A DNA stretch of 47,847 bases from IMG/VR virus record IMGVR_UViG_3300043596_000006, positions 1 to 47,847 of that record, one strand, 5' to 3'. Position numbers and translations under genes: made by a program. The DNA comes from a virus (taxonomy: Duplodnaviria > Caudoviricetes). Shown piece by piece: positions 1 through 47,847 of this stretch; position 1 is the stretch's first letter, and the number at the start of each line of letters is the position of its first letter. The notes beneath the pieces are model-generated. The model was not told where the DNA came from. It did no database searches and saw nothing but the letters and a program-made list of their open reading frames with translations.

Positions 1-215
1 GCGAACGGCACGCCGTACCTGCCTCTCGTCGCCTCCAAGGCGACGCACCAGGCCGATACGGTGGCTGCAGACCTGGCAGCCATGAAGGTGGACTTCAACG
101 CCCTTCTGGCTAAGCTTCAGGCTGCCGGCCTGATGGCGTAAGGGTCTCAGAAAGTAGTACTAAACTATTCGGGAAGGAGTTGAAACTGTGGCATCAAGAC
201 GAGTAAGTGAACCAG
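1..215. repeat. Terminal direct repeat, left copy (circular assembly overlap)
   Basis: 1-215 is identical to 47633-47847 except G128 vs A47760. Confidence 0.97.
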
Positions 216-541
216 AACCTAATGGTTCTCGTCCCCGTCCGGCAACAACTCCTGACGGAAGAGAGAATCAGCTCATCGCGGCCGCGGTAAACCTCGCCGA
301 GAAGCAAATTCTGGCCGGTACTGCATCCGCACAGGTGATCACGCACTACTTGAAGCTCGGTTCGTCACGAGAGCGACTCGAACAAGAGCGTATTCGTCAC
401 GAGAACGAACTTATGGCAGTGAAGCGAGACGCGATCGCCAAGCAGGAAGACATTCAGCTTCTGTTCGCGCAAGCGACTGATGCTATGAAGGCCTACAAGG
501 GCGAAGACGTTCCTCCTCGGGACGACTACGATGACTTTTAG
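188..541 (+). CDS. Hypothetical protein, possible terminase small subunit
   Basis: GTG start after AAGGAG; helical 117-aa protein near the putative cos end, upstream of HNH and TerL. Function is inferred from position only. Confidence 0.6.
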   Translation: MASRRVSEPEPNGSRPRPATTPDGRENQLIAAAVNLAEKQILAGTASAQVITHYLKLGSSRERLEQERIRHENELMAVKRDAIAKQEDIQLLFAQATDAMKAYKGEDVPPRDDYDDF

Positions 542-941
542 GACCTATCAGAAGCTCAGTCACATTGCCACGTTCGAGGGACGTTACCGTTACCTCTCTC
601 TGACTGGTGTAGTCGGCGAATCGACCTTCGGCTTTGACCGATGGGTCAACCAACGATTCTACAAGTCCAGAGAGTGGCGACGTATCCGCGACATCGTCAT
701 CATCCGCGACGAAGGCTGTGATCTCGGAATCCAAGGACACGAGATCCATGGACCGATGTACATTCACCACATGACTCCAATGTCCGTAGAGGATATTCAG
801 GTAGGTGACGAGTGGATCATCGATCCGGACTATCTAATCACGTGCACGCACAATACCCACAACGCAATTCACTATGGCGACGAGTCCAAGCTAGCAAAAC
901 CTTTCGTTGAGCGTAGGTCGGGAGACACGAAGTTGTGGTGA
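531..941 (+). CDS. HNH endonuclease (packaging-associated)
   Basis: W..IR..VIIRD.GC...IHHM.P...LIT..HNTHNAIH is the pattern of terminase-cofactor HNH proteins of cos phages. Confidence 0.85.
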   Translation: MTFRTYQKLSHIATFEGRYRYLSLTGVVGESTFGFDRWVNQRFYKSREWRRIRDIVIIRDEGCDLGIQGHEIHGPMYIHHMTPMSVEDIQVGDEWIIDPDYLITCTHNTHNAIHYGDESKLAKPFVERRSGDTKLW

Positions 942-955
942 GAGGAGATATTCAG

Positions 956-1828
956 ATGGCTAACTACGATTCATCGATGAAGTACTTCGCTGACGAGTTC
1001 ATCAAGCTCTCGCCGAAGGACCTGGAGCTCGGCGGCATTTACGCCGACAAACCTGGTTACCACAACAAGCGGGCGGATCTCCCGAGCGACGACTACAGCG
1101 TTCGTGAGTTCGAGATCGACCGGAAGGGTCCCTCCACTAACGCCTCGGCCGTCGACATCACCAGCAAGACGGCTCAAGGTGGGAACTACGACCTGATCAA
1201 CAAGTACAGTCGGCGTCTGCTGGCTGCCGGTCAGGCGAACGATCCCCGGACCACCGGCTGGCGTGAGTTCTTCGGTCAGACCGACAAGGATGGTGGCGTC
1301 GAAGGTTGGGACTTCGCCAAGAACCACTCGTCGACCAGCTCTGACACAAGCCACAACTGGCATATTCACCTGTCGGAACACCGCGGCTACACCACGAGCA
1401 AGGTCAACAAGGACGCTCTTCTGTCGGTACTCAAGGGAGAGACACTTGCTGCCTACAAGGCCCGAGGCGGACAGTTCGTAGGCGAGTCCACGACTCCGAC
1501 TCCGGCTGACAAAGTAGCGGTGGACGGCAAGCTCGGCCCGGCGACGATCAGTCTGTGGCAGAAGGTCATGGGCACTACGGTCGACGGTGTAATCAGTGAG
1601 GGTCCGAACGGTAGCGAGCTCGTCAAGGCGGTCCAGCGCAAGCTGGTCTCGTCTCTGGGCCGTTCCCTCAAGATCGATGGCTTCGGTATCAAGCAGGATG
1701 GTCGTCAGTACGAGACGACCGCTCGTCTGCAGCAGTACCTCAAGACCCCAGTCGACTACCGTCTGTCGGTTCCGGTCTCTGAGTGCGTCAAGGCCCTTCA
1801 GCGACGGCTCAACACAGGCACGTTCTAA
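956..1828 (+). CDS. Endolysin (peptidase-like domain plus peptidoglycan-binding repeats)
   Basis: GYH, AVD and SHNWHIHLS metal-ligand-like motifs; C-terminal VDGKLGPAT, VDGVIS and IDG PG-binding repeats; ATG 956 after GAGAGGAG. Confidence 0.75.
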   Translation: MANYDSSMKYFADEFIKLSPKDLELGGIYADKPGYHNKRADLPSDDYSVREFEIDRKGPSTNASAVDITSKTAQGGNYDLINKYSRRLLAAGQANDPRTTGWREFFGQTDKDGGVEGWDFAKNHSSTSSDTSHNWHIHLSEHRGYTTSKVNKDALLSVLKGETLAAYKARGGQFVGESTTPTPADKVAVDGKLGPATISLWQKVMGTTVDGVISEGPNGSELVKAVQRKLVSSLGRSLKIDGFGIKQDGRQYETTARLQQYLKTPVDYRLSVPVSECVKALQRRLNTGTF

Positions 1829-1846
1829 CCGAGGGAGGTGTTCCAC

Positions 1847-2233
1847 GTGGCAACCAGCATCCTAACCGATGCCAAGAAGGTACTCGGCATTGCCGAGGAG
1901 TACGAAGCCTTCGACGTCGATATTCTGATGCACATCAACACGGTCTTCTCGACGCTCAACCAGTTGGGCATCGGCCCCGACGACGGATTCGAGATTGAAG
2001 ACAAGACCACCACGTGGGACGCCTTCTCTACGGATCTTCGGATGAGTAATGTGAGGACCTTTATCTATCTTCAGGTCCGGATGTACTTCGATCCACCGAC
2101 TACCGCCCACCACATCACTGCGATGCAGAACCAGATCGCGGAACTCACGTCCCGACTGAGCATCCTGAGGGAGAGTGATTCATGGACACCGCCACCAGTC
2201 CCAGTCGGGGCGACCTGGTGCCCTTCGGAGTAA
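1847..2233 (+). CDS. Head-tail connector/adaptor-like protein
   Basis: SIL...KKVLGI...FD.DI.MHIN...L.QLG and FDPPT pattern; GGGAGG RBS before GTG 1847. Confidence 0.65.
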   Translation: MATSILTDAKKVLGIAEEYEAFDVDILMHINTVFSTLNQLGIGPDDGFEIEDKTTTWDAFSTDLRMSNVRTFIYLQVRMYFDPPTTAHHITAMQNQIAELTSRLSILRESDSWTPPPVPVGATWCPSE

Positions 2234-2775
2234 AGGGTGAGGAGTTCGTCACCGATTTCCTTGAGCATTTTGGCGTCAAGGGCATGCACTGGGGGCAGCG
2301 CAAGGCCGAGCCTAGTGCGGGTGAGGCGGCCGCTCGTCTCATTGCGAATAAAGTGGGCTCTACGGTCAAGGCTTTCCACAAGGAGAACAAGGCCGACATT
2401 GAAACAGCCCGTGCTGGGTTGGCTAAGACAAGTCAGACTAAGCAGACCCACAACCAAGTGATTACCAAGGTAGGTGGTCTTCACAATATTTCTGACCGTG
2501 ACCTGAGGCTGATGCTGAATCGTCTGGACATGGAGAAGAAGTATTCGGCGATCCTGCACGAGGATCGACAGAAGCGGATCGACGGAGGAAAAGCCCTCCT
2601 CAAGGTACTCGGTAAGGCTGGGGAGATCGCGGTGCCGATCATCCTTGGCGTTATCGCGACGAGGGCCGCTACAAACGCCTTCCGTGGAGACGCCCCTTTC
2701 AAGGTGCCGGTCGTCAACCCTCAGGTCATCGAGGGTGTTGCTCGCACTCTGGGTAAGTTCCCAGAAGGTCACTAG
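2182..2775 (+). CDS. LxHFG-GMHWG leader protein 1 (putative virion/ejected protein)
   Basis: FLEHFGVKGMHWG near the N-terminus, LSD.DL....NRL.MEK helix, C-terminal hydrophobic segment. Confidence 0.8.
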   Translation: MDTATSPSRGDLVPFGVKGEEFVTDFLEHFGVKGMHWGQRKAEPSAGEAAARLIANKVGSTVKAFHKENKADIETARAGLAKTSQTKQTHNQVITKVGGLHNISDRDLRLMLNRLDMEKKYSAILHEDRQKRIDGGKALLKVLGKAGEIAVPIILGVIATRAATNAFRGDAPFKVPVVNPQVIEGVARTLGKFPEGH

Positions 2776-2789
2776 AGGGGAGGGTTGGC

Positions 2790-4523
2790 ATGAGTTTGTC
2801 GAACACCGCGACTCCCGTCTATTACGGACAGTTTCGCGACGCGGTACTTCGAGGGGACGTTCCTGTTTGTCGGGAGATCTCAATGGAGATGAACCGCATC
2901 GACGCGCTCATCGCCAACCCGAACTACTGGTACGACGACAAGGCAATCGACGGATTCATCCTTTACTGCGAGAATGAGCTCACGCTTACTGACGGTAGCG
3001 ACTTTCACATGCTACCTTCGTTCAAGCTGTGGGCCGAGCAGATCTTTGGATGGTATCACTTCATCCAACGTGAGGTCTGGGACAAACAGCAGCATCGCTT
3101 CGTTACCAAGATCATCAAGAAGCGTCTCATTGAGAAGCAGTATCTGATAGTCGCTCGTGGTGCGGCTAAGTCCATGTACGGCATGGCCATCCAGGCCTAC
3201 TTCCTGAATGTGGACACCGCGACTACCCACCAGATCACCACGGCTCCGACGATGAAGCAGGCCGACGAGATCATGTCTCCTTTTCGGACCGCGATCACGC
3301 GCGCACGCGGGGCTCTGTTCAAGTTCCTGACCTACGGTTCCGCTCAGAACACGACTGGCTCAAGGGCTCTTCGTCAGAAGCTCGTCTCCACCAAGAAGGG
3401 GATCGAGAACTTCCTGACCGGTTCGCTGCTTGAGGTCCGTCCAATGTCTATCGCTAAGCTGCAGGGTCTTCGTCCGAAGGTCTCTACAGTTGACGAATGG
3501 CTATCTGGAGACCTTCGAGAGGACGTCGTCGGGGCAATCGAGCAAGGTGCATCCAAGCTGGACGAGTGGCTGATCGTTGCGATCAGTTCGGAAGGTACGG
3601 TTCGGAACGGTTCGGGCGATACCATCAAAATGGAGTTAATGTCCATCCTCCGTGGAGAGGGCACGCCAGCCGACAACATCTCGATCTTTCACTACAAGCT
3701 CGATGATCTGACTGAAGTAGCTGACCCGACCATGTGGGTCAAGGCTCAACCCAACATTGGACTGACTGTCACCTACGAAACCTACCAGCAGGACGTCGAG
3801 CGAGCCGAACGAGCTCCAGCGTCTAGGAACGACATCTTGGCTAAGCGGTTCGGGATCCCGATGGAGGGGTACACCTACTTCTTCACCTACGAGGAGACTG
3901 AACCCCACGGCAAACAGGACTTCTGGAAGATGCCCTGTGCTATGGGTGCTGACCTCTCACAAGGCGATGACTTCTGTGCCTTCACTTTCCTGTTCCCCTT
4001 GCGATTGGGGTTCGGTGTGAAGACCAGAAGTTACATCACCCGACTGACTTTACACAAACTGCCTGGTGCTATGCGGGCTAAGTACGAAGAGTTCATCCAA
4101 GAAGGCAGCCTTCATGTCCTAGAGGGAACTATCCTCGACATGATGGAGGTCTACGAGGATCTCGAAGCCTTCATAGAACGTGAACAGTACGACATTCGAG
4201 CCTTCGGTTTCGACCCGTACAATGCCAAGGAATTTGTGAATCGTTGGGAGATGGAGAACGGTGCCTACGGCATCGAGAAGGTCATCCAGGGTGCTCGGAC
4301 CGAGAGTGTTCCTCTTGGCGAGTTGAAGATTCTTAGCGAAGAACGCATATTGTTCTTCGATCAGCGTCTAATGCAGTTCGCCATGGGTAATGCCATCACC
4401 ATTGAGGATACTAACGGTAACCGAAAGCTCCTCAAGAAGCGAATGGAAGACAAGATCGACAACGTGTCTGCTCTTATGGACGCTTACGTCGCCTGGAAGC
4501 TACATAAGGAGATGTTCGAGTGA
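2790..4523 (+). CDS. terL: Terminase large subunit
   Basis: Walker A-like VARGAAKS, Walker B STVDE, nuclease GADLSQGDD, FDPYNA and KIDNVSALMDA. Confidence 0.95.
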   Translation: MSLSNTATPVYYGQFRDAVLRGDVPVCREISMEMNRIDALIANPNYWYDDKAIDGFILYCENELTLTDGSDFHMLPSFKLWAEQIFGWYHFIQREVWDKQQHRFVTKIIKKRLIEKQYLIVARGAAKSMYGMAIQAYFLNVDTATTHQITTAPTMKQADEIMSPFRTAITRARGALFKFLTYGSAQNTTGSRALRQKLVSTKKGIENFLTGSLLEVRPMSIAKLQGLRPKVSTVDEWLSGDLREDVVGAIEQGASKLDEWLIVAISSEGTVRNGSGDTIKMELMSILRGEGTPADNISIFHYKLDDLTEVADPTMWVKAQPNIGLTVTYETYQQDVERAERAPASRNDILAKRFGIPMEGYTYFFTYEETEPHGKQDFWKMPCAMGADLSQGDDFCAFTFLFPLRLGFGVKTRSYITRLTLHKLPGAMRAKYEEFIQEGSLHVLEGTILDMMEVYEDLEAFIEREQYDIRAFGFDPYNAKEFVNRWEMENGAYGIEKVIQGARTESVPLGELKILSEERILFFDQRLMQFAMGNAITIEDTNGNRKLLKKRMEDKIDNVSALMDAYVAWKLHKEMFE

Positions 4524-4581
4524 GTGAGATGACGCATGAACAGGCTCTTGCTCACTTCGGGATCAAGGGCATGCACTGGGG
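4519..4581 (+). repeat. 63-nt exact direct repeat, copy 1 (encodes leader peptide)
   Basis: Identical to 4998-5060. Confidence 0.97.
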
Positions 4582-5002
4582 CCAGCGTAAAGCCGTGACT
4601 CCGGCGCAGAGAATTCGTCAGATCCAAGTCGAGAAAGACAAGTTTAGTGGTCAACGGATTGTCGATGGCGCTGGACTAAAGGGCTGGGCGATCAACAAGG
4701 GTTCTAAGCATCCAACCGCTCGTGCGATTACGAGTGTTTCCCTACGAGGCGCGTTCGAGGTAGGGGTTATTCTTGGCGGCGGAAAACTCTTGCTAGACCA
4801 CGTCAGTGCGAGTCCCAAAGCTAAGCAAGGTGCCGCTATTGGTATCGCTATGCTTGCTGGGCAGGTTGGCTTGACTCGAATCAATCAGATTCGGGATGTC
4901 CGTCAATTCAATGCTCACGATAAGTTGATCAAAGAGGAAGCGGCTCTTCGTAAGCAGCTTGCTGCTCAGTCGAAGGCTCACGCAAAGGCCCGATCCAAGT
5001 GA
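4520..5002 (+). CDS. LxHFG-GMHWG leader protein 2
   Basis: Starts MSEMTHEQALAHFGIKGMHWG; GTGA overlap with terL; basic body with Gly-rich hydrophobic helices. Confidence 0.85.
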   Translation: MSEMTHEQALAHFGIKGMHWGQRKAVTPAQRIRQIQVEKDKFSGQRIVDGAGLKGWAINKGSKHPTARAITSVSLRGAFEVGVILGGGKLLLDHVSASPKAKQGAAIGIAMLAGQVGLTRINQIRDVRQFNAHDKLIKEEAALRKQLAAQSKAHAKARSK

Positions 5003-5060
5003 GTGAGATGACGCATGAACAGGCTCTTGCTCACTTCGGGATCAAGGGCATGCACTGGGG
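4998..5060 (+). repeat. 63-nt exact direct repeat, copy 2
   Basis: Identical to 4519-4581. Confidence 0.97.
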
Positions 5061-5433
5061 GGAGCATCACGCTCTGGCTGAGGCAGTCCGACCTGGCAGT
5101 AAGAAAGCGGCTGACATTCGTCAGTTCGGCACCCGTGGAGTCTCTCGAATCGAGGCTCATCGGTCCGCCGGGATGTCCCGCAAGGAAGCCGTAGCCAAAG
5201 AGCGACACAGAAAGAGAGTTCAGTCTGGAGTCGTCGCTGCGGCTGCTCTTCTGGCGCTCAATGCTCCGCGCATTCGCGTGGCCTTGAATACGGCACTGGT
5301 TACGGCCGTCAATAGCAAACGAGCCGCGGACGGAGCTAAATTCGCCGCCTCGATGCTGGCAGATAGCCGAGGTCTGACCAACGTCAAGACTCTCAACGTC
5401 GCTTTCGATGCCTCAAGGAATCTCTGGGGCTAA
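4999..5433 (+). CDS. LxHFG-GMHWG leader protein 3
   Basis: Same 21-aa leader as the previous gene, different basic/hydrophobic body. Confidence 0.85.
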   Translation: MSEMTHEQALAHFGIKGMHWGEHHALAEAVRPGSKKAADIRQFGTRGVSRIEAHRSAGMSRKEAVAKERHRKRVQSGVVAAAALLALNAPRIRVALNTALVTAVNSKRAADGAKFAASMLADSRGLTNVKTLNVAFDASRNLWG

Positions 5434-5460
5434 CACCGAGTAGCCCGAAGGAGGTGACTC

Positions 5461-6771
5461 ATGGCATCACTGCGTTCCCGGTTCTCCAAAGCTATATCTA
5501 CGGGTCTGTCTCATGCGTGGAACGCGTTTACTTCGCAGAATCTCGCTTCCGAGCCTCCTTCGACTGGTGGTGGAGGAGTTTGGTACGGAGGTCGACAGGA
5601 TCGGTACCGATCGGTAACCAGCTTCAATGGCGAACGTACGATCGTCGCGTCAATCTACAATCGACTGGCTATCGACGCAGCATCGATCAATATTCTCCAG
5701 GTTCGAGTTAATGATGCTGGTCAATTCATCGACACAATCGACAGCGGGTTGAACAACTGCCTTACAGTCGAGGCCAATATTGACCAAGGCGCTAGGCATT
5801 TCCGTCAAGACATGGTTTCGACGATGTTTCGCAAGGGTTGCGTGGCGATTGTGCCTGTGGATACCACAATCAACCCCTCGACGGCCAGTTTCGACATCAA
5901 ATCCATGCGCGCTGGAGAGATAATCGAGTGGCGCTCGTATCATGTGAAGGTTCGCCTTTACAACGAGCGTAAGGGCATTCTGGAAGACATCTGGCTTGAG
6001 AAGAAGTTCGTTGCAATCGCGGAGAATCCGTTCTACGAGGTGATGAACGAGCCCAACTCAACCCTAGCTCGTCTGATCTGCAAACTCGCACTCCTGGATA
6101 CCATCGACAAGCAGTCAGGATCGGGCAAACTCGATCTGATTGTCCAACTTCCCTACGTGGTCAAGGGCGAGGCTCTCCGACAGAGGGCTGAGCAGCGTAA
6201 GGCTGACGTTGAGTTCCAGTTGGCGAATAGTCAGTACGGCATCGCCTACATCGACGGTACTGAGAAGATCACACAGCTCAACCGGCCGGCAGAGAACAAT
6301 CTTCTGAAGCAGGTGGAGTACCTGACGGCCATGCTGTACAACCAGCTGGGTCTCACGGTAGAGGTGATGAACGGTACCGCCGACGAGGCGGCCATGCTGA
6401 ACTACTACGCTCGGACTATCGATCCGATCGTCTCGGCGATTGTCGAGGCCATGGCTCGTACGTTCCTGACTAAGACCGCTCGGTCTCAGAAGCAAACCAT
6501 CATGTCCTTCCACGACCCGTTCAAGTTTGTCCCGCTCAGCCAGATTGCTGAGATCGCTGACAAGTTTACGCGGAGCAACGTTGCGACGCCCAACGACATC
6601 CGCCCGAAGATCGGTCTCAAGCCGTCTAAGGATCCGGTTGCCAGCACGCTCGGCAATCCAAACATGCCGAACGACAAACAGCTCACCGCAGGGCCCAAGC
6701 AGGCAATCGAGGCTCGGCCGAAGCAGCTACAACTAACTGGAAGTGGAGGAAGCAATCAAAATGGAGCCTAA
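5461..6771 (+). CDS. Portal protein
   Basis: 436 aa between TerL and capsid; HK97-like features (SIYNRLAIDAA, LTVEAN, TPNDIR); GGAGGT RBS. Confidence 0.9.
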   Translation: MASLRSRFSKAISTGLSHAWNAFTSQNLASEPPSTGGGGVWYGGRQDRYRSVTSFNGERTIVASIYNRLAIDAASINILQVRVNDAGQFIDTIDSGLNNCLTVEANIDQGARHFRQDMVSTMFRKGCVAIVPVDTTINPSTASFDIKSMRAGEIIEWRSYHVKVRLYNERKGILEDIWLEKKFVAIAENPFYEVMNEPNSTLARLICKLALLDTIDKQSGSGKLDLIVQLPYVVKGEALRQRAEQRKADVEFQLANSQYGIAYIDGTEKITQLNRPAENNLLKQVEYLTAMLYNQLGLTVEVMNGTADEAAMLNYYARTIDPIVSAIVEAMARTFLTKTARSQKQTIMSFHDPFKFVPLSQIAEIADKFTRSNVATPNDIRPKIGLKPSKDPVASTLGNPNMPNDKQLTAGPKQAIEARPKQLQLTGSGGSNQNGA

Positions 6772-8797
6772 TTTCTCCGGCTGGGCAACTCGGCCTGACA
6801 TTAAGTGCACTGACGGCCGAACAATCAAGCCTGGCGCGTTCGAGCACATGGACGGCAAGAAGGTCCCGCTGGTATGGTCTCACAGCCACGGTTCCCCGGA
6901 GAGCGTTCTCGGGCATGTCATGCTTGAGAAGAAGGATGGTGGTCTTCGCTGCCACGGTTTCTTCAACGAGACTCCGTCCGGCACCGCTGCCCGCATGATG
7001 GTCGAGCACGGGGACGTTGACTCGCTGTCCATCTGGGCTAACAAGCTCACTGAGAAGGCGAAGCAGGTGTTCCACGGCTTCGTTCGTGAGGTCAGTCTTG
7101 TGTTGGCTGGTGCCAACGAAGGTGCGAAGATCGATGCCGTCAATCTTCAGCACTCTGATGGTGATTCTGAGGTCCTGGAGGATGAGGCAATCATCTTCAC
7201 GGGTCTGGCACTAGAGGTCGTACTGGAGCACGCTGCTCCCGCTTCCAGCGATCAGCGTACGGTCCAGGACGTCTACGACTCCATGACCGACGAGCAGAAG
7301 AACATCGTCAACTTCCTCATCGGCTCCGCTCTGTCTGCGAAGACTAGCGGCACGATGGCGCAGTCGGATGAATCCGGTGACGAGGAAGACGAGAACGACG
7401 AGAACGACGAGTCTGACAGTAACGACCCGAGCACCGCCGACGAGGACAAGAACCTCACTCACAAGGAAGGAACCAACGACGTGACTGCGAACGTGTTCGA
7501 CCAGAACTCGAAGAACGGCGGTCCTGCGGAGAAGCACGTGCTCTCTCACGACGACCAGAAGGCTATCCTGAAGCTGGCCAAGCGTCCCGGCCACACCCTC
7601 AAGACTGCGCTGGAGGACTGGTTCGAGAGCAACGCCCTGTCTCACGGCATCGAGAGCCTGGAGACCCTGTTCCCGGACGCTCGGAACATCACGGGTACCC
7701 CGGAGTTCATGAAGCGCCAGACCGAGTGGGTCGCCGGCGTCCTCAACGGCGTCAGCAAGACTCCCTTCTCCCGCATCAAGACGCTCCTGGCGGACCTGAC
7801 GCAGGACGAGGCGCGTGCCCTGGGTTACATCAAGGGCAACCTCAAGAAGGAAGAGTGGATCTCTGTCACCAAGCGTACGACCGCTCCGACGACTGTCTAC
7901 AAGAAGCAGAAGCTGGATCGGGACGATATCCTGGATATCGTCGACTTCGACGTCGTCATCTGGATCAAGGCCGAGATGCGGCTCATGCTGGAGGAGGAGC
8001 TCGCGCGTGCGATCCTCATCGGCGATGGTCGTGACCCGGGATCGGACGACAAGATCAAGGACCCGGTCGGTGCGCAGGACGGCATCGGCATTCGGTCGAT
8101 CGCGTACGACAACCCGCTGTACACGACCGTCATCAACCACCAGTTCGACGCCCTGGCGCCGGACTACAACGCCCTCATCGAGCGGATCCTGCTGGCCCGC
8201 GACCAGATGAAGGGCACTGGTGTTCCGACGTTCTACACCACGTACGCCGTTCTGACCCGCATGCTGCTGTCGAAGGACTCGTTCAACCGTCGCCTGTACG
8301 CGACCAAGGACGACCTGACCTCGGCTCTCATGGTTAAGGACGTCGTGGCGGTTGAGGCGATGGAGGGCGACACCGCCATCGTCGGTGTTCTGGTCAACCT
8401 CCAGGACTACAGCGTCGGTACGGATCGGAATGGCGAGGTCACGCTGTTCGACGACTTCGACATCGACTACAACAACTTCAAGTACTTGATGGAGACCCGC
8501 ATGTCGGGTGCTCTCACCAAGTACAAGGCGGCCATGGTCATCAAGTACGTCGATCCGACCTACACCGAGGTTGTTCCGAACGCGCCGACCTTCGTCAAGT
8601 CGACCGGCGTCGTGACGATCGTGGCGACCACCCACGTTGTGTACAAGAACGCTGACTCCGGTGCAACCCTGTCGACGGGTGCTCAGACGGCTCTCGACCC
8701 GGGCGCGACCCTCAACGTCGTGGCTGTGCCGGATGCCACCTACTTCGCCGACGACACCAAGTCCTCGTACTGGTCCTTCACGCGTCCGCACGCGTAA
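6761..8797 (+). CDS. Prohead protease-scaffold-major capsid fusion protein
   Basis: N-terminal HK97-type protease (FSGWA, VPLVWSH, DSLSI, EVSLVLAGAN), acidic linker, HK97-fold capsid (EEELARAILIGDG), C-terminal Ig-like extension. Confidence 0.9.
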   Translation: MEPNFSGWATRPDIKCTDGRTIKPGAFEHMDGKKVPLVWSHSHGSPESVLGHVMLEKKDGGLRCHGFFNETPSGTAARMMVEHGDVDSLSIWANKLTEKAKQVFHGFVREVSLVLAGANEGAKIDAVNLQHSDGDSEVLEDEAIIFTGLALEVVLEHAAPASSDQRTVQDVYDSMTDEQKNIVNFLIGSALSAKTSGTMAQSDESGDEEDENDENDESDSNDPSTADEDKNLTHKEGTNDVTANVFDQNSKNGGPAEKHVLSHDDQKAILKLAKRPGHTLKTALEDWFESNALSHGIESLETLFPDARNITGTPEFMKRQTEWVAGVLNGVSKTPFSRIKTLLADLTQDEARALGYIKGNLKKEEWISVTKRTTAPTTVYKKQKLDRDDILDIVDFDVVIWIKAEMRLMLEEELARAILIGDGRDPGSDDKIKDPVGAQDGIGIRSIAYDNPLYTTVINHQFDALAPDYNALIERILLARDQMKGTGVPTFYTTYAVLTRMLLSKDSFNRRLYATKDDLTSALMVKDVVAVEAMEGDTAIVGVLVNLQDYSVGTDRNGEVTLFDDFDIDYNNFKYLMETRMSGALTKYKAAMVIKYVDPTYTEVVPNAPTFVKSTGVVTIVATTHVVYKNADSGATLSTGAQTALDPGATLNVVAVPDATYFADDTKSSYWSFTRPHA

Positions 8798-8812
8798 GGA
8801 GTATCTCTCGCG

Positions 8813-9139
8813 ATGAGGTTCTCCGGAATCATCGGCTTCGCGGGCGGTAGGGTCGAGGATCCCCCTGGAGTCTGGAAGGAAACTCCGATTGTCGAAAGAT
8901 CATATTTCGGCGATGTAATCCGGAATTCCCGACAGCTTCAGGGGGACCAGCAGGTGAATCCGAACGTCACTGTTGGAAACTCGATCAGTATCGTCGCGGA
9001 TGCTCTTGCCAACGAAAACTTCATGAACATTCGCTATGTCGGTTGGATGGGGAGTCTGTGGACTGTCGAGAATGTCGACGTGCAGGCTCCCCGTCTTATC
9101 CTTAGGCTTGGGGGTGTATACAATGGGCCAACGGCTTGA
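8813..9139 (+). CDS. Head closure/stopper-like protein
   Basis: 108 aa directly after the capsid gene, beta-rich, AAGGAG RBS. Confidence 0.65.
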   Translation: MRFSGIIGFAGGRVEDPPGVWKETPIVERSYFGDVIRNSRQLQGDQQVNPNVTVGNSISIVADALANENFMNIRYVGWMGSLWTVENVDVQAPRLILRLGGVYNGPTA

Positions 9140-9437
9140 TCTCCACACGCGACTACTAACGTGCGTGGACACAGGTTCGGGTCAAAAGGTATATTTCCAG
9201 CCACCGGAGGATCTAGCGATTGTGCATCCGTGCATTGTCTACGCGAGAGACGCGGCTAACACGAGGTTCGCTGGCAATTTTCCGTATCTCTACAAGCAGA
9301 GATACGCGGTGACCATCATTGACCCTGACCCGGATTCGGTGATCATTGATAAGGTCGCAGCACTACCGCTATCTGTCTTTAACAGGCATTTCGCGGCCAA
9401 CGGTCTAAACCACGACGTCTTCGTCGTTTACTTCTGA
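9123..9437 (+). CDS. Tail terminator-like protein
   Basis: VYFQPP...PCIVY motif; position before the tail tube gene; start trimmed to ATG 9123. Confidence 0.7.
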   Translation: MGQRLDLHTRLLTCVDTGSGQKVYFQPPEDLAIVHPCIVYARDAANTRFAGNFPYLYKQRYAVTIIDPDPDSVIIDKVAALPLSVFNRHFAANGLNHDVFVVYF

Positions 9438-9447
9438 GAGGAAGAGC

Positions 9448-10314
9448 ATGTCTGTACTTGTTTGGGATGCGGCGACGCAGCGCTTCTACGAGACCGGTGT
9501 CGACCATGGCGTACTGTACCCGGCGGTGGCTGGGCTGTACCCGCTCGGCGTCGCGTGGAACGGTCTGACCACGGTCACGGAGTCGCCTTCTGGCGCCGAG
9601 TCCACGAAGACCTACGCGGACAACATCCTGTACGCCAACCTGCTGTCCAAGGAGTTCTGGGGCGGCACGATCGAGGCCTACACCTACCCGGCGGAATTCG
9701 AGCCGTGCGACGGTCAGGTGGCTCCCGAGCCTGGCGTCAGCATCGGCCAGCAGCCGCGGCAGTCGTTCGGGTTCGCTTACCGGACGATCAAGGGTAACGA
9801 CACCGAGGGCAACGGCTACGCCGAGAAGCTGCACCTCGTCTACGGTTGCCTCGCGGCTCCGTCGGAGAAGGCCAACACGACCGTCAATGACTCGCCGGCG
9901 ATGGTGAACTTCAGTTGGGCTGTCTCCTCGACTCCGGTCGTGGTCGACGGCTACGACCCGACGTCCACCATTACGATCGACTCCTCGACGGTCGACGCGG
10001 ACTCCTACCAGGCCCTCAAGGACCTGCTGTACGGCACGGAGGGCACCGATCCGACGCTCCCCATGCCCAACGAGGTCCTGGCTCTGTTCGCCGGTACGGT
10101 CACTGAGGTCTTCCCGACCGCCCCGACGTACGACAACGGTACTCACCTGGTCACGATCCCGTCGGTTACCGGTGTCGTGTACAAGATCAACGGCGTCACC
10201 CAGACCGCGGGTACTCACGCGCAGACGGCTGACTTCGTGGTTCACGCGGTTCCGGCTCCGGCTTACGTCTTCAGCCAGCCGTCGGTCGACGAGTGGTTCT
10301 TCGACTACTCGTAA
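9448..10314 (+). CDS. Major tail (tube) protein
   Basis: LVWD...YETGVDHGVLY, GVAWNGLT, YADNI.Y, LHLVYG; strong codon bias; C-terminal Ig-like extension. Confidence 0.9.
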   Translation: MSVLVWDAATQRFYETGVDHGVLYPAVAGLYPLGVAWNGLTTVTESPSGAESTKTYADNILYANLLSKEFWGGTIEAYTYPAEFEPCDGQVAPEPGVSIGQQPRQSFGFAYRTIKGNDTEGNGYAEKLHLVYGCLAAPSEKANTTVNDSPAMVNFSWAVSSTPVVVDGYDPTSTITIDSSTVDADSYQALKDLLYGTEGTDPTLPMPNEVLALFAGTVTEVFPTAPTYDNGTHLVTIPSVTGVVYKINGVTQTAGTHAQTADFVVHAVPAPAYVFSQPSVDEWFFDYS

Positions 10315-10340
10315 CAACTAGATGAGAGGAGGATCAGGGA

Positions 10341-10892
10341 GTGCTCACGCTATCGGTTCCAATCGACCCAGTCGAATCGTATAACGAGGCGACTGAAGAG
10401 TTCGTCATCGTCGCAACGAAGTACTTTACGTTGGAACTGGAGCACTCCCTGGTCTCCCTGTCAAAATGGGAGTCATTCTTTCACAAGCCGTTCCTCGGTC
10501 CGGCTGACAAGTCCACCGAAGAGATCATTTGGTACGTCCAAGCAATGTCTTTGACACCAAATGTCCCCCTGGAGATTTTCCAGAACTTCTCCCAGACCAA
10601 TGTTGATCAGATTAACGCTTACATCGAGGACACGATGACGGCCACGTTCTTCAGTGAGTCGAAATCGACACCTTCGTTGCAGATCGTCACGGCAGAACTA
10701 ATATACTACTGGATGATCGCTCATAACATCCCGTTCGAGTGCCAGTATTGGCATTTGAATCGACTTCTGACTCTCGTCAAGGTGTGTAACCGGATGAATG
10801 AGCCTCAGAAGAAGATGTCTCAAGCTGAACTGATCGCCAGGAACAGAGAACTGAACGCGCAGCGCCGTAAGGAATTCGGAACCAAGGGCTGA
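10341..10892 (+). CDS. Tail assembly chaperone-like protein
   Basis: LEHSLVSLSKWES and WHLNRLLTL; position after the tail tube gene. Confidence 0.65.
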   Translation: MLTLSVPIDPVESYNEATEEFVIVATKYFTLELEHSLVSLSKWESFFHKPFLGPADKSTEEIIWYVQAMSLTPNVPLEIFQNFSQTNVDQINAYIEDTMTATFFSESKSTPSLQIVTAELIYYWMIAHNIPFECQYWHLNRLLTLVKVCNRMNEPQKKMSQAELIARNRELNAQRRKEFGTKG

Positions 10893-10905
10893 GAGGAGGG
10901 AACAC

Positions 10906-11700
10906 GTGTCACGTCTCGTGTGGGATAGTCCCGGAGAACGTGTGTATGAGACCGGCGTGGATAGGTGTGTGCTCTACGTCACCGGTCTTGTCGGTGTCGC
11001 ATGGAACGGTATTACCTCCGTCAGCGAGACTCCCTCCGGTGGAGAAGCTACGCCCTACTATCTCGACGGTGAGAAGTACATCAATGTGTCGGAGAAAGAG
11101 GACTTCTCGGCGACTCTTGAGGCGTTCACCTACCCTCAGAACTTCGCTCTCTGCGATGGAAGCGCGGAACCGTACACCGGATTGTTCCTGGCGCAGCAGA
11201 AACGAAAGTCTTTCGGCCTAACCTGGCGAACCATCGTCGGTAATGACACGCTTGCCACTGCGTTCGGCTACAAGATTCATATTCTCTACAATGCACGCGC
11301 CGAGCCGACGCAGAGAGTCAGTAAGACGATTGGCGAAGCAAGCGAACTAACCGCTCTCAGTTGGAGACTCGGAACTCTGGCTCCGGCGCTATCTGGGTAC
11401 AGGCGAACCGCGCACTTCATGATCGACACACGGTATGCCAGCCCACTGACCGTCGCGGCCATCGAGGCCATTCTGTACGGAGATGACGCCACCTCACCGC
11501 GTCTCCCGACTCCAGAAGAGGTATTCGCTGCCTTCGAGCTGAACAGCACATTCATCGTTGTCGACAATGGGGATGGTACCGGAACCATATCTGGTACGGA
11601 TCTCGAAGTTCACGTCACTGGTGATCCGACGATCTACACGATCGATTCTCCTGGTGCGGTCGAACTCGATGCCGACACCTTCCGACTCACATCGCACTAG
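10906..11700 (+). CDS. Second major-tail-like protein (paralog)
   Basis: LVWD...YETGVDRCVLY, GVAWNGIT, IHILYN and ILYG....PRLPTPEEV are colinear with 9448-10314. Confidence 0.85.
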   Translation: MSRLVWDSPGERVYETGVDRCVLYVTGLVGVAWNGITSVSETPSGGEATPYYLDGEKYINVSEKEDFSATLEAFTYPQNFALCDGSAEPYTGLFLAQQKRKSFGLTWRTIVGNDTLATAFGYKIHILYNARAEPTQRVSKTIGEASELTALSWRLGTLAPALSGYRRTAHFMIDTRYASPLTVAAIEAILYGDDATSPRLPTPEEVFAAFELNSTFIVVDNGDGTGTISGTDLEVHVTGDPTIYTIDSPGAVELDADTFRLTSH

Positions 11701-11711
11701 AAAGGAGCGAG

Positions 11712-12530
11712 ATGGGTACCGTAGATGTATTTAGCGCGTCAAGGACGCAGGCAATCGAAGACGGCGCCATCGTGAGTGGAGCTGTCGATGGCGGCACGGG
11801 TCACCTCATCCTCACGACACATGACGGAACTGATATTGACGCGGGCTATGTCCTGGGCTCTGTCAGCGCCGCCAGCACAACTGCACAGGGCATCGTTGAG
11901 CTGGCGACTGACGCCGAGACCATCACGGGCACTGACGCCGTACGCGCCGTCACCCCGCACGGTCTTGCCGCGGTCACGGTTAACCTCCAGCCCAAGGACT
12001 CGGACCTGACGGCGATCGCCGGCCTGGGCCCTTCCAACAACGACACCCTGCAGTTCATCGCGGGCGCGTGGGCTAACCGCACCATCGCGCAAGCAAAGAC
12101 GACCCTGGCGATCGCGGTCGCCGATACGACGGACGGTGTAACTCTCCTGGCGGCTAAGGCTCCCCTCGCGAGTCCTACCCTCACGGGAACTGTCACTCTG
12201 TCCGGTCGCCAGGTCATCACGCCTGACACTTCCACCATTTCCTCGGCACATGCGGCAATCGATGCATCCCTGGGTAACAACTGGGACATCGCGGCGAACG
12301 CCAACTTCACTCTGGACAACCCGACGAACCCAACGGATGGTCAGGTCCTGCACCTCCGCATCACGCAGGACGCCACTGGTAGCCGTATTCTGACTCTGGG
12401 CACGGCTTGGAACGCTGGAACTCAGACGATTACGTTGTCAACTACCGCCAACAAGTGTGACCACCTGGTTGCGCAGTACAGCAGTGCTCGCTCCAAGTGG
12501 GACATTACGGGCTTCCAGGCAGGTTTCTAA
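11712..12530 (+). CDS. Tail fiber/minor tail protein
   Basis: Fiber repeat ASTTAQGIVELATDAET...AVTP, KAPLASPTLTG, C-terminal ITQDATGSR domain. Confidence 0.75.
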   Translation: MGTVDVFSASRTQAIEDGAIVSGAVDGGTGHLILTTHDGTDIDAGYVLGSVSAASTTAQGIVELATDAETITGTDAVRAVTPHGLAAVTVNLQPKDSDLTAIAGLGPSNNDTLQFIAGAWANRTIAQAKTTLAIAVADTTDGVTLLAAKAPLASPTLTGTVTLSGRQVITPDTSTISSAHAAIDASLGNNWDIAANANFTLDNPTNPTDGQVLHLRITQDATGSRILTLGTAWNAGTQTITLSTTANKCDHLVAQYSSARSKWDITGFQAGF

Positions 12531-13219
12531 TGCCAGCGACGCCTTCGGTAGGAAACCACCTTGACGTGGCGGTGATCACCAACGTTGCGACTGCCACGAT
12601 CGATATTACGACGGCCACCATCGGGAACTGGGTCTACTGCTTTATCACGGTCGTTGGAGCGGTGAGTGTCGCTCCAACTATTACCGGATGGACCCAGGTA
12701 ACGGTCGACAGCCCGAACCTGAAGATTCTACGACGTAAGAAGGTTGGTGGAGACACTACCTTCACTGTCAACTGGACCGGTAACTCCAACGCCATGATTT
12801 CGTGGGTCGAGTGGAGTGGTCTGGATCCGACGTCTCCGGATGAGTCTGCCGCGGCTACTGACTTCTCTGGAACTACTCGTACCGCAGTTCCGACGCCTTC
12901 GGCCACTCCGACAACGACTGGTCGATACGCGGTTGGATATTTCGCTACAAGGGCTACGGTTACTGGAGACAAGGCCATAACTTGGACGTCTGACGCGGCT
13001 CTCACGGAGATCGTCGATGCCAATGGTTCGGCTGGCTCGGTGAGTTCCTGGGTTGGCCACGAAATCGCGTGGTCAGTGACTCCAGTAACCAATGCGTCAC
13101 ACACCTACACTGCCACTCACAACATCACGGAGACCCGAGACTTCTCGGCGATTCTCTTTCTGATTCCGGACCCCGCCGGCGGGAGCACCGCTAAAGCGGG
13201 GTTCTTCGCCTCCTACTAA
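12530..13219 (+). CDS. Minor tail/receptor-binding-like protein
   Basis: TAATG coupling to the previous gene; Thr-rich all-beta composition. Confidence 0.6.
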   Translation: MPATPSVGNHLDVAVITNVATATIDITTATIGNWVYCFITVVGAVSVAPTITGWTQVTVDSPNLKILRRKKVGGDTTFTVNWTGNSNAMISWVEWSGLDPTSPDESAAATDFSGTTRTAVPTPSATPTTTGRYAVGYFATRATVTGDKAITWTSDAALTEIVDANGSAGSVSSWVGHEIAWSVTPVTNASHTYTATHNITETRDFSAILFLIPDPAGGSTAKAGFFASY

Positions 13220-13233
13220 GACTGGAGCCACCG

Positions 13234-13620
13234 ATGTATATTTCAGCTACATCGACAGGCTCCTTTGATAAGACAACGAAATTCCTACAAGACATGGCGC
13301 GTATCAACTCAACCGTCATGTCGGCGATGCACGAGTGTGGTCAGCAGGGTGTAAATGCTCTGTCTGACCACACTCCGGTGTCTACTGGTAGGACAGCCCA
13401 CGCGTGGGGATACGAGGTCGAAGGTGATGCGAAGGGTTGCTCCATCACATGGACCAACTCGGACGTCGAGAGTGGTTTCCCTGTGGCGATCATGCTTCAG
13501 TACGGCTACGCGACCGGCACCGGCGGTTACGTCCAGGGCCGTGACTACATTAACCCGGCCATCAAGCCTATATTTGACCAAATCGCGGACAAGATCTGGA
13601 AGGCGGTGACCTCAGCATGA
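13234..13620 (+). CDS. HK97 gp10-like tail completion protein
   Basis: TPVSTGRT, LQYGY.TG and YINPA motifs; directly upstream of tape measure. Confidence 0.7.
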   Translation: MYISATSTGSFDKTTKFLQDMARINSTVMSAMHECGQQGVNALSDHTPVSTGRTAHAWGYEVEGDAKGCSITWTNSDVESGFPVAIMLQYGYATGTGGYVQGRDYINPAIKPIFDQIADKIWKAVTSA

Positions 13621-16600
13621 GCAGTGTGGACCAGCGCGTAGTTCAAATGAAATTCGACAACATCGAGTTTCAGAAAGGCGTCAAAGACACACTCACGTCT
13701 CTTGATCAATTGAACAAGGGCCTCAAGCTCGAAGGGGCCACCAAGGGCATCAACGATATTTCTACCGCAGCATCGCGGTTTTCCCTCGCGAATATTGCAT
13801 CTGGGGTAGAAAATATCTCCGATCGGTTCAAAGCCCTCTCGGTAATCGGTATTACGGCTCTGGCTACGATTGCTCAGAAGGCCGTCAACGCCGGTCTCCA
13901 GATCTCCAGGTCGCTTACTGTCGCTCCGATCTTGCAGGGTTACCACGAGTATGAAACTCAGCTGAACTCGATCCAGACGATTCTGGCGAACACCGCGACC
14001 GAGGGCACGAAGCTCAAGAATGTTACGGACGCTCTAAACGTTCTTAACACTTACGCTGACAAGACGATTTACAGCTTCTCTGAGATGACTCGGAACATCG
14101 GTACCTTCACCGCCGCCGGCGTTAGTCTCCAGACCTCCGTCGAGGCCATCAAGGGTATTGCCAACCTTGCTGCTCTCTCAGGCTCGAATGCCGAGCAAGC
14201 GTCTGCTGCGATGTACCAGTTGTCACAGGCCATTGCTGCTAATAAAGTTGGAGCACAGGACTGGATCTCGGTTGTCAACGCGGGTATGGGTGGTAAAGCC
14301 TTCCAGAATTCGCTGTTCGAGACAGCCAAGGCCATGGGCACCATCAAGACTAGCGCCCCTGACTTCGATCATTGGATCAAAGCTGGTAACACATTTAAGG
14401 ATTCTCTGAAGGACGGATGGCTCACCGGAAAGGTCCTGACGGAGACGCTCAGGAAGTTCACGGGTGATCTGTCCGATGCCCAGCTCAAGGCAATGGGTTA
14501 CAACAAGACCCAGATCCTCCAGATCCAGCAGATGGCTCAGAACGCCAACGACGCTGCTACCAAGGTAAAGACGTTCTCGCAGCTGTTGGATACCTTGAGG
14601 GAAGCAGTCGGTTCTGGGTGGGCGACCACTTGGCAGACTGTCTTCGGCGACTTCAACGAAGCCAAAGTTCTGTTCACGAACGTAAATAATGTTCTTAGCG
14701 GCTTCATCAATACCTCAGCCAAAGCCCGTAACAAGGTTCTGGCGGACTGGAAAGCTCTTGGTGGCCGGACTGCTCTGATCAACGGCATCGCTAATGCGTT
14801 CCATGCACTCATGGCGGTTGTTCAGCCGATCAAGGATGCGTTCCATGACATCTTCCCGCCGGCGACCGGTGCTCAACTCGCCTCGTTGTCGAAGTCATTT
14901 GAGGAGTTCACCAAACACCTCAAAATAGGAGCAGATACTGCGGACAAGATCCATCGCACTTTCGCCGGTGTCTTCGCGATCTTCAAGATCGGGTACGACA
15001 TTGTCAAGGAAATTGCTCTGGTCTTTATCCACGTATTCTCCGCGCTGACTTCTGGCTCCGGTGCCATCCTGGACACGACAGCCAGTATCGGAGACTTCAT
15101 TGTCGGTCTCAAGAACACTCTCGAATCGGGTGACAAGCTCCACAAGTTCTTCCAGAACATCGCGAAGGACCTGGACAAGCCCATCGAGAAGGTCCGAGAG
15201 TTCTTCGGATGGATTAGCGACGCATGGCACGGAGTTGACAAGCTCGCCAAGCCAGCAGTAGACGGTCTGCACAAGGCACTTACTCCTCTGGAGAGTCTTG
15301 GCAACCGACTATTGAGCATCTGGCAAGGATTCGCCAACGTTCTGAGTGCTGTTGGCAAGTTCCTAAAGCCTATCGGTGTGGCTATCGGAAAGTTCTTCAC
15401 TGGAGTCGTCGACAAGATCAAGACGAGTTTCGGTGACATCGACTACGACAACCTGTTCGACGGTCTGAACGTCGGTCTTCTGGCAGCCATCGGGATCATC
15501 CTCAAGAAGATTCTCAGTGGTGGCTTGAAGCTGGACTTCACCGGAGGCGTATTCGACAAGATCAAGGAAGCGTTCGAAGGTCTCACCGGCACACTCAAGA
15601 CGATGCAGTTGCAGCTGAAGGCCAACGCCCTCATCAAGATCGCTGCAGCTATCGCACTTCTTACGGTATCGGTGATCGCACTCTCCCTGATCGACTCTAA
15701 GAAGCTCACATCGGCAACGGCTGCTCTTACTGTGATGTTCACGGATCTTCTGGTTTCTCTTGGTGTATTTGAGAAGATCACCAAGAACCAGGGTTTCGTT
15801 AAGATGCCTTTGGTCACTGCATCTCTGATTGCTCTGGCAATCGCTCTGGATCTCATGACTATTGCAGTCAAGAGCATGTCGGAGTTGAACTGGAATGAGC
15901 TGTCCAAGGGACTTACAGGCCTTGCGGTAGTTATGGCCGTTATGGTCACCGCGACCCGCTTGCTCCCCAAGGAAAGTCTTATCTCCACCGGCGCTGGAAT
16001 GGTTATTCTGGGTGCTTCCCTGAAGATCATGGCTAGTGCCATGAAGGACTTCTCCAGCATATCCTGGGCCGACATGGCAAAGGGCATCACTGGAGTAGCA
16101 CTTGTTCTAGGCGCTCTGATCCTCGTAAGCAAGACTATGGAGAAGAGCAAGGGCGGCATATTTGAGGATCTGGAGTTCATCCTTCTGGCGGCGTCGATCA
16201 AGATCCTTGCCATGGCAGTTGGTGACTTCGGAAAGCTCTCTTGGGGTAGTATCGCCAAGGGTCTAGTGGCTATGGCCGGTGCTCTGACCATCATGGTCAC
16301 TGCTATTGACCTAATGCCTCCCACAGCCGCACTTTCCGCCGCGGGAATTACGGTAGCAGCTCTCGGACTCGGTAAGATCGCCGAAGCACTTGTCATCATG
16401 GGCAAGATGTCTTGGGGTGAAATCGGTAAGTCTCTCGTTGAGTTCCTCGGCGTTATGACGATCCTGTCCACAGCTCTAGATATCATTGACCCCGCGGCTC
16501 CTCTGGCTGCGGTTGCCATCTATATTACAGCTCTTGCTCTCGACAAGGTCGCTACCATACTGGATCACTTCGCTAAGATGTCTTGGGGCGAAATCGGTAA

Positions 16601-18047
16601 GGCAATGACTGTGCTGGCGGGTGCTCTGTTCATTATCGGCGGCGCACTGGACATCATGTTGATTGCTCTTCCCGGTGCCGCGGCTATGGTCGTTGTTGCC
16701 GGAGCTCTTGCGGTTCTTGTCCCGGTCCTGTTCGTTCTAGGAAAGATGTCCTGGGGTGAGATCGCTAAGGGTCTTGGCGCATTAGCTGCCGTGTTCACGG
16801 TTCTAGGAATCGCCGGACTTCTCTTGGCTCCAGTGGTACCAATCATATTTGCCTTGTCTGCAGCAATCGCTCTAATTGGTGCTGGTGTTGCTCTGGCCGG
16901 CGCAGGTGTATTCCTGTTCGCCGCAGGTCTTACGGCTCTAAGCGCAGCAGGAGCTCTGGGTACCAAGGTCCTCGTGGACATGGTTACTCAGCTGGCTGGT
17001 CTTATTCCGTTGGTGCTTACTAAACTCGGCGAAGGTATCGTCGCGTTTGCTAAGGTCATCGCTACGGCAGGACCTGCTTTCACGGCTGCGATCACTACAG
17101 TTCTGACCTCGTTCATGGACGCCATCATCAAGTTGACTCCCAAGATCGGTGCTGTCTTCCAAGTTATTCTGACGTTGCTTCTAGACCTCGCGGTCAAGAA
17201 CATTCCGAAGATGGTGGACGCTGGTCTGAAGATCCTGATCGGTTTCCTGAACGGAATTGCCAACAATATCGGTCTCGTTATCACCGCGGCGACCAACCTG
17301 ATTGTGAACTTCCTGAACGGGATCAGCAAGAACAACAAGCGAGTGATCGATGCAGGCTTCAACCTGATCATCACCTTCGTGAACAGTCTTGCTGACTCGA
17401 TCCGAGCACACACGCCGGACATGGTCAAGGCCGGGGCCAACCTGGCTGACGCGATCATCAACGGCATGACCGGTGGTCTGTTCGACGGAGTTGGTAAGGT
17501 CGTCGACGCGGCTAAGAACGTGGCTAAGCGAGCATTTGATGCGGCTAAGAACTTCTTGGACATTAACTCCCCGTCAAGGAAGTTCATCGAATTGGGTAAG
17601 TCTTCCTCCGAGGGAATTGCGGTAGGCCTAACCCGGTTCGCGGGTCTGGTTGAGACCGCCTCCGAGGGTGTTGGGAAGACGGCAATCGAGTCGCTCAAGA
17701 ACACTCTCACGGGTATATCTGGTCTTGTGAATGACAACGTCAATCTCAACCCGGTTATTACTCCGGTTCTCGACCTAACTGATGTGAAGAAGAGCGCGGC
17801 TACCTTGGGTAACGCGTTTGGCAATACTCCGGTTCGGATAACAGCATCGGTGTCTAGCGCCAACGCGGCTGCGAACGGGTTCCAGGACAATCTCGATAAC
17901 CGTCCTGGTGGTCCGGACGACGGTCAAGCTCCAATGACTGAACTCAACTACACACAAATCAACAACTCGCCGAAGGCTCTGTCTACGGCGGATATTTACC
18001 GTCAAACCAAGAATCAACTGTCGGCCAAGAAGGGAGAGCTGCCTTAA
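13617..18047 (+). CDS. Tape measure protein
   Basis: 1476 aa, helical; tape-measure N-domain (YQLSQA), MSWGEIGK repeats, INSPSR near the C-terminus. Confidence 0.95.
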   Translation: MSSVDQRVVQMKFDNIEFQKGVKDTLTSLDQLNKGLKLEGATKGINDISTAASRFSLANIASGVENISDRFKALSVIGITALATIAQKAVNAGLQISRSLTVAPILQGYHEYETQLNSIQTILANTATEGTKLKNVTDALNVLNTYADKTIYSFSEMTRNIGTFTAAGVSLQTSVEAIKGIANLAALSGSNAEQASAAMYQLSQAIAANKVGAQDWISVVNAGMGGKAFQNSLFETAKAMGTIKTSAPDFDHWIKAGNTFKDSLKDGWLTGKVLTETLRKFTGDLSDAQLKAMGYNKTQILQIQQMAQNANDAATKVKTFSQLLDTLREAVGSGWATTWQTVFGDFNEAKVLFTNVNNVLSGFINTSAKARNKVLADWKALGGRTALINGIANAFHALMAVVQPIKDAFHDIFPPATGAQLASLSKSFEEFTKHLKIGADTADKIHRTFAGVFAIFKIGYDIVKEIALVFIHVFSALTSGSGAILDTTASIGDFIVGLKNTLESGDKLHKFFQNIAKDLDKPIEKVREFFGWISDAWHGVDKLAKPAVDGLHKALTPLESLGNRLLSIWQGFANVLSAVGKFLKPIGVAIGKFFTGVVDKIKTSFGDIDYDNLFDGLNVGLLAAIGIILKKILSGGLKLDFTGGVFDKIKEAFEGLTGTLKTMQLQLKANALIKIAAAIALLTVSVIALSLIDSKKLTSATAALTVMFTDLLVSLGVFEKITKNQGFVKMPLVTASLIALAIALDLMTIAVKSMSELNWNELSKGLTGLAVVMAVMVTATRLLPKESLISTGAGMVILGASLKIMASAMKDFSSISWADMAKGITGVALVLGALILVSKTMEKSKGGIFEDLEFILLAASIKILAMAVGDFGKLSWGSIAKGLVAMAGALTIMVTAIDLMPPTAALSAAGITVAALGLGKIAEALVIMGKMSWGEIGKSLVEFLGVMTILSTALDIIDPAAPLAAVAIYITALALDKVATILDHFAKMSWGEIGKAMTVLAGALFIIGGALDIMLIALPGAAAMVVVAGALAVLVPVLFVLGKMSWGEIAKGLGALAAVFTVLGIAGLLLAPVVPIIFALSAAIALIGAGVALAGAGVFLFAAGLTALSAAGALGTKVLVDMVTQLAGLIPLVLTKLGEGIVAFAKVIATAGPAFTAAITTVLTSFMDAIIKLTPKIGAVFQVILTLLLDLAVKNIPKMVDAGLKILIGFLNGIANNIGLVITAATNLIVNFLNGISKNNKRVIDAGFNLIITFVNSLADSIRAHTPDMVKAGANLADAIINGMTGGLFDGVGKVVDAAKNVAKRAFDAAKNFLDINSPSRKFIELGKSSSEGIAVGLTRFAGLVETASEGVGKTAIESLKNTLTGISGLVNDNVNLNPVITPVLDLTDVKKSAATLGNAFGNTPVRITASVSSANAAANGFQDNLDNRPGGPDDGQAPMTELNYTQINNSPKALSTADIYRQTKNQLSAKKGELP

Positions 18048-18049
18048 TA

Positions 18050-18865
18050 ATGCTTACCAAAGTAGAAGCACGGAATTCGGCGGGTTCCCTTCTGACCTTC
18101 CAGCTCGATGACGACTCGTCCGGGTTCGTGGTGAAGGATATTCAGGGTCTCGATCCGGTCAACGCCACGATCTCCAAGTCCGACTTCGCGCAGATGGATG
18201 GCACACAGTTCAACGCGGCTCGCCGTGAAGATCGCAATGTGGTCATCGCAATGGATCTGAGGCCGGACGACGCGGACACTCAAGTCAGCGATCTCCGGAA
18301 GCAGTTGTACGCTTTCTTCATGCCGAAGGTCCCAGTGGATCTTCGGTTCTACGACGATGAACTTGTGGTGAATGCAACGGGTCGAGTGGAGTCATTCGTG
18401 GCTCCACTCTTCACCGACAAACCACAGGCCACTCTCTCGGTCATGTGTTTCGATCCTGATTTCATCGCGTTGGATCCGGTGGAGCTCTCGGGTTCCACCG
18501 TTTCCAGCACGACCGAGACATTGATTTCCTACGAGGGAACAACGGACACCGGGTTCCAGCTTGCTCTGAACCTGAACCGTGCTGAGACTGACTTCAGCAT
18601 TTACATCAGGTCTCCGGACGGAACTACACGTCAGATGGACTTCGTGATCAGCATGGCGTCCGGAGACGTCCTTACCCTGAACACCCAAACGGGACTCAAG
18701 GAAGTGACTCTGGTGCACAGTAGTGTCCAGAGTGACGCTCTGTTCGCTCTGACAGGCTCTACATGGCTTACGTTGTCACCAGGTGACAACTATATTCGTG
18801 TCTACGCCACCGGAGCGGCCATCCCGTTCGACCTCACATACACGCCTAGGTACGGAGGTCTGTAA
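18050..18865 (+). CDS. Distal tail (Dit-like) protein
   Basis: Follows tape measure; CFDPDF and WLTLSPGDNYI motifs. Confidence 0.8.
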   Translation: MLTKVEARNSAGSLLTFQLDDDSSGFVVKDIQGLDPVNATISKSDFAQMDGTQFNAARREDRNVVIAMDLRPDDADTQVSDLRKQLYAFFMPKVPVDLRFYDDELVVNATGRVESFVAPLFTDKPQATLSVMCFDPDFIALDPVELSGSTVSSTTETLISYEGTTDTGFQLALNLNRAETDFSIYIRSPDGTTRQMDFVISMASGDVLTLNTQTGLKEVTLVHSSVQSDALFALTGSTWLTLSPGDNYIRVYATGAAIPFDLTYTPRYGGL

Positions 18866-20046
18866 TGGAGGTGTATATCCTCGACGAGTTGTTCCGAAGG
18901 GTCAAGGTCGTGGATAGCCACTCCTCCATGATCTGGTCTGAACGAATGACTGATCTCGGCGATATGGAGATCGACATATTCTCGACGGACTCGGCCAAGC
19001 GTCTATTCCCATCGGGGACCTGGCTCGCGATGAGCCACTCGTACCGGATGATGCAGGTCGAGACCATCGAGGACAGCACGACAGACTCCGGCATCGCCAC
19101 ACTCAAGATCAAAGGTCGGTCCATGGAGAAGATCCTGGCCGACCGGCTGGCCTTGGGTGATCTGACTGACACGACGACTATGCCAAAGTGGGTCATAACC
19201 GACCAACCGGCGGACATCGCCAGGAAGATCTTCCACGATATCTGTGTGACCGGAACGATTGATGCGGGCGATATTATCCCATTCGTGACTGAAGGGACAT
19301 TTCTACCCACTTCTCTCATTCCGGAACCTACGGACACGGTTACGTACGAGATCGAGCCGCAGTCAGTATATTCGTCGCTCAAGACCCTGTGCGATCTGTA
19401 TCTCATGGGTTTCCGCTTCATCCGCAAGGACAATGGCGAAGCCGCGGCGGATATTTACTTCGAGATTTTCATGGGTAATGACCGGACTACTGGTCAGACC
19501 ACGTTCCCGGCGGTCGTCTTCAGCGAGAGCCTAGACAACCTGCAGAACACGTCTGAACTGTCTTCCATAGCCCTTGAGAAGAACGTGGCTTACGTTGTCT
19601 CTCCTGTTGGCGCAGAGGTGGTCTACGCACCAGACGTCGACCCGGCCGTGGCAGGCTTCGAGCGCAAGGTGCTCCTGGTCAACGCTACGGACATCACGGA
19701 TCCAGACGGCCCAACCGCCACAGCTCTCATGATCCAGCGAGGTCTGACTGAGCTCTCGAAGTATCGAAAGGTCTCGGCGTTCGACGGCGAGATGAGCCAG
19801 ACAAGTCGGTATATTCCGAATGTGGACTTCTTCCAAGGCGACTTGGTCGAGCAGCGGAGTAAGACCGGTGCCAGAAACACGATGCAAGTCACGGAACTGA
19901 TTCATATTTCGGACATTAATGGCGATCGCCATTACCCGACGTTGAGTCTGTACCAGTTCATCACCGCTGGCTCGTGGGATTCACAGCCGGCTGACCTGGT
20001 CTGGGACGCTGTTAACCCGGTCACTACCTGGGACGGTTATTCGTAA
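18865..20046 (+). CDS. Minor tail/baseplate hub (Gp37-like) protein
   Basis: SMIWSER...GDMEI, VVFS..LDNL, FFQGDLV; position after Dit. Confidence 0.8.
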   Translation: MEVYILDELFRRVKVVDSHSSMIWSERMTDLGDMEIDIFSTDSAKRLFPSGTWLAMSHSYRMMQVETIEDSTTDSGIATLKIKGRSMEKILADRLALGDLTDTTTMPKWVITDQPADIARKIFHDICVTGTIDAGDIIPFVTEGTFLPTSLIPEPTDTVTYEIEPQSVYSSLKTLCDLYLMGFRFIRKDNGEAAADIYFEIFMGNDRTTGQTTFPAVVFSESLDNLQNTSELSSIALEKNVAYVVSPVGAEVVYAPDVDPAVAGFERKVLLVNATDITDPDGPTATALMIQRGLTELSKYRKVSAFDGEMSQTSRYIPNVDFFQGDLVEQRSKTGARNTMQVTELIHISDINGDRHYPTLSLYQFITAGSWDSQPADLVWDAVNPVTTWDGYS

Positions 20047-20063
20047 CGAGGGAGGTTTGAGTC

Positions 20064-20294
20064 ATGGCAGTTGGAGACGATGCCGCGGCCGCAGGGTATT
20101 CGCTTGTGGACGGCACTACTGACAAGGTAATCGACGGCGACACCGAGATCAACCGAACTCGCGACTACATTGCTCAGTTGAAGGTGACGATCCCCGTCGG
20201 CAAGGCTGCTTTCCGTACCGCGGCTGGTATCAGTTCTGGTACGGCAGCACCTTCCGGCGGGGCAGACGGCGATATTTACTTTCAGTACACGTAG
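20064..20294 (+). CDS. Small minor tail protein
   Basis: GGAGG RBS; SSGTAAPSGGADGDIYFQY tail motif. Confidence 0.7.
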   Translation: MAVGDDAAAAGYSLVDGTTDKVIDGDTEINRTRDYIAQLKVTIPVGKAAFRTAAGISSGTAAPSGGADGDIYFQYT

Positions 20295-20302
20295 GAGGAC
20301 TG

Positions 20303-21379
20303 ATGGCACGGATCACCGGGTCCTCCAACAACGGTTCATATTTGTACATAGACTACACCTACACCCAGAATGTCGCGGGTAACTACACCTCGGTTTCCTG
20401 GACATATGGCGTTCACTGGGGAACCTATTACTTCCGGATTGATGATGCTGTAATCAACTTCTCGACCACAGCATCCGGAGCCTCTCTGAGTGGCGCCGGC
20501 GGCACCGGTACCTACAACTCAGGTTGGCCTATCTCTGGGTCTGGTTCTAACCGAGACCACGTCATCAAATCTGGATCAACATCTGTTCACCACAACGAAG
20601 CGACCGGCGTAGGCAACATCAGGTTCGTGGGTAGTGCGTCTTGGGACACCCCAGGCAACTTCACTTCATCCATGAACTCGACGGTGACGCTCCCGACGAT
20701 CCCTCGGGATAGCAGCGCGCCCAGCGCGCCAGTCATCACGAACGTAACCTCGACTAGCATGATTGCCACATTCCACGATGGAAGTGGCGGCGCTGAGATC
20801 GATTCAAGGCAACTGGCGTACAGCACCAGTTCATCCACCAAGTCGCCCATCATATCCTCGGATGGGTCGACAACCATATCAGGCCTTACTCCAGGTACCA
20901 CTTACTATATCTGGGCCCGTACACACAATGCTGCGGGGTTTAGCGCATGGTCAGGACGAGCCACTGCCACGACGCTCGGTTCGCCATCGCCTCCGACGGC
21001 GCCTCTCGTTACGTCAGTGACCGAGTCCAGCGCAGTAGTGACGTGGGATCCGCCGGCCAACAACGGTTCGCCGATCACGTCCTATGATGTAGGCTACGCG
21101 ACTACGGACGTAGACCCGACGACGATTGTGGCTGCTACATCACCCAAGACCGTCACCGGACTCGTTCCCTCCACGACGTACTATATTCGGGTGAGGGCTA
21201 CGAACGTAGTCGGATCTAGTGCATGGTCGACAGCTACCGTCATCACTACTCTGGCAGCGGCTAACGTGCGAGTCTCCGGTGTCTGGGTTAATGCGATTCC
21301 CTGGGTCACCGTGAGTGGTGTACCGAAGCAAGCGGTTCCTTGGGTCAAAGTTAGTGGAGTTTGGGAGAAGGCGATATAA
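20303..21379 (+). CDS. Minor tail protein with two fibronectin type III domains
   Basis: GLTPGTTYYIWAR.HNAAGFSAWS and GLVPSTTYYIRVRATNVVGSSAWS FN3 signatures. Confidence 0.85.
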   Translation: MARITGSSNNGSYLYIDYTYTQNVAGNYTSVSWTYGVHWGTYYFRIDDAVINFSTTASGASLSGAGGTGTYNSGWPISGSGSNRDHVIKSGSTSVHHNEATGVGNIRFVGSASWDTPGNFTSSMNSTVTLPTIPRDSSAPSAPVITNVTSTSMIATFHDGSGGAEIDSRQLAYSTSSSTKSPIISSDGSTTISGLTPGTTYYIWARTHNAAGFSAWSGRATATTLGSPSPPTAPLVTSVTESSAVVTWDPPANNGSPITSYDVGYATTDVDPTTIVAATSPKTVTGLVPSTTYYIRVRATNVVGSSAWSTATVITTLAAANVRVSGVWVNAIPWVTVSGVPKQAVPWVKVSGVWEKAI

Positions 21380-21381
21380 CC

Positions 21382-21747
21382 ATGTTTGACGGCGTACCAG
21401 TTGACAAGCTGACCGCACCTTTGCTTCTTCTGCTCGCCGTACTCATGGTTTTCCTGGGTCTCCTTGTTCCGCGGTACGTCTACAAGGCTAAGGAAAAGGA
21501 ATGCGAGGCCTGGAAAGCGGCGTATTTCGCGGAGCGGGATGCGCGTATGGCTGCTAATTCCCAAACTGTCGAGCTTCTGGAGCTCGCAAAGACATCCAAT
21601 AACGTCCTTCAGGCGATGTTCAGTTCGACTGGGCATTCCACGCCAAGGACGGGAGGTAACAAGTGGGATTCTGGAGACGCAATAAGGAGGCCGAGGAAGC
21701 AGCAAGGCGTGCTTTGGCCGATGCTCAAAGAAATCTTTCGTCAATAG
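21382..21747 (+). CDS. Membrane protein (lysis-cassette associated)
   Basis: N-terminal TM (LLLLLAVLMVFLGLLVPR) followed by coiled coil. Confidence 0.7.
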   Translation: MFDGVPVDKLTAPLLLLLAVLMVFLGLLVPRYVYKAKEKECEAWKAAYFAERDARMAANSQTVELLELAKTSNNVLQAMFSSTGHSTPRTGGNKWDSGDAIRRPRKQQGVLWPMLKEIFRQ

Positions 21748-21863
21748 AGGGTCGATCTGCGGAGGTACACAGCGTATCTGAGTCCCTTCGAGGTCTACGC
21801 GAAAGAAACCACTTCGCTCAGACACTCGATCAAATCATAAGGAGTGGAAGGCCAATCCGATGA
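21663..21863 (+). CDS. Hypothetical protein
   Basis: GGGAGG RBS before GTG 21663; RERNHFA motif; ATGA coupling to the next gene. Confidence 0.7.
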   Translation: MGFWRRNKEAEEAARRALADAQRNLSSIEGRSAEVHSVSESLRGLRERNHFAQTLDQIIRSGRPIR

Positions 21864-22189
21864 CCCACGACGTCCAGACCTTGCGCCAGTGGCTTTTCGT
21901 CGTTGTCGTGATTGCAGGTGTTGGAGCAACGTCAGTTCCGCTCCTATACGCCTTCACGGGGTGGCGAACGAGTCGACTTGGTAAATTGTTCATGTTCAAG
22001 TCCCTAGCATTCGCCACCCTGGTAGATACGTTCGTACTGTTCAAATTCTGGAAGCCGAACATCTACGTAATTGCCCTGGTTTACACCATTGTTTTCGCTG
22101 CCATTGCCACATTCTCCGTCGGAATGTCTCTCTACATATTTAGGGCGAATTGGCTTGGCCGAAAGGAGAGAATACATTATGACGAGTAA
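21860..22189 (+). CDS. Membrane protein, 3 TM (holin-like accessory)
   Basis: Three hydrophobic segments. Confidence 0.7.
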   Translation: MTHDVQTLRQWLFVVVVIAGVGATSVPLLYAFTGWRTSRLGKLFMFKSLAFATLVDTFVLFKFWKPNIYVIALVYTIVFAAIATFSVGMSLYIFRANWLGRKERIHYDE

Positions 22190-22544
22190 GGTGTACGACG
22201 CCCTCAAGCAGGTGGCTCAGATCTGGCTCCCTGCTCTGGGCGCGGCATATTTCAGTTTGGCTGGGATCTGGGGATTCCCCAATCCTGAGGACGTGGTCGG
22301 CACCATCGTGGTGATCGATACTTTCCTTGGCGTAGTTCTCCATATCAGCACTCAGACCTATTCTCAGTCAGAGAAGGCGTTCGATGGTACTGCGCACATC
22401 ATGACTTCTCCGGACGGTACTGAGAAGACCTTCATGCTGGTCTTGAACAAGGATCCAGCGGGAGAACTCGTCGACATCGAGAGCAAGCCGTCCATTTCCT
22501 TCAAGATCAGTAAGGAAACTCCTAAGGTTAATCTCGCGGGCTAA
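22179..22544 (+). CDS. Holin (Dp-1-like)
   Basis: MTSKVYDALK.VAQIWLPALG...WG.P..E.VVGTI..IDTFLG..L.IS; AAGGAG RBS before ATG 22179. Confidence 0.8.
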   Translation: MTSKVYDALKQVAQIWLPALGAAYFSLAGIWGFPNPEDVVGTIVVIDTFLGVVLHISTQTYSQSEKAFDGTAHIMTSPDGTEKTFMLVLNKDPAGELVDIESKPSISFKISKETPKVNLAG

Positions 22545-22562
22545 ACACGGCCTATAGTGAGA
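22534..22562 (+). promoter_or_regulatory. Conserved 29-bp phage promoter-like motif, copy 1
   Basis: TCGCGGGCTAAACACGGCCTATAGTGAGA, followed by GAGGAG and ATG 22582. Confidence 0.85.
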
Positions 22563-22581
22563 CCCTAACCGAGGAGAACCC

Positions 22582-22869
22582 ATGTTCACTATCCGTAGGA
22601 CCACCGAACCGACCAAGCTTAAGGTCGTGATTGATGAGTTGCTCGACTCGTTGAAAGACAAAGACCCCACTACCCCCGAATACTCGGTGGTCGCGGACCA
22701 GATCCAAAAGCTCTACAAGCTGCAGGAGGTTGATTCCTCCCAGCGCGTGAGCAAGGAGACCTGGGCCCTGATCGCTGCGAATCTCGCGGGAATTGTGATC
22801 GTTGTCGGACACGAGCGATTCCACGCCATCACGACCAAAGCCTTCGGAATGGTGCGCCGCGCACAGTAA
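22582..22869 (+). CDS. Cassette protein with one TM segment
   Basis: RBS, ORF and terminator; WALIAANLAGIVIVVG. Confidence 0.8.
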   Translation: MFTIRRTTEPTKLKVVIDELLDSLKDKDPTTPEYSVVADQIQKLYKLQEVDSSQRVSKETWALIAANLAGIVIVVGHERFHAITTKAFGMVRRAQ

Positions 22870-22892
22870 CACGAGTACCAAAGAAGATCTCG

Positions 22893-22935
22893 CGTATACG
22901 CCGTCAGGTTAACCCCTGCACGGCGTATACGTTTT
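22893..22935 (+). terminator. Intrinsic terminator
   Basis: CGTATACGCCGT/ACGGCGTATACG 12-bp perfect stem followed by TTTT. Confidence 0.8.
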
Positions 22936-22955
22936 ACACGGGTTATATTTCTGCT

Positions 22956-22984
22956 TCGCAAAGAATACAGGGCTTATAGTGAGA
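22956..22984 (+). promoter_or_regulatory. Promoter-like motif, copy 2
   Basis: TCGCAAAGAATACAGGGCTTATAGTGAGA. Confidence 0.85.
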
Positions 22985-23003
22985 ACCCTACTAAGGAGAA
23001 GCC

Positions 23004-23231
23004 ATGTTTGGACGCAAAATTGCGCTGACCACTGTTGTTTCCACCCCCAAGATCACCTCCGATAACACCGAAACCACGAAGACCCCCGTCGACATTGAGA
23101 ACCTCATTCTCACTCTCGAAGGAGCGATCGCTCGTAGTGCGTGCGTTGTCGGTCTGGTAATCGTTGGTGTGGTGGCCGCCAAGAGTGTGTTCCGCACTTG
23201 TGACACCGTCGTTGCTCACGTCTACAAGTAG
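23004..23231 (+). CDS. Cassette protein with one TM segment
   Basis: AAGGAG RBS; ACVVGLVIVGVVAA. Confidence 0.8.
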   Translation: MFGRKIALTTVVSTPKITSDNTETTKTPVDIENLILTLEGAIARSACVVGLVIVGVVAAKSVFRTCDTVVAHVYK

Positions 23232-23234
23232 CTC

Positions 23235-23269
23235 ACAAGCCTAGTCCTCACAAGGGATTTAGGTTTTGT
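23235..23269 (+). terminator. Putative terminator
   Basis: AAGCCTAGTCC...GGGATTTAGGTTTT imperfect stem with G:U pairs. Confidence 0.6.
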
Positions 23270-23308
23270 ACAAGCAAAAATTTCCCGCGTGGGATTTTCG
23301 GCACAAAG

Positions 23309-23337
23309 TCGCGAAGAATACACACCCTATAATGAGA
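23309..23337 (+). promoter_or_regulatory. Promoter-like motif, copy 3
   Basis: TCGCGAAGAATACACACCCTATAATGAGA. Confidence 0.85.
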
Positions 23338-23357
23338 CCCCTACGAAAGGATCAGCC

Positions 23358-23528
23358 ATGATCAATTTCGAGAACATCCACAAGAACCACAAGCTTGCAT
23401 ACCTCGACGGCCTGCTCTGCGGCGTTGCCCTCACGATCATCGTGAACGGCTTCGTTAAAGACTACCGCGAGATGAAGCTTGCCCGGCGCTTGATGGATGA
23501 GACCGACACGACCACCGCTTCCAAGTAG
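23358..23528 (+). CDS. Cassette protein, 56 aa, one TM segment
   Basis: AAAGGA RBS before ATG 23358; GLLCGVALTIIV. Confidence 0.8.
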   Translation: MINFENIHKNHKLAYLDGLLCGVALTIIVNGFVKDYREMKLARRLMDETDTTTASK

Positions 23529-23535
23529 AACCGAG

Positions 23536-23565
23536 ACCTATCCATGAACCCGTGGTATAGGTTTT
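23536..23565 (+). terminator. Putative terminator
   Basis: ACCTATCCATG...CGTGGTATAGGTTTT. Confidence 0.6.
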
Positions 23566-23568
23566 GCC

Positions 23569-23597
23569 TCGCAGAAATTACACGGCTTATAGTGAGA
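23569..23597 (+). promoter_or_regulatory. Promoter-like motif, copy 4
   Basis: TCGCAGAAATTACACGGCTTATAGTGAGA. Confidence 0.85.
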
Positions 23598-23619
23598 CCA
23601 CAATCGAAGGAGACCCCAA

Positions 23620-23793
23620 ATGTCCCAGACCCCCATCACCGTCGACTCGTCCACCACCCCCAAGCTCCCGACCCCCAAGGAGATCGCCAAGGCCTTCGCG
23701 CCCATCGCGATCTCCTTGGCGGCCGGCATCGGCTTCGGGATGCTGATCGAGAAGATAAAAAACAAGGGAACCGACACCACCGAATCCGCCTGA
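23620..23793 (+). CDS. Cassette protein, 57 aa, one TM segment (absent from the ORF track)
   Basis: AAGGAG RBS; MSQTPITVDSSTTPKLPTPKEIAKAFAPIAISLAAGIGFGMLIEKIKNKGTDTTESA; strong C-ending codon bias. Confidence 0.85.
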   Translation: MSQTPITVDSSTTPKLPTPKEIAKAFAPIAISLAAGIGFGMLIEKIKNKGTDTTESA

Positions 23794-23805
23794 TCATCTC
23801 AACCT

Positions 23806-23842
23806 GAAAGCCCCTAAACCCGGCTTTTGGGTTTTGTTTTTT
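23806..23842 (+). terminator. Putative terminator
   Basis: AAAGCC/GGCTTT or AAACCC/GGGTTT stems followed by a T-run. Confidence 0.6.
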
Positions 23843-23857
23843 GAGGGGAGGTGGAAC

Positions 23858-24022
23858 ATGACCTGGTGGCAACGCATTCGCTTCAGCTTGGCGATGCTAA
23901 GGATAGGCCGTCTTGTGTACACGAACGAAGAGTATAAGGACGTGTGGTACTTCGACGATCTAACTCGTCGAAGAAAGGAAACGGCTCAGCCGTTTAAGTC
24001 TCAGTTCAGGATGGTGAAATGA
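23858..24022 (+). CDS. Hypothetical protein, 54 aa
   Basis: GGAGGT RBS; ATGA coupling to the next gene. Confidence 0.65.
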   Translation: MTWWQRIRFSLAMLRIGRLVYTNEEYKDVWYFDDLTRRRKETAQPFKSQFRMVK

Positions 24023-24768
24023 ACATCTCGGGTATTCCTCGACAGATCATGCGATTCGTCGGGAACAACTCGCCGGCGATCCTCACTGGGGTCGGGGTTG
24101 CTGGCGTGCTTACCACCGCGGTTCTCACCGCCAAGGCGACGTTCTCCTACATGAAGTCTCTGTCAGAGGAAGGATATTTCGATAGGGACTACACGTTCGA
24201 ACGCACACCGAAGGAGCACTTCCAGAACGCTTGGAAGTTGTATATTCCTCCGGCTGTCGCCTGCTTCGCTACGGTCACTGCGATCGTCTGTTCCAATCGG
24301 ATCGAGTACCGGCGCGCTGCTGCGGTAGCCGCTGCCTACGCCATATCCGAACGGGGCTGGGAGGAGTACAAGGCCAAGATCGTCGAGCGACTCGGTCCCA
24401 AGAAGGAGCAGGCGGCTCAGGACGAAGTGGCTCAGGACCGGGTGACCGCCAATCCGCCGTCCACGCAGACGATCATCCTCGGAGAGGGCGACTCACTCTG
24501 CATGGATTTGTGGAGCGGTCGGTATTTCCGTAGCACGATGGAGAAGGTCAAGACCGCCATGGCCGAGACCAACGCCAAGATCTACCGAGAGGATTGGGCG
24601 TCTCTCACCAGCTTCTACGAAGAGGTTGGATTGAAGTCCACGCAGGAGTCCGACAATATCGGATGGAACAAGGACCACCCGCTCGACTTGCGCTTCTCCT
24701 TCGCAGGAGACGACGAGGGGCACCCTGTCATGTGCTTCTCGTTCCGCGCAATCCCGTTCCAGTACTAA
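24019..24768 (+). CDS. Hypothetical protein (paralog family A)
   Basis: SPAILTGVGVAGV N-terminal hydrophobic segment; C-terminal FY..VG.....NIGW. Confidence 0.85.
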   Translation: MNISGIPRQIMRFVGNNSPAILTGVGVAGVLTTAVLTAKATFSYMKSLSEEGYFDRDYTFERTPKEHFQNAWKLYIPPAVACFATVTAIVCSNRIEYRRAAAVAAAYAISERGWEEYKAKIVERLGPKKEQAAQDEVAQDRVTANPPSTQTIILGEGDSLCMDLWSGRYFRSTMEKVKTAMAETNAKIYREDWASLTSFYEEVGLKSTQESDNIGWNKDHPLDLRFSFAGDDEGHPVMCFSFRAIPFQY

Positions 24769-24795
24769 ACCACAACCCGAAAGGAACCACCTGTC

Positions 24796-24993
24796 ATGAA
24801 GAACCTGCTCACCAAGAAGAACGTCCTGCTCGCCCTGGGCGGCCTGGCTGTCACCGCCGGCGCCATGGCGTTCGCCAACCGCTCGTCCCTGGTCACGCAC
24901 GTCGTGAACGAGGCTCAGGCTGGTCTGGCCGAGACTCTGGTCGACGTTGCCACCACGACCGCCAAGGCGGCCACCAAGGTTAAGAACGCCTAG
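24796..24993 (+). CDS. Small membrane protein
   Basis: AAAGGA RBS; VLLALGGLAVTAGAMAF; strong codon bias. Confidence 0.8.
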   Translation: MKNLLTKKNVLLALGGLAVTAGAMAFANRSSLVTHVVNEAQAGLAETLVDVATTTAKAATKVKNA

Positions 24994-25032
24994 TCCACCC
25001 GTCCACAAACCCACGACACACAAAGGAATATC

Positions 25033-25692
25033 ATGCTCAAGAAGGTTATCCAGTACAAGGACCTCGAAGGCAACAACGTCGTCGATGATTTCTGGTTCCA
25101 TCTGTCCATCGCCGATATTCTGGAGATGGAAACTGAGGTCGAGGGTGGTCTCAAGGCTCGGCTGCAGAAGATGATCGACAGCAAGGACGATACCCAGATC
25201 CTTTCGATCATGCGAGGCATCGTAACCCGAGCGGTAGGCGTAAAGTCCACGGACGGGCGTCGGTTCATGAAGGATGCTGAGCACAAGTCGGCGTTCTTGG
25301 ACTCGAATGCCTATTCAGCATTCCTGGTCGAGATTATGACCCTGCCGGGTGCGGCCGTGGACTTTGCGAATGGCGTGGTCCCCGCGGATCTCGACGAGCA
25401 GATCGCTAAGGCTAAGAGTAACCAGCAGCAGGAGGACCCGACTTCCTCTTCGACGTCTTCGCCCACGTCCACGGTCACGCCGGTTTCCGAGTCTCCTCTG
25501 AACGCGCAGTCCTTCGGACGCACTGAGGAGCGTGACTTCACGGACTGGCGGACCTACACCGAGGCTGAACTCCTTGGGATGGACAACGACATGTTCGAGG
25601 CCATCGGCGGCAAGATTCGTCCGGGCGTCGACAAGGTCCTCCTGGCCATCGCGTTCAAGCGCCGGAACCGTGCCACGTCGGGAGGAGCCTAG
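25033..25692 (+). CDS. Hypothetical protein
   Basis: AAAGGA RBS; YKDLEGN...FWFHLS and GVKSTDGRRF. Confidence 0.85.
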   Translation: MLKKVIQYKDLEGNNVVDDFWFHLSIADILEMETEVEGGLKARLQKMIDSKDDTQILSIMRGIVTRAVGVKSTDGRRFMKDAEHKSAFLDSNAYSAFLVEIMTLPGAAVDFANGVVPADLDEQIAKAKSNQQQEDPTSSSTSSPTSTVTPVSESPLNAQSFGRTEERDFTDWRTYTEAELLGMDNDMFEAIGGKIRPGVDKVLLAIAFKRRNRATSGGA

Positions 25693-25915
25693 ACCAACTA
25701 CGGGCTCGGCAAGTTCCTGCTCGACTGCGTCATGTTCGTCCTTACGGGTGGGCTCTGGCTCATCTGGATTTTCGTGCGTGAGATGCGCCGATAGTCATGT
25801 ATTGGCTTCGCGTGATTGAGTGGTGTTTACGTCATTGCCACGGTCTGTGGGAATCAAGAGATGACGTTGACGCCGTACAGTGCTCGAAGTGCGGAAATCT
25901 GTTCTATCGAAACAA

Positions 25916-26031
25916 GTGATATTGAGGGGCACCGGCGAGGTCGCGCGTGGGAGGGGTCTCCGCGCAGCCTATTCAGGACGCCAGGTTATAAAAGACCGCA
26001 CCTACGGTGAAATAGGCGCCCCTTATATCAC
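25916..26031 (+). ncRNA. Candidate structured RNA (multi-branch)
   Basis: Closing stem GTGATATTGAGGGGCACC/GGCGCCCCTTATATCAC encloses three hairpins; intergenic. Confidence 0.45.
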
Positions 26032-26052
26032 ACAGCCATTGAGAGGATCAAA

Positions 26053-26202
26053 ATGCACATCTTCCTGCTGTTCCTGAAAGTCGAAAGTTACGCACTGCTG
26101 TTCTGTCTTGTGCTGGCAATTCTGTGCGGAATCGTCTGTGGTATTGGAGTGGGGATCGAGCGTCTTATCCTGGGACCGCGCGACCCGAATTCGCGTAATT
26201 AA
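26053..26202 (+). CDS. Small membrane protein, 49 aa (absent from the ORF track)
   Basis: GAGAGG RBS; MHIFLLFLKVESYALLFCLVLAILCGIVCGIGVGIERLILGPRDPNSRN. Confidence 0.65.
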   Translation: MHIFLLFLKVESYALLFCLVLAILCGIVCGIGVGIERLILGPRDPNSRN

Positions 26203-26219
26203 CACACCCTATAATGAGA
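26191..26219 (+). promoter_or_regulatory. Promoter-like motif, copy 5
   Basis: TCGCGTAATTAACACACCCTATAATGAGA. Confidence 0.85.
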
Positions 26220-26258
26220 CCCCTAACAAGGCCTCTTATTATTCAGACAAGGAGAACC

Positions 26259-26480
26259 ATGGACAAGCGTGACATCACTAACGCCATTGTTCAGATCATC
26301 GTCGGGGCTGCCGTTGGCGCGGTCGTCGACAAGGGTCTGGTTGCCCTCATCCCCGCCACTGGCAAGTTCAAAGTGGCCGAGATGACTGGCATGTTCGCGG
26401 GTTGGGCCGTGTGCAACAAGTATGAGTCTCAGCTCAAGGAGCTGGTGGACAACTTCTACAACAAGCGTGAGACCCGCTAG
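26259..26480 (+). CDS. Cassette protein, 73 aa, hydrophobic
   Basis: AAGGAG RBS before ATG 26259; AIVQIIVGAAVGAVV. Confidence 0.8.
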   Translation: MDKRDITNAIVQIIVGAAVGAVVDKGLVALIPATGKFKVAEMTGMFAGWAVCNKYESQLKELVDNFYNKRETR

Positions 26481-26495
26481 TCTCCAATACATCTC

Positions 26496-26530
26496 AAAAC
26501 TAATCGGCTGAACGTGCCTTTTAGTTTTTG
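26496..26530 (+). terminator. Putative terminator
   Basis: AAAACTAA.GGC...GCC.TTAGTTTTT. Confidence 0.6.
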
Positions 26531-26549
26531 CCTACGAAGCGAGGTCGCA

Positions 26550-27200
26550 GTGCCGGAATATCCGCCAAACAGCTACGCCTCCAAGACCGCCAAGCCGGTT
26601 GAGGAGAAAGAGAAGGTTGAGAAGGTAATCGTCGGTGGAGTTACCCGCCGCAAGCCGTCTCTCGCTTCGAAGTTCAAGGCTACGTTCATTGGAGGTGACT
26701 CCAAGACTGTCGGCCGTTATATCTTGACGGACGTAGTCATCCCCACAGTCAAAGATCTCATCTTCGACATCATTACCCAGGGTAGCGAGAAGACCCTGTA
26801 CGGCGACGCTAGGTCTTCCGGTCGTCGTACCGTCGCTTCTCGTATAGGTGGCGTGGCTTATACGGCCTATCACCGTGCGGCTCAGCAGGCTAACACAGTT
26901 AGGCCGGATCCTCGGTCCACTGTGATCCAGCAGAGGGCGGCAACTCGGGCAATTCCGGTCTTCGAGGACATCATCCTCGATACGAGGGTGGAAGCCGAAG
27001 GAGTTATCGACGAACTCGTTCAGTTGATCGGTAAGTACGAGCAGGCATCGATCACCGACTTGTACGACCTGCTGGGGGAAAAGGCAGAGTACACCTACAA
27101 CTTGTGGGGGTGGCAGGATATTCAGGGCATGGGCGTCGACTACACCCGTGGTGGATATTTGCTGCGTCTACCTCCGCCGGTAGTGCTCAAGGAAGCGTAA
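26550..27200 (+). CDS. Hypothetical protein (shares C-terminal motif with family A)
   Basis: GAGGT RBS and GTG 26550; ASITDLYDLLG...NLWGW. Confidence 0.8.
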   Translation: MPEYPPNSYASKTAKPVEEKEKVEKVIVGGVTRRKPSLASKFKATFIGGDSKTVGRYILTDVVIPTVKDLIFDIITQGSEKTLYGDARSSGRRTVASRIGGVAYTAYHRAAQQANTVRPDPRSTVIQQRAATRAIPVFEDIILDTRVEAEGVIDELVQLIGKYEQASITDLYDLLGEKAEYTYNLWGWQDIQGMGVDYTRGGYLLRLPPPVVLKEA

Positions 27201-27343
27201 TGACGAACTCGCAGATACGTGAGGAAGTCAAGAAGGCATACAAGGAATCCCCGCAGTGGGCGGGAAAAGTCAACGCCATGACCGATGACCAAGTCACAGC
27301 CGTATTTATGCGGCTCAAACTCATGGGCATCATCAAAATCTGA
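27200..27343 (+). CDS. Hypothetical protein, 47 aa
   Basis: TAATG coupling; R..VKKAY...W..KV.AMTDDQV.AVF pattern. Confidence 0.75.
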   Translation: MTNSQIREEVKKAYKESPQWAGKVNAMTDDQVTAVFMRLKLMGIIKI

Positions 27344-27356
27344 AGGAGTAAGTAGG

Positions 27357-28274
27357 ATGAAAATCAAGCTCGCAAAGATCAGCAACGCCATCACAAGTCG
27401 GGCCGGCACCAAGCTGCTGGCTATCCAGGGGAAGTCTCCCGCTATCCTGTTCGGCGCCGGCGTCCTCGGCGTAGTCACCGCGACCGTCATGGCGTGCCGT
27501 GCCACTTTGCGGCTGGATGACGTCCTGACTGAGCACCAGGAGGCCTTGACGAAGCTCAACTTCCTGGACGAGCACGTCGAGGAATACACTGAGGCCGACC
27601 ACTCTCGGAACAAGTTGCGCCTGCTCATCCGTACCTCTGGTCGTATCGGTAAGCTGTACCTTCCGGGAGTAGCGGTGGGTCTGGTGTCCATCTGTGCACT
27701 GACTGGTTCGCACCTGATCCTGAACCGTCGCAACGTGGGCCTGACGGCTGCGTACGCGGCTCTGGACAAGGGCTTCCGGGACTACCGAAGCCGGGTCGTC
27801 GACGAGTTCGGTCGGGACAAGGATGATGAGTACCGATACGGCTCCATCGAGCGTGAGATTGTCGAAGAGACGAATACTGGCCCGGTCGTGAAGACGGTCA
27901 AGTCGTTCGATCCGAATAAGCGTACGGGCTACGCCAAGATCTTCGACGAGAGCTGTGCTCCGTGGGAGCGGAACTCGGAGTCCAACCGGGTGTTCCTCCA
28001 GTGCCAGCAGAACTTCTTCAACCAGCGTCTGCATTCCCGCGGACACGTGTTCCTGAATGAGGTCTACCGGGCTCTCGGTATCCCGGAGACCAAGGCCGGG
28101 CAGACGGTTGGTTGGGCACTTGACCGGAACCACGATAACTACGTCTCGTTCGGAATCTTCGAGAACATCGATGACGAGCGGGTCCGAGCGTTCGTGAACG
28201 GCAATGAGCGTTCCGTCCTGCTCGACTTCAACGTGAACGGTCCGATCCTGAACGTCCTCAAAGAGGAGATCTGA
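27357..28274 (+). CDS. Hypothetical protein (paralog family A)
   Basis: SPAILFGAGVLGVV, AAYAALDKGF..YR.RV, GHVFLNEVY..LG...VGW. Confidence 0.85.
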   Translation: MKIKLAKISNAITSRAGTKLLAIQGKSPAILFGAGVLGVVTATVMACRATLRLDDVLTEHQEALTKLNFLDEHVEEYTEADHSRNKLRLLIRTSGRIGKLYLPGVAVGLVSICALTGSHLILNRRNVGLTAAYAALDKGFRDYRSRVVDEFGRDKDDEYRYGSIEREIVEETNTGPVVKTVKSFDPNKRTGYAKIFDESCAPWERNSESNRVFLQCQQNFFNQRLHSRGHVFLNEVYRALGIPETKAGQTVGWALDRNHDNYVSFGIFENIDDERVRAFVNGNERSVLLDFNVNGPILNVLKEEI

Positions 28275-28275
28275 C

Positions 28276-29187
28276 ATGGACAAGCGAGTGGTCGCCATAA
28301 CCGCCAGTCTGGCTGCGGCTTCCGCGGCCGCTGGCGGAGTGGCAGGTTATTTCCTCGGTCTCAGCAAGGGTGTCTATAAGTTCCAGAAAGAGCTTACGGC
28401 GCAGTTGGCCGCGGCCGAGAAGGTTTTCATGATGAAGCATAAGGTTGGGATGTATCGCAGCCCCATCGACCTGGTCGAGAAGGTGGAGAACAACGTGCCG
28501 GTGGAGGGTCAGACTGAGGAGCAGATTGCCGCTCACGAGGCTGCGTATAACACGCGTAGTGCCGTCACCGACCAAGACCTTGGGAAAATCATCGAGAGCC
28601 TGCGCAAGCCTGAGGTAGGCGGTCGTCCGGGTAAGCCGATCATCGGTGGTCCCAATCAGGTCGAGTACAATGTCCCGGACAAGTCCAACGGCTCTCGTGT
28701 GATGCCGGAGGAGGAAGCTTCGCTTCTGGGCATGCGAGAAGAGCTCCAGGACGCCACTGACGACGTCAACCACAACCTCTTCGAGGAAGAGTCGGAGCAG
28801 CCGAACTACTCGGAGTACATCGAGGAGAACCCGCGGACCCGTGAGGCTCCGTACGTCATCACCACGACAGAGTTCTCCACGGGAGACGACAACATCGACG
28901 ACACATATTCCCTGGTGTGGTGGGACGAAGACGGTGTCGAGGGTATGGGTGTCCTCTCGGATATGAAGGACAACCCGATCGATGACATCGAGGCCACGGT
29001 CGGCTGGGACAACATGGAGAAGTTCGGGATGTGGTCTGGCAGCAAAAACGTCGTCTACATCCGCAATGAGCGTCTTCGCTGTGACTACGAGGTGGTCCGT
29101 CACCGGGGTAGCTACGCCGAGCATGTCGGTATCAAAGTGCAGTCGCAGCGGAAGCGCAAGTTGGCTCGTCGGGGCGCAGATGAGTGA
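28276..29187 (+). CDS. Hypothetical protein with N-terminal TM segment and acidic C-domain
   Basis: GAGGAG RBS; PYVIT..EF and VVYIRNERL..DYEV. Confidence 0.8.
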   Translation: MDKRVVAITASLAAASAAAGGVAGYFLGLSKGVYKFQKELTAQLAAAEKVFMMKHKVGMYRSPIDLVEKVENNVPVEGQTEEQIAAHEAAYNTRSAVTDQDLGKIIESLRKPEVGGRPGKPIIGGPNQVEYNVPDKSNGSRVMPEEEASLLGMREELQDATDDVNHNLFEEESEQPNYSEYIEENPRTREAPYVITTTEFSTGDDNIDDTYSLVWWDEDGVEGMGVLSDMKDNPIDDIEATVGWDNMEKFGMWSGSKNVVYIRNERLRCDYEVVRHRGSYAEHVGIKVQSQRKRKLARRGADE

Positions 29188-29711
29188 GTCCGCCGCTTGA
29201 TGAGTCATATTTCCAATGGCTCTACGGTCAAGTCGCCGATCCCGAAGAATCCAAGCCTTCCAGGACACACTGGGGGCTGCTGAAGCAGCTCTACACCAAG
29301 GAGTTCGCTTGGTTCGTCCCTAACGATGACAACCGAGCCGAGGATGGGAAGGCTCTTCGAGCGGAATTCATTGAGGAATCCGATATTCCCTATGTGGATG
29401 AATCATGGCTCACTCTCGGATGCTCGATGCTCGAACTTCTGATCGGATTGTCGCGGCGGCTCACCTTCCAAGCTGAGGGTGAGCCCCGCGACTGGTTCTG
29501 GCGACTAATCAAGAATGCTGGCCTGCATGTCCACAGCGATAGGCAAAAATTTCCGCGGGTGGACGTTGACCAGAAACTCGATGGGATAATCTGGAGGAAA
29601 TACGAGTATAACGGACATGGCGGACTGTTTCCGCTGAGTTACTCTTACGCTGACCAGACAGAAGTAGAACTCTGGTATCAACTGCAGGCATATTTGATCG
29701 AAAACTGTTGA
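29184..29711 (+). CDS. Hypothetical protein
   Basis: GTGA coupling; NDDNRAEDG..LR, CSMLELLIGLSRR, GGLFPL. Confidence 0.8.
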   Translation: MSPPLDESYFQWLYGQVADPEESKPSRTHWGLLKQLYTKEFAWFVPNDDNRAEDGKALRAEFIEESDIPYVDESWLTLGCSMLELLIGLSRRLTFQAEGEPRDWFWRLIKNAGLHVHSDRQKFPRVDVDQKLDGIIWRKYEYNGHGGLFPLSYSYADQTEVELWYQLQAYLIENC

Positions 29712-29726
29712 GCGGAGGGAGGTTAG

Positions 29727-32700
29727 ATGGATTTCTTTCATATAGGCACTCGTGATGCCAAGGGAGTCGTGGAGATATTTCCGGACTTCGTTGTCGGGCG
29801 TTCTAAGGATCTGATGGTTCAAGGTAAATCGTTCTATGCTATCTGGGACGAGAAGCAGAATCTGTGGTCTACGGACGAATACGATGTTCAACGTCTCGTT
29901 GACGAAGAACTGAGTGCCTACGCCGAGGGACAGAAACTCCTCGGTTTCGAACCTAAAGTGAAATACCTCCGCTCCTACGGTAATGGTGGATGGAAACAGT
30001 TTCGCAATTTCTTGACTAATGTCAGTGATAACAGTCATCAACTTGACGAGACACTGACTTTTGCCAATACAGAAACGAAGAAGTCCGATTACGTGTCTCG
30101 TAAGCTCCCATATTCCATTGAGAACAAGCCATGCCCGGCTTGGGACGAAGTAATTGGGACTTTGTATGACCCTGACGAGCGTACCAAGTTGGAATGGGCG
30201 ATCGGGGCAGTTATATCTGGGGACTCTAAGAAGATCCAGAAGTTCCTTGTCCTTTATGGTAGTGGTGGGACCGGCAAGGGAACTGCTCTAAGCGTAATCA
30301 AGAAGCTCTTCGAGGGTTACACGTCTACATTTGACGCGAAATCCTTGACCAGCAATGGCAGTAACTTCGCGATGGAGATATTCAAGAACCATCCGCTGGT
30401 GGCGATCCAGTTCGATGGGGACTTGTCGAAGATCGAGGACAACACCAAGCTTAACTCGATCGTGTCTCACGAGCCCATGACGATGAACGAGAAGTACAAG
30501 CCCACCTACACTTCTCATCTCAACGCATTCCTGTTCATGGGCACGAACAAGCCGGTCAGGATTACGGACGCCAAGTCGGGTCTTATTCGCCGATTGATCG
30601 ATGTCCATCCGTCAAAGCGTCTTATTCCGGCGAATCACTACAATACTCTAATGTCACAGATCGACTTTGAGCTAGGGGCAATCGCGAACCACTGCCTCGA
30701 AGTGTATCGTGACTTGGGTAAGAACTACTATAACAACTACAAGCCGCTTGAGATGCAACTGCAGACCGACGTGTTCTTCAACTTCATTGAGTCACATTTC
30801 GACATATTTAAGGAACAAGACGGCACGTCACTTAAGCAGGCTTACGCATTGTATAAGACCTACGTCCAAGAGAGTGGGCTTGAATTCTCTCTTGCGCAGC
30901 ATAAGTTCCGAGAAGAACTTCGTAATTACTTCGATACATTTGCGGATCGCACTGTGGTCGGGGGCGTTACGATGTTCAGTTATTATCAGGGTTTTAACGC
31001 GCAGGCGTTCAAAACCGTGGTAGGCAAGGATGTAACAGTCTTCTCCCTTGTTATGGACGAGACCATGTCCATATTCGATCTGGAAATGGCAGATCAACCA
31101 GCTCAGCTGGCCAAGGAAGACGGCACTCCGTCCGTGAGGTGGTCTCAGGTCAAGACTACGCTCGCGGTGGTCGATACCGCAGAAACGCACTACGTAATGG
31201 TTCCGCCAAACCATATTGTGATCGACTTCGATCTCAAGGACGATAATGGAAACAAATCTCTCGAACGAAATCTCGCAGCAGCTAGCGAGTGGCCTGCTAC
31301 GTATGGAGAACTCAGTCGAAGTGGAGCCGGGGTCCATCTGCATTACATCTACGACGGGCCTGTCGACCAACTCGCTTCGGTATACTCTGACGGGATTGAA
31401 GTCAAGGTATTTTCAGGGAATGCATCCCTGCGGAGGCGATTGTCCAAGTGCAATCACGTGCCGATTGCGACCCTGAGTACAGGCCTTCCCCTCAAGGAGA
31501 AGAAGATGCTCGATACCGAAACAATTAAGAGCGAGAAGGGTCTACGAGCCCTTGTCCTGAGGAACTTGCGTAAGGAGATTCATCCTGGAACCAAGCCTTC
31601 GCTCGACTTCATCAACCATATCCTGAACGAAGCGTTCGAATCCGGTATGGATTACGATCTCACTGACATGCGGTCAGCGATCGTGTCTTTTGCCAACAAC
31701 AGCACCAATCAGTTCATGGAGTGTCTCAAGACGGTTCAGAACATGAAGTTCAAGTCCGAAGGAGAGACGGCCCCTCAGGTCGTCAAGCTTAAGGACGATC
31801 GTCTGGTCTTCTTCGACATCGAGGTATTCCCAAACCTGTTCGTCATCTGTTGGAAATACCGAGGTACCGATCGGGACACCATCGTTCGTATGGTAAATCC
31901 CACGGCCTCGGAGGTCGAAGCACTTCTCGGTCTGAAACTGGTCGGGTTCAACAATCGTCGGTACGACAACCACATGATCTGGGCCCGACTCATGGGCTAC
32001 ACCAACGAGCAGTGCTACAAACTCTCGCTGAAGATCATCGAGGGCACTCAGACAGCACTGTTCGGCGAGGCGTACAACTTGTCCTGGGCCGATGTCTACG
32101 ACTTCAGTTCGGTCAAGCAGGGTCTCAAGCCGTTCCAGATCGACCTGGGCATATTCCACATGGAGCTGGATCTCCCTTGGGATGAGCCGGTTCCGGACGA
32201 TCGGGTTGAGGACGTTCTCGACTACTGCTGCAACGACGTCGAGAGTCTGGAGAAGGTCTTCGAGTCGCGTATCGGCGATTACAAAGCCCGTCAGATTCTG
32301 GCCGAACTGAGTGGTCTCACGATCAACGATACGACACAGCGTCACACCGCCAAGATTGTCTTCGGAGACGATCGCAATCCACAGCGGGAGTTCGTCTACA
32401 CGAAGCTCGACACCATATTCCCGGGGTACACATACGACCGCGGGAAGAGCACCTACAAGGGAGAAATCGTAGGGGAGGGAGGATACGTATATGCGGAACC
32501 TGGTATGTACGAGAACGTTGCTCTACTTGACGTGGCTTCGATGCACCCACAAAGTATCATCGAGCTCAATTGTTTTGGTGACTACACCGGGCGCTTCAAA
32601 GAGCTTGTCGACGCACGGTTGGCAATTAAGGCTAAAGACTACGAAAGGGCAAGTACTCTACTCGGAGGGAAGCTCGCCCCATATCTTGGGAGTCCTGATG

Positions 32701-33560
32701 ATTCAGATGCTCTCTCGTATGCCCTCAAGATCGTCATCAACATCGTCTACGGTCTGACGTCAGCCAAGTTCGACAATGCCTTCCGTGACCCGCGCAATCA
32801 CGACAATATCGTGGCCAAGCGTGGAGCTCTGTTCATGATCGACCTCAAGGAGTATGTCCAGAGTCTAGGGTTCACCGTCGCGCACATCAAGACGGACTCG
32901 ATCAAGATCCCGGACGCCACGCCCGAGGTCATCGAGCAGGTTACTCTGTTCGGGGAGAAGTACGGGTACAAGTTCGAGCACGAGGCTACCTACCAAGCGC
33001 TCTGTCTCGTGAACGACGCCGTATATATCGCCAGGCAGGACAAGATTGTCCCCATCGAAGGGACAAATCAGACAACCTGCGTCACCAAGTGGAAGGCTGT
33101 TGGAGCGCAGTTCCAGCACCCGTATGTCTTCAAGACTCTCTTCTCGGGAGAGCCCATCACGTTCGCGGACTACTGCGAGGCCAAGTCGGTAAAGCAGGGG
33201 TCAATGTATCTGGACTTCGACGGCATTCCTCAGCCGATGTTCGGCAAGGAAGGCATGCAGTTCGTCGGTCGAACAGGTCTATTCGTCCCAGTGACTGCGG
33301 AAGTCGGCGGGGCGATCTTGTGGAGGATCAAGGACGACAAGCAGTACGCGGTGTCCGGTACCAAGGGACATCGGTGGATGGAAGCCGAGATGGCGAAGAC
33401 CCTCACTGAGGATCAGATCGACATCGAGTACTTCTACAAGCTCGTCGACAAGGCCCGTGAGGACATCGAGTACTACGGCGAATGGGGTCGCTTCCTGGGA
33501 GAGGAGACTCACTACGGGGAGCACAAGTTCGAAGATCAACCACCTTGGGAGGATAAGTGA
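29727..33560 (+). CDS. Fused SF3 helicase - AEP primase - 3'-5' exonuclease - family B DNA polymerase
   Basis: Walker A YGSGGTGKGT and FMGTN; AEP VIDFD, SRSGAGVHLHY; exonuclease FFDIEV, GFNNRRYD, YCCND; PolB GGYV, DVASMHP, KIVINIVYG, KTDS. Confidence 0.9.
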   Translation: MDFFHIGTRDAKGVVEIFPDFVVGRSKDLMVQGKSFYAIWDEKQNLWSTDEYDVQRLVDEELSAYAEGQKLLGFEPKVKYLRSYGNGGWKQFRNFLTNVSDNSHQLDETLTFANTETKKSDYVSRKLPYSIENKPCPAWDEVIGTLYDPDERTKLEWAIGAVISGDSKKIQKFLVLYGSGGTGKGTALSVIKKLFEGYTSTFDAKSLTSNGSNFAMEIFKNHPLVAIQFDGDLSKIEDNTKLNSIVSHEPMTMNEKYKPTYTSHLNAFLFMGTNKPVRITDAKSGLIRRLIDVHPSKRLIPANHYNTLMSQIDFELGAIANHCLEVYRDLGKNYYNNYKPLEMQLQTDVFFNFIESHFDIFKEQDGTSLKQAYALYKTYVQESGLEFSLAQHKFREELRNYFDTFADRTVVGGVTMFSYYQGFNAQAFKTVVGKDVTVFSLVMDETMSIFDLEMADQPAQLAKEDGTPSVRWSQVKTTLAVVDTAETHYVMVPPNHIVIDFDLKDDNGNKSLERNLAAASEWPATYGELSRSGAGVHLHYIYDGPVDQLASVYSDGIEVKVFSGNASLRRRLSKCNHVPIATLSTGLPLKEKKMLDTETIKSEKGLRALVLRNLRKEIHPGTKPSLDFINHILNEAFESGMDYDLTDMRSAIVSFANNSTNQFMECLKTVQNMKFKSEGETAPQVVKLKDDRLVFFDIEVFPNLFVICWKYRGTDRDTIVRMVNPTASEVEALLGLKLVGFNNRRYDNHMIWARLMGYTNEQCYKLSLKIIEGTQTALFGEAYNLSWADVYDFSSVKQGLKPFQIDLGIFHMELDLPWDEPVPDDRVEDVLDYCCNDVESLEKVFESRIGDYKARQILAELSGLTINDTTQRHTAKIVFGDDRNPQREFVYTKLDTIFPGYTYDRGKSTYKGEIVGEGGYVYAEPGMYENVALLDVASMHPQSIIELNCFGDYTGRFKELVDARLAIKAKDYERASTLLGGKLAPYLGSPDDSDALSYALKIVINIVYGLTSAKFDNAFRDPRNHDNIVAKRGALFMIDLKEYVQSLGFTVAHIKTDSIKIPDATPEVIEQVTLFGEKYGYKFEHEATYQALCLVNDAVYIARQDKIVPIEGTNQTTCVTKWKAVGAQFQHPYVFKTLFSGEPITFADYCEAKSVKQGSMYLDFDGIPQPMFGKEGMQFVGRTGLFVPVTAEVGGAILWRIKDDKQYAVSGTKGHRWMEAEMAKTLTEDQIDIEYFYKLVDKAREDIEYYGEWGRFLGEETHYGEHKFEDQPPWEDK

Positions 33561-34027
33561 TGGCAATCGAAAGTATCCCTCTGTATCCGAAGATCGCAGG
33601 AGTTCCTATCCGTAAGGATGGACAGAAGATCGGAGAGGCTAGGATCGAAGCAAACGGGGAGATGATCATAAGCTTCCCTGATTCGATTCTGAGAGACATC
33701 GTGACGATGATCCGAGAGGGTTTCGTTGATGGGTTCTCCTTGTCTCCGAACGTAATTCCTGCAGAGCCGAGTAGTGTAAGAGAACGACCAACCATCCCTG
33801 TTCCTCCTCCTGGAGCATTTCTTGGTGGTGTAACGCATTTTTCTGTTACCGAAGAAGCTGTATTCGGAGACAACAACACGATCATCATGTCTGGGGCCTT
33901 CAAGGACCAGTCTGACGTACCTGTTTTTTGGGGTGACGGTGGGCAGGTCATCGGAAAGGCCCAAATTAAGGCTGACGGCACGGCCATATTCGACTTCTCT
34001 TCACACCCTGATGCGGAAGACGAATAG
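33557..34027 (+). CDS. Hypothetical protein with internal duplication
   Basis: GTGA coupling; two copies of VP...DG..IG.A.I..(N/D)G. Confidence 0.7.
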   Translation: MMAIESIPLYPKIAGVPIRKDGQKIGEARIEANGEMIISFPDSILRDIVTMIREGFVDGFSLSPNVIPAEPSSVRERPTIPVPPPGAFLGGVTHFSVTEEAVFGDNNTIIMSGAFKDQSDVPVFWGDGGQVIGKAQIKADGTAIFDFSSHPDAEDE

Positions 34028-34299
34028 TGGAGGAGAACCAACAACCGACGTATCTCGTGTTGGACGACGGTATGTCCTTCACGGAGCTGCCCATTCATCC
34101 AGAGTCGATCCCGATCATGAACGACGGATTCCTCGTTGGGACCGGTATTATTGGTAAGAATGGGCAGCTCACGATACACCTATTCGGACCCCAGGGCAGA
34201 GAGCTTGAGAGACTCTATGTCCTGGGTAAGTTCGACACCTTTTATTTCGCACCCAATCTCAAGGAGAGCACGGATGGACCTGCAGAAGCGGGCTCGTGA
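34027..34299 (+). CDS. Hypothetical protein
   Basis: TAGTG coupling; related IPIMNDGFLVGTGIIGKNG motif. Confidence 0.65.
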   Translation: MEENQQPTYLVLDDGMSFTELPIHPESIPIMNDGFLVGTGIIGKNGQLTIHLFGPQGRELERLYVLGKFDTFYFAPNLKESTDGPAEAGS

Positions 34300-34738
34300 T
34301 GCGGTCAAAGCCTATATCCTGCCCCATCTCGAAGTTACGGATGACATTCCGGAGTTCGAGACTTACATCGTCTGGTTCACCAAGACGCTGCAGAACTGGA
34401 AGGCACTGGTTAGCACTACGCTACCCGACCAGATGCACTACGAACTGACGTACAACGGGGATAAGGACGAGCTCTACATCGATGCGTACAAGAAGTTCAA
34501 CAACTCCAGGATCGAGAAGTTCGAGGCGTCATATCTTCCGAGTCTGACAAGGGATTCGGACATCATCAAAACACATGCTCAGACCTGGTATGTGGACCAG
34601 TTGGGTAAGATCGATTCATCGCACATGATGCGGTGGATTGAGAACGAATCTGTTCTGATTTGTTCAGCATGTAATTTATGTTTGTGTCACGCAGACCTTG
34701 TCGACCTCACTAGTCCCTGTGCTCGAAAGGTGTCCTGA
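34274..34738 (+). CDS. Conserved phage protein (DUF6275-like)
   Basis: YIVWFTKTLQNWKALVSTT...YELTYNGDKDELYIDAYKK; AAGGAG RBS. Confidence 0.8.
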   Translation: MDLQKRARDAVKAYILPHLEVTDDIPEFETYIVWFTKTLQNWKALVSTTLPDQMHYELTYNGDKDELYIDAYKKFNNSRIEKFEASYLPSLTRDSDIIKTHAQTWYVDQLGKIDSSHMMRWIENESVLICSACNLCLCHADLVDLTSPCARKVS

Positions 34739-34739
34739 C

Positions 34740-35312
34740 ATGGCTCTGCCTGATTCCCTGAAATTCGAAGGCCGCGATCTCCTGTTCCGTAACTTCGCCG
34801 GCAAGGAGGGTCAGTACAACAGCGAAGGCGATCGTAACTTCTGCCTCAAGCTGACCGAGCAGGAAGCCCTCCTCATGATCGAGGACGGTTGGAACGTCAA
34901 GTACCGGAAGCAGCAGGATCCGGACGACGAGCCACAGCCCTACCTGCCCATTACAGTCTCCACCAAGTTCAAGCCGTCTCGGATCGTCCTGATCACCGCG
35001 CGACGCGACGGAAGCCTTGGTCGAACGACCCTCACCGAAGACATGTTCATGTTCGTGGACTGGGTGGACGTTGCCTGGGCTGACCTGATCATTCGACCTT
35101 TCGCTTGGTCAATGCGGGGTAATAGCGGTGTCAAGGCCTACCTGCAGACCATCTACGTCCGAGTCAAGGACGACGAACTCGACATGAAGTACGCTGACGT
35201 GCCCGAGGTGGACATGGGTGGCCAGCAGCTGGAGCTGGAAGCCGCGGACCCGACCGTGATCGAGTACGACGGTCCGGTCGATGAGCGTGATGTTATGGAG
35301 CTGGAGCGATGA
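34740..35312 (+). CDS. ssb: Single-stranded DNA-binding protein
   Basis: LLFRNFAG...YNSEGDRNFC, GWNVK, GVKAYL; acidic C-terminal tail. Confidence 0.75.
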   Translation: MALPDSLKFEGRDLLFRNFAGKEGQYNSEGDRNFCLKLTEQEALLMIEDGWNVKYRKQQDPDDEPQPYLPITVSTKFKPSRIVLITARRDGSLGRTTLTEDMFMFVDWVDVAWADLIIRPFAWSMRGNSGVKAYLQTIYVRVKDDELDMKYADVPEVDMGGQQLELEAADPTVIEYDGPVDERDVMELER

Positions 35313-35557
35313 TGGGGATGTTCATTACCGCTCTGTCCTTCGAGGCGCTGCTCATTTTCCTGGCCATGATCATTGGCTATGTGCTGGGGACACTCAAGGA
35401 GAAGAACGAAGAACCCGGTGTCACGCACACCGAGAACACCTTGTTCACGGTGTTCCACGAGCTCCGAGCGGCGGGTATGACCGACAACGAGGCTCAGGAC
35501 ACGATCATGCGGATGCAGAACGAGGGTATCCTATTTCGGGAGGTAGCGAAGTCGTGA
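35309..35557 (+). CDS. Small membrane protein
   Basis: ATGA coupling; N-terminal TM; GILFRE. Confidence 0.75.
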   Translation: MMGMFITALSFEALLIFLAMIIGYVLGTLKEKNEEPGVTHTENTLFTVFHELRAAGMTDNEAQDTIMRMQNEGILFREVAKS

Positions 35558-35679
35558 CACTCTTTGAGATGCTAATGAAGGGTTTCTACACGCTCACCAT
35601 ATTCCTGATCGGTGCGGCCCTCCAAGTGATCGCCGTCATGCGAGAACAAGGATTCGATTTCAGAGAGGCATCGAAGTGA
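35554..35679 (+). CDS. Small membrane protein, 41 aa
   Basis: GGAGGT RBS; GTGA coupling at both ends; FYTLTIFLIGAALQVIAV. Confidence 0.65.
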   Translation: MTLFEMLMKGFYTLTIFLIGAALQVIAVMREQGFDFREASK

Positions 35680-35798
35680 CTTTCGAAGAACGAATTGTCC
35701 TTATCTTCGGCGCCCTCGTCTGGTTCGCGGTTCTGACCGTCGTTTTCAAGATCTCGCACGACCTTATTTCAAGCTGGTGGAAAGGTAGGAACAAGTGA
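35676..35798 (+). CDS. Small membrane protein, 40 aa (absent from the ORF track)
   Basis: GTGA coupling at both ends; MTFEERIVLIFGALVWFAVLTVVFKISHDLISSWWKGRNK. Confidence 0.7.
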   Translation: MTFEERIVLIFGALVWFAVLTVVFKISHDLISSWWKGRNK

Positions 35799-36286
35799 CA
35801 CCCTGGTTGTACGAACGCAAGGCTTTCCTCGTCCAGGCGGCTGCGGTCACTGCAGACAATATGCAGGATGTGGCCGAGTGGTGCGGAGGACAGGTTCTCG
35901 ACTGCCCTGACAAGTACCGACGCAACGGAAAGGATCGGTACGTCAAGGTCCCGATCAGTGTCCCTCCGACGATGGTGTTCAATGAGCGCCACGGGATGGC
36001 CATGATCGATGACTGGGTTGTCTTCGGCCAGTTCGGAGCTAGGGGTACGGAGGGCTGGAAGGTATATAAGCCGCGGGCCTTCGAGGCGGGCTTCTCGGCG
36101 GTGACTGGAACGAATCAGCCAAGTCCGGTCTCTCCAGAGATCAAAGCTCTCTTCGACGAGATCGAGCCACCTTGCGGTTTGATCGAACATACGCTCGACC
36201 ACGAGCCGTGTGTCCTTGGACAAGGGCACCTGGATGGCAAGCGCAAGGTCGGCTGTCGCAGCTTCTCGGATTACAAGTACGCCTAG
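35795..36286 (+). CDS. Hypothetical protein
   Basis: RK.F.V.A..VT..NM.DVAEWCGG and WKVY...AF; C-terminal Cys/His cluster. Confidence 0.8.
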   Translation: MTPWLYERKAFLVQAAAVTADNMQDVAEWCGGQVLDCPDKYRRNGKDRYVKVPISVPPTMVFNERHGMAMIDDWVVFGQFGARGTEGWKVYKPRAFEAGFSAVTGTNQPSPVSPEIKALFDEIEPPCGLIEHTLDHEPCVLGQGHLDGKRKVGCRSFSDYKYA

Positions 36287-36287
36287 G

Positions 36288-36316
36288 TCGCACGATTTAC
36301 ATGGGTTATAGTGAGA
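36288..36316 (+). promoter_or_regulatory. Promoter-like motif, copy 6
   Basis: TCGCACGATTTACATGGGTTATAGTGAGA. Confidence 0.8.
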
Positions 36317-36372
36317 GGAATGCTCTGTTACTATCCTGGATAGTTATATACAGAGCATTCCTTTCTCTTTTC
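36313..36372 (+). ncRNA. Candidate small hairpin RNA or attenuator directly after motif copy 6
   Basis: GGAATGCTCTGT/ACAGAGCATTCC 12-bp perfect stem with inner CTATCC/GGATAG, followed by a pyrimidine run. Confidence 0.5.
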
Positions 36373-36401
36373 CATTTTCCGTACTACCTAAGGAGACCCC
36401 T

Positions 36402-37424
36402 ATGACCGACGATGAGATCATCGGCGAGCTCGTGGGCAAATACTACACTATGGACGCCGCGACGGAGAAGCTCCTGTTCCAGGGCAAGGAGCTCCAGAAC
36501 GGCATGACCTGCCTGGTGGCTCCGTCCACCTGGCGCCGGACCCTGGTTGAAAACCCGGGCGAGGAGGAGTTGGAGCTGATCCTGCAACGCAATCGCTGGT
36601 TCGTGGTCTCGCACCTGGAGGTCACCAATCTGTCGGTCGCGTTCATCGCGACGTACTCAGACGGCCACATGGTGAAGTGGGAGATGGTCAACAGCATCCC
36701 CTGGTACGTCAAGCTGGACTCGATCCCAGTCGAGCCGGAGCCGGCGTACCGAAGCGGTGTAATCGTCGGTCAGTACTCGGCTCGTGACAACATCGATGGA
36801 ACGACGTCGATCTACATCACGGAGCAGGACGGCGCCTTCACCGAGTTCATCGTCGGTGCGTTCTCTGGCCGTGACGTGGTGTCGCAGCTCCTCGACAAGA
36901 CGCTGCCTCCGGTCAACCTGAAGCACTTGTTTCAGGATACCAACAACCAGGCGAGGATTTCTCGTAACGATCCGGCGTGGGCGATTCAGAACCTGTCGAG
37001 GCGTCACAACCCCACTCCGCCGTCTGCAAAGGACTTCGGGTGGGCTGAGGATCCGGACGCGACACGTACCGACATCCCGGTCTACAAGGAGCCGGTGATC
37101 GAGGAAATCGATCCGGAGCACGAGACGCTGGTTCTTCCGTTGAAGGATCAGACTCGGTGTACGTCGACCATGAACGGTCTCGTGGATCCTCGGATCGTGC
37201 GTCGGTGCGCCAAGGATTTGGGTCACGTTGAGCAGGGCGACCTTGACCACATGTCTAAGAACGGGGTTAAGTGGACTGAGAATCCTCAGCCAGTCGTGAA
37301 ATGCGGCTTCACTTGGAATAACACCGCTCTAGGTGGGGTCGAGCGAATCTATATCTGCGCCGATCCTGCCGGTCACAAGAGCCCGCTCCACGTGGACGCG
37401 ACCGGAAGCCAGTACCACGAATAA
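36402..37424 (+). CDS. Hypothetical multi-domain protein with two C-terminal Cys/His motifs
   Basis: AAGGAG RBS; two C...C....GH...H repeats. Confidence 0.85.
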   Translation: MTDDEIIGELVGKYYTMDAATEKLLFQGKELQNGMTCLVAPSTWRRTLVENPGEEELELILQRNRWFVVSHLEVTNLSVAFIATYSDGHMVKWEMVNSIPWYVKLDSIPVEPEPAYRSGVIVGQYSARDNIDGTTSIYITEQDGAFTEFIVGAFSGRDVVSQLLDKTLPPVNLKHLFQDTNNQARISRNDPAWAIQNLSRRHNPTPPSAKDFGWAEDPDATRTDIPVYKEPVIEEIDPEHETLVLPLKDQTRCTSTMNGLVDPRIVRRCAKDLGHVEQGDLDHMSKNGVKWTENPQPVVKCGFTWNNTALGGVERIYICADPAGHKSPLHVDATGSQYHE

Positions 37425-37435
37425 GGAGCTATCGT

Positions 37436-37588
37436 ATGTATTGGTGGGAACAAATCGCAATCTATATGGCGATAGGAGCTATCGTCGCAGAGATCGGTAA
37501 GAGACTCAAGATCAGCATTTTCTCGATACTGGTAATAGCTATGGCTATCTGTGTTATTGCCAATCAGACGTTCAACATCTCCGGGTAA
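37436..37588 (+). CDS. Small 2-TM protein, 50 aa (absent from the ORF track)
   Basis: AAGGAG RBS; MYWWEQIAIYMAIGAIVAEIGKRLKISIFSILVIAMAICVIANQTFNISG. Confidence 0.7.
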   Translation: MYWWEQIAIYMAIGAIVAEIGKRLKISIFSILVIAMAICVIANQTFNISG

Positions 37589-37598
37589 GGACTTAGCC

Positions 37599-37793
37599 AT
37601 GAAAGCTGCACTTGCTCAAGCGCGTCGGTACGGAGCGCAGCGCCGTGACCTCGAAGACCGCGGCTTGGAGGAGGACTATCAGCGCGTGCACAAGGCGTGG
37701 CGTGTCTTCTGGAAGCAGTTCAACAGTGATCTCGTCACTTATGCGGACTACAGCAAGTTGATCGATGCGTTCTACGAAGGCTATCTGGCCTGA
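37599..37793 (+). CDS. Hypothetical protein, 64 aa
   Basis: AAGGA RBS; ends AFYEGY. Confidence 0.75.
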   Translation: MKAALAQARRYGAQRRDLEDRGLEEDYQRVHKAWRVFWKQFNSDLVTYADYSKLIDAFYEGYLA

Positions 37794-37920
37794 CGATTGC
37801 GGATTGGACATGGGTGCTTGAATCACTCGTGTCCTTCCCGGAAGCGTCCCAGCCCCACTTATCTGAGGAGAACGTCATGTACGGTAAGGCCACCATGCTT
37901 CAGGTCCCTGGCCAGGCGTA

Positions 37921-38028
37921 ATGCAAGACTATCTACATCATCACATCTGGTCGATCTTCTGGTTGGCCTTCGCGGTGGTTGTGATAGGCCTCGTCTATTA
38001 CGGCGGAGGGAGACGGCCTAAGGACTGA
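37921..38028 (+). CDS. Tiny TM peptide, 35 aa
   Basis: MQDYLHHHIWSIFWLAFAVVVIGLVYYGGGRRPKD; TAATG coupling to a 14-codon ORF at 37877. Confidence 0.55.
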   Translation: MQDYLHHHIWSIFWLAFAVVVIGLVYYGGGRRPKD

Positions 38029-38102
38029 TCCACTCATGTGAGGCATGGGGATACCACGGGCCCGTGCCTCGCCAGAGAGTATCAGCTCTCGTTCGAGAGA
38101 GG

Positions 38103-38180
38103 ATGATCATGTTATATGTTGGTCTCGCATCGGCACTCGTATGTGTCGTTCTGATCATCATCTTCCGTAATAAGGACTAA
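38103..38180 (+). CDS. Tiny TM peptide, 25 aa
   Basis: GAGAGG upstream; MIMLYVGLASALVCVVLIIIFRNKD. Confidence 0.55.
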   Translation: MIMLYVGLASALVCVVLIIIFRNKD

Positions 38181-38184
38181 CCTC

Positions 38185-38271
38185 ATGGAATGGTGGATGT
38201 GGGTAATCATCATCGGCCTGTGTCTTGTTTGTATATTGGGCATAGGTGGTAGCCAAGGTCCTGAGGACTGA
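38185..38271 (+). CDS. Tiny TM peptide, 28 aa
   Basis: AAGGA RBS; MEWWMWVIIIGLCLVCILGIGGSQGPED. Confidence 0.55.
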   Translation: MEWWMWVIIIGLCLVCILGIGGSQGPED

Positions 38272-38357
38272 CGGTTGCGGTTTGTGGACGTGGGGAAGCA
38301 CGTCTGCATTCCGGAGTTGTCAAGAGACTTCTCTGCGCAGATAGGTAAGGGAGCAAC

Positions 38358-38822
38358 ATGCGTACTAAGATTGTCGCGTTCCTTGCGGCCATCGCCCTCA
38401 TCGTGGTCGGGTTCGCCCCGGCTGCGAATGCGGACGGCCTCGGGCCGGCTCAGCCGAACACCGGATGTGTCAACCAGGCACTAGGTGGAGCGGTCGAGAA
38501 CATCTGGCTGAACGGCGAGCAGGAATACGCGTCGCGCTGGGTTATCAGCAACCACGCGTGTGCCGGTACTCAGCTCGGGATGATCTACGAGTCGAACCTC
38601 GGTGGGGGCTATTGCCAGAATGGCAACCCCATCTACGTCCGGATCCAGTTCTTAAATGGAGTTCTTGGTGGTGAGACTGCCACGGCTTGTGGTGGGACTT
38701 GGATCCAGATCGGCTCTGAGAAGGACGTCAACGGTCCGATGTTCAGGGTTCTTGCGCGCATCGTCGGCTACCCGCAGGTAGTGGGATCGGCTCAGTACGG
38801 ATACGGAACCGTCCGGAGCTAG
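38358..38822 (+). CDS. Secreted protein with signal peptide
   Basis: MRTKIVAFLAAIALIVVGFAPAANA signal peptide (AxA cleavage); four Cys; AAGGGAG RBS. Confidence 0.85.
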   Translation: MRTKIVAFLAAIALIVVGFAPAANADGLGPAQPNTGCVNQALGGAVENIWLNGEQEYASRWVISNHACAGTQLGMIYESNLGGGYCQNGNPIYVRIQFLNGVLGGETATACGGTWIQIGSEKDVNGPMFRVLARIVGYPQVVGSAQYGYGTVRS

Positions 38823-38845
38823 GGGTCTCGTAAGAAAGTGCGTTA

Positions 38846-38887
38846 GGGGCGATCTGAGGGGCCTTAACGGGTGTCTCAGGTCGCCCC
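38846..38887 (+). terminator. Stem-loop after the secreted protein gene
   Basis: GGGGCGATCTGAG/CTCAGGTCGCCCC. Confidence 0.55.
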
Positions 38888-38923
38888 GACTCGGGTTATG
38901 TATTTGACTTGTAGGGAGGTCTG

Positions 38924-39091
38924 ATGTACCAGCACGACACGATCGAGATCCGTTGCGAGGACTACGAGGATGGTGGGTGCTCAGGACCTCCGACATTAGG
39001 GCCGTGTCCCTACTGCGAGGACATCAATCACAAGACTATCCTCGTGTGGCTCTGCAAGGCACACCAACACGAGAGGAGTATGGACATATGA
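38924..39091 (+). CDS. Cys-rich hypothetical protein, 55 aa (absent from the ORF track)
   Basis: GGGAGGT RBS; C...C...CPYC...C..H; ATGA coupling. Confidence 0.7.
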   Translation: MYQHDTIEIRCEDYEDGGCSGPPTLGPCPYCEDINHKTILVWLCKAHQHERSMDI

Positions 39092-39294
39092 GATTGTGGA
39101 AATGGCTGTGGAAGGCGCAGTTGTTGCCTTGGAACAGATGTCGGGCGGCTCTTGAAAAGAAGGGTGACTCGGCGTACTACGGACAGTGCGATCGTCCTCG
39201 CAATCATCCAGGGTGGCATGCCTTGGAGCGGGGATTCGACATCGTGTGGTTCTCGACTCGACTGATCGACATGAATAATGAATGGAGTGACTGA
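39088..39294 (+). CDS. Hypothetical protein with Cys/His motif
   Basis: GAGGAG RBS; C...CDRPRNHPGWH. Confidence 0.7.
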   Translation: MRLWKWLWKAQLLPWNRCRAALEKKGDSAYYGQCDRPRNHPGWHALERGFDIVWFSTRLIDMNNEWSD

Positions 39295-39539
39295 TGGAAG
39301 TACCAATCAAGTTCATGGTGGAGCGCTTGGCTAAGCTCCCCAATCACGCATTCATCATCTCTGACGGCTCCAAGGTCTACGCCGCGGTTAAGGGTGAACT
39401 GGTAATCTTCACTGGTCAGCCTGGCGAGTTCAATGCCATGACCGAGTATGAGATTGGCGCATTCATCCGAGCGAACTGGGACAAACAGGGCACTGCTGTT
39501 GCGCCTAGTGACACTCCCGACTTCGGAGGCGCCCGGTGA
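39294..39539 (+). CDS. Hypothetical protein
   Basis: TGATG coupling; GGAG RBS. Confidence 0.7.
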   Translation: MEVPIKFMVERLAKLPNHAFIISDGSKVYAAVKGELVIFTGQPGEFNAMTEYEIGAFIRANWDKQGTAVAPSDTPDFGGAR

Positions 39540-39853
39540 AGAGAATTCCTGATCGAATTCGCGAAGAAGATCGGCAATGCTATAGCTTTAACCAATTCGC
39601 AGATATTGGATTTCTGCACTACATCAACACGGAGCTCCTCGGTCCGCTCGGATACGCCCTTTGTCTGGACTATGCGGATGGGTACGAGGAGCCTACTGGG
39701 TGGTCTCTGCATGGTTTCGAGGGGCCGATCGAGGTTGACGTAGACGAGAAAACTAAGAAGAAGTACAGGGGCACCATGCGCCTTCTGTTCGCTATGGCCA
39801 AAGACCATGGTCGAATGCCCTTGGAGGAGCACACAGAGTCCAACCTCGCGTAG
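39536..39853 (+). CDS. Hypothetical protein
   Basis: GGAGG RBS; G.L.YIN...L.PLGYAL. Confidence 0.75.
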   Translation: MKRIPDRIREEDRQCYSFNQFADIGFLHYINTELLGPLGYALCLDYADGYEEPTGWSLHGFEGPIEVDVDEKTKKKYRGTMRLLFAMAKDHGRMPLEEHTESNLA

Positions 39854-39874
39854 GGAACACGGGCTATAATGAGA
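39846..39874 (+). promoter_or_regulatory. Promoter-like motif, copy 7
   Basis: TCGCGTAGGGAACACGGGCTATAATGAGA; shares CTATAATGAGACCCCTACGAAAGGA (25 nt) with copy 3. Confidence 0.85.
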
Positions 39875-39894
39875 CCCCTACGAAAGGACCTACC

Positions 39895-40107
39895 ATGCTC
39901 GCTTACAAAGTGACCGAAGAGAACCTCCCGTACATCGCCGCTAATAACGATGGTGTCAGGCCGCCGATCGAGAACGAAGAAACCTTCTTCATTTCCGACC
40001 CCGACGTTCCTGACCGCATCATTACCAAGGCTGTGTTCGAGAAGGAGTACCGAATCCGGATCGCTATCAACGAGATCGGCGGGCGTTACGCCGTAGACAA
40101 GAACTAA
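39895..40107 (+). CDS. Cassette protein, 70 aa
   Basis: AAAGGA RBS; flanked by motif copy 7 and a terminator. Confidence 0.8.
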   Translation: MLAYKVTEENLPYIAANNDGVRPPIENEETFFISDPDVPDRIITKAVFEKEYRIRIAINEIGGRYAVDKN

Positions 40108-40113
40108 CTCAAA

Positions 40114-40150
40114 GAACGGAATCCCACTAAACACGGGGTTTCGTTTTTCT
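40114..40150 (+). terminator. Intrinsic terminator
   Basis: GAACGGAATCCC/GGGGTTTCGTTT stem followed by TTCT. Confidence 0.65.
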
Positions 40151-40166
40151 CTTGAAGGGACAAGAA

Positions 40167-40397
40167 ATGGGGTTTGGATTCGTGCCTGAAGAAGATAGCG
40201 TCAATCATCCCTCGCATTACACTGCCTACAAGGACATTGAGGTGATCGACTTGACGGAACAAATGAACTTTAATCGGGGCAATGCGGTTAAGTACATTGC
40301 TCGGGCTGGTTTGAAGAGTAAGAACACTGAGGTCGAGGACCTGAAGAAGGCCGCTTGGTACATCAATCGGGAGATCCAGAGACTGGAGGAGAGCTAA
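40167..40397 (+). CDS. DUF3310-like protein
   Basis: DSVNHPSHY, FNRGNAVKYI.RAG.K and EDLKKAAWY. Confidence 0.85.
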   Translation: MGFGFVPEEDSVNHPSHYTAYKDIEVIDLTEQMNFNRGNAVKYIARAGLKSKNTEVEDLKKAAWYINREIQRLEES

Positions 40398-40603
40398 TGG
40401 AAAACACGTGGGCTACTCGTGACCCTGAGACGGGTAGGCATCATAGAAATCTGCACGTGATAGAGCTGCAAGGAGTCGACTGGGTGTGCGTCATTTGTAA
40501 GCACAAATTTGATGCCGCGGTAGATGCAGACTTGTTTCCTTGTGGTGAGAGCTGCAAGGGAAAGCATCATGGGGAGACCGTGAGTATTCTGGAGGAGAGC
40601 TGA
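40397..40603 (+). CDS. Zinc-ribbon-like small protein
   Basis: GGAGGA RBS; H...CVIC...C...C. Confidence 0.7.
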   Translation: MENTWATRDPETGRHHRNLHVIELQGVDWVCVICKHKFDAAVDADLFPCGESCKGKHHGETVSILEES

Positions 40604-40761
40604 TGGATAATATCGTGAAAGAATTCAGTAAGCTGATCTTCTGTCCCGTATGTCATAGAGAGCTGAGGGGATCGACCTCCACGGTGCGTATACCATGGCG
40701 CGTGTGTCTATACCACGGTCGATTCGACATTCAGGGCGACAAGATCGTCTGGACACCTTAG
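40603..40761 (+). CDS. Zinc-ribbon-like small protein, 52 aa (absent from the ORF track)
   Basis: GGAGGA RBS and TGATG coupling; CPVC...CLYHG. Confidence 0.7.
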   Translation: MDNIVKEFSKLIFCPVCHRELRGSTSTVRIPWRVCLYHGRFDIQGDKIVWTP

Positions 40762-40770
40762 GAGGACCCG

Positions 40771-40953
40771 ATGGATTTACCAGAGAACGTGAGCATTGGC
40801 GAAGGCCTTGACGCCTTGATGGGGGCGATGAAGCAGCCGCCTGGTCCCAATCATGGCCACGTCTACGTATGGGAGTGGAGAACGTTGACCTATTACTGTG
40901 TAAAGGACGGTTGTGACGACGTTCGTGACTGGAACAACAATAAGGTGGGGTGA
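40771..40953 (+). CDS. Hypothetical protein
   Basis: AGGAGG RBS; H.H.Y...C....C. Confidence 0.7.
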   Translation: MDLPENVSIGEGLDALMGAMKQPPGPNHGHVYVWEWRTLTYYCVKDGCDDVRDWNNNKVG

Positions 40954-41174
40954 TGGAGACTACTAACGTTTTCGATGCGTGGAATGATAGAGAGACCGAG
41001 GTGGGGCATCTTGAAGTAGTTAGACTGGGCGACGATATGAAGAAGTGGTTGTTTGTCGTCGAGGATTCATATAATACCACTCAGATCACCTTGGATAGGA
41101 AACAGCTTAAAGATCTGATTGAAGCCTTGGAGAACGAGCGTTACTCATCGGATAGGAAGAACGGGGGTAAGTAA
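40950..41174 (+). CDS. Hypothetical protein
   Basis: GTGA coupling upstream and TAATG coupling to the helicase. Confidence 0.7.
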   Translation: MMETTNVFDAWNDRETEVGHLEVVRLGDDMKKWLFVVEDSYNTTQITLDRKQLKDLIEALENERYSSDRKNGGK

Positions 41175-42703
41175 TGCCCAAGGTCGAGCTCCACCCACAC
41201 CAGGAGAAGGCTGTAGGGGAGATGCACAACGGTTGCATCCTCGCGGGTGGAACCGGCTCGGGTAAGTCGATCACGGCTTGCGCATACTACATGAAGCAGG
41301 AGGCAGATGCAGATGTCTACGTCATCACGACGGCGAAGAAGCGGGACTCCCTCGACTGGGAGGAAGAGTTCTCCCACTTCGGAGTTGGTTACGCGCTGGA
41401 CGGAACTCTTGCCGGACGACTCACTGTCGACTCGTGGCAGAATATTGGTAAGTATCGGGACGTCGTTGGGGCATTCTTCATCTTTGACGAACAGAGGCTC
41501 GTTGGCTCTGGTGAATGGTCGAATGTATTCCTTAAGATCGCCAAGAAGAACCGTTGGATTCTACTCAGTGCCACGCCGGGAGATAATTGGCTCGATTACA
41601 TCCCGGTATTTGTCGCCAACGGCTTCTACAAGAACCGTACTGAGTTCAAGCGAGAGCACGTCATTTACAACAACTACAGCCGCTTTCCGAAAGTTGAGCG
41701 ATATGTGGGAGTCAGTCGACTGGTCAAGCAGAGGAACGACCTCCTTGTGGAAATGCCGTACCTAAAGCATACCACTCGCCTGACTGTCGAGATCCCTGTC
41801 CAGCATGACAAACAACTCTTTGAGAAGGTGGTGAAGGACCGATGGCATGTCTACGAACACAGACCCCTGAGGGACGTCTCAGAGCTATTCAGTGTTATGA
41901 GGAAGGTTGTAAACTCAGCACCTTCCCGGCTGGAGGCTTGCACCGAACTATTGCAGAAACATTCGAAAGTGATTGTCTTCTACAACTTCGACTACGAGCT
42001 GGAATTGCTGAGGAACTTGAAATTCCCGTCGAATTCCTTGGAGAACCAGCGTTACTCGACGGAGAAGTCAGTCAGCAAATGCGACAGTTCTTCATTGACA
42101 ACCCACCCAAGCGCTGGGATGGATTCCTCGACGAACCCCAAGGATGGCTTGCTTCAGACATCCAAGTCACCGAACTCGACGAAAGAGAATAGTTCATGTC
42201 CAATCCACTCACTTGTTGGCACAACATCATCTATGCCGGATACCACACCGACACGTTCGAACAATACCTTGCCTGTATCTCGTGTAAAACCCGTGTCACG
42301 GCGGAGTGGGCTCGGAAGCGCGGCAGGTGGGAGTTCGAGTTCAAAACTCAGGTGTGGGTGCACCTTCCAAATAGCAGAGTGGAACGGTCACAAGCACGAG
42401 CCAATTCCAAACACTGATCGTTGGTTGTACTTGGTTCAGTATGCGGCCGGCAGTGAAGGATGGAACTGTGTAGAGACAGATACGACTCTGTTCTACTCGT
42501 TGAACTACTCATACAAAATGTGGCATCAGGCGCATGGTAGGACAGATCGGTTGAATACTCTGTATACTGTGCTAAATTACTACGTCTTGATGAGTAATTC
42601 TCTGATCGACAAAGCGATTAAGAAAGCTCTGGATGCCAAAAGGAGCTTCAATGAGAGCAAGTTTTCACAGACTTCTCATAGCAAATTCACAGGGAAGGTG
42701 TAA
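41174..42703 (+). CDS. SF2 DNA helicase with a roughly 115-aa Ser/Thr-rich insertion
   Basis: Q motif LHPHQ, GGTGSGKS, FIFDEQR, LLSATPG, SEGWN, QAHGRTDR. Confidence 0.9.
   Translation: MPKVELHPHQEKAVGEMHNGCILAGGTGSGKSITACAYYMKQEADADVYVITTAKKRDSLDWEEEFSHFGVGYALDGTLAGRLTVDSWQNIGKYRDVVGAFFIFDEQRLVGSGEWSNVFLKIAKKNRWILLSATPGDNWLDYIPVFVANGFYKNRTEFKREHVIYNNYSRFPKVERYVGVSRLVKQRNDLLVEMPYLKHTTRLTVEIPVQHDKQLFEKVVKDRWHVYEHRPLRDVSELFSVMRKVVNSAPSRLEACTELLQKHSKVIVFYNFDYELELLRNLKFPSNSLENQRYSTEKSVSKCDSSSLTTHPSAGMDSSTNPKDGLLQTSKSPNSTKENSSCPIHSLVGTTSSMPDTTPTRSNNTLPVSRVKPVSRRSGLGSAAGGSSSSKLRCGCTFQIAEWNGHKHEPIPNTDRWLYLVQYAAGSEGWNCVETDTTLFYSLNYSYKMWHQAHGRTDRLNTLYTVLNYYVLMSNSLIDKAIKKALDAKRSFNESKFSQTSHSKFTGKV
42079..42192 (+). 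CDS. Nested out-of-frame ORF A inside the helicase insertion
   Basis: MRQFFIDNPPKRWDGFLDEPQGWLASDIQVTELDERE; phage-like codon usage; GGAG upstream, start uncertain. Confidence 0.45.
   Translation: MRQFFIDNPPKRWDGFLDEPQGWLASDIQVTELDERE
42196..42417 (+). CDS. Nested out-of-frame ORF B inside the helicase insertion (zinc-ribbon-like)
   Basis: C.H...CISC motif; begins 3 nt after the ORF A stop, same frame. Confidence 0.5.
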   Translation: MSNPLTCWHNIIYAGYHTDTFEQYLACISCKTRVTAEWARKRGRWEFEFKTQVWVHLPNSRVERSQARANSKH

Positions 42704-43040
42704 GCAACTTTTTTACGCAAGATCAACTTCTACCTAAATTATATGGGTAAAGGGTAGCAATGGTAGCCTAACCCGTCCAGACTATGACAAATCGGTCATG
42801 ATGTGTCCGTTTTGTTCCCTCGAAAAAAGTGCACTACACTTTCAGAAAATTATGTCCTAATTTGTCATAGGGCAATCGACGAAAAACATAAAAAACAGCA
42901 AAAGACTTTCTTCTGGTTAACAACTTATTATCTAGAAACTGACCGAAAGTATGAGTTTCTAGATAGTAAGTTTAGAAATTCAAAAGTTTTTGGAAATATT
43001 TTTGTGTTTTCCTACTATGCATACAAAACGGACAGGAGCC
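42704..43040. other. AT-rich non-coding region, candidate replication origin
   Basis: Sharp GC drop; inverted repeats 42782-92/42860-70, 42804-15/43023-34 and 42922-40/42954-72. Confidence 0.6.
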
Positions 43041-43043
43041 AAA

Positions 43044-43559
43044 ATGAACCAGGATTGGTTATATATCACTGAGTTCCCTGACTATCTCGTCCATACAAGC
43101 GGTCAAGTTTACAACATGCGTAGATCTCGTATAGTAACCCCCACTCCAGTCCAAGATGGAACCTTGACTGTATGTCTCATGCGAGGAGGGAGACAACTAC
43201 GTCTGACCCTTGCTCGTTTGATCGCGGCGCATTTCCTTCCTGAACCAGCCAGAGATGATTTCAACACTATCATATATTTGGATGGGAACAAAGAGCATTG
43301 TGATTCTTCCAATTTGATGTGGCGTCCTAGGTGGTTTGCGGTCGAGTACCACAGAGAGCAACGTATGCCGCCACACCCCAACTTCCGTGGTATTCTGACA
43401 CTCAACGAGACAGGCGAGAAGTTCGAATCTTTGGTGGATTGCGCAAGGAAGTACGGCTTGCTCCAAAGGAACATCGTTCTTTCAACTCTAAAACATCCGC
43501 CAGGAAACATCGTAAGGGTCTGGCCAACAGAATTCACCTTCAGTATTAAATCTAGATAA
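43044..43559 (+). CDS. NUMOD4/HNH-like protein, degenerate active site
   Basis: W..I.EFPDYLV...GQV (NUMOD4), LARLIA.HF, YLDGNKEHCDSSNL.W; AGGAG RBS. Confidence 0.75.
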   Translation: MNQDWLYITEFPDYLVHTSGQVYNMRRSRIVTPTPVQDGTLTVCLMRGGRQLRLTLARLIAAHFLPEPARDDFNTIIYLDGNKEHCDSSNLMWRPRWFAVEYHREQRMPPHPNFRGILTLNETGEKFESLVDCARKYGLLQRNIVLSTLKHPPGNIVRVWPTEFTFSIKSR

Positions 43560-43563
43560 AATC

Positions 43564-43592
43564 GCGCAGAAAAAACGCGGGATATAATAGAA
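43564..43592 (+). promoter_or_regulatory. Promoter-like motif, degenerate copy 8
   Basis: GCGCAGAAAAAACGCGGGATATAATAGAA keeps the CGCR / AC / TATAAT spacing. Confidence 0.6.
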
Positions 43593-43609
43593 GGGATAGG
43601 ATGTGCCTT

Positions 43610-43909
43610 ATGGTTTCCAGAGAAGGGCCGTATAAAACGCGTTTGAAGCACCGAATCGAGGGAGAACTCCCTGGTAGTGTGATTGTCAAACTCGACGCGG
43701 CTGATCTACAAGGCATCCCTGATCTACTCGTCCTCTTTGGTGAAAGATGGGGTAGTCTAGAAGTCAAGTTCAGCTTGCGAGCTCGCATTCAACCTAATCA
43801 ACCCTATTGGGTTGAACGTTTGAATGCCATGTCGTTCGCAGCCTTCATCTGCCCCGAGACCGAAGAGGAGGTTCTCCATGAACTTTACGCGGCGCTCCAG
43901 CCTCGTTGA
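43610..43909 (+). CDS. VRR-NUC domain nuclease
   Basis: QGIPDLLVL...LEVK...QPNQ..W. Confidence 0.85.
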   Translation: MVSREGPYKTRLKHRIEGELPGSVIVKLDAADLQGIPDLLVLFGERWGSLEVKFSLRARIQPNQPYWVERLNAMSFAAFICPETEEEVLHELYAALQPR

Positions 43910-44438
43910 CGTCCATGCGCTCATGAGCCCCAGTGATTATCACTGGGTCAACTACGATGATGATAAGTTCGACAAATCGTTCTACACAAGGATGGATGCC
44001 GCCCGAGGAACACGACTCCATGAGTTGGCGCACCGTCTGATCCAGGAGCGAGTCAAGCTTCCTGATTTGCAGAAGACATTGAACATGTACGTGAACGATG
44101 GTGTTGGATTTAAGATGGAATCTGAGTATGTGCTCTACTACTCGGACAATTGTTTTGGAACTACAGACAGTTTCATATTCCGAAACAACACCCTTCGAAT
44201 TCACGATCTGAAGAATGGAAAGACACCAGCTTCGATGATGCAGTTGAAGATCTACGCTGCATTGTTCTGTCTAGACTTCAAGATGAACCCTTTCGATATT
44301 CAAATTGAACTTCGCATTTACCAGAATGATCTCATCGACGTGCTTTCTCCGGATGCTGATGAGATTTTCGGTTTAATGGAGAAGATCAAGTATTTCAGCA
44401 GGAGGATCGACGCCCTTAAAGAGGAGGTGAGCTCGTGA
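43878..44438 (+). CDS. PD-(D/E)xK (Cas4-like) exonuclease
   Basis: HA.MSPS, RGTRLH, E...FGTTD, IHDLKNG and QLKIYA. Confidence 0.85.
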   Translation: MNFTRRSSLVDVHALMSPSDYHWVNYDDDKFDKSFYTRMDAARGTRLHELAHRLIQERVKLPDLQKTLNMYVNDGVGFKMESEYVLYYSDNCFGTTDSFIFRNNTLRIHDLKNGKTPASMMQLKIYAALFCLDFKMNPFDIQIELRIYQNDLIDVLSPDADEIFGLMEKIKYFSRRIDALKEEVSS

Positions 44439-47149
44439 ACATTGACGAAAAGGATTACCTGGCCCACTTCGGAATCCTCCGTAAATCGGGTCGTTATCCT
44501 TGGGGATCCGGCGAAGACACTGCTACACGATCTCGTGACTTCCTCGGAATGGTGTCCGATCTCAAGAAGCAGGGCATGAGTGATGTCGAGATCGCCAAAG
44601 GTATGGCTCTCTACACCGAAAACGGAAAGCCCTGGACCACATCCGACTTCCGTAATGCCAAGACCATCGCCAACAACGAGCAGACACAAGCCGATATTGG
44701 TCGTGCTCAGCGGTTGAGAGATAAGGGTCTATCCAACGTCAAAATCGGCGAAGCTATGGGCCGCAACGAATCGTCCGTTCGCGCTCTATTGGCTCCGGGT
44801 AAAGCTGAGAAAGCTGACGCTCTCAAAGCCACTTCGAACATGCTTCGCGGTGCGATCGCCGATAAGAAGTATATCGATGTCGGAGTTGGTACTGAGTTTT
44901 CGATGGGCATTAGTAGTACCAAGTTGAAGACCGCGGTGGCCACCCTTGAAGATGAGGGTTATAAGATCCACTATATTAAGGTCAAGCAGCTTGGTACTGG
45001 CAAGGAGACATCGATCAAGGTTCTGGCTGCCCCTGGTATTACTTACAGTGAGGTCAGTAAGAATCGTGATCAGATCTCTCTGGTCGGTCAGCGTTCATTG
45101 GATGCTGGTCATTCATTCATCGGAATTAAACCCCCTCTTGATGTCCATCCCGATCGTGTAGCTATTCGCTATGCTGAGCAAGGTGGCGCCGCAGCTGATG
45201 GCGTGATGTATGTTCGTCGTGGTGTGCCGGATATTTCACTAGGAGCAGCGAACTATGCGCAGGTTCGCGTTCAAGTCGGTGGAACTCACTACATCAAGGG
45301 CATGGCTATCTACAAGGATGATCTGCCTGCCAGTGTGGATATCCTGTTCAACACGAACAAGAGCAACACAGGCAGCAAACTCGACGCCCTGAAGCCACTT
45401 AAGACAGTGGGCAAGGATGGACCCATCGATACCGAGAACCCATTCGGTACCTTCGTTGATCAGATTCTCAACGAAAAGGGCGAAGTATCATCAGCTATGA
45501 ATAAGGTCAACGATGAGGGCGATTGGGACAAATGGTCTCGCACCCTATCGTCTCAGTTCTTGTCTAAGCAGCACCCAGCTCTCGCTAAGACACAGCTGAA
45601 TATGACCTTCGAGAAGAAGCAGCAGGAGCTTGAAGGAATCAAGGCATTGACGAATCCTCTAGTTCGTAAGACTCTTCTTGATAAGTTCGCTGATGGTGCA
45701 GACTCATCGTCTGTTCATCTGAAGGCTGCTGCTCTTCCTCGTCAGGCGACTAAGGTTATTCTCCCAGTTAACTCGATGAAGCCCGGCGAAGTCTACGCTC
45801 CGAGCTTCAACAACGGAGAACGAGTCGTTCTGATTCGTCACCCTCACGGCGGAACCTTCGAGATCCCTGAGTTGGTAGTCAACAACAAGAACGCAGAAGC
45901 AAGGAAGCTACTCGGAACCAGCACAACAGATGCTATCGGTATTCACAGCAGTGTCGCTAACAAGCTCTCTGGCGCAGACTTTGATGGCGATACAGTTCTG
46001 GTTATTCCGAATGACAGAGGTGCTGTTAAGCATGCCCCTGCTTTGAAAGAGCTAGGCAACTTCGATGCTAAGGCTGATTACCCACATTATGAGGGTATGA
46101 AAGTAATGCATAAGAAAGACGTCCAAGCTGAGATGGGTGGTATTTCTAACCTCATCACCGACATGACGATTCAAGGTGCAAACAATGGCGAACTAGCGCG
46201 CGCAGTCCGCCATTCAATGGTCGTCATTGATGCTGAGAAGCACAAGCTTGATTACAAGAGATCTGCCATTGACAATGGAATTGCTCAGCTTAAGAAGCGC
46301 TATCAAGGTGGAGCAACAGCTGGCGCAAGCACTCTCATTTCGAGGGCCAAGTCAGAGGTCCGAATACCTGATCGGAAAGCACGAACAGTTGGCAAGGGTG
46401 GGCCAATTGATCTTAAGACTGGAGAGAAGAAGTTCGAGGAAACTGGTGTCACTACAGTTCGCCGTAAAATCAACAAGAAGACTGGTGAGGTAACTCTAGA
46501 AGATACCCCCAAGCTGATCAAGTCGGTGAAGCTGGCTGAGACTACTGATGCCCATACCCTGTCGTCCGGTACTCGTATTGAACAGGTGTATGCAGATCAC
46601 TCGAACAAGCTCAAGGCATTGGCTAATACAGCACGCCTTGCCTCTGTCCATACCAAGACTACAAATTACTCCCCCTCTGCTAGCAAAGTCTATGCTTCTG
46701 AAGTAGCGTCCCTTAGTCAGAAGTTGACCACCGCTCTTGAGAACGCCCCCCGTGAGAGACAAGCCCAGCTCCTAGCAAACGCCATCCTCTCCCAAAAGAG
46801 GGCGGCTAATCCGGAGATGGAACCATCTGACGTCAAGAAGCTCAAAGGTCACGCGCTTGCAGAGGCCCGTATCAGAACCGGTGCCGATAAGCAACGCATT
46901 GAGATCACAGATCGCGAGTGGACTGCAATTCAGGCTGGTGCAATCAGTAACGAACGTCTAGGTCAGATCTTGGCTAACACAGATCTAGACCGCATCAAGG
47001 AGTTGGCTACACCACGCACTATAACAACCATGACAAGTGACAAGAAGCTCCGTGCTGAGGCCATGCTCATGTCTGGGTACACCCAGTCTGAGGTAGCAGC
47101 ACAGCTAGGTGTCTCTGTCAGTACCCTACAGAGAAGTGTTAGTGGGTGA
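44435..47149 (+). CDS. Putative single-chain two-barrel (YonO/RdRP-like) RNA polymerase with HTH domains and LxHFG leader
   Basis: AQVR...IKGM, VVLIRHPH, LSGADFDGDTV (DFDGD at 45977-45991), ISNLI and VVIDAEK in the order seen in two-barrel polymerases; HTH-like segments at both ends. Confidence 0.8.
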   Translation: MNIDEKDYLAHFGILRKSGRYPWGSGEDTATRSRDFLGMVSDLKKQGMSDVEIAKGMALYTENGKPWTTSDFRNAKTIANNEQTQADIGRAQRLRDKGLSNVKIGEAMGRNESSVRALLAPGKAEKADALKATSNMLRGAIADKKYIDVGVGTEFSMGISSTKLKTAVATLEDEGYKIHYIKVKQLGTGKETSIKVLAAPGITYSEVSKNRDQISLVGQRSLDAGHSFIGIKPPLDVHPDRVAIRYAEQGGAAADGVMYVRRGVPDISLGAANYAQVRVQVGGTHYIKGMAIYKDDLPASVDILFNTNKSNTGSKLDALKPLKTVGKDGPIDTENPFGTFVDQILNEKGEVSSAMNKVNDEGDWDKWSRTLSSQFLSKQHPALAKTQLNMTFEKKQQELEGIKALTNPLVRKTLLDKFADGADSSSVHLKAAALPRQATKVILPVNSMKPGEVYAPSFNNGERVVLIRHPHGGTFEIPELVVNNKNAEARKLLGTSTTDAIGIHSSVANKLSGADFDGDTVLVIPNDRGAVKHAPALKELGNFDAKADYPHYEGMKVMHKKDVQAEMGGISNLITDMTIQGANNGELARAVRHSMVVIDAEKHKLDYKRSAIDNGIAQLKKRYQGGATAGASTLISRAKSEVRIPDRKARTVGKGGPIDLKTGEKKFEETGVTTVRRKINKKTGEVTLEDTPKLIKSVKLAETTDAHTLSSGTRIEQVYADHSNKLKALANTARLASVHTKTTNYSPSASKVYASEVASLSQKLTTALENAPRERQAQLLANAILSQKRAANPEMEPSDVKKLKGHALAEARIRTGADKQRIEITDREWTAIQAGAISNERLGQILANTDLDRIKELATPRTITTMTSDKKLRAEAMLMSGYTQSEVAAQLGVSVSTLQRSVSG

Positions 47150-47391
47150 TCATGATGAGTACCACCATGCTTACCACAGTGGACAACCCGTATGATCCAC
47201 TCACTGAGTTCACTGACTGGTACGCCTTTGACGAGGCACATGGATACCATACATCAGGTATGCTTGCGAGGATCATGAAGACGTCTGATGAGCTGTCTGA
47301 TGCAGACAGAGAATCAGAGAGAATTCGTGCGATAAAAGAAGTTTTAGAAGAAAATGTTCTTGGACTTTGGAGAGTTTTCGAGTCTCCTTGA
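47146..47391 (+). CDS. Conserved hypothetical protein
   Basis: MLTTVDNPYDP..EF.DWYAFD...GY; start uncertain. Confidence 0.75.
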   Translation: MIMMSTTMLTTVDNPYDPLTEFTDWYAFDEAHGYHTSGMLARIMKTSDELSDADRESERIRAIKEVLEENVLGLWRVFESP

Positions 47392-47414
47392 GTTCGATAA
47401 CATTTTTTAGGTAA

Positions 47415-47491
47415 GGGGGAGGGGGTCTTCGCAAAAGTAGACCCCTTCCTGCATCGCCGCTGTCCTCAAAAAATCCCCGGCGGGCATTTTT
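47415..47491. other. Candidate genome end (cos) region
   Basis: Non-coding junction between the right arm and the packaging module; G-rich/C-rich inverted repeat followed by CGCCGCTGT (47455-47463). Confidence 0.55.
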
Positions 47492-47533
47492 CCCCGGAGC
47501 TTTCCAACCCCAGCACGAGAAGGAGATCAGACA

Positions 47534-47773
47534 ATGCTGTTCAAGCGGGGCAATGCTCCCCTGCAGGCTGTGGTTACGCCCGGGGCTGCCCGTACAGCTA
47601 GGACCCAGCAGTTCAACATCAACCTGTTCAACGCGAACGGCACGCCGTACCTGCCTCTCGTCGCCTCCAAGGCGACGCACCAGGCCGATACGGTGGCTGC
47701 AGACCTGGCAGCCATGAAGGTGGACTTCAACGCCCTTCTGGCTAAGCTTCAGGCTGCCGACCTGATGGCGTAA
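47534..47773 (+). CDS. Head fiber/decoration-like protein
   Basis: AAGGAG RBS; C-terminal AADLAAMKVDFNALLAKLQAA.LMA motif; 3' part duplicated at 1-141. Confidence 0.65.
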   Translation: MLFKRGNAPLQAVVTPGAARTARTQQFNINLFNANGTPYLPLVASKATHQADTVAADLAAMKVDFNALLAKLQAADLMA

Positions 47774-47847
47774 GGGTCTCAGAAAGTAGTACTAAACTAT
47801 TCGGGAAGGAGTTGAAACTGTGGCATCAAGACGAGTAAGTGAACCAG
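47633..47847. repeat. Terminal direct repeat, right copy
   Basis: Matches 1-215 with one substitution. Confidence 0.97.

Follow-up and report, generated by a model that had tools for sequence, protein, structure and literature searches.

A histidine-containing N-terminal leader as a candidate head-loading tag on head-module proteins of a 1706-like siphophage

What links three proteins encoded in a phage head module to an RNA polymerase gene some 40 kb away, all four of which begin with a short LxH-containing leader? We addressed this question in a window of 47,847 nt (i.e., the whole stretch of DNA analyzed), which is a 1706-like siphophage genome (actinophage supercluster BI/AM/AU/AW/DJ/CC/EL). 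The leaders are all in frame and near N-termini: LEHFGVKGMHWG (positions 2260 to 2295; His is residue 29) in ORF 2182-2775, LAHFGIKGMHWG (4547 to 4582 and 5026 to 5061; His 12 in each) in ORFs 4520-5002 and 4999-5433, and LAHFGILRKSGRYPWG (44459 to 44506; His 11) in ORF 44435-47149, the polymerase. The original prediction was correct regarding these four positions, the unrelatedness of the bodies downstream of the leaders (best pairwise BLASTP E value, 0.026), and the placement of three tagged genes around the terminase large subunit gene (terL) and the portal gene; they flank terL (2790-4523), and the portal gene (5461-6771) comes after all three. The pattern [LIM]xH[FYHW]G, picked post hoc after the motif had been noticed, occurred four times in the 63 ORFs of the window versus a mean of 0.38 in shuffled sequences (at least four in 2 of 1,000 shuffles). 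The tagged genes and their neighbors are listed below (slash, predicted cut).

1838..2233, + strand: head-tail connector, marking the left side of the cargo interval
2182..2775, + strand: tagged basic protein of a conserved connector-terL family (197 aa; pI 10.2 after His; one hydrophobic stretch)
2260..2295, + strand: DUF7211 leader LEH/FGVKGMHWG, predicted to be cut after His
2790..4523, + strand: terL (profile matches)
4520..5002, + strand: tagged variable basic protein (160 aa; pI 11.3 after His; body a family of one among the fetched loci)
4547..4582, + strand: DUF7211 leader LAH/FGIKGMHWG (profile match)
4999..5433, + strand: tagged variable basic protein (144 aa; pI 11.6 after His; leader DNA duplicated with that of 4520)
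5026..5061, + strand: DUF7211 leader LAH/FGIKGMHWG (profile match)
5461..6771, + strand: portal, with a possible, incompletely conserved site LSH/AWNAF at 5506-5514

The leaders of 2182, 4520, and 4999 correspond to the catalogued Pfam family DUF7211 (PF23847), an entry without an assigned function (46.9, 37.0, and 29.1 bits, respectively; curated cutoff, 27). The polymerase leader did not match the Pfam profile at an E value of 0.05, and the genome holds three matches only. Thus, the proposal of one shared leader held for the three head-module proteins, while the polymerase carries a variant that this profile misses, as it misses other LxH-headed classes. The leaders of 4520 and 4999 share 63 identical bases (4519-4581 and 4998-5060) and therefore derive from one recent duplication. 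The body of 2182 belongs to a conserved connector-terL family and is not random cargo. Family profile searches found no enzyme families in the three bodies, and the Atlas structure neighbors of 2182 included no named fold.

On balance, we favor the reading, based on sequence comparison, that the leader is a T4-like head-loading tag combined with trimming by the prohead protease, in which the cut would fall after His and the conserved part would be retained on the cargo. Relative to His, the conserved columns are -2, 0, +2, +5, +8, +9, and +11, and the upstream positions are variable. The conserved residues lie mostly downstream of the predicted cut; therefore, the tag would stay on the cargo. 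Among 177 tagged clusters, His was at most 15 residues from the start in 149, the piece upstream of His was acidic in 131, and the part after His had a pI of >9 in 172. A docking element, G-x-x-G-x-x-W-G-x-R (S-G-R-Y-P-W-G in the polymerase), would, somewhat more probably than otherwise, attach the cargo to the precursor shell.

The same distribution of conservation suits an unlikely alternative, namely, that the leader is a maturation switch rather than an address. Other contacts would then provide entry into the head, the protease would remove an acidic mask, and the retained N-terminus, which is basic and aromatic, would bind DNA or signal ejection. The short, variable, acidic piece before His fits such a mask, and in T4 the address is the part that is removed. 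However, the tagged bodies comprise 55 to 64 unrelated families among 176, and a common tag is the simplest way for such different proteins to reach the head by one route.

The comparison with the T4 capsid targeting sequence (CTS), which had been proposed as a functional analogy, is one of architecture and not of sequence. According to the available portion of PMC9026906, the CTS of IPI to IPIII and Alt is cut by protease gp21 after Glu (L/I-X-E), and the address precedes the cut and is removed. In both systems, proteins that are diverse, basic, and variable carry a short signal near the N-terminus, and a three-residue hydrophobic-x-P1 site is common to the tag and a multiply cut scaffold, although the internal location and the cutting are predictions here. 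Unlike in T4, His is the predicted P1 residue, conservation lies downstream of the cut, the protease, spacer, and capsid protein are made in one chain, tags are repeated in polyproteins, and the polymerase is tagged. The analogy therefore applies to the shared signal on basic proteins and not to the fate of the address.

The preferred reading, i.e., a head-loading tag cut after His, calls for a protease of matching specificity, and a candidate is encoded downstream of the portal gene.

6761..8797, + strand: protease-spacer-capsid precursor (candidate S78 protease, acidic spacer, and major capsid protein; frame open from 6743; ATG at 6761 after GGAGG)
7145..7645, + strand: spacer with five [LIVM]xH sites (LQH/S 7145, LEH/A 7223, LTH/K 7454, LSH/D 7541, and LSH/G 7637)

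The protease is thus made fused to the capsid protein via an acidic spacer. Its domain matched PF04586 (25.8 bits; cutoff, 21), and His41 and Ser90, which we take to be the catalytic pair, were invariant in 55 sequences. In a column-based count over 60 precursors (<85% identity; out of 98), 324 of 358 spacer His residues had L, I, V, or M two residues upstream (18.8% expected), versus a chance-level 67 of 278 (24.2% expected) in the mature capsid part of the same precursors. Each of these spacers contained 4 to 8 such sites, and 216 of 251 His residues in another 34 spacers fit [LIVM]xH. Spacer His residues 131, 157, 263, and 295 were invariant or nearly so, and the rest of the spacer was variable. 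We consider it very probable that the protease cuts after [LIVM]-x-His, removes the spacer, and frees the capsid protein at LSH/G; at this site, the last of the five in the spacer (7637), the mature capsid protein (383 aa) is predicted to begin. The last site was at the window's position before the capsid in only 26 of the 60 precursors and 4 to 27 residues further up in the others. The residue after His was H, Y, or F in tags versus S, G, A, or N in spacer sites.

The [LIVM]xH tripeptide is not specific to these proteins, being also enriched in a small terminase candidate (49 of 78 His residues) and the connector (57 of 117). Untagged ORFs of the head interval showed a modest enrichment of N-terminal LxH (19 of 66; P = 0.009; crude ORF calls). 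The portal site was present in 52 of 70 parsed N-termini (7 more were unparsed). Neither the portal site nor LxH by itself is counted here as strong evidence. Searches of the PDB with single sequences found no solved relative, and a search with the precursor profile gave one weak protease-capsid match (E value, 0.036). The fusion has been noted in PMC5513430 and PMC7302621, the available portions of which go no further on it. Under this reading, the P1 residue of the prohead protease would be His, a specificity that was not found in the published literature searched.

Paired sites also occur in tagged polyproteins. Of 99 junctions, 78 had a second [LIVM]xH site 12 to 75 residues upstream of the internal tag, versus 20 with a site in the control window; in a second set of 249 junctions, the corresponding numbers were 140 and 14. 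The piece between the paired sites was acidic in 75 of the 78 cases in the first set and in 132 of the 140 in the second. The protease would likely trim the short acidic piece before His and excise the acidic linkers of polyproteins, yielding basic modules with the tag as the new N-terminus. These modules would sit on the packaged DNA and be ejected at infection. Each polyprotein module has its own tag, an arrangement that fits a switch or an address alike.

The genomic distribution of the tag was assessed in 60 dereplicated loci (out of 102). The tag headed 123 of 189 accessory ORFs between the connector and capsid genes, compared with 1 of 420 ORFs downstream of the capsid gene and 1 of 153 between the polymerase and connector genes; none of the 257 ORFs upstream of the polymerase gene had it. 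Loci had 0 to 8 tagged genes, and three of the 60 had no DUF7211 gene. When loci were retrieved with the tag as the only criterion, 76 of 77 had lineage marker genes. One locus (L198) had tagged genes downstream of tail-like genes and no lineage marker within 8 kb. In a prophage (L142) in which no DUF7211 was found, the polymerase-type leader headed two head-module genes, and one such body was related to DUF7211-tagged bodies (E value, 3e-5).

In phage 1706, the counterparts of 2182 (orf7, with two tags) and of the polymerase (orf75) are labeled "structural protein" in GenBank EU081845, these labels being database annotations. Two further proteins with this label, orf62 and orf71, lack a leader and are encoded in a non-structural region; therefore, the 1706 list may hold passengers. 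We consider it quite likely that the tagged proteins, encoded in the head module, enter the prohead, with which the 1706 labels agree. The predicted addressing of cargo to the prohead and its clipping after LxH thus gain support from the spacer statistics, the polyprotein layout, the near restriction of tagged genes to the head module, the exchanged leader in L142, and the 1706 labels; on this comparative evidence, the proposed clipping of head cargo after LxH is well supported. The literature searched contained no paper stating the idea of a head-loading tag with a His cut, and no experiment on cutting, packaging, or ejection was found.

The polymerase and the associated promoter-like motif are located as follows.

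44435..47149, + strand: single-chain YonO-like RNA polymerase with HTH modules and a predicted two-barrel fold (PHROG 4291; DFDGD at 45977-45991)
44459..44506, + strand: polymerase-type leader LAH/FGILRKSGRYPWG (alignment with relatives)
43565..43588, + strand: CGC-N15-TATAAT promoter-like motif, preceding the VRR-NUC, exonuclease, and polymerase gene run
22535..39870, + strand: seven more CGC-N15-TAT(A)RT copies (22535, 22957, 23310, 23570, 26192, 36289, and 39847)

The window's polymerase is in the same family as 1706 orf75 (38% identical over its length) and the YonO-like enzymes of PHROG 4291 (1,262 bits). LSGADFDGD was present in all 128 long polymerase matches, an L-x-H-x-G leader in all 106 distinct N-termini, and a near-invariant VRH-S internally. 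A weak RdRP match (E value, 4e-4) was below the cutoff. Sequence and profile searches of the PDB found no solved relative (the profile gave HTH or repeat matches only), and the Atlas neighbors were limited to its own family. P0158, a candidate DUF7211-tagged polymerase, was rejected on inspection. DxDGD and terminal HTH domains are already published as a signature of this phage group (PMC2919709; bioRxiv 10.1101/842583); the available portions of these reports do not mention the leader or packaging of the polymerase, and that of PMC5883640 contained no virion proteomics of oengus.

We think that the polymerase probably travels into the virion by the same route as the tagged proteins. The two observations that bear on a virion polymerase of the N4 or phiKZ type, active on early genes without the host enzyme, are the 1706 label and the promoter-like motif. 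Once ejected, it might start early transcription, perhaps from CGC-N15-TATRRT, although we would not give this step even odds. The motif itself is real. The seven further copies all lie in the non-structural half, with none before head or tail genes. Its -10 box, however, is the host-type TATAAT, and among 44 dereplicated loci, only 6 had the motif directly upstream of the polymerase operon. Of the original proposal of a tag, a virion RNA polymerase, and a dedicated promoter, the promoter link is therefore the weakest part.

SP-beta YonO is an RNA polymerase for late genes that is not known to be packaged in the virion, and T4 middle promoters rely on host sigma together with an activator made by the phage. 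On these models, the accessory proteins would be tagged cargo, the polymerase would be a non-virion late-gene enzyme with a leader that is a separate, conserved element, and the motif would mark host-sigma promoters with a phage activator. The box and the 6 of 44 loci noted above, the lack of a DUF7211 match to the polymerase leader, and the failure to find the motif on the + strand in the P118 and oengus stretches examined favor this explanation. We nevertheless consider it improbable, because orf75 is labeled structural, the leader occurs in 106 of 106 polymerases, and head-module genes of L142 carry the polymerase-type leader in place of DUF7211. Another alternative is that the leader on structural accessory proteins is a small binding module (for metal, shell, or portal) that remains uncut, with the spacer likeness reflecting a common helix pattern. 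This would suit the second His that often follows the first (57%), the two portals with tagged modules at their C-termini, and the conservation of LxH in proteins that should not be cut, but it is very improbable, as the paired sites around acidic polyprotein linkers and the 4 to 8 sites in every spacer are hard to explain without cutting.

Under the head-loading reading, close parallels are also found among giant myoviruses. In phiKZ, 201phi2-1, and SPN3US, as described in the available portions of PMC9026906 and PMC5694885, the prohead protease acts on the portal as well as on many internal proteins, which it trims at short motifs with redundancy among the sites, and an RNA polymerase is packaged; both features are predictions here. 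Those phages cut after Glu and have long propeptides and a five-subunit polymerase, whereas the siphophage of the window is 48 kb in size, and its enzyme is a single chain and its conserved tag 12 to 16 residues long. The reading predicts a packaged polymerase in ordinary-sized siphophages. MuF/polyvalent head proteins likewise bring variable effectors into the head, among them 2H phosphoesterases, and are also fused to portals (available portion of PMC5512222), with packaging predicted in the present case. Unlike here, they use a folded MuF domain as the carrier; no MuF match was found in the tagged proteins scanned.

The tag profile matched 55,878 clusters at 50% identity, and the cargo domains in relatives included a papain-fold toxin, Ntox50, 2H phosphoesterase, and GNAT. 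If the reading is correct, it would give a function to this very large DUF7211-type family, and virions of a widespread soil and gut phage family would deliver a polymerase and a changing effector set along with their DNA. Some of the enzyme modules of relatives would act on the host or host defenses, and the tagged bodies would be a ready list of injected effectors for counter-defense discovery. Host-independent early transcription could help to account for one lineage across Actinobacteria and Firmicutes. We only tentatively extend this to a general protein-delivery system with a His-cutting protease, a portable retained tag of ~12 residues, self-processing cargo polyproteins, and a packaged polymerase with its own cross-phylum promoter; such a system would possibly operate in a huge lineage of small siphophages from soil and gut, with variable bodies that number in the tens of thousands and include toxin-like and counter-defense enzymes. 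A portable tag, if real, would be a tool to deliver proteins into Gram-positive bacteria. Cultured members exist (1706 and the BI, AM, AU, and DJ phages). In the HotFries annotation (40664), the start is placed downstream of the polymerase leader.

The four leaders of the original prediction were all found at their predicted positions. Features referred to below are the following:

2182 (start): head-module ORF, DUF7211 leader
4520 (start): head-module ORF, DUF7211 leader
4999 (start): head-module ORF, DUF7211 leader
6761 to 8797: capsid precursor (predicted S78 protease, acidic spacer, and major capsid protein)
44435 to 47149: YonO-like RNA polymerase ORF, variant leader

The leader-bearing bodies had been described as otherwise unrelated, and comparison revealed no relation among them. 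The leaders of the three head-module ORFs belong to Pfam DUF7211 (PF23847); that of the polymerase lies outside this family. The leaders of 4520 and 4999 are identical over 63 bases and therefore count as one, which gives three independent leader cases in the window. None of the three head-module bodies matched a family in Pfam. The 2182 body is a member of a conserved connector-terL family and aligned weakly (E value, 6e-5) with the first module of orf7 of the cultured relative 1706, which occupies the same genomic place. The leader observation is real, and we favor, with moderate confidence, a T4-like system of cargo loading and trimming as its best reading.

The locus sample comprised 160 loci retrieved by means of the polymerase and terL, two retrieved by means of the precursor, and GenBank stretches. 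A profile detected 279 tagged ORFs, none of them on the minus strand of its locus, and 274 were parsed into 177 clusters (80% identity). In 149 of the 177 clusters the His was no more than 15 residues from the start, in 131 the pre-His piece was acidic, and in 172 the remainder after the His had a pI of >9. The bodies (n = 176) formed 55 to 64 families, the largest with 89 to 95 members. In 60 dereplicated loci (crude ORF calls), the tag was present on 123 of the 189 accessory ORFs that lie between the connector and capsid genes (the head interval). Elsewhere it was found on 1 of 420 ORFs after the capsid gene, on none of the 257 that precede the polymerase, and on 1 of 153 between the polymerase and the connector. 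The tag profile matched 55,878 clusters (50% identity). When loci were retrieved with the tag as the sole query, 76 of 77 carried lineage genes; the exception (L198) has its tagged genes after tail-like genes.

Other LxH-headed arrangements were also observed. Two portals carry a C-terminally fused tagged module (L156:11836-13455, DUF7211; L068:17332-19272, a different LxH-headed class). A third class, YASxYYDPxKAHEYY (13 distinct sequences; e.g., L094:13875, L095:13104, and L084:21319), lies between the portal and capsid genes, and a fourth, HKYxK...W.Y, occurs in L155 and 1706 orf7; neither was found in the window. Three gut-phage loci have an untagged Gly/Asn-rich gene block in the head interval (L126:1711-4914, L155:7170-8673, and L158:1726-4325).

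Most scanned tagged bodies had no Pfam match. Among 100 of the 177 clusters (mostly longer ones), we detected three papain-fold toxins, two Ntox50 domains, one 2H phosphoesterase, and one portal; 95 longer relatives yielded 12 2H, seven GNAT, and one LysM domain, and 47 of 146 polyproteins yielded four GNAT, two papain-fold, two 2H, and one HTH domain. A 2H phosphoesterase precedes the tag in the polyproteins L084:10681-12276 (ReqiPepy6 gp13), P0001, P0004, and P0010. Anti-CBASS 2H enzymes degrade cyclic nucleotide signals, and by analogy the pre-tag enzyme could do so. The first module of polyprotein P0158 (residues 100 to 260) resembles, by its motif on inspection by eye, a RelA/SpoT-type nucleotidyltransferase, an identity for which Pfam returned no confirmation.

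The capsid protein is encoded as a single chain with the protease and acidic spacer, a fusion already noted in PMC5513430 and PMC7302621. The window spacer contains five [LIVM]xH sites, the last immediately upstream of GIESLETLFP. Across 60 precursors, 324 of 358 spacer His residues were in this context (expected, 18.8%); the protease domain had 190 of 347, and the mature capsid part, at chance level, had 67 of 278. A further 34 spacers gave 216 of 251. The p-values are overstated, as related sequences are not independent. In the first polyprotein set (86 of 95 proteins kept), 78 of 99 junctions had a second site 12 to 75 residues upstream of the following tag (control, 20 of 99), and in the second set a second site preceded the next tag at 140 of 249 (control, 14). 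The piece enclosed by paired sites is almost always acidic and the preceding module basic, the layout expected of a protease that would excise linkers and release tagged modules. Glu-ending short motifs similarly stud scaffolds and propeptides of T4 and phiKZ (PMC9026906 and PMC5694885). The tripeptide alone should not be leaned on: the connector and the small terminase candidate conserve it too, the portal site was found in 52 of 70 parsed N termini, and only 26 of 60 precursors have their last spacer site where the window has it.

The polymerase leader, L-x-H-x-G...SGR[YF], was present in 106 of 106 distinct N termini, and LSGADFDGD was present in 128 of 128 long matches. In prophage locus L142, where no DUF7211 was found, the genes that occupy the connector-terL and terL-portal positions both begin with the polymerase-type leader, and the body of one of them is related to bodies that carry the DUF7211 tag in other loci. 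In the original GenBank entry for 1706, orf75 (38% identical to the window polymerase) and orf7 are labeled structural proteins, and the ReqiPepy6 record carries the same labels. The L142 leader swap and the 1706 structural labels tie the polymerase leader to the DUF7211 tag. The 11 structural labels of 1706, with the portal, capsid, and two tail proteins, total 15; Garneau in 2008 reportedly found 15 virion proteins by mass spectrometry. Two ORFs labeled structural, orf62 and orf71, have no leader. The latter (L169:5659-6012; no Pfam match) we take, by motif, to resemble Acb2/Tad1-type signal sponges. Some gene calls lose the polymerase leader (window 44435-44550): the Atlas version begins at residue 39, and the annotated start of HotFries gene 56 is at 40664.

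The promoter-like motif CGC-N15-TAT[AGT]RT occurs eight times in the window, all on the + strand, with no copy before head or tail genes. The expectation was 1.12, and 0 of 100 shuffles reached eight copies, for a pattern itself derived from window repeats; other spacings gave one copy at most. Copies on the + strand number five in HotFries, five in two stretches of ReqiPepy6, and one in 1706; on that strand the motif is also present in several Firmicute loci and was not found in the P118 and oengus stretches. In the window, the gene run that contains the polymerase is itself preceded by one copy, as it is in 6 of 44 dereplicated loci. If the polymerase reads the motif, a packaged copy of the enzyme would be needed to begin transcription. 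This reading fits, and so does one in which a phage activator assists a host sigma factor.

Under the loading and trimming reading, the proposed analogy to the T4 capsid targeting sequence stands for function, but the leader is not such a sequence: the predicted cut is after His, with the conserved residues downstream of it. The tag would therefore stay on the cargo and may serve as an address, as a switch that cutting unmasks, or as both. Already known are DUF7211 as a named family, the fused precursor, and the polymerase. A search that reached few subscription papers found no paper on DUF7211 and no link among tag, spacer site, and polymerase in print; "cleavage after histidine" and "His at P1" were absent among the literature matches listed.

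The 44435 protein matched 250 of 50,697 phage records, chiefly Arthrobacter, Gordonia, Streptomyces, and Lactococcus phages. The same supercluster is treated in bioRxiv 10.1101/842583, where the DxDGD "HTH protein" is a putative polymerase and signature gene; the 1706 protein is one of five YonO-like families in PMC2919709. IMG/VR classifies the window as linear and 80% complete; its two ends overlap by 215 bases, with one mismatch by eye. CGCCGCTGT (47455-47463), within sequence almost identical to the end of the ReqiPepy6 genome, is a probable 3' cos overhang, which would make the polymerase gene the penultimate one in packaged DNA. Two major-tail-like genes (9448-10314 and 10906-11700) have related DNA; two major tail genes are likewise annotated in each of HotFries and ReqiPepy6. 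The helicase (41174-42703) is ~120 amino acids longer than that of HotFries and has a Ser/Thr-rich low-complexity stretch (residues ~285 to 395) where long ORFs overlap in another frame, possibly a frameshift or insertion. The A+T-rich intergenic region 3' of it (42680-43000), with short repeats, is a possible replication origin.

Follow-up and report, generated by a model that had tools for sequence, protein, structure and literature searches.

The open reading frame at 44435-47149 (+) of the analyzed soil phage DNA (47,847 nucleotides, here called the window) encodes a predicted single-chain two-barrel RNA polymerase of 904 amino acids, and profile comparison and identity to orf75 place it in the PHROG 4291/1706 ORF75 family. 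The best reading of the results, to which we give an even chance, is a virion-carried, sigma-independent RNA polymerase for early or middle transcription. The identification as a polymerase is not new, as the family has already been predicted in print: the Lactococcus 1706 ORF75 family was listed as YonO-like in a 2010 review, which filed 1706 as a separate YonO-like family and in its sections on these proteins left their function open (PMC2919709), and the HTHs and the DxDGD motif of the family have been described as well (bioRxiv 10.1101/842583).

The reading frame, which starts with GTG, was found as the original prediction had claimed it, together with all of its motifs on the plus strand: YAQVR (45254), YIKGM (45290), GERVVLIRHPH (45815-45847, with RHPH at 45836), AIGI (45932), DFDGD (45977-45991), GGISNLITD (46136), SMVVIDAEKH (46214) and HTH-like stretches at 44573, 44726 and 47075. 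Conservation was followed in an alignment of 148 representatives of 50%-identity clusters, out of 150 matches; the two matches left out are both longer than 1100 amino acids and both contain DFDGD. The three aspartates of DFDGD, whose conservation in homologs had been proposed as a check, are kept in 148/148 aligned proteins, and Q276, R278, K288, G289, R468, P470, D515, D517, G518, D519, D599 and K602 are invariant in the same set. As these 12 residues never vary, the motif pattern is not due to chance. D255 is an Asp in 146 and a Glu in 2 of the aligned sequences; with R278 and K288 (both 148/148) it follows the order of D709, R738 and K743, the beta-side Asp and two basic residues of QDE-1 (PMC2919709), to which these three residues may correspond. 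The Pfam RdRP family matches residues 505-604 below threshold (E 3.9e-4, 19.7 bits against a cut-off of 23.8). Taken as a whole, the 904-amino-acid protein very probably catalyzes NTP polymerization.

The two-barrel fold that had been proposed is supported by the structure model (pLDDT 86) and a fold search with VIA-align against 48,161 chains, in which the top three matches are single-chain two-barrel polymerases. QDE-1 matched with Z 15.9 (rmsd 4.3, 370 aligned; model residues 230-737 against QDE-1 678-1186), RDR2 with Z 14.7, P74-26 gp62 with Z 13.5 (rmsd 7.0, 361 aligned) and P23-45 gp96 with Z 10.1 (rmsd 4.8, 262 aligned), and the Rpb1/beta-prime barrels reached Z 9-10.6 with alignments covering up to 429-627. 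The first, beta-like barrel region (45152..45514, +, approximate borders; strands 242-306 and 356-360 in the model) contains D255-G256, Q276-x-R278 and K288-G289 and falls within the QDE-1, RDR2 and gp62 alignments, which begin at 220-231. The second, beta-prime-like double-psi barrel (45740..46018, +) contains R468-x-P470 and the metal loop D515-F-D517-G-D519; besides the YonO profile, it is supported by isolated DPBB domains, which align to 436-527 with Z 9.2-9.5 and an rmsd of ~2. In the predicted model both double-psi barrels would share one active-site region, and the model helices 560-603 with NLITD and VIDAEKH (46112..46243, +) may be the bridge-helix/trigger equivalents. In sequence searches, the PDB gave 0 matches for the protein and only HTH matches for the family profile, NCBIfam returned no polymerase family, and the ESM Atlas returned only clusters of the family itself and, as no more than a lead, an RdRP cluster at 0.89.

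RxP and DxDGD had been described as colinear with YonO, and when the family profile was compared with one built from seven YonO-like proteins, both motifs lined up (87%, pairwise E 4e-6 over 78 columns, against 0.1% for the reversed control). YonO itself showed no direct sequence homology, since the profile-to-YonO match of 1.6% is not significant and YonO is absent among the 250 family records. YonO is the experimentally tested relative, which transcribes DNA and is DNA-dependent although it lacks most conserved domains (PMC5467207), and therefore the switch 2 and funnel residues as defined in PMC2919709 are not required. DNA is very probably also the template of the predicted polymerase.

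The PHROG 4291 profile covers residues 2-903 of the protein (E=0, 1262 bits), and the identity is 38% to 1706 orf75 (over 1009 columns) and 58.5% to HotFries gp56. The family comprises 250 phage records and at least 7,999 clusters of metagenomic proteins at 90% identity; a biochemical test of any member was not found in the open-access literature. The description of the polymerase as hidden was only partly right: SEA-PHAGES records call it an HTH protein, the family being the 'HTH domain-containing protein' of clusters BI, AM, AU, AW, DJ, CC and EL, whereas the label is 'RNA-dependent RNA polymerase' for PHROG 4291 and in many RefSeq records, and 'putative RNA polymerase' for the FP_oengus member (AUV56548.1).

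The HTHs claimed at both ends coincide with Pfam HTH matches at 85-114 and 873-900. Two N-terminal HTH-like modules (~47-76 and ~85-119; 44573..44791, +), the second matching HTH_38, resemble the DeoR DNA-binding domain (Z 7.4, rmsd 1.7, 49 aligned) and have I104, E112 and R116 conserved; the first segment carries a 9-residue insertion (57-65), which is missing in nearly all relatives. A winged-helix domain at ~128-213 (44816..45073, +), which the original prediction did not mention, matches the TFIIIC winged helix (Z 8.2, rmsd 2.6, 84 aligned), and the C-terminal HTH (47015..47146, +; Pfam HTH_23, E 4.7e-7) matches that of Tc3 (Z 6.8, rmsd 1.8, 44 aligned). The HTHs of the polymerase may serve to read promoters. 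Two homologs, P0147 and P0182, lack both end HTHs, so these seem dispensable in some contexts. The two are sisters nested among full-length soil members (quick tree, SH-aLRT 100, 41 rows), and the core of P0147, which lacks the N-terminal tag, is fused to a portal protein. Only a single predicted protein stands behind each fusion, and either may be a mis-assembly; neither was found in scans of metagenome contigs and plasmids.

The promoter-like motif CGC-N7-ACA...TxTxATGA occurs in 8 copies in the window, all on the plus strand and none in the first 22.5 kb (shuffles: mean 0.25, maximum 1). One copy (43564..43593, +) lies directly before the VRR-Nuc/exonuclease/polymerase operon, and most of the seven others (starts 22534, 22956, 23309, 23569, 26191, 36288 and 39846; 22534..39875, +) sit just before a ribosome-binding site and start codon. 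The motif is confined to the non-structural arm and the structural operon has no copy. The iterated matrix gave 201 plus-strand versus 0 minus-strand matches, and in 66 non-identical loci 97 sites were counted in 368 kb upstream of the gene versus 1 in 321 kb downstream. In a held-out test on 27 lineages, using a matrix from the present window only with the '-11' column masked, in 20/27 lineages the best site preceded the polymerase frame by 780-1050 nt (chance ~3.7), against 8/27 best minus-strand sites in the same interval, none of them above 8.8 bits. The other 7 lineages have no best site in the interval: a strong site lies just outside in two, and no such site occurs within 2 kb in the remaining five, 1706 and P118 among them. 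Over the cos region the matrix finds nothing, and a variant late promoter at this position is therefore unsupported. Phages of Streptomyces, Gordonia, Lactococcus and Faecalibacterium have all retained the motif; a link from it to a phage enzyme was not found in the open-access literature. A recombination-boundary role, as read for Giantsbane (the 32-bp repeat of cluster AU, assumed to be identical with the motif), is not our choice for the main function, given that the copies here all have one orientation and precede ribosome-binding sites.

Primary sigma factors require the TA pair with an A at '-11'. At the 20 operon sites this position is A in 6, T in 11 and G in 3, with T at '-12' in 19, at '-10' in 20 and at '-7' in 19, and all six plus-strand copies in FP_oengus are without the TA pair. 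Three copies lie in 34000-47847, and none of them is scored as a sigma-70 promoter. A perfect TATAAT/TATAGT is found in most hexamers of the present window and of Gordonia phage Kerry, and in cluster DJ the hexamer has been read as a host sigma-70 -10 box (PMC9671010, PMC10868162). We think it probable that the motif is read by the polymerase.

The operon starts with a VRR-Nuc-type endonuclease (PHROG 93, 43601-43909, +) and a Cas4/RecB-like exonuclease (PHROG 3953, 43824-44438, +), and the polymerase stop is overlapped by the gene of a small acidic conserved protein (PHROG 4303, 47146..47391, +), which directly follows the polymerase in 87 of the 89 loci with enough downstream DNA and is possibly an accessory factor. 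Between the polymerase and structural operons lies a conserved cos region (47424..47500) with a G-run...C-run and a cos-like 9-mer (47455-47463); the HotFries and Kerry records terminate at the equivalent 9-mer. The order of nuclease, exonuclease, polymerase, small conserved gene and cos is thus present here, and its first three genes are arranged in the same way in HotFries, Kerry and FP_oengus.

This arrangement agrees with the main rival, a YonO-like late enzyme that would be made by host RNA polymerase reading the repeats and would use a promoter near cos to transcribe the structural operon; perhaps a phage activator on the CGC/ACA boxes helps the host polymerase. T4 middle promoters are a comparable case of activator-assisted host transcription. 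The polymerase gene lies just upstream of the strongly conserved cos region and directly before the structural operon, like yonO in SPbeta, YonO transcribes late genes from a single start (PMC5467207), the motif-free structural arm needs some driver, and TATAAT is nearly perfect in actinophages. Against this stand the loss of the '-11' A at 14/20 operon sites and at 6/6 FP_oengus sites and the failure of the three copies to score as sigma-70 promoters; moreover, a late enzyme has no obvious use for the head-cluster tag or the 'structural' label discussed below. We consider a late enzyme unlikely.

Residues 6-26 form a disordered tag, L-A-H-F-G...SGRYPWG (44450..44512, +), which went unmentioned in the original prediction and is a candidate capsid-loading/prohead-protease site by pLDDT (<50 for most of residues 1-33), conservation (142/150 representatives) and likeness to DUF7211, a family with 0 papers in the open-access literature. 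L-x-H-x-G is common to the polymerase, the DUF7211 head-cluster proteins (2182-2775, 4520-5002 and 4999-5433, all +), two of which share their first six residues with the polymerase tag, and the capsid spacer. When a profile of the polymerase N-terminus was compared with 5,615 ORFs, the 11 best non-polymerase matches (20/29 listed) were DUF7211 peptides; the likeness extends over only 11 columns and is weak (89%; E 0.028 for the best single match; median 1.15 bits), and among 20 families no Pfam match to PF23847 (DUF7211) was obtained in the polymerase N-terminus, only the first half of the motif being common. The spacer of the protease-capsid fusion (6743..8797, +) is rich in hydrophobic-x-His sites (5/7 His). 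Across 7 phages, 40/46 His of the capsid spacers belong to such sites, versus 51/212 in ten other proteins; the p of 1e-15 for this difference is overstated, as the spacer sites of these phages are homologous to one another. The 'structural protein' labels of 1706 reportedly have a mass-spectrometry basis. In EU081845 both orf75 and the DUF7211 protein orf7 are labelled in this way, as are orf62 and orf71, yet the latter two lack such a tag, and hence the label may include co-purifying proteins. The passages on the family in the earlier texts do not tie the protein to a promoter motif, a tag or the virion (bioRxiv 10.1101/842583; PMC2919709). On balance, it seems moderately likely that the polymerase is packed in the virion.

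The promoter evidence would also fit a motif-reading early or middle polymerase outside the virion, whose first copies would come from weak host transcription before it amplifies itself, with the tag as a relic or in another role. Temperate members need a host-read start, P23-45 gp64 is a non-virion enzyme of this type (10.1101/2022.12.01.518664) and gp62, a homolog of gp64, ranks among the top fold matches; but the retention of the tag in 142/150 representatives, the 'structural protein' label of 1706 orf75 and the portal fusion of P0147 make this possibility quite improbable. That the protein is no transcription enzyme at all (an RNA-templated polymerase, a priming enzyme or chiefly a DNA-binding head protein) could be read from the 'RNA-dependent RNA polymerase' label, the top matches QDE-1 and RDR2, co-transcription with nucleases and the role left open in the 2010 review (PMC2919709), but is very unlikely given that the genome already encodes a primase-polymerase, that tested phage relatives transcribe DNA (PMC5467207; 10.1101/2022.12.01.518664), that HTH and winged-helix domains suggest duplex DNA and that the invariant Asp triad speaks against a dead enzyme.

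In the preferred reading of a virion-carried enzyme, the polymerase would be loaded into the head through its N-terminal tag and, after injection, would use its HTH and winged-helix domains to read the CGC-N7-ACA...TxTxATGA promoters independently of host sigma. Its targets would be the non-structural right arm, with the small membrane-protein and replication genes, and its own operon, giving a positive loop. Against this reading, a virion enzyme is unusable at prophage induction, and FP_oengus encodes an integrase; therefore a host-read start would be needed there. The full combination of a 100-kDa polymerase with promoter-reading domains, a protease-trimmed His-ending head-loading leader in common with other cargo and a host-independent promoter across Actinobacteria and Firmicutes phages is possible, and we propose it tentatively.

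About 250 sequenced phage records and thousands of metagenomic proteins represent this predicted enzyme; we came across no bench test of it, and one would be simple to set up with the candidate promoter and loading tag. If true, the enzyme would form a two-barrel transcription system that is very small, needs no factors and informs how promoters were recognized before sigma, and a portable transcription kit would explain the host jumps of the clade between phyla. Furthermore, it could provide an orthogonal expression tool for actinomycetes and lactococci, and the His-ending leader would be a new capsid-loading signal.

Among the known systems, the 1706 ORF75 family shares full-length homology, the HTH-core-HTH layout, DxDGD and the gene order before cos, and the present protein differs by sequence only, including the 9-residue insertion in the first HTH-like segment. 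YonO is likewise a single chain of similar size with RxP and DxDGD in register and a gene adjoining the late operon; it is the late enzyme of SPbeta, with promoter and cofactor needs left undefined in the sections of PMC5467207 that deal with the enzyme. P74-26 gp62/P23-45 gp64 (non-virion) and gp96 (virion) are also compact phage two-barrel enzymes, gp64 and gp96 using promoter motifs of their own (10.1101/2022.12.01.518664). These Thermus phage enzymes are 13-16% identical to the present polymerase; gp96 enters the virion fused to the tape measure, whereas a short head-cargo tag is proposed here, and only one polymerase gene of this kind was found in the window. QDE-1 and RDR2 (PF05183), the best fold matches with a sub-threshold Pfam match, are eukaryotic silencing enzymes with 12-15% identity, and the terminal HTHs lie outside these alignments. 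In T4, internal proteins and Alt carry a short N-terminal capsid-targeting leader with a prohead-protease motif, which marks head cargo. The likeness to these leaders is an analogy only, as the motif here ends in His and both cleavage and loading are putative.

The original prediction of a hidden single-chain RNA polymerase with two barrels and built-in HTH domains concerned the 904-aa product of the + strand ORF at 44435-47149, and a position check bore out this ORF and all of its listed motifs. A fold search of the AlphaFold2 model (76 homologs, pLDDT 86.3, pTM 0.77, residues 1-33 mostly disordered) against 48,161 solved chains returned QDE-1, one of the proposed comparisons, as top match (Z 15.9, rmsd 4.3, 370 aligned), followed by RDR2 (Z 14.7, rmsd 4.3, 365 aligned), P74-26 gp62 (Z 13.5, rmsd 7.0, 361 aligned) and, in lower rows, cellular and viral largest subunits and P23-45 gp96; fold likeness in itself proves no function. 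Isolated double-psi barrels matched residues 436-527, a winged helix 128-213 and HTHs 78-128 and 861-904. The three Asp of the DFDGD loop (D515, D517, D519), as well as R468, P470, Q276, R278 and K288, show no variation in 148/148 aligned representatives. A profile of the family also aligns over 78 columns with a profile of seven YonO-like proteins, RxP and DxDGD falling in register. By analogy with YonO (PMC5467207) and with P23-45 gp64/gp96, we infer that the enzyme is probably DNA-dependent.

The polymerase matches PHROG 4291 along its whole length, and tblastn retrieved 250 phage records (Arthrobacter 95, Gordonia 55, Streptomyces 54, Lactococcus 13, others), 249 of them covering at least 80%, with a best identity of 58.5% (gp56 of phage HotFries). 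Metagenomic relatives reach 73% identity, and 883 clusters at 50% identity have an E below 1e-30. GenBank mostly names the family HTH protein, and many RefSeq records RNA-dependent RNA polymerase. The family protein is considered a possible RNA polymerase in bioRxiv 10.1101/842583, which describes DxDGD, an HTH at each end and an HHpred match to PF05183 (95.68%); PMC2919709 places Lactococcus phage 1706 among five YonO-like families. The identification as a predicted two-barrel phage RNA polymerase was right, but the prediction had already been printed, and the protein belongs to a known family. The promoter and tag evidence now makes the biology of this polymerase directly testable.

A repeat search of the window revealed a candidate promoter, eight copies of CGC-N7-ACA-N6-TATA(A/G)TGAGA, all on the + strand and within 22.5-43.6 kb, compared with at most one in shuffled sequence. 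The last copy (43564-43593) stands immediately before the nuclease-exonuclease-polymerase operon. An iterated matrix found 12 copies in Gordonia phage Kerry, 7 in HotFries, 8 in P118 and 9 in D_HF4_2, and four lie within the 40.6 kb of 1706 examined. Around the polymerase gene, 97 sites are located upstream versus 1 downstream in similar DNA lengths (66 loci, non-identical but partly close kin). To guard against circularity, a matrix was trained on the eight window sites only, with the "-11" column masked, and run on the 74 loci that have 2 kb of upstream sequence. Thinning these so that the remaining lineages share less than 85% identity left 27. The best site was 780-1050 nt upstream of the polymerase frame in 20/27 lineages and a strong site just beyond this interval in 2/27, whereas 5/27 had no site in the 2 kb upstream.

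Host sigma needs an A at -11. With TATAAT taken as -12 to -7, this position is A in 6/20 held-out operon sites, and the TA pair occurs in 0/6 copies of phage FP_oengus. The retention of the motif across two host phyla, despite loss of the base that host sigma needs, is best explained by a reader that the phage encodes. The polymerase is the evident candidate for this role; in its recognition helices, E112, R116, S894 and T897 are conserved. However, actinophages have a near-perfect hexamer, and two announcements on cluster DJ (PMC10868162 and PMC9671010), which already put the motif in print, see a sigma-70 -10 box in it. Our searches of open-access literature found no paper tying the motif to this phage enzyme.

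The polymerase N-terminus shares six residues with the starts of two head-cluster DUF7211 proteins of the same genome, and profiles of both peptide sets match each other weakly but selectively. This candidate loading tag (L-x-H-x-G; residues 6-26) is present in 142/150 representatives, its His lying inside the first 40 residues in 140. In the protease-capsid spacer of seven phages, 40/46 His are in a hydrophobic-x-His context versus 51/212 in ten other proteins, and in 6/7 phages one lies at most ~10 residues before the capsid core, a placement that would be expected of prohead-protease sites. Hydrophobic-x-His also occurs at residues 16-18 of the portal protein (5461-6771), possibly a further protease site. 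For the polymerase gene itself, automatic calling puts the start at residue 39 (protein record P0002, 866 aa), which removes the conserved tag; the start of HotFries gp56 is likewise late. Two homologs, P0147 and P0182, carry the polymerase core without tag or end HTHs, C-terminal to ~1,050 other residues; in P0147 these residues start with a portal domain (PF04860) whose type does not fit the gene layout of the clade. P0129 and P0136 have a 2H phosphoesterase-like domain (PF13563) ahead of the tag position.

Garneau in 2008 reportedly found 15 virion proteins of 1706 by mass spectrometry. This number matches the annotation: in the 40.6 kb of EU081845 viewed, 15 genes are labelled as structural, portal, capsid or tail. 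The polymerase homolog, orf75, and a DUF7211 protein, orf7, each carry the label "structural protein". The label carries less weight because the right-arm proteins orf62 and orf71 bear it without a tag.

The genome, a circular assembly with a 215-nt terminal overlap, is of siphophage type and present in soil metagenome runs. Almost all of its long ORFs lie on the + strand, and no integrase was found among the 47 ORFs scanned. A primase-DNA polymerase fusion (1277 aa, 29727-33560, PHROG 4210) is typical of the clade, and related phages likewise have two paralogs each of the major tail protein (9448-10314, 10906-11700; PHROG 2645) and of DUF6353 (24019-24768, 27285-28274). The ORF at 36402-37424 (340 aa), which follows a motif copy, had no PHROG or Pfam match. 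In the helicase frame (41174-42703), ~110 Ser/Thr-rich aa are inserted in frame at ~42020-42350; HotFries, Kerry, FP_oengus and D_HF4_2 lack this stretch. Another + frame across it reads as two small ORFs, one ending at 42192 and one at 42196-42417, which gives the impression of a small-gene cassette overprinted within the helicase. The cos region (47424-47500) contains an inverted repeat (G-run/C-run) and a 9-mer that is followed by another conserved block; it is kept across the clade and could include terminase sites or the late promoter.

In our leading reading, which we consider an even call, the polymerase would be loaded into the prohead, trimmed there, injected with infection and then transcribe its own gene and the rest of the non-structural arm. 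Somewhat less probable is the full combination of a two-barrel RNA polymerase with its own promoter-reading domains, head-loaded by a protease-trimmed leader ending in His, which would start independently of the host from a promoter kept across phages of Actinobacteria and Firmicutes. A small acidic gene directly follows the polymerase in 87/89 loci; its product may be a cofactor, so that "single-chain" would be true of the catalytic core only. A virion enzyme gives no host-read entry point, which temperate members such as the integrase-encoding FP_oengus need at induction. The main alternative, a YonO-like late role, seems rather unlikely to us, although the structural arm lacks the motif and the gene lies just ahead of cos and the structural operon, a position like that of yonO in SPbeta; both roles are compatible with each other.
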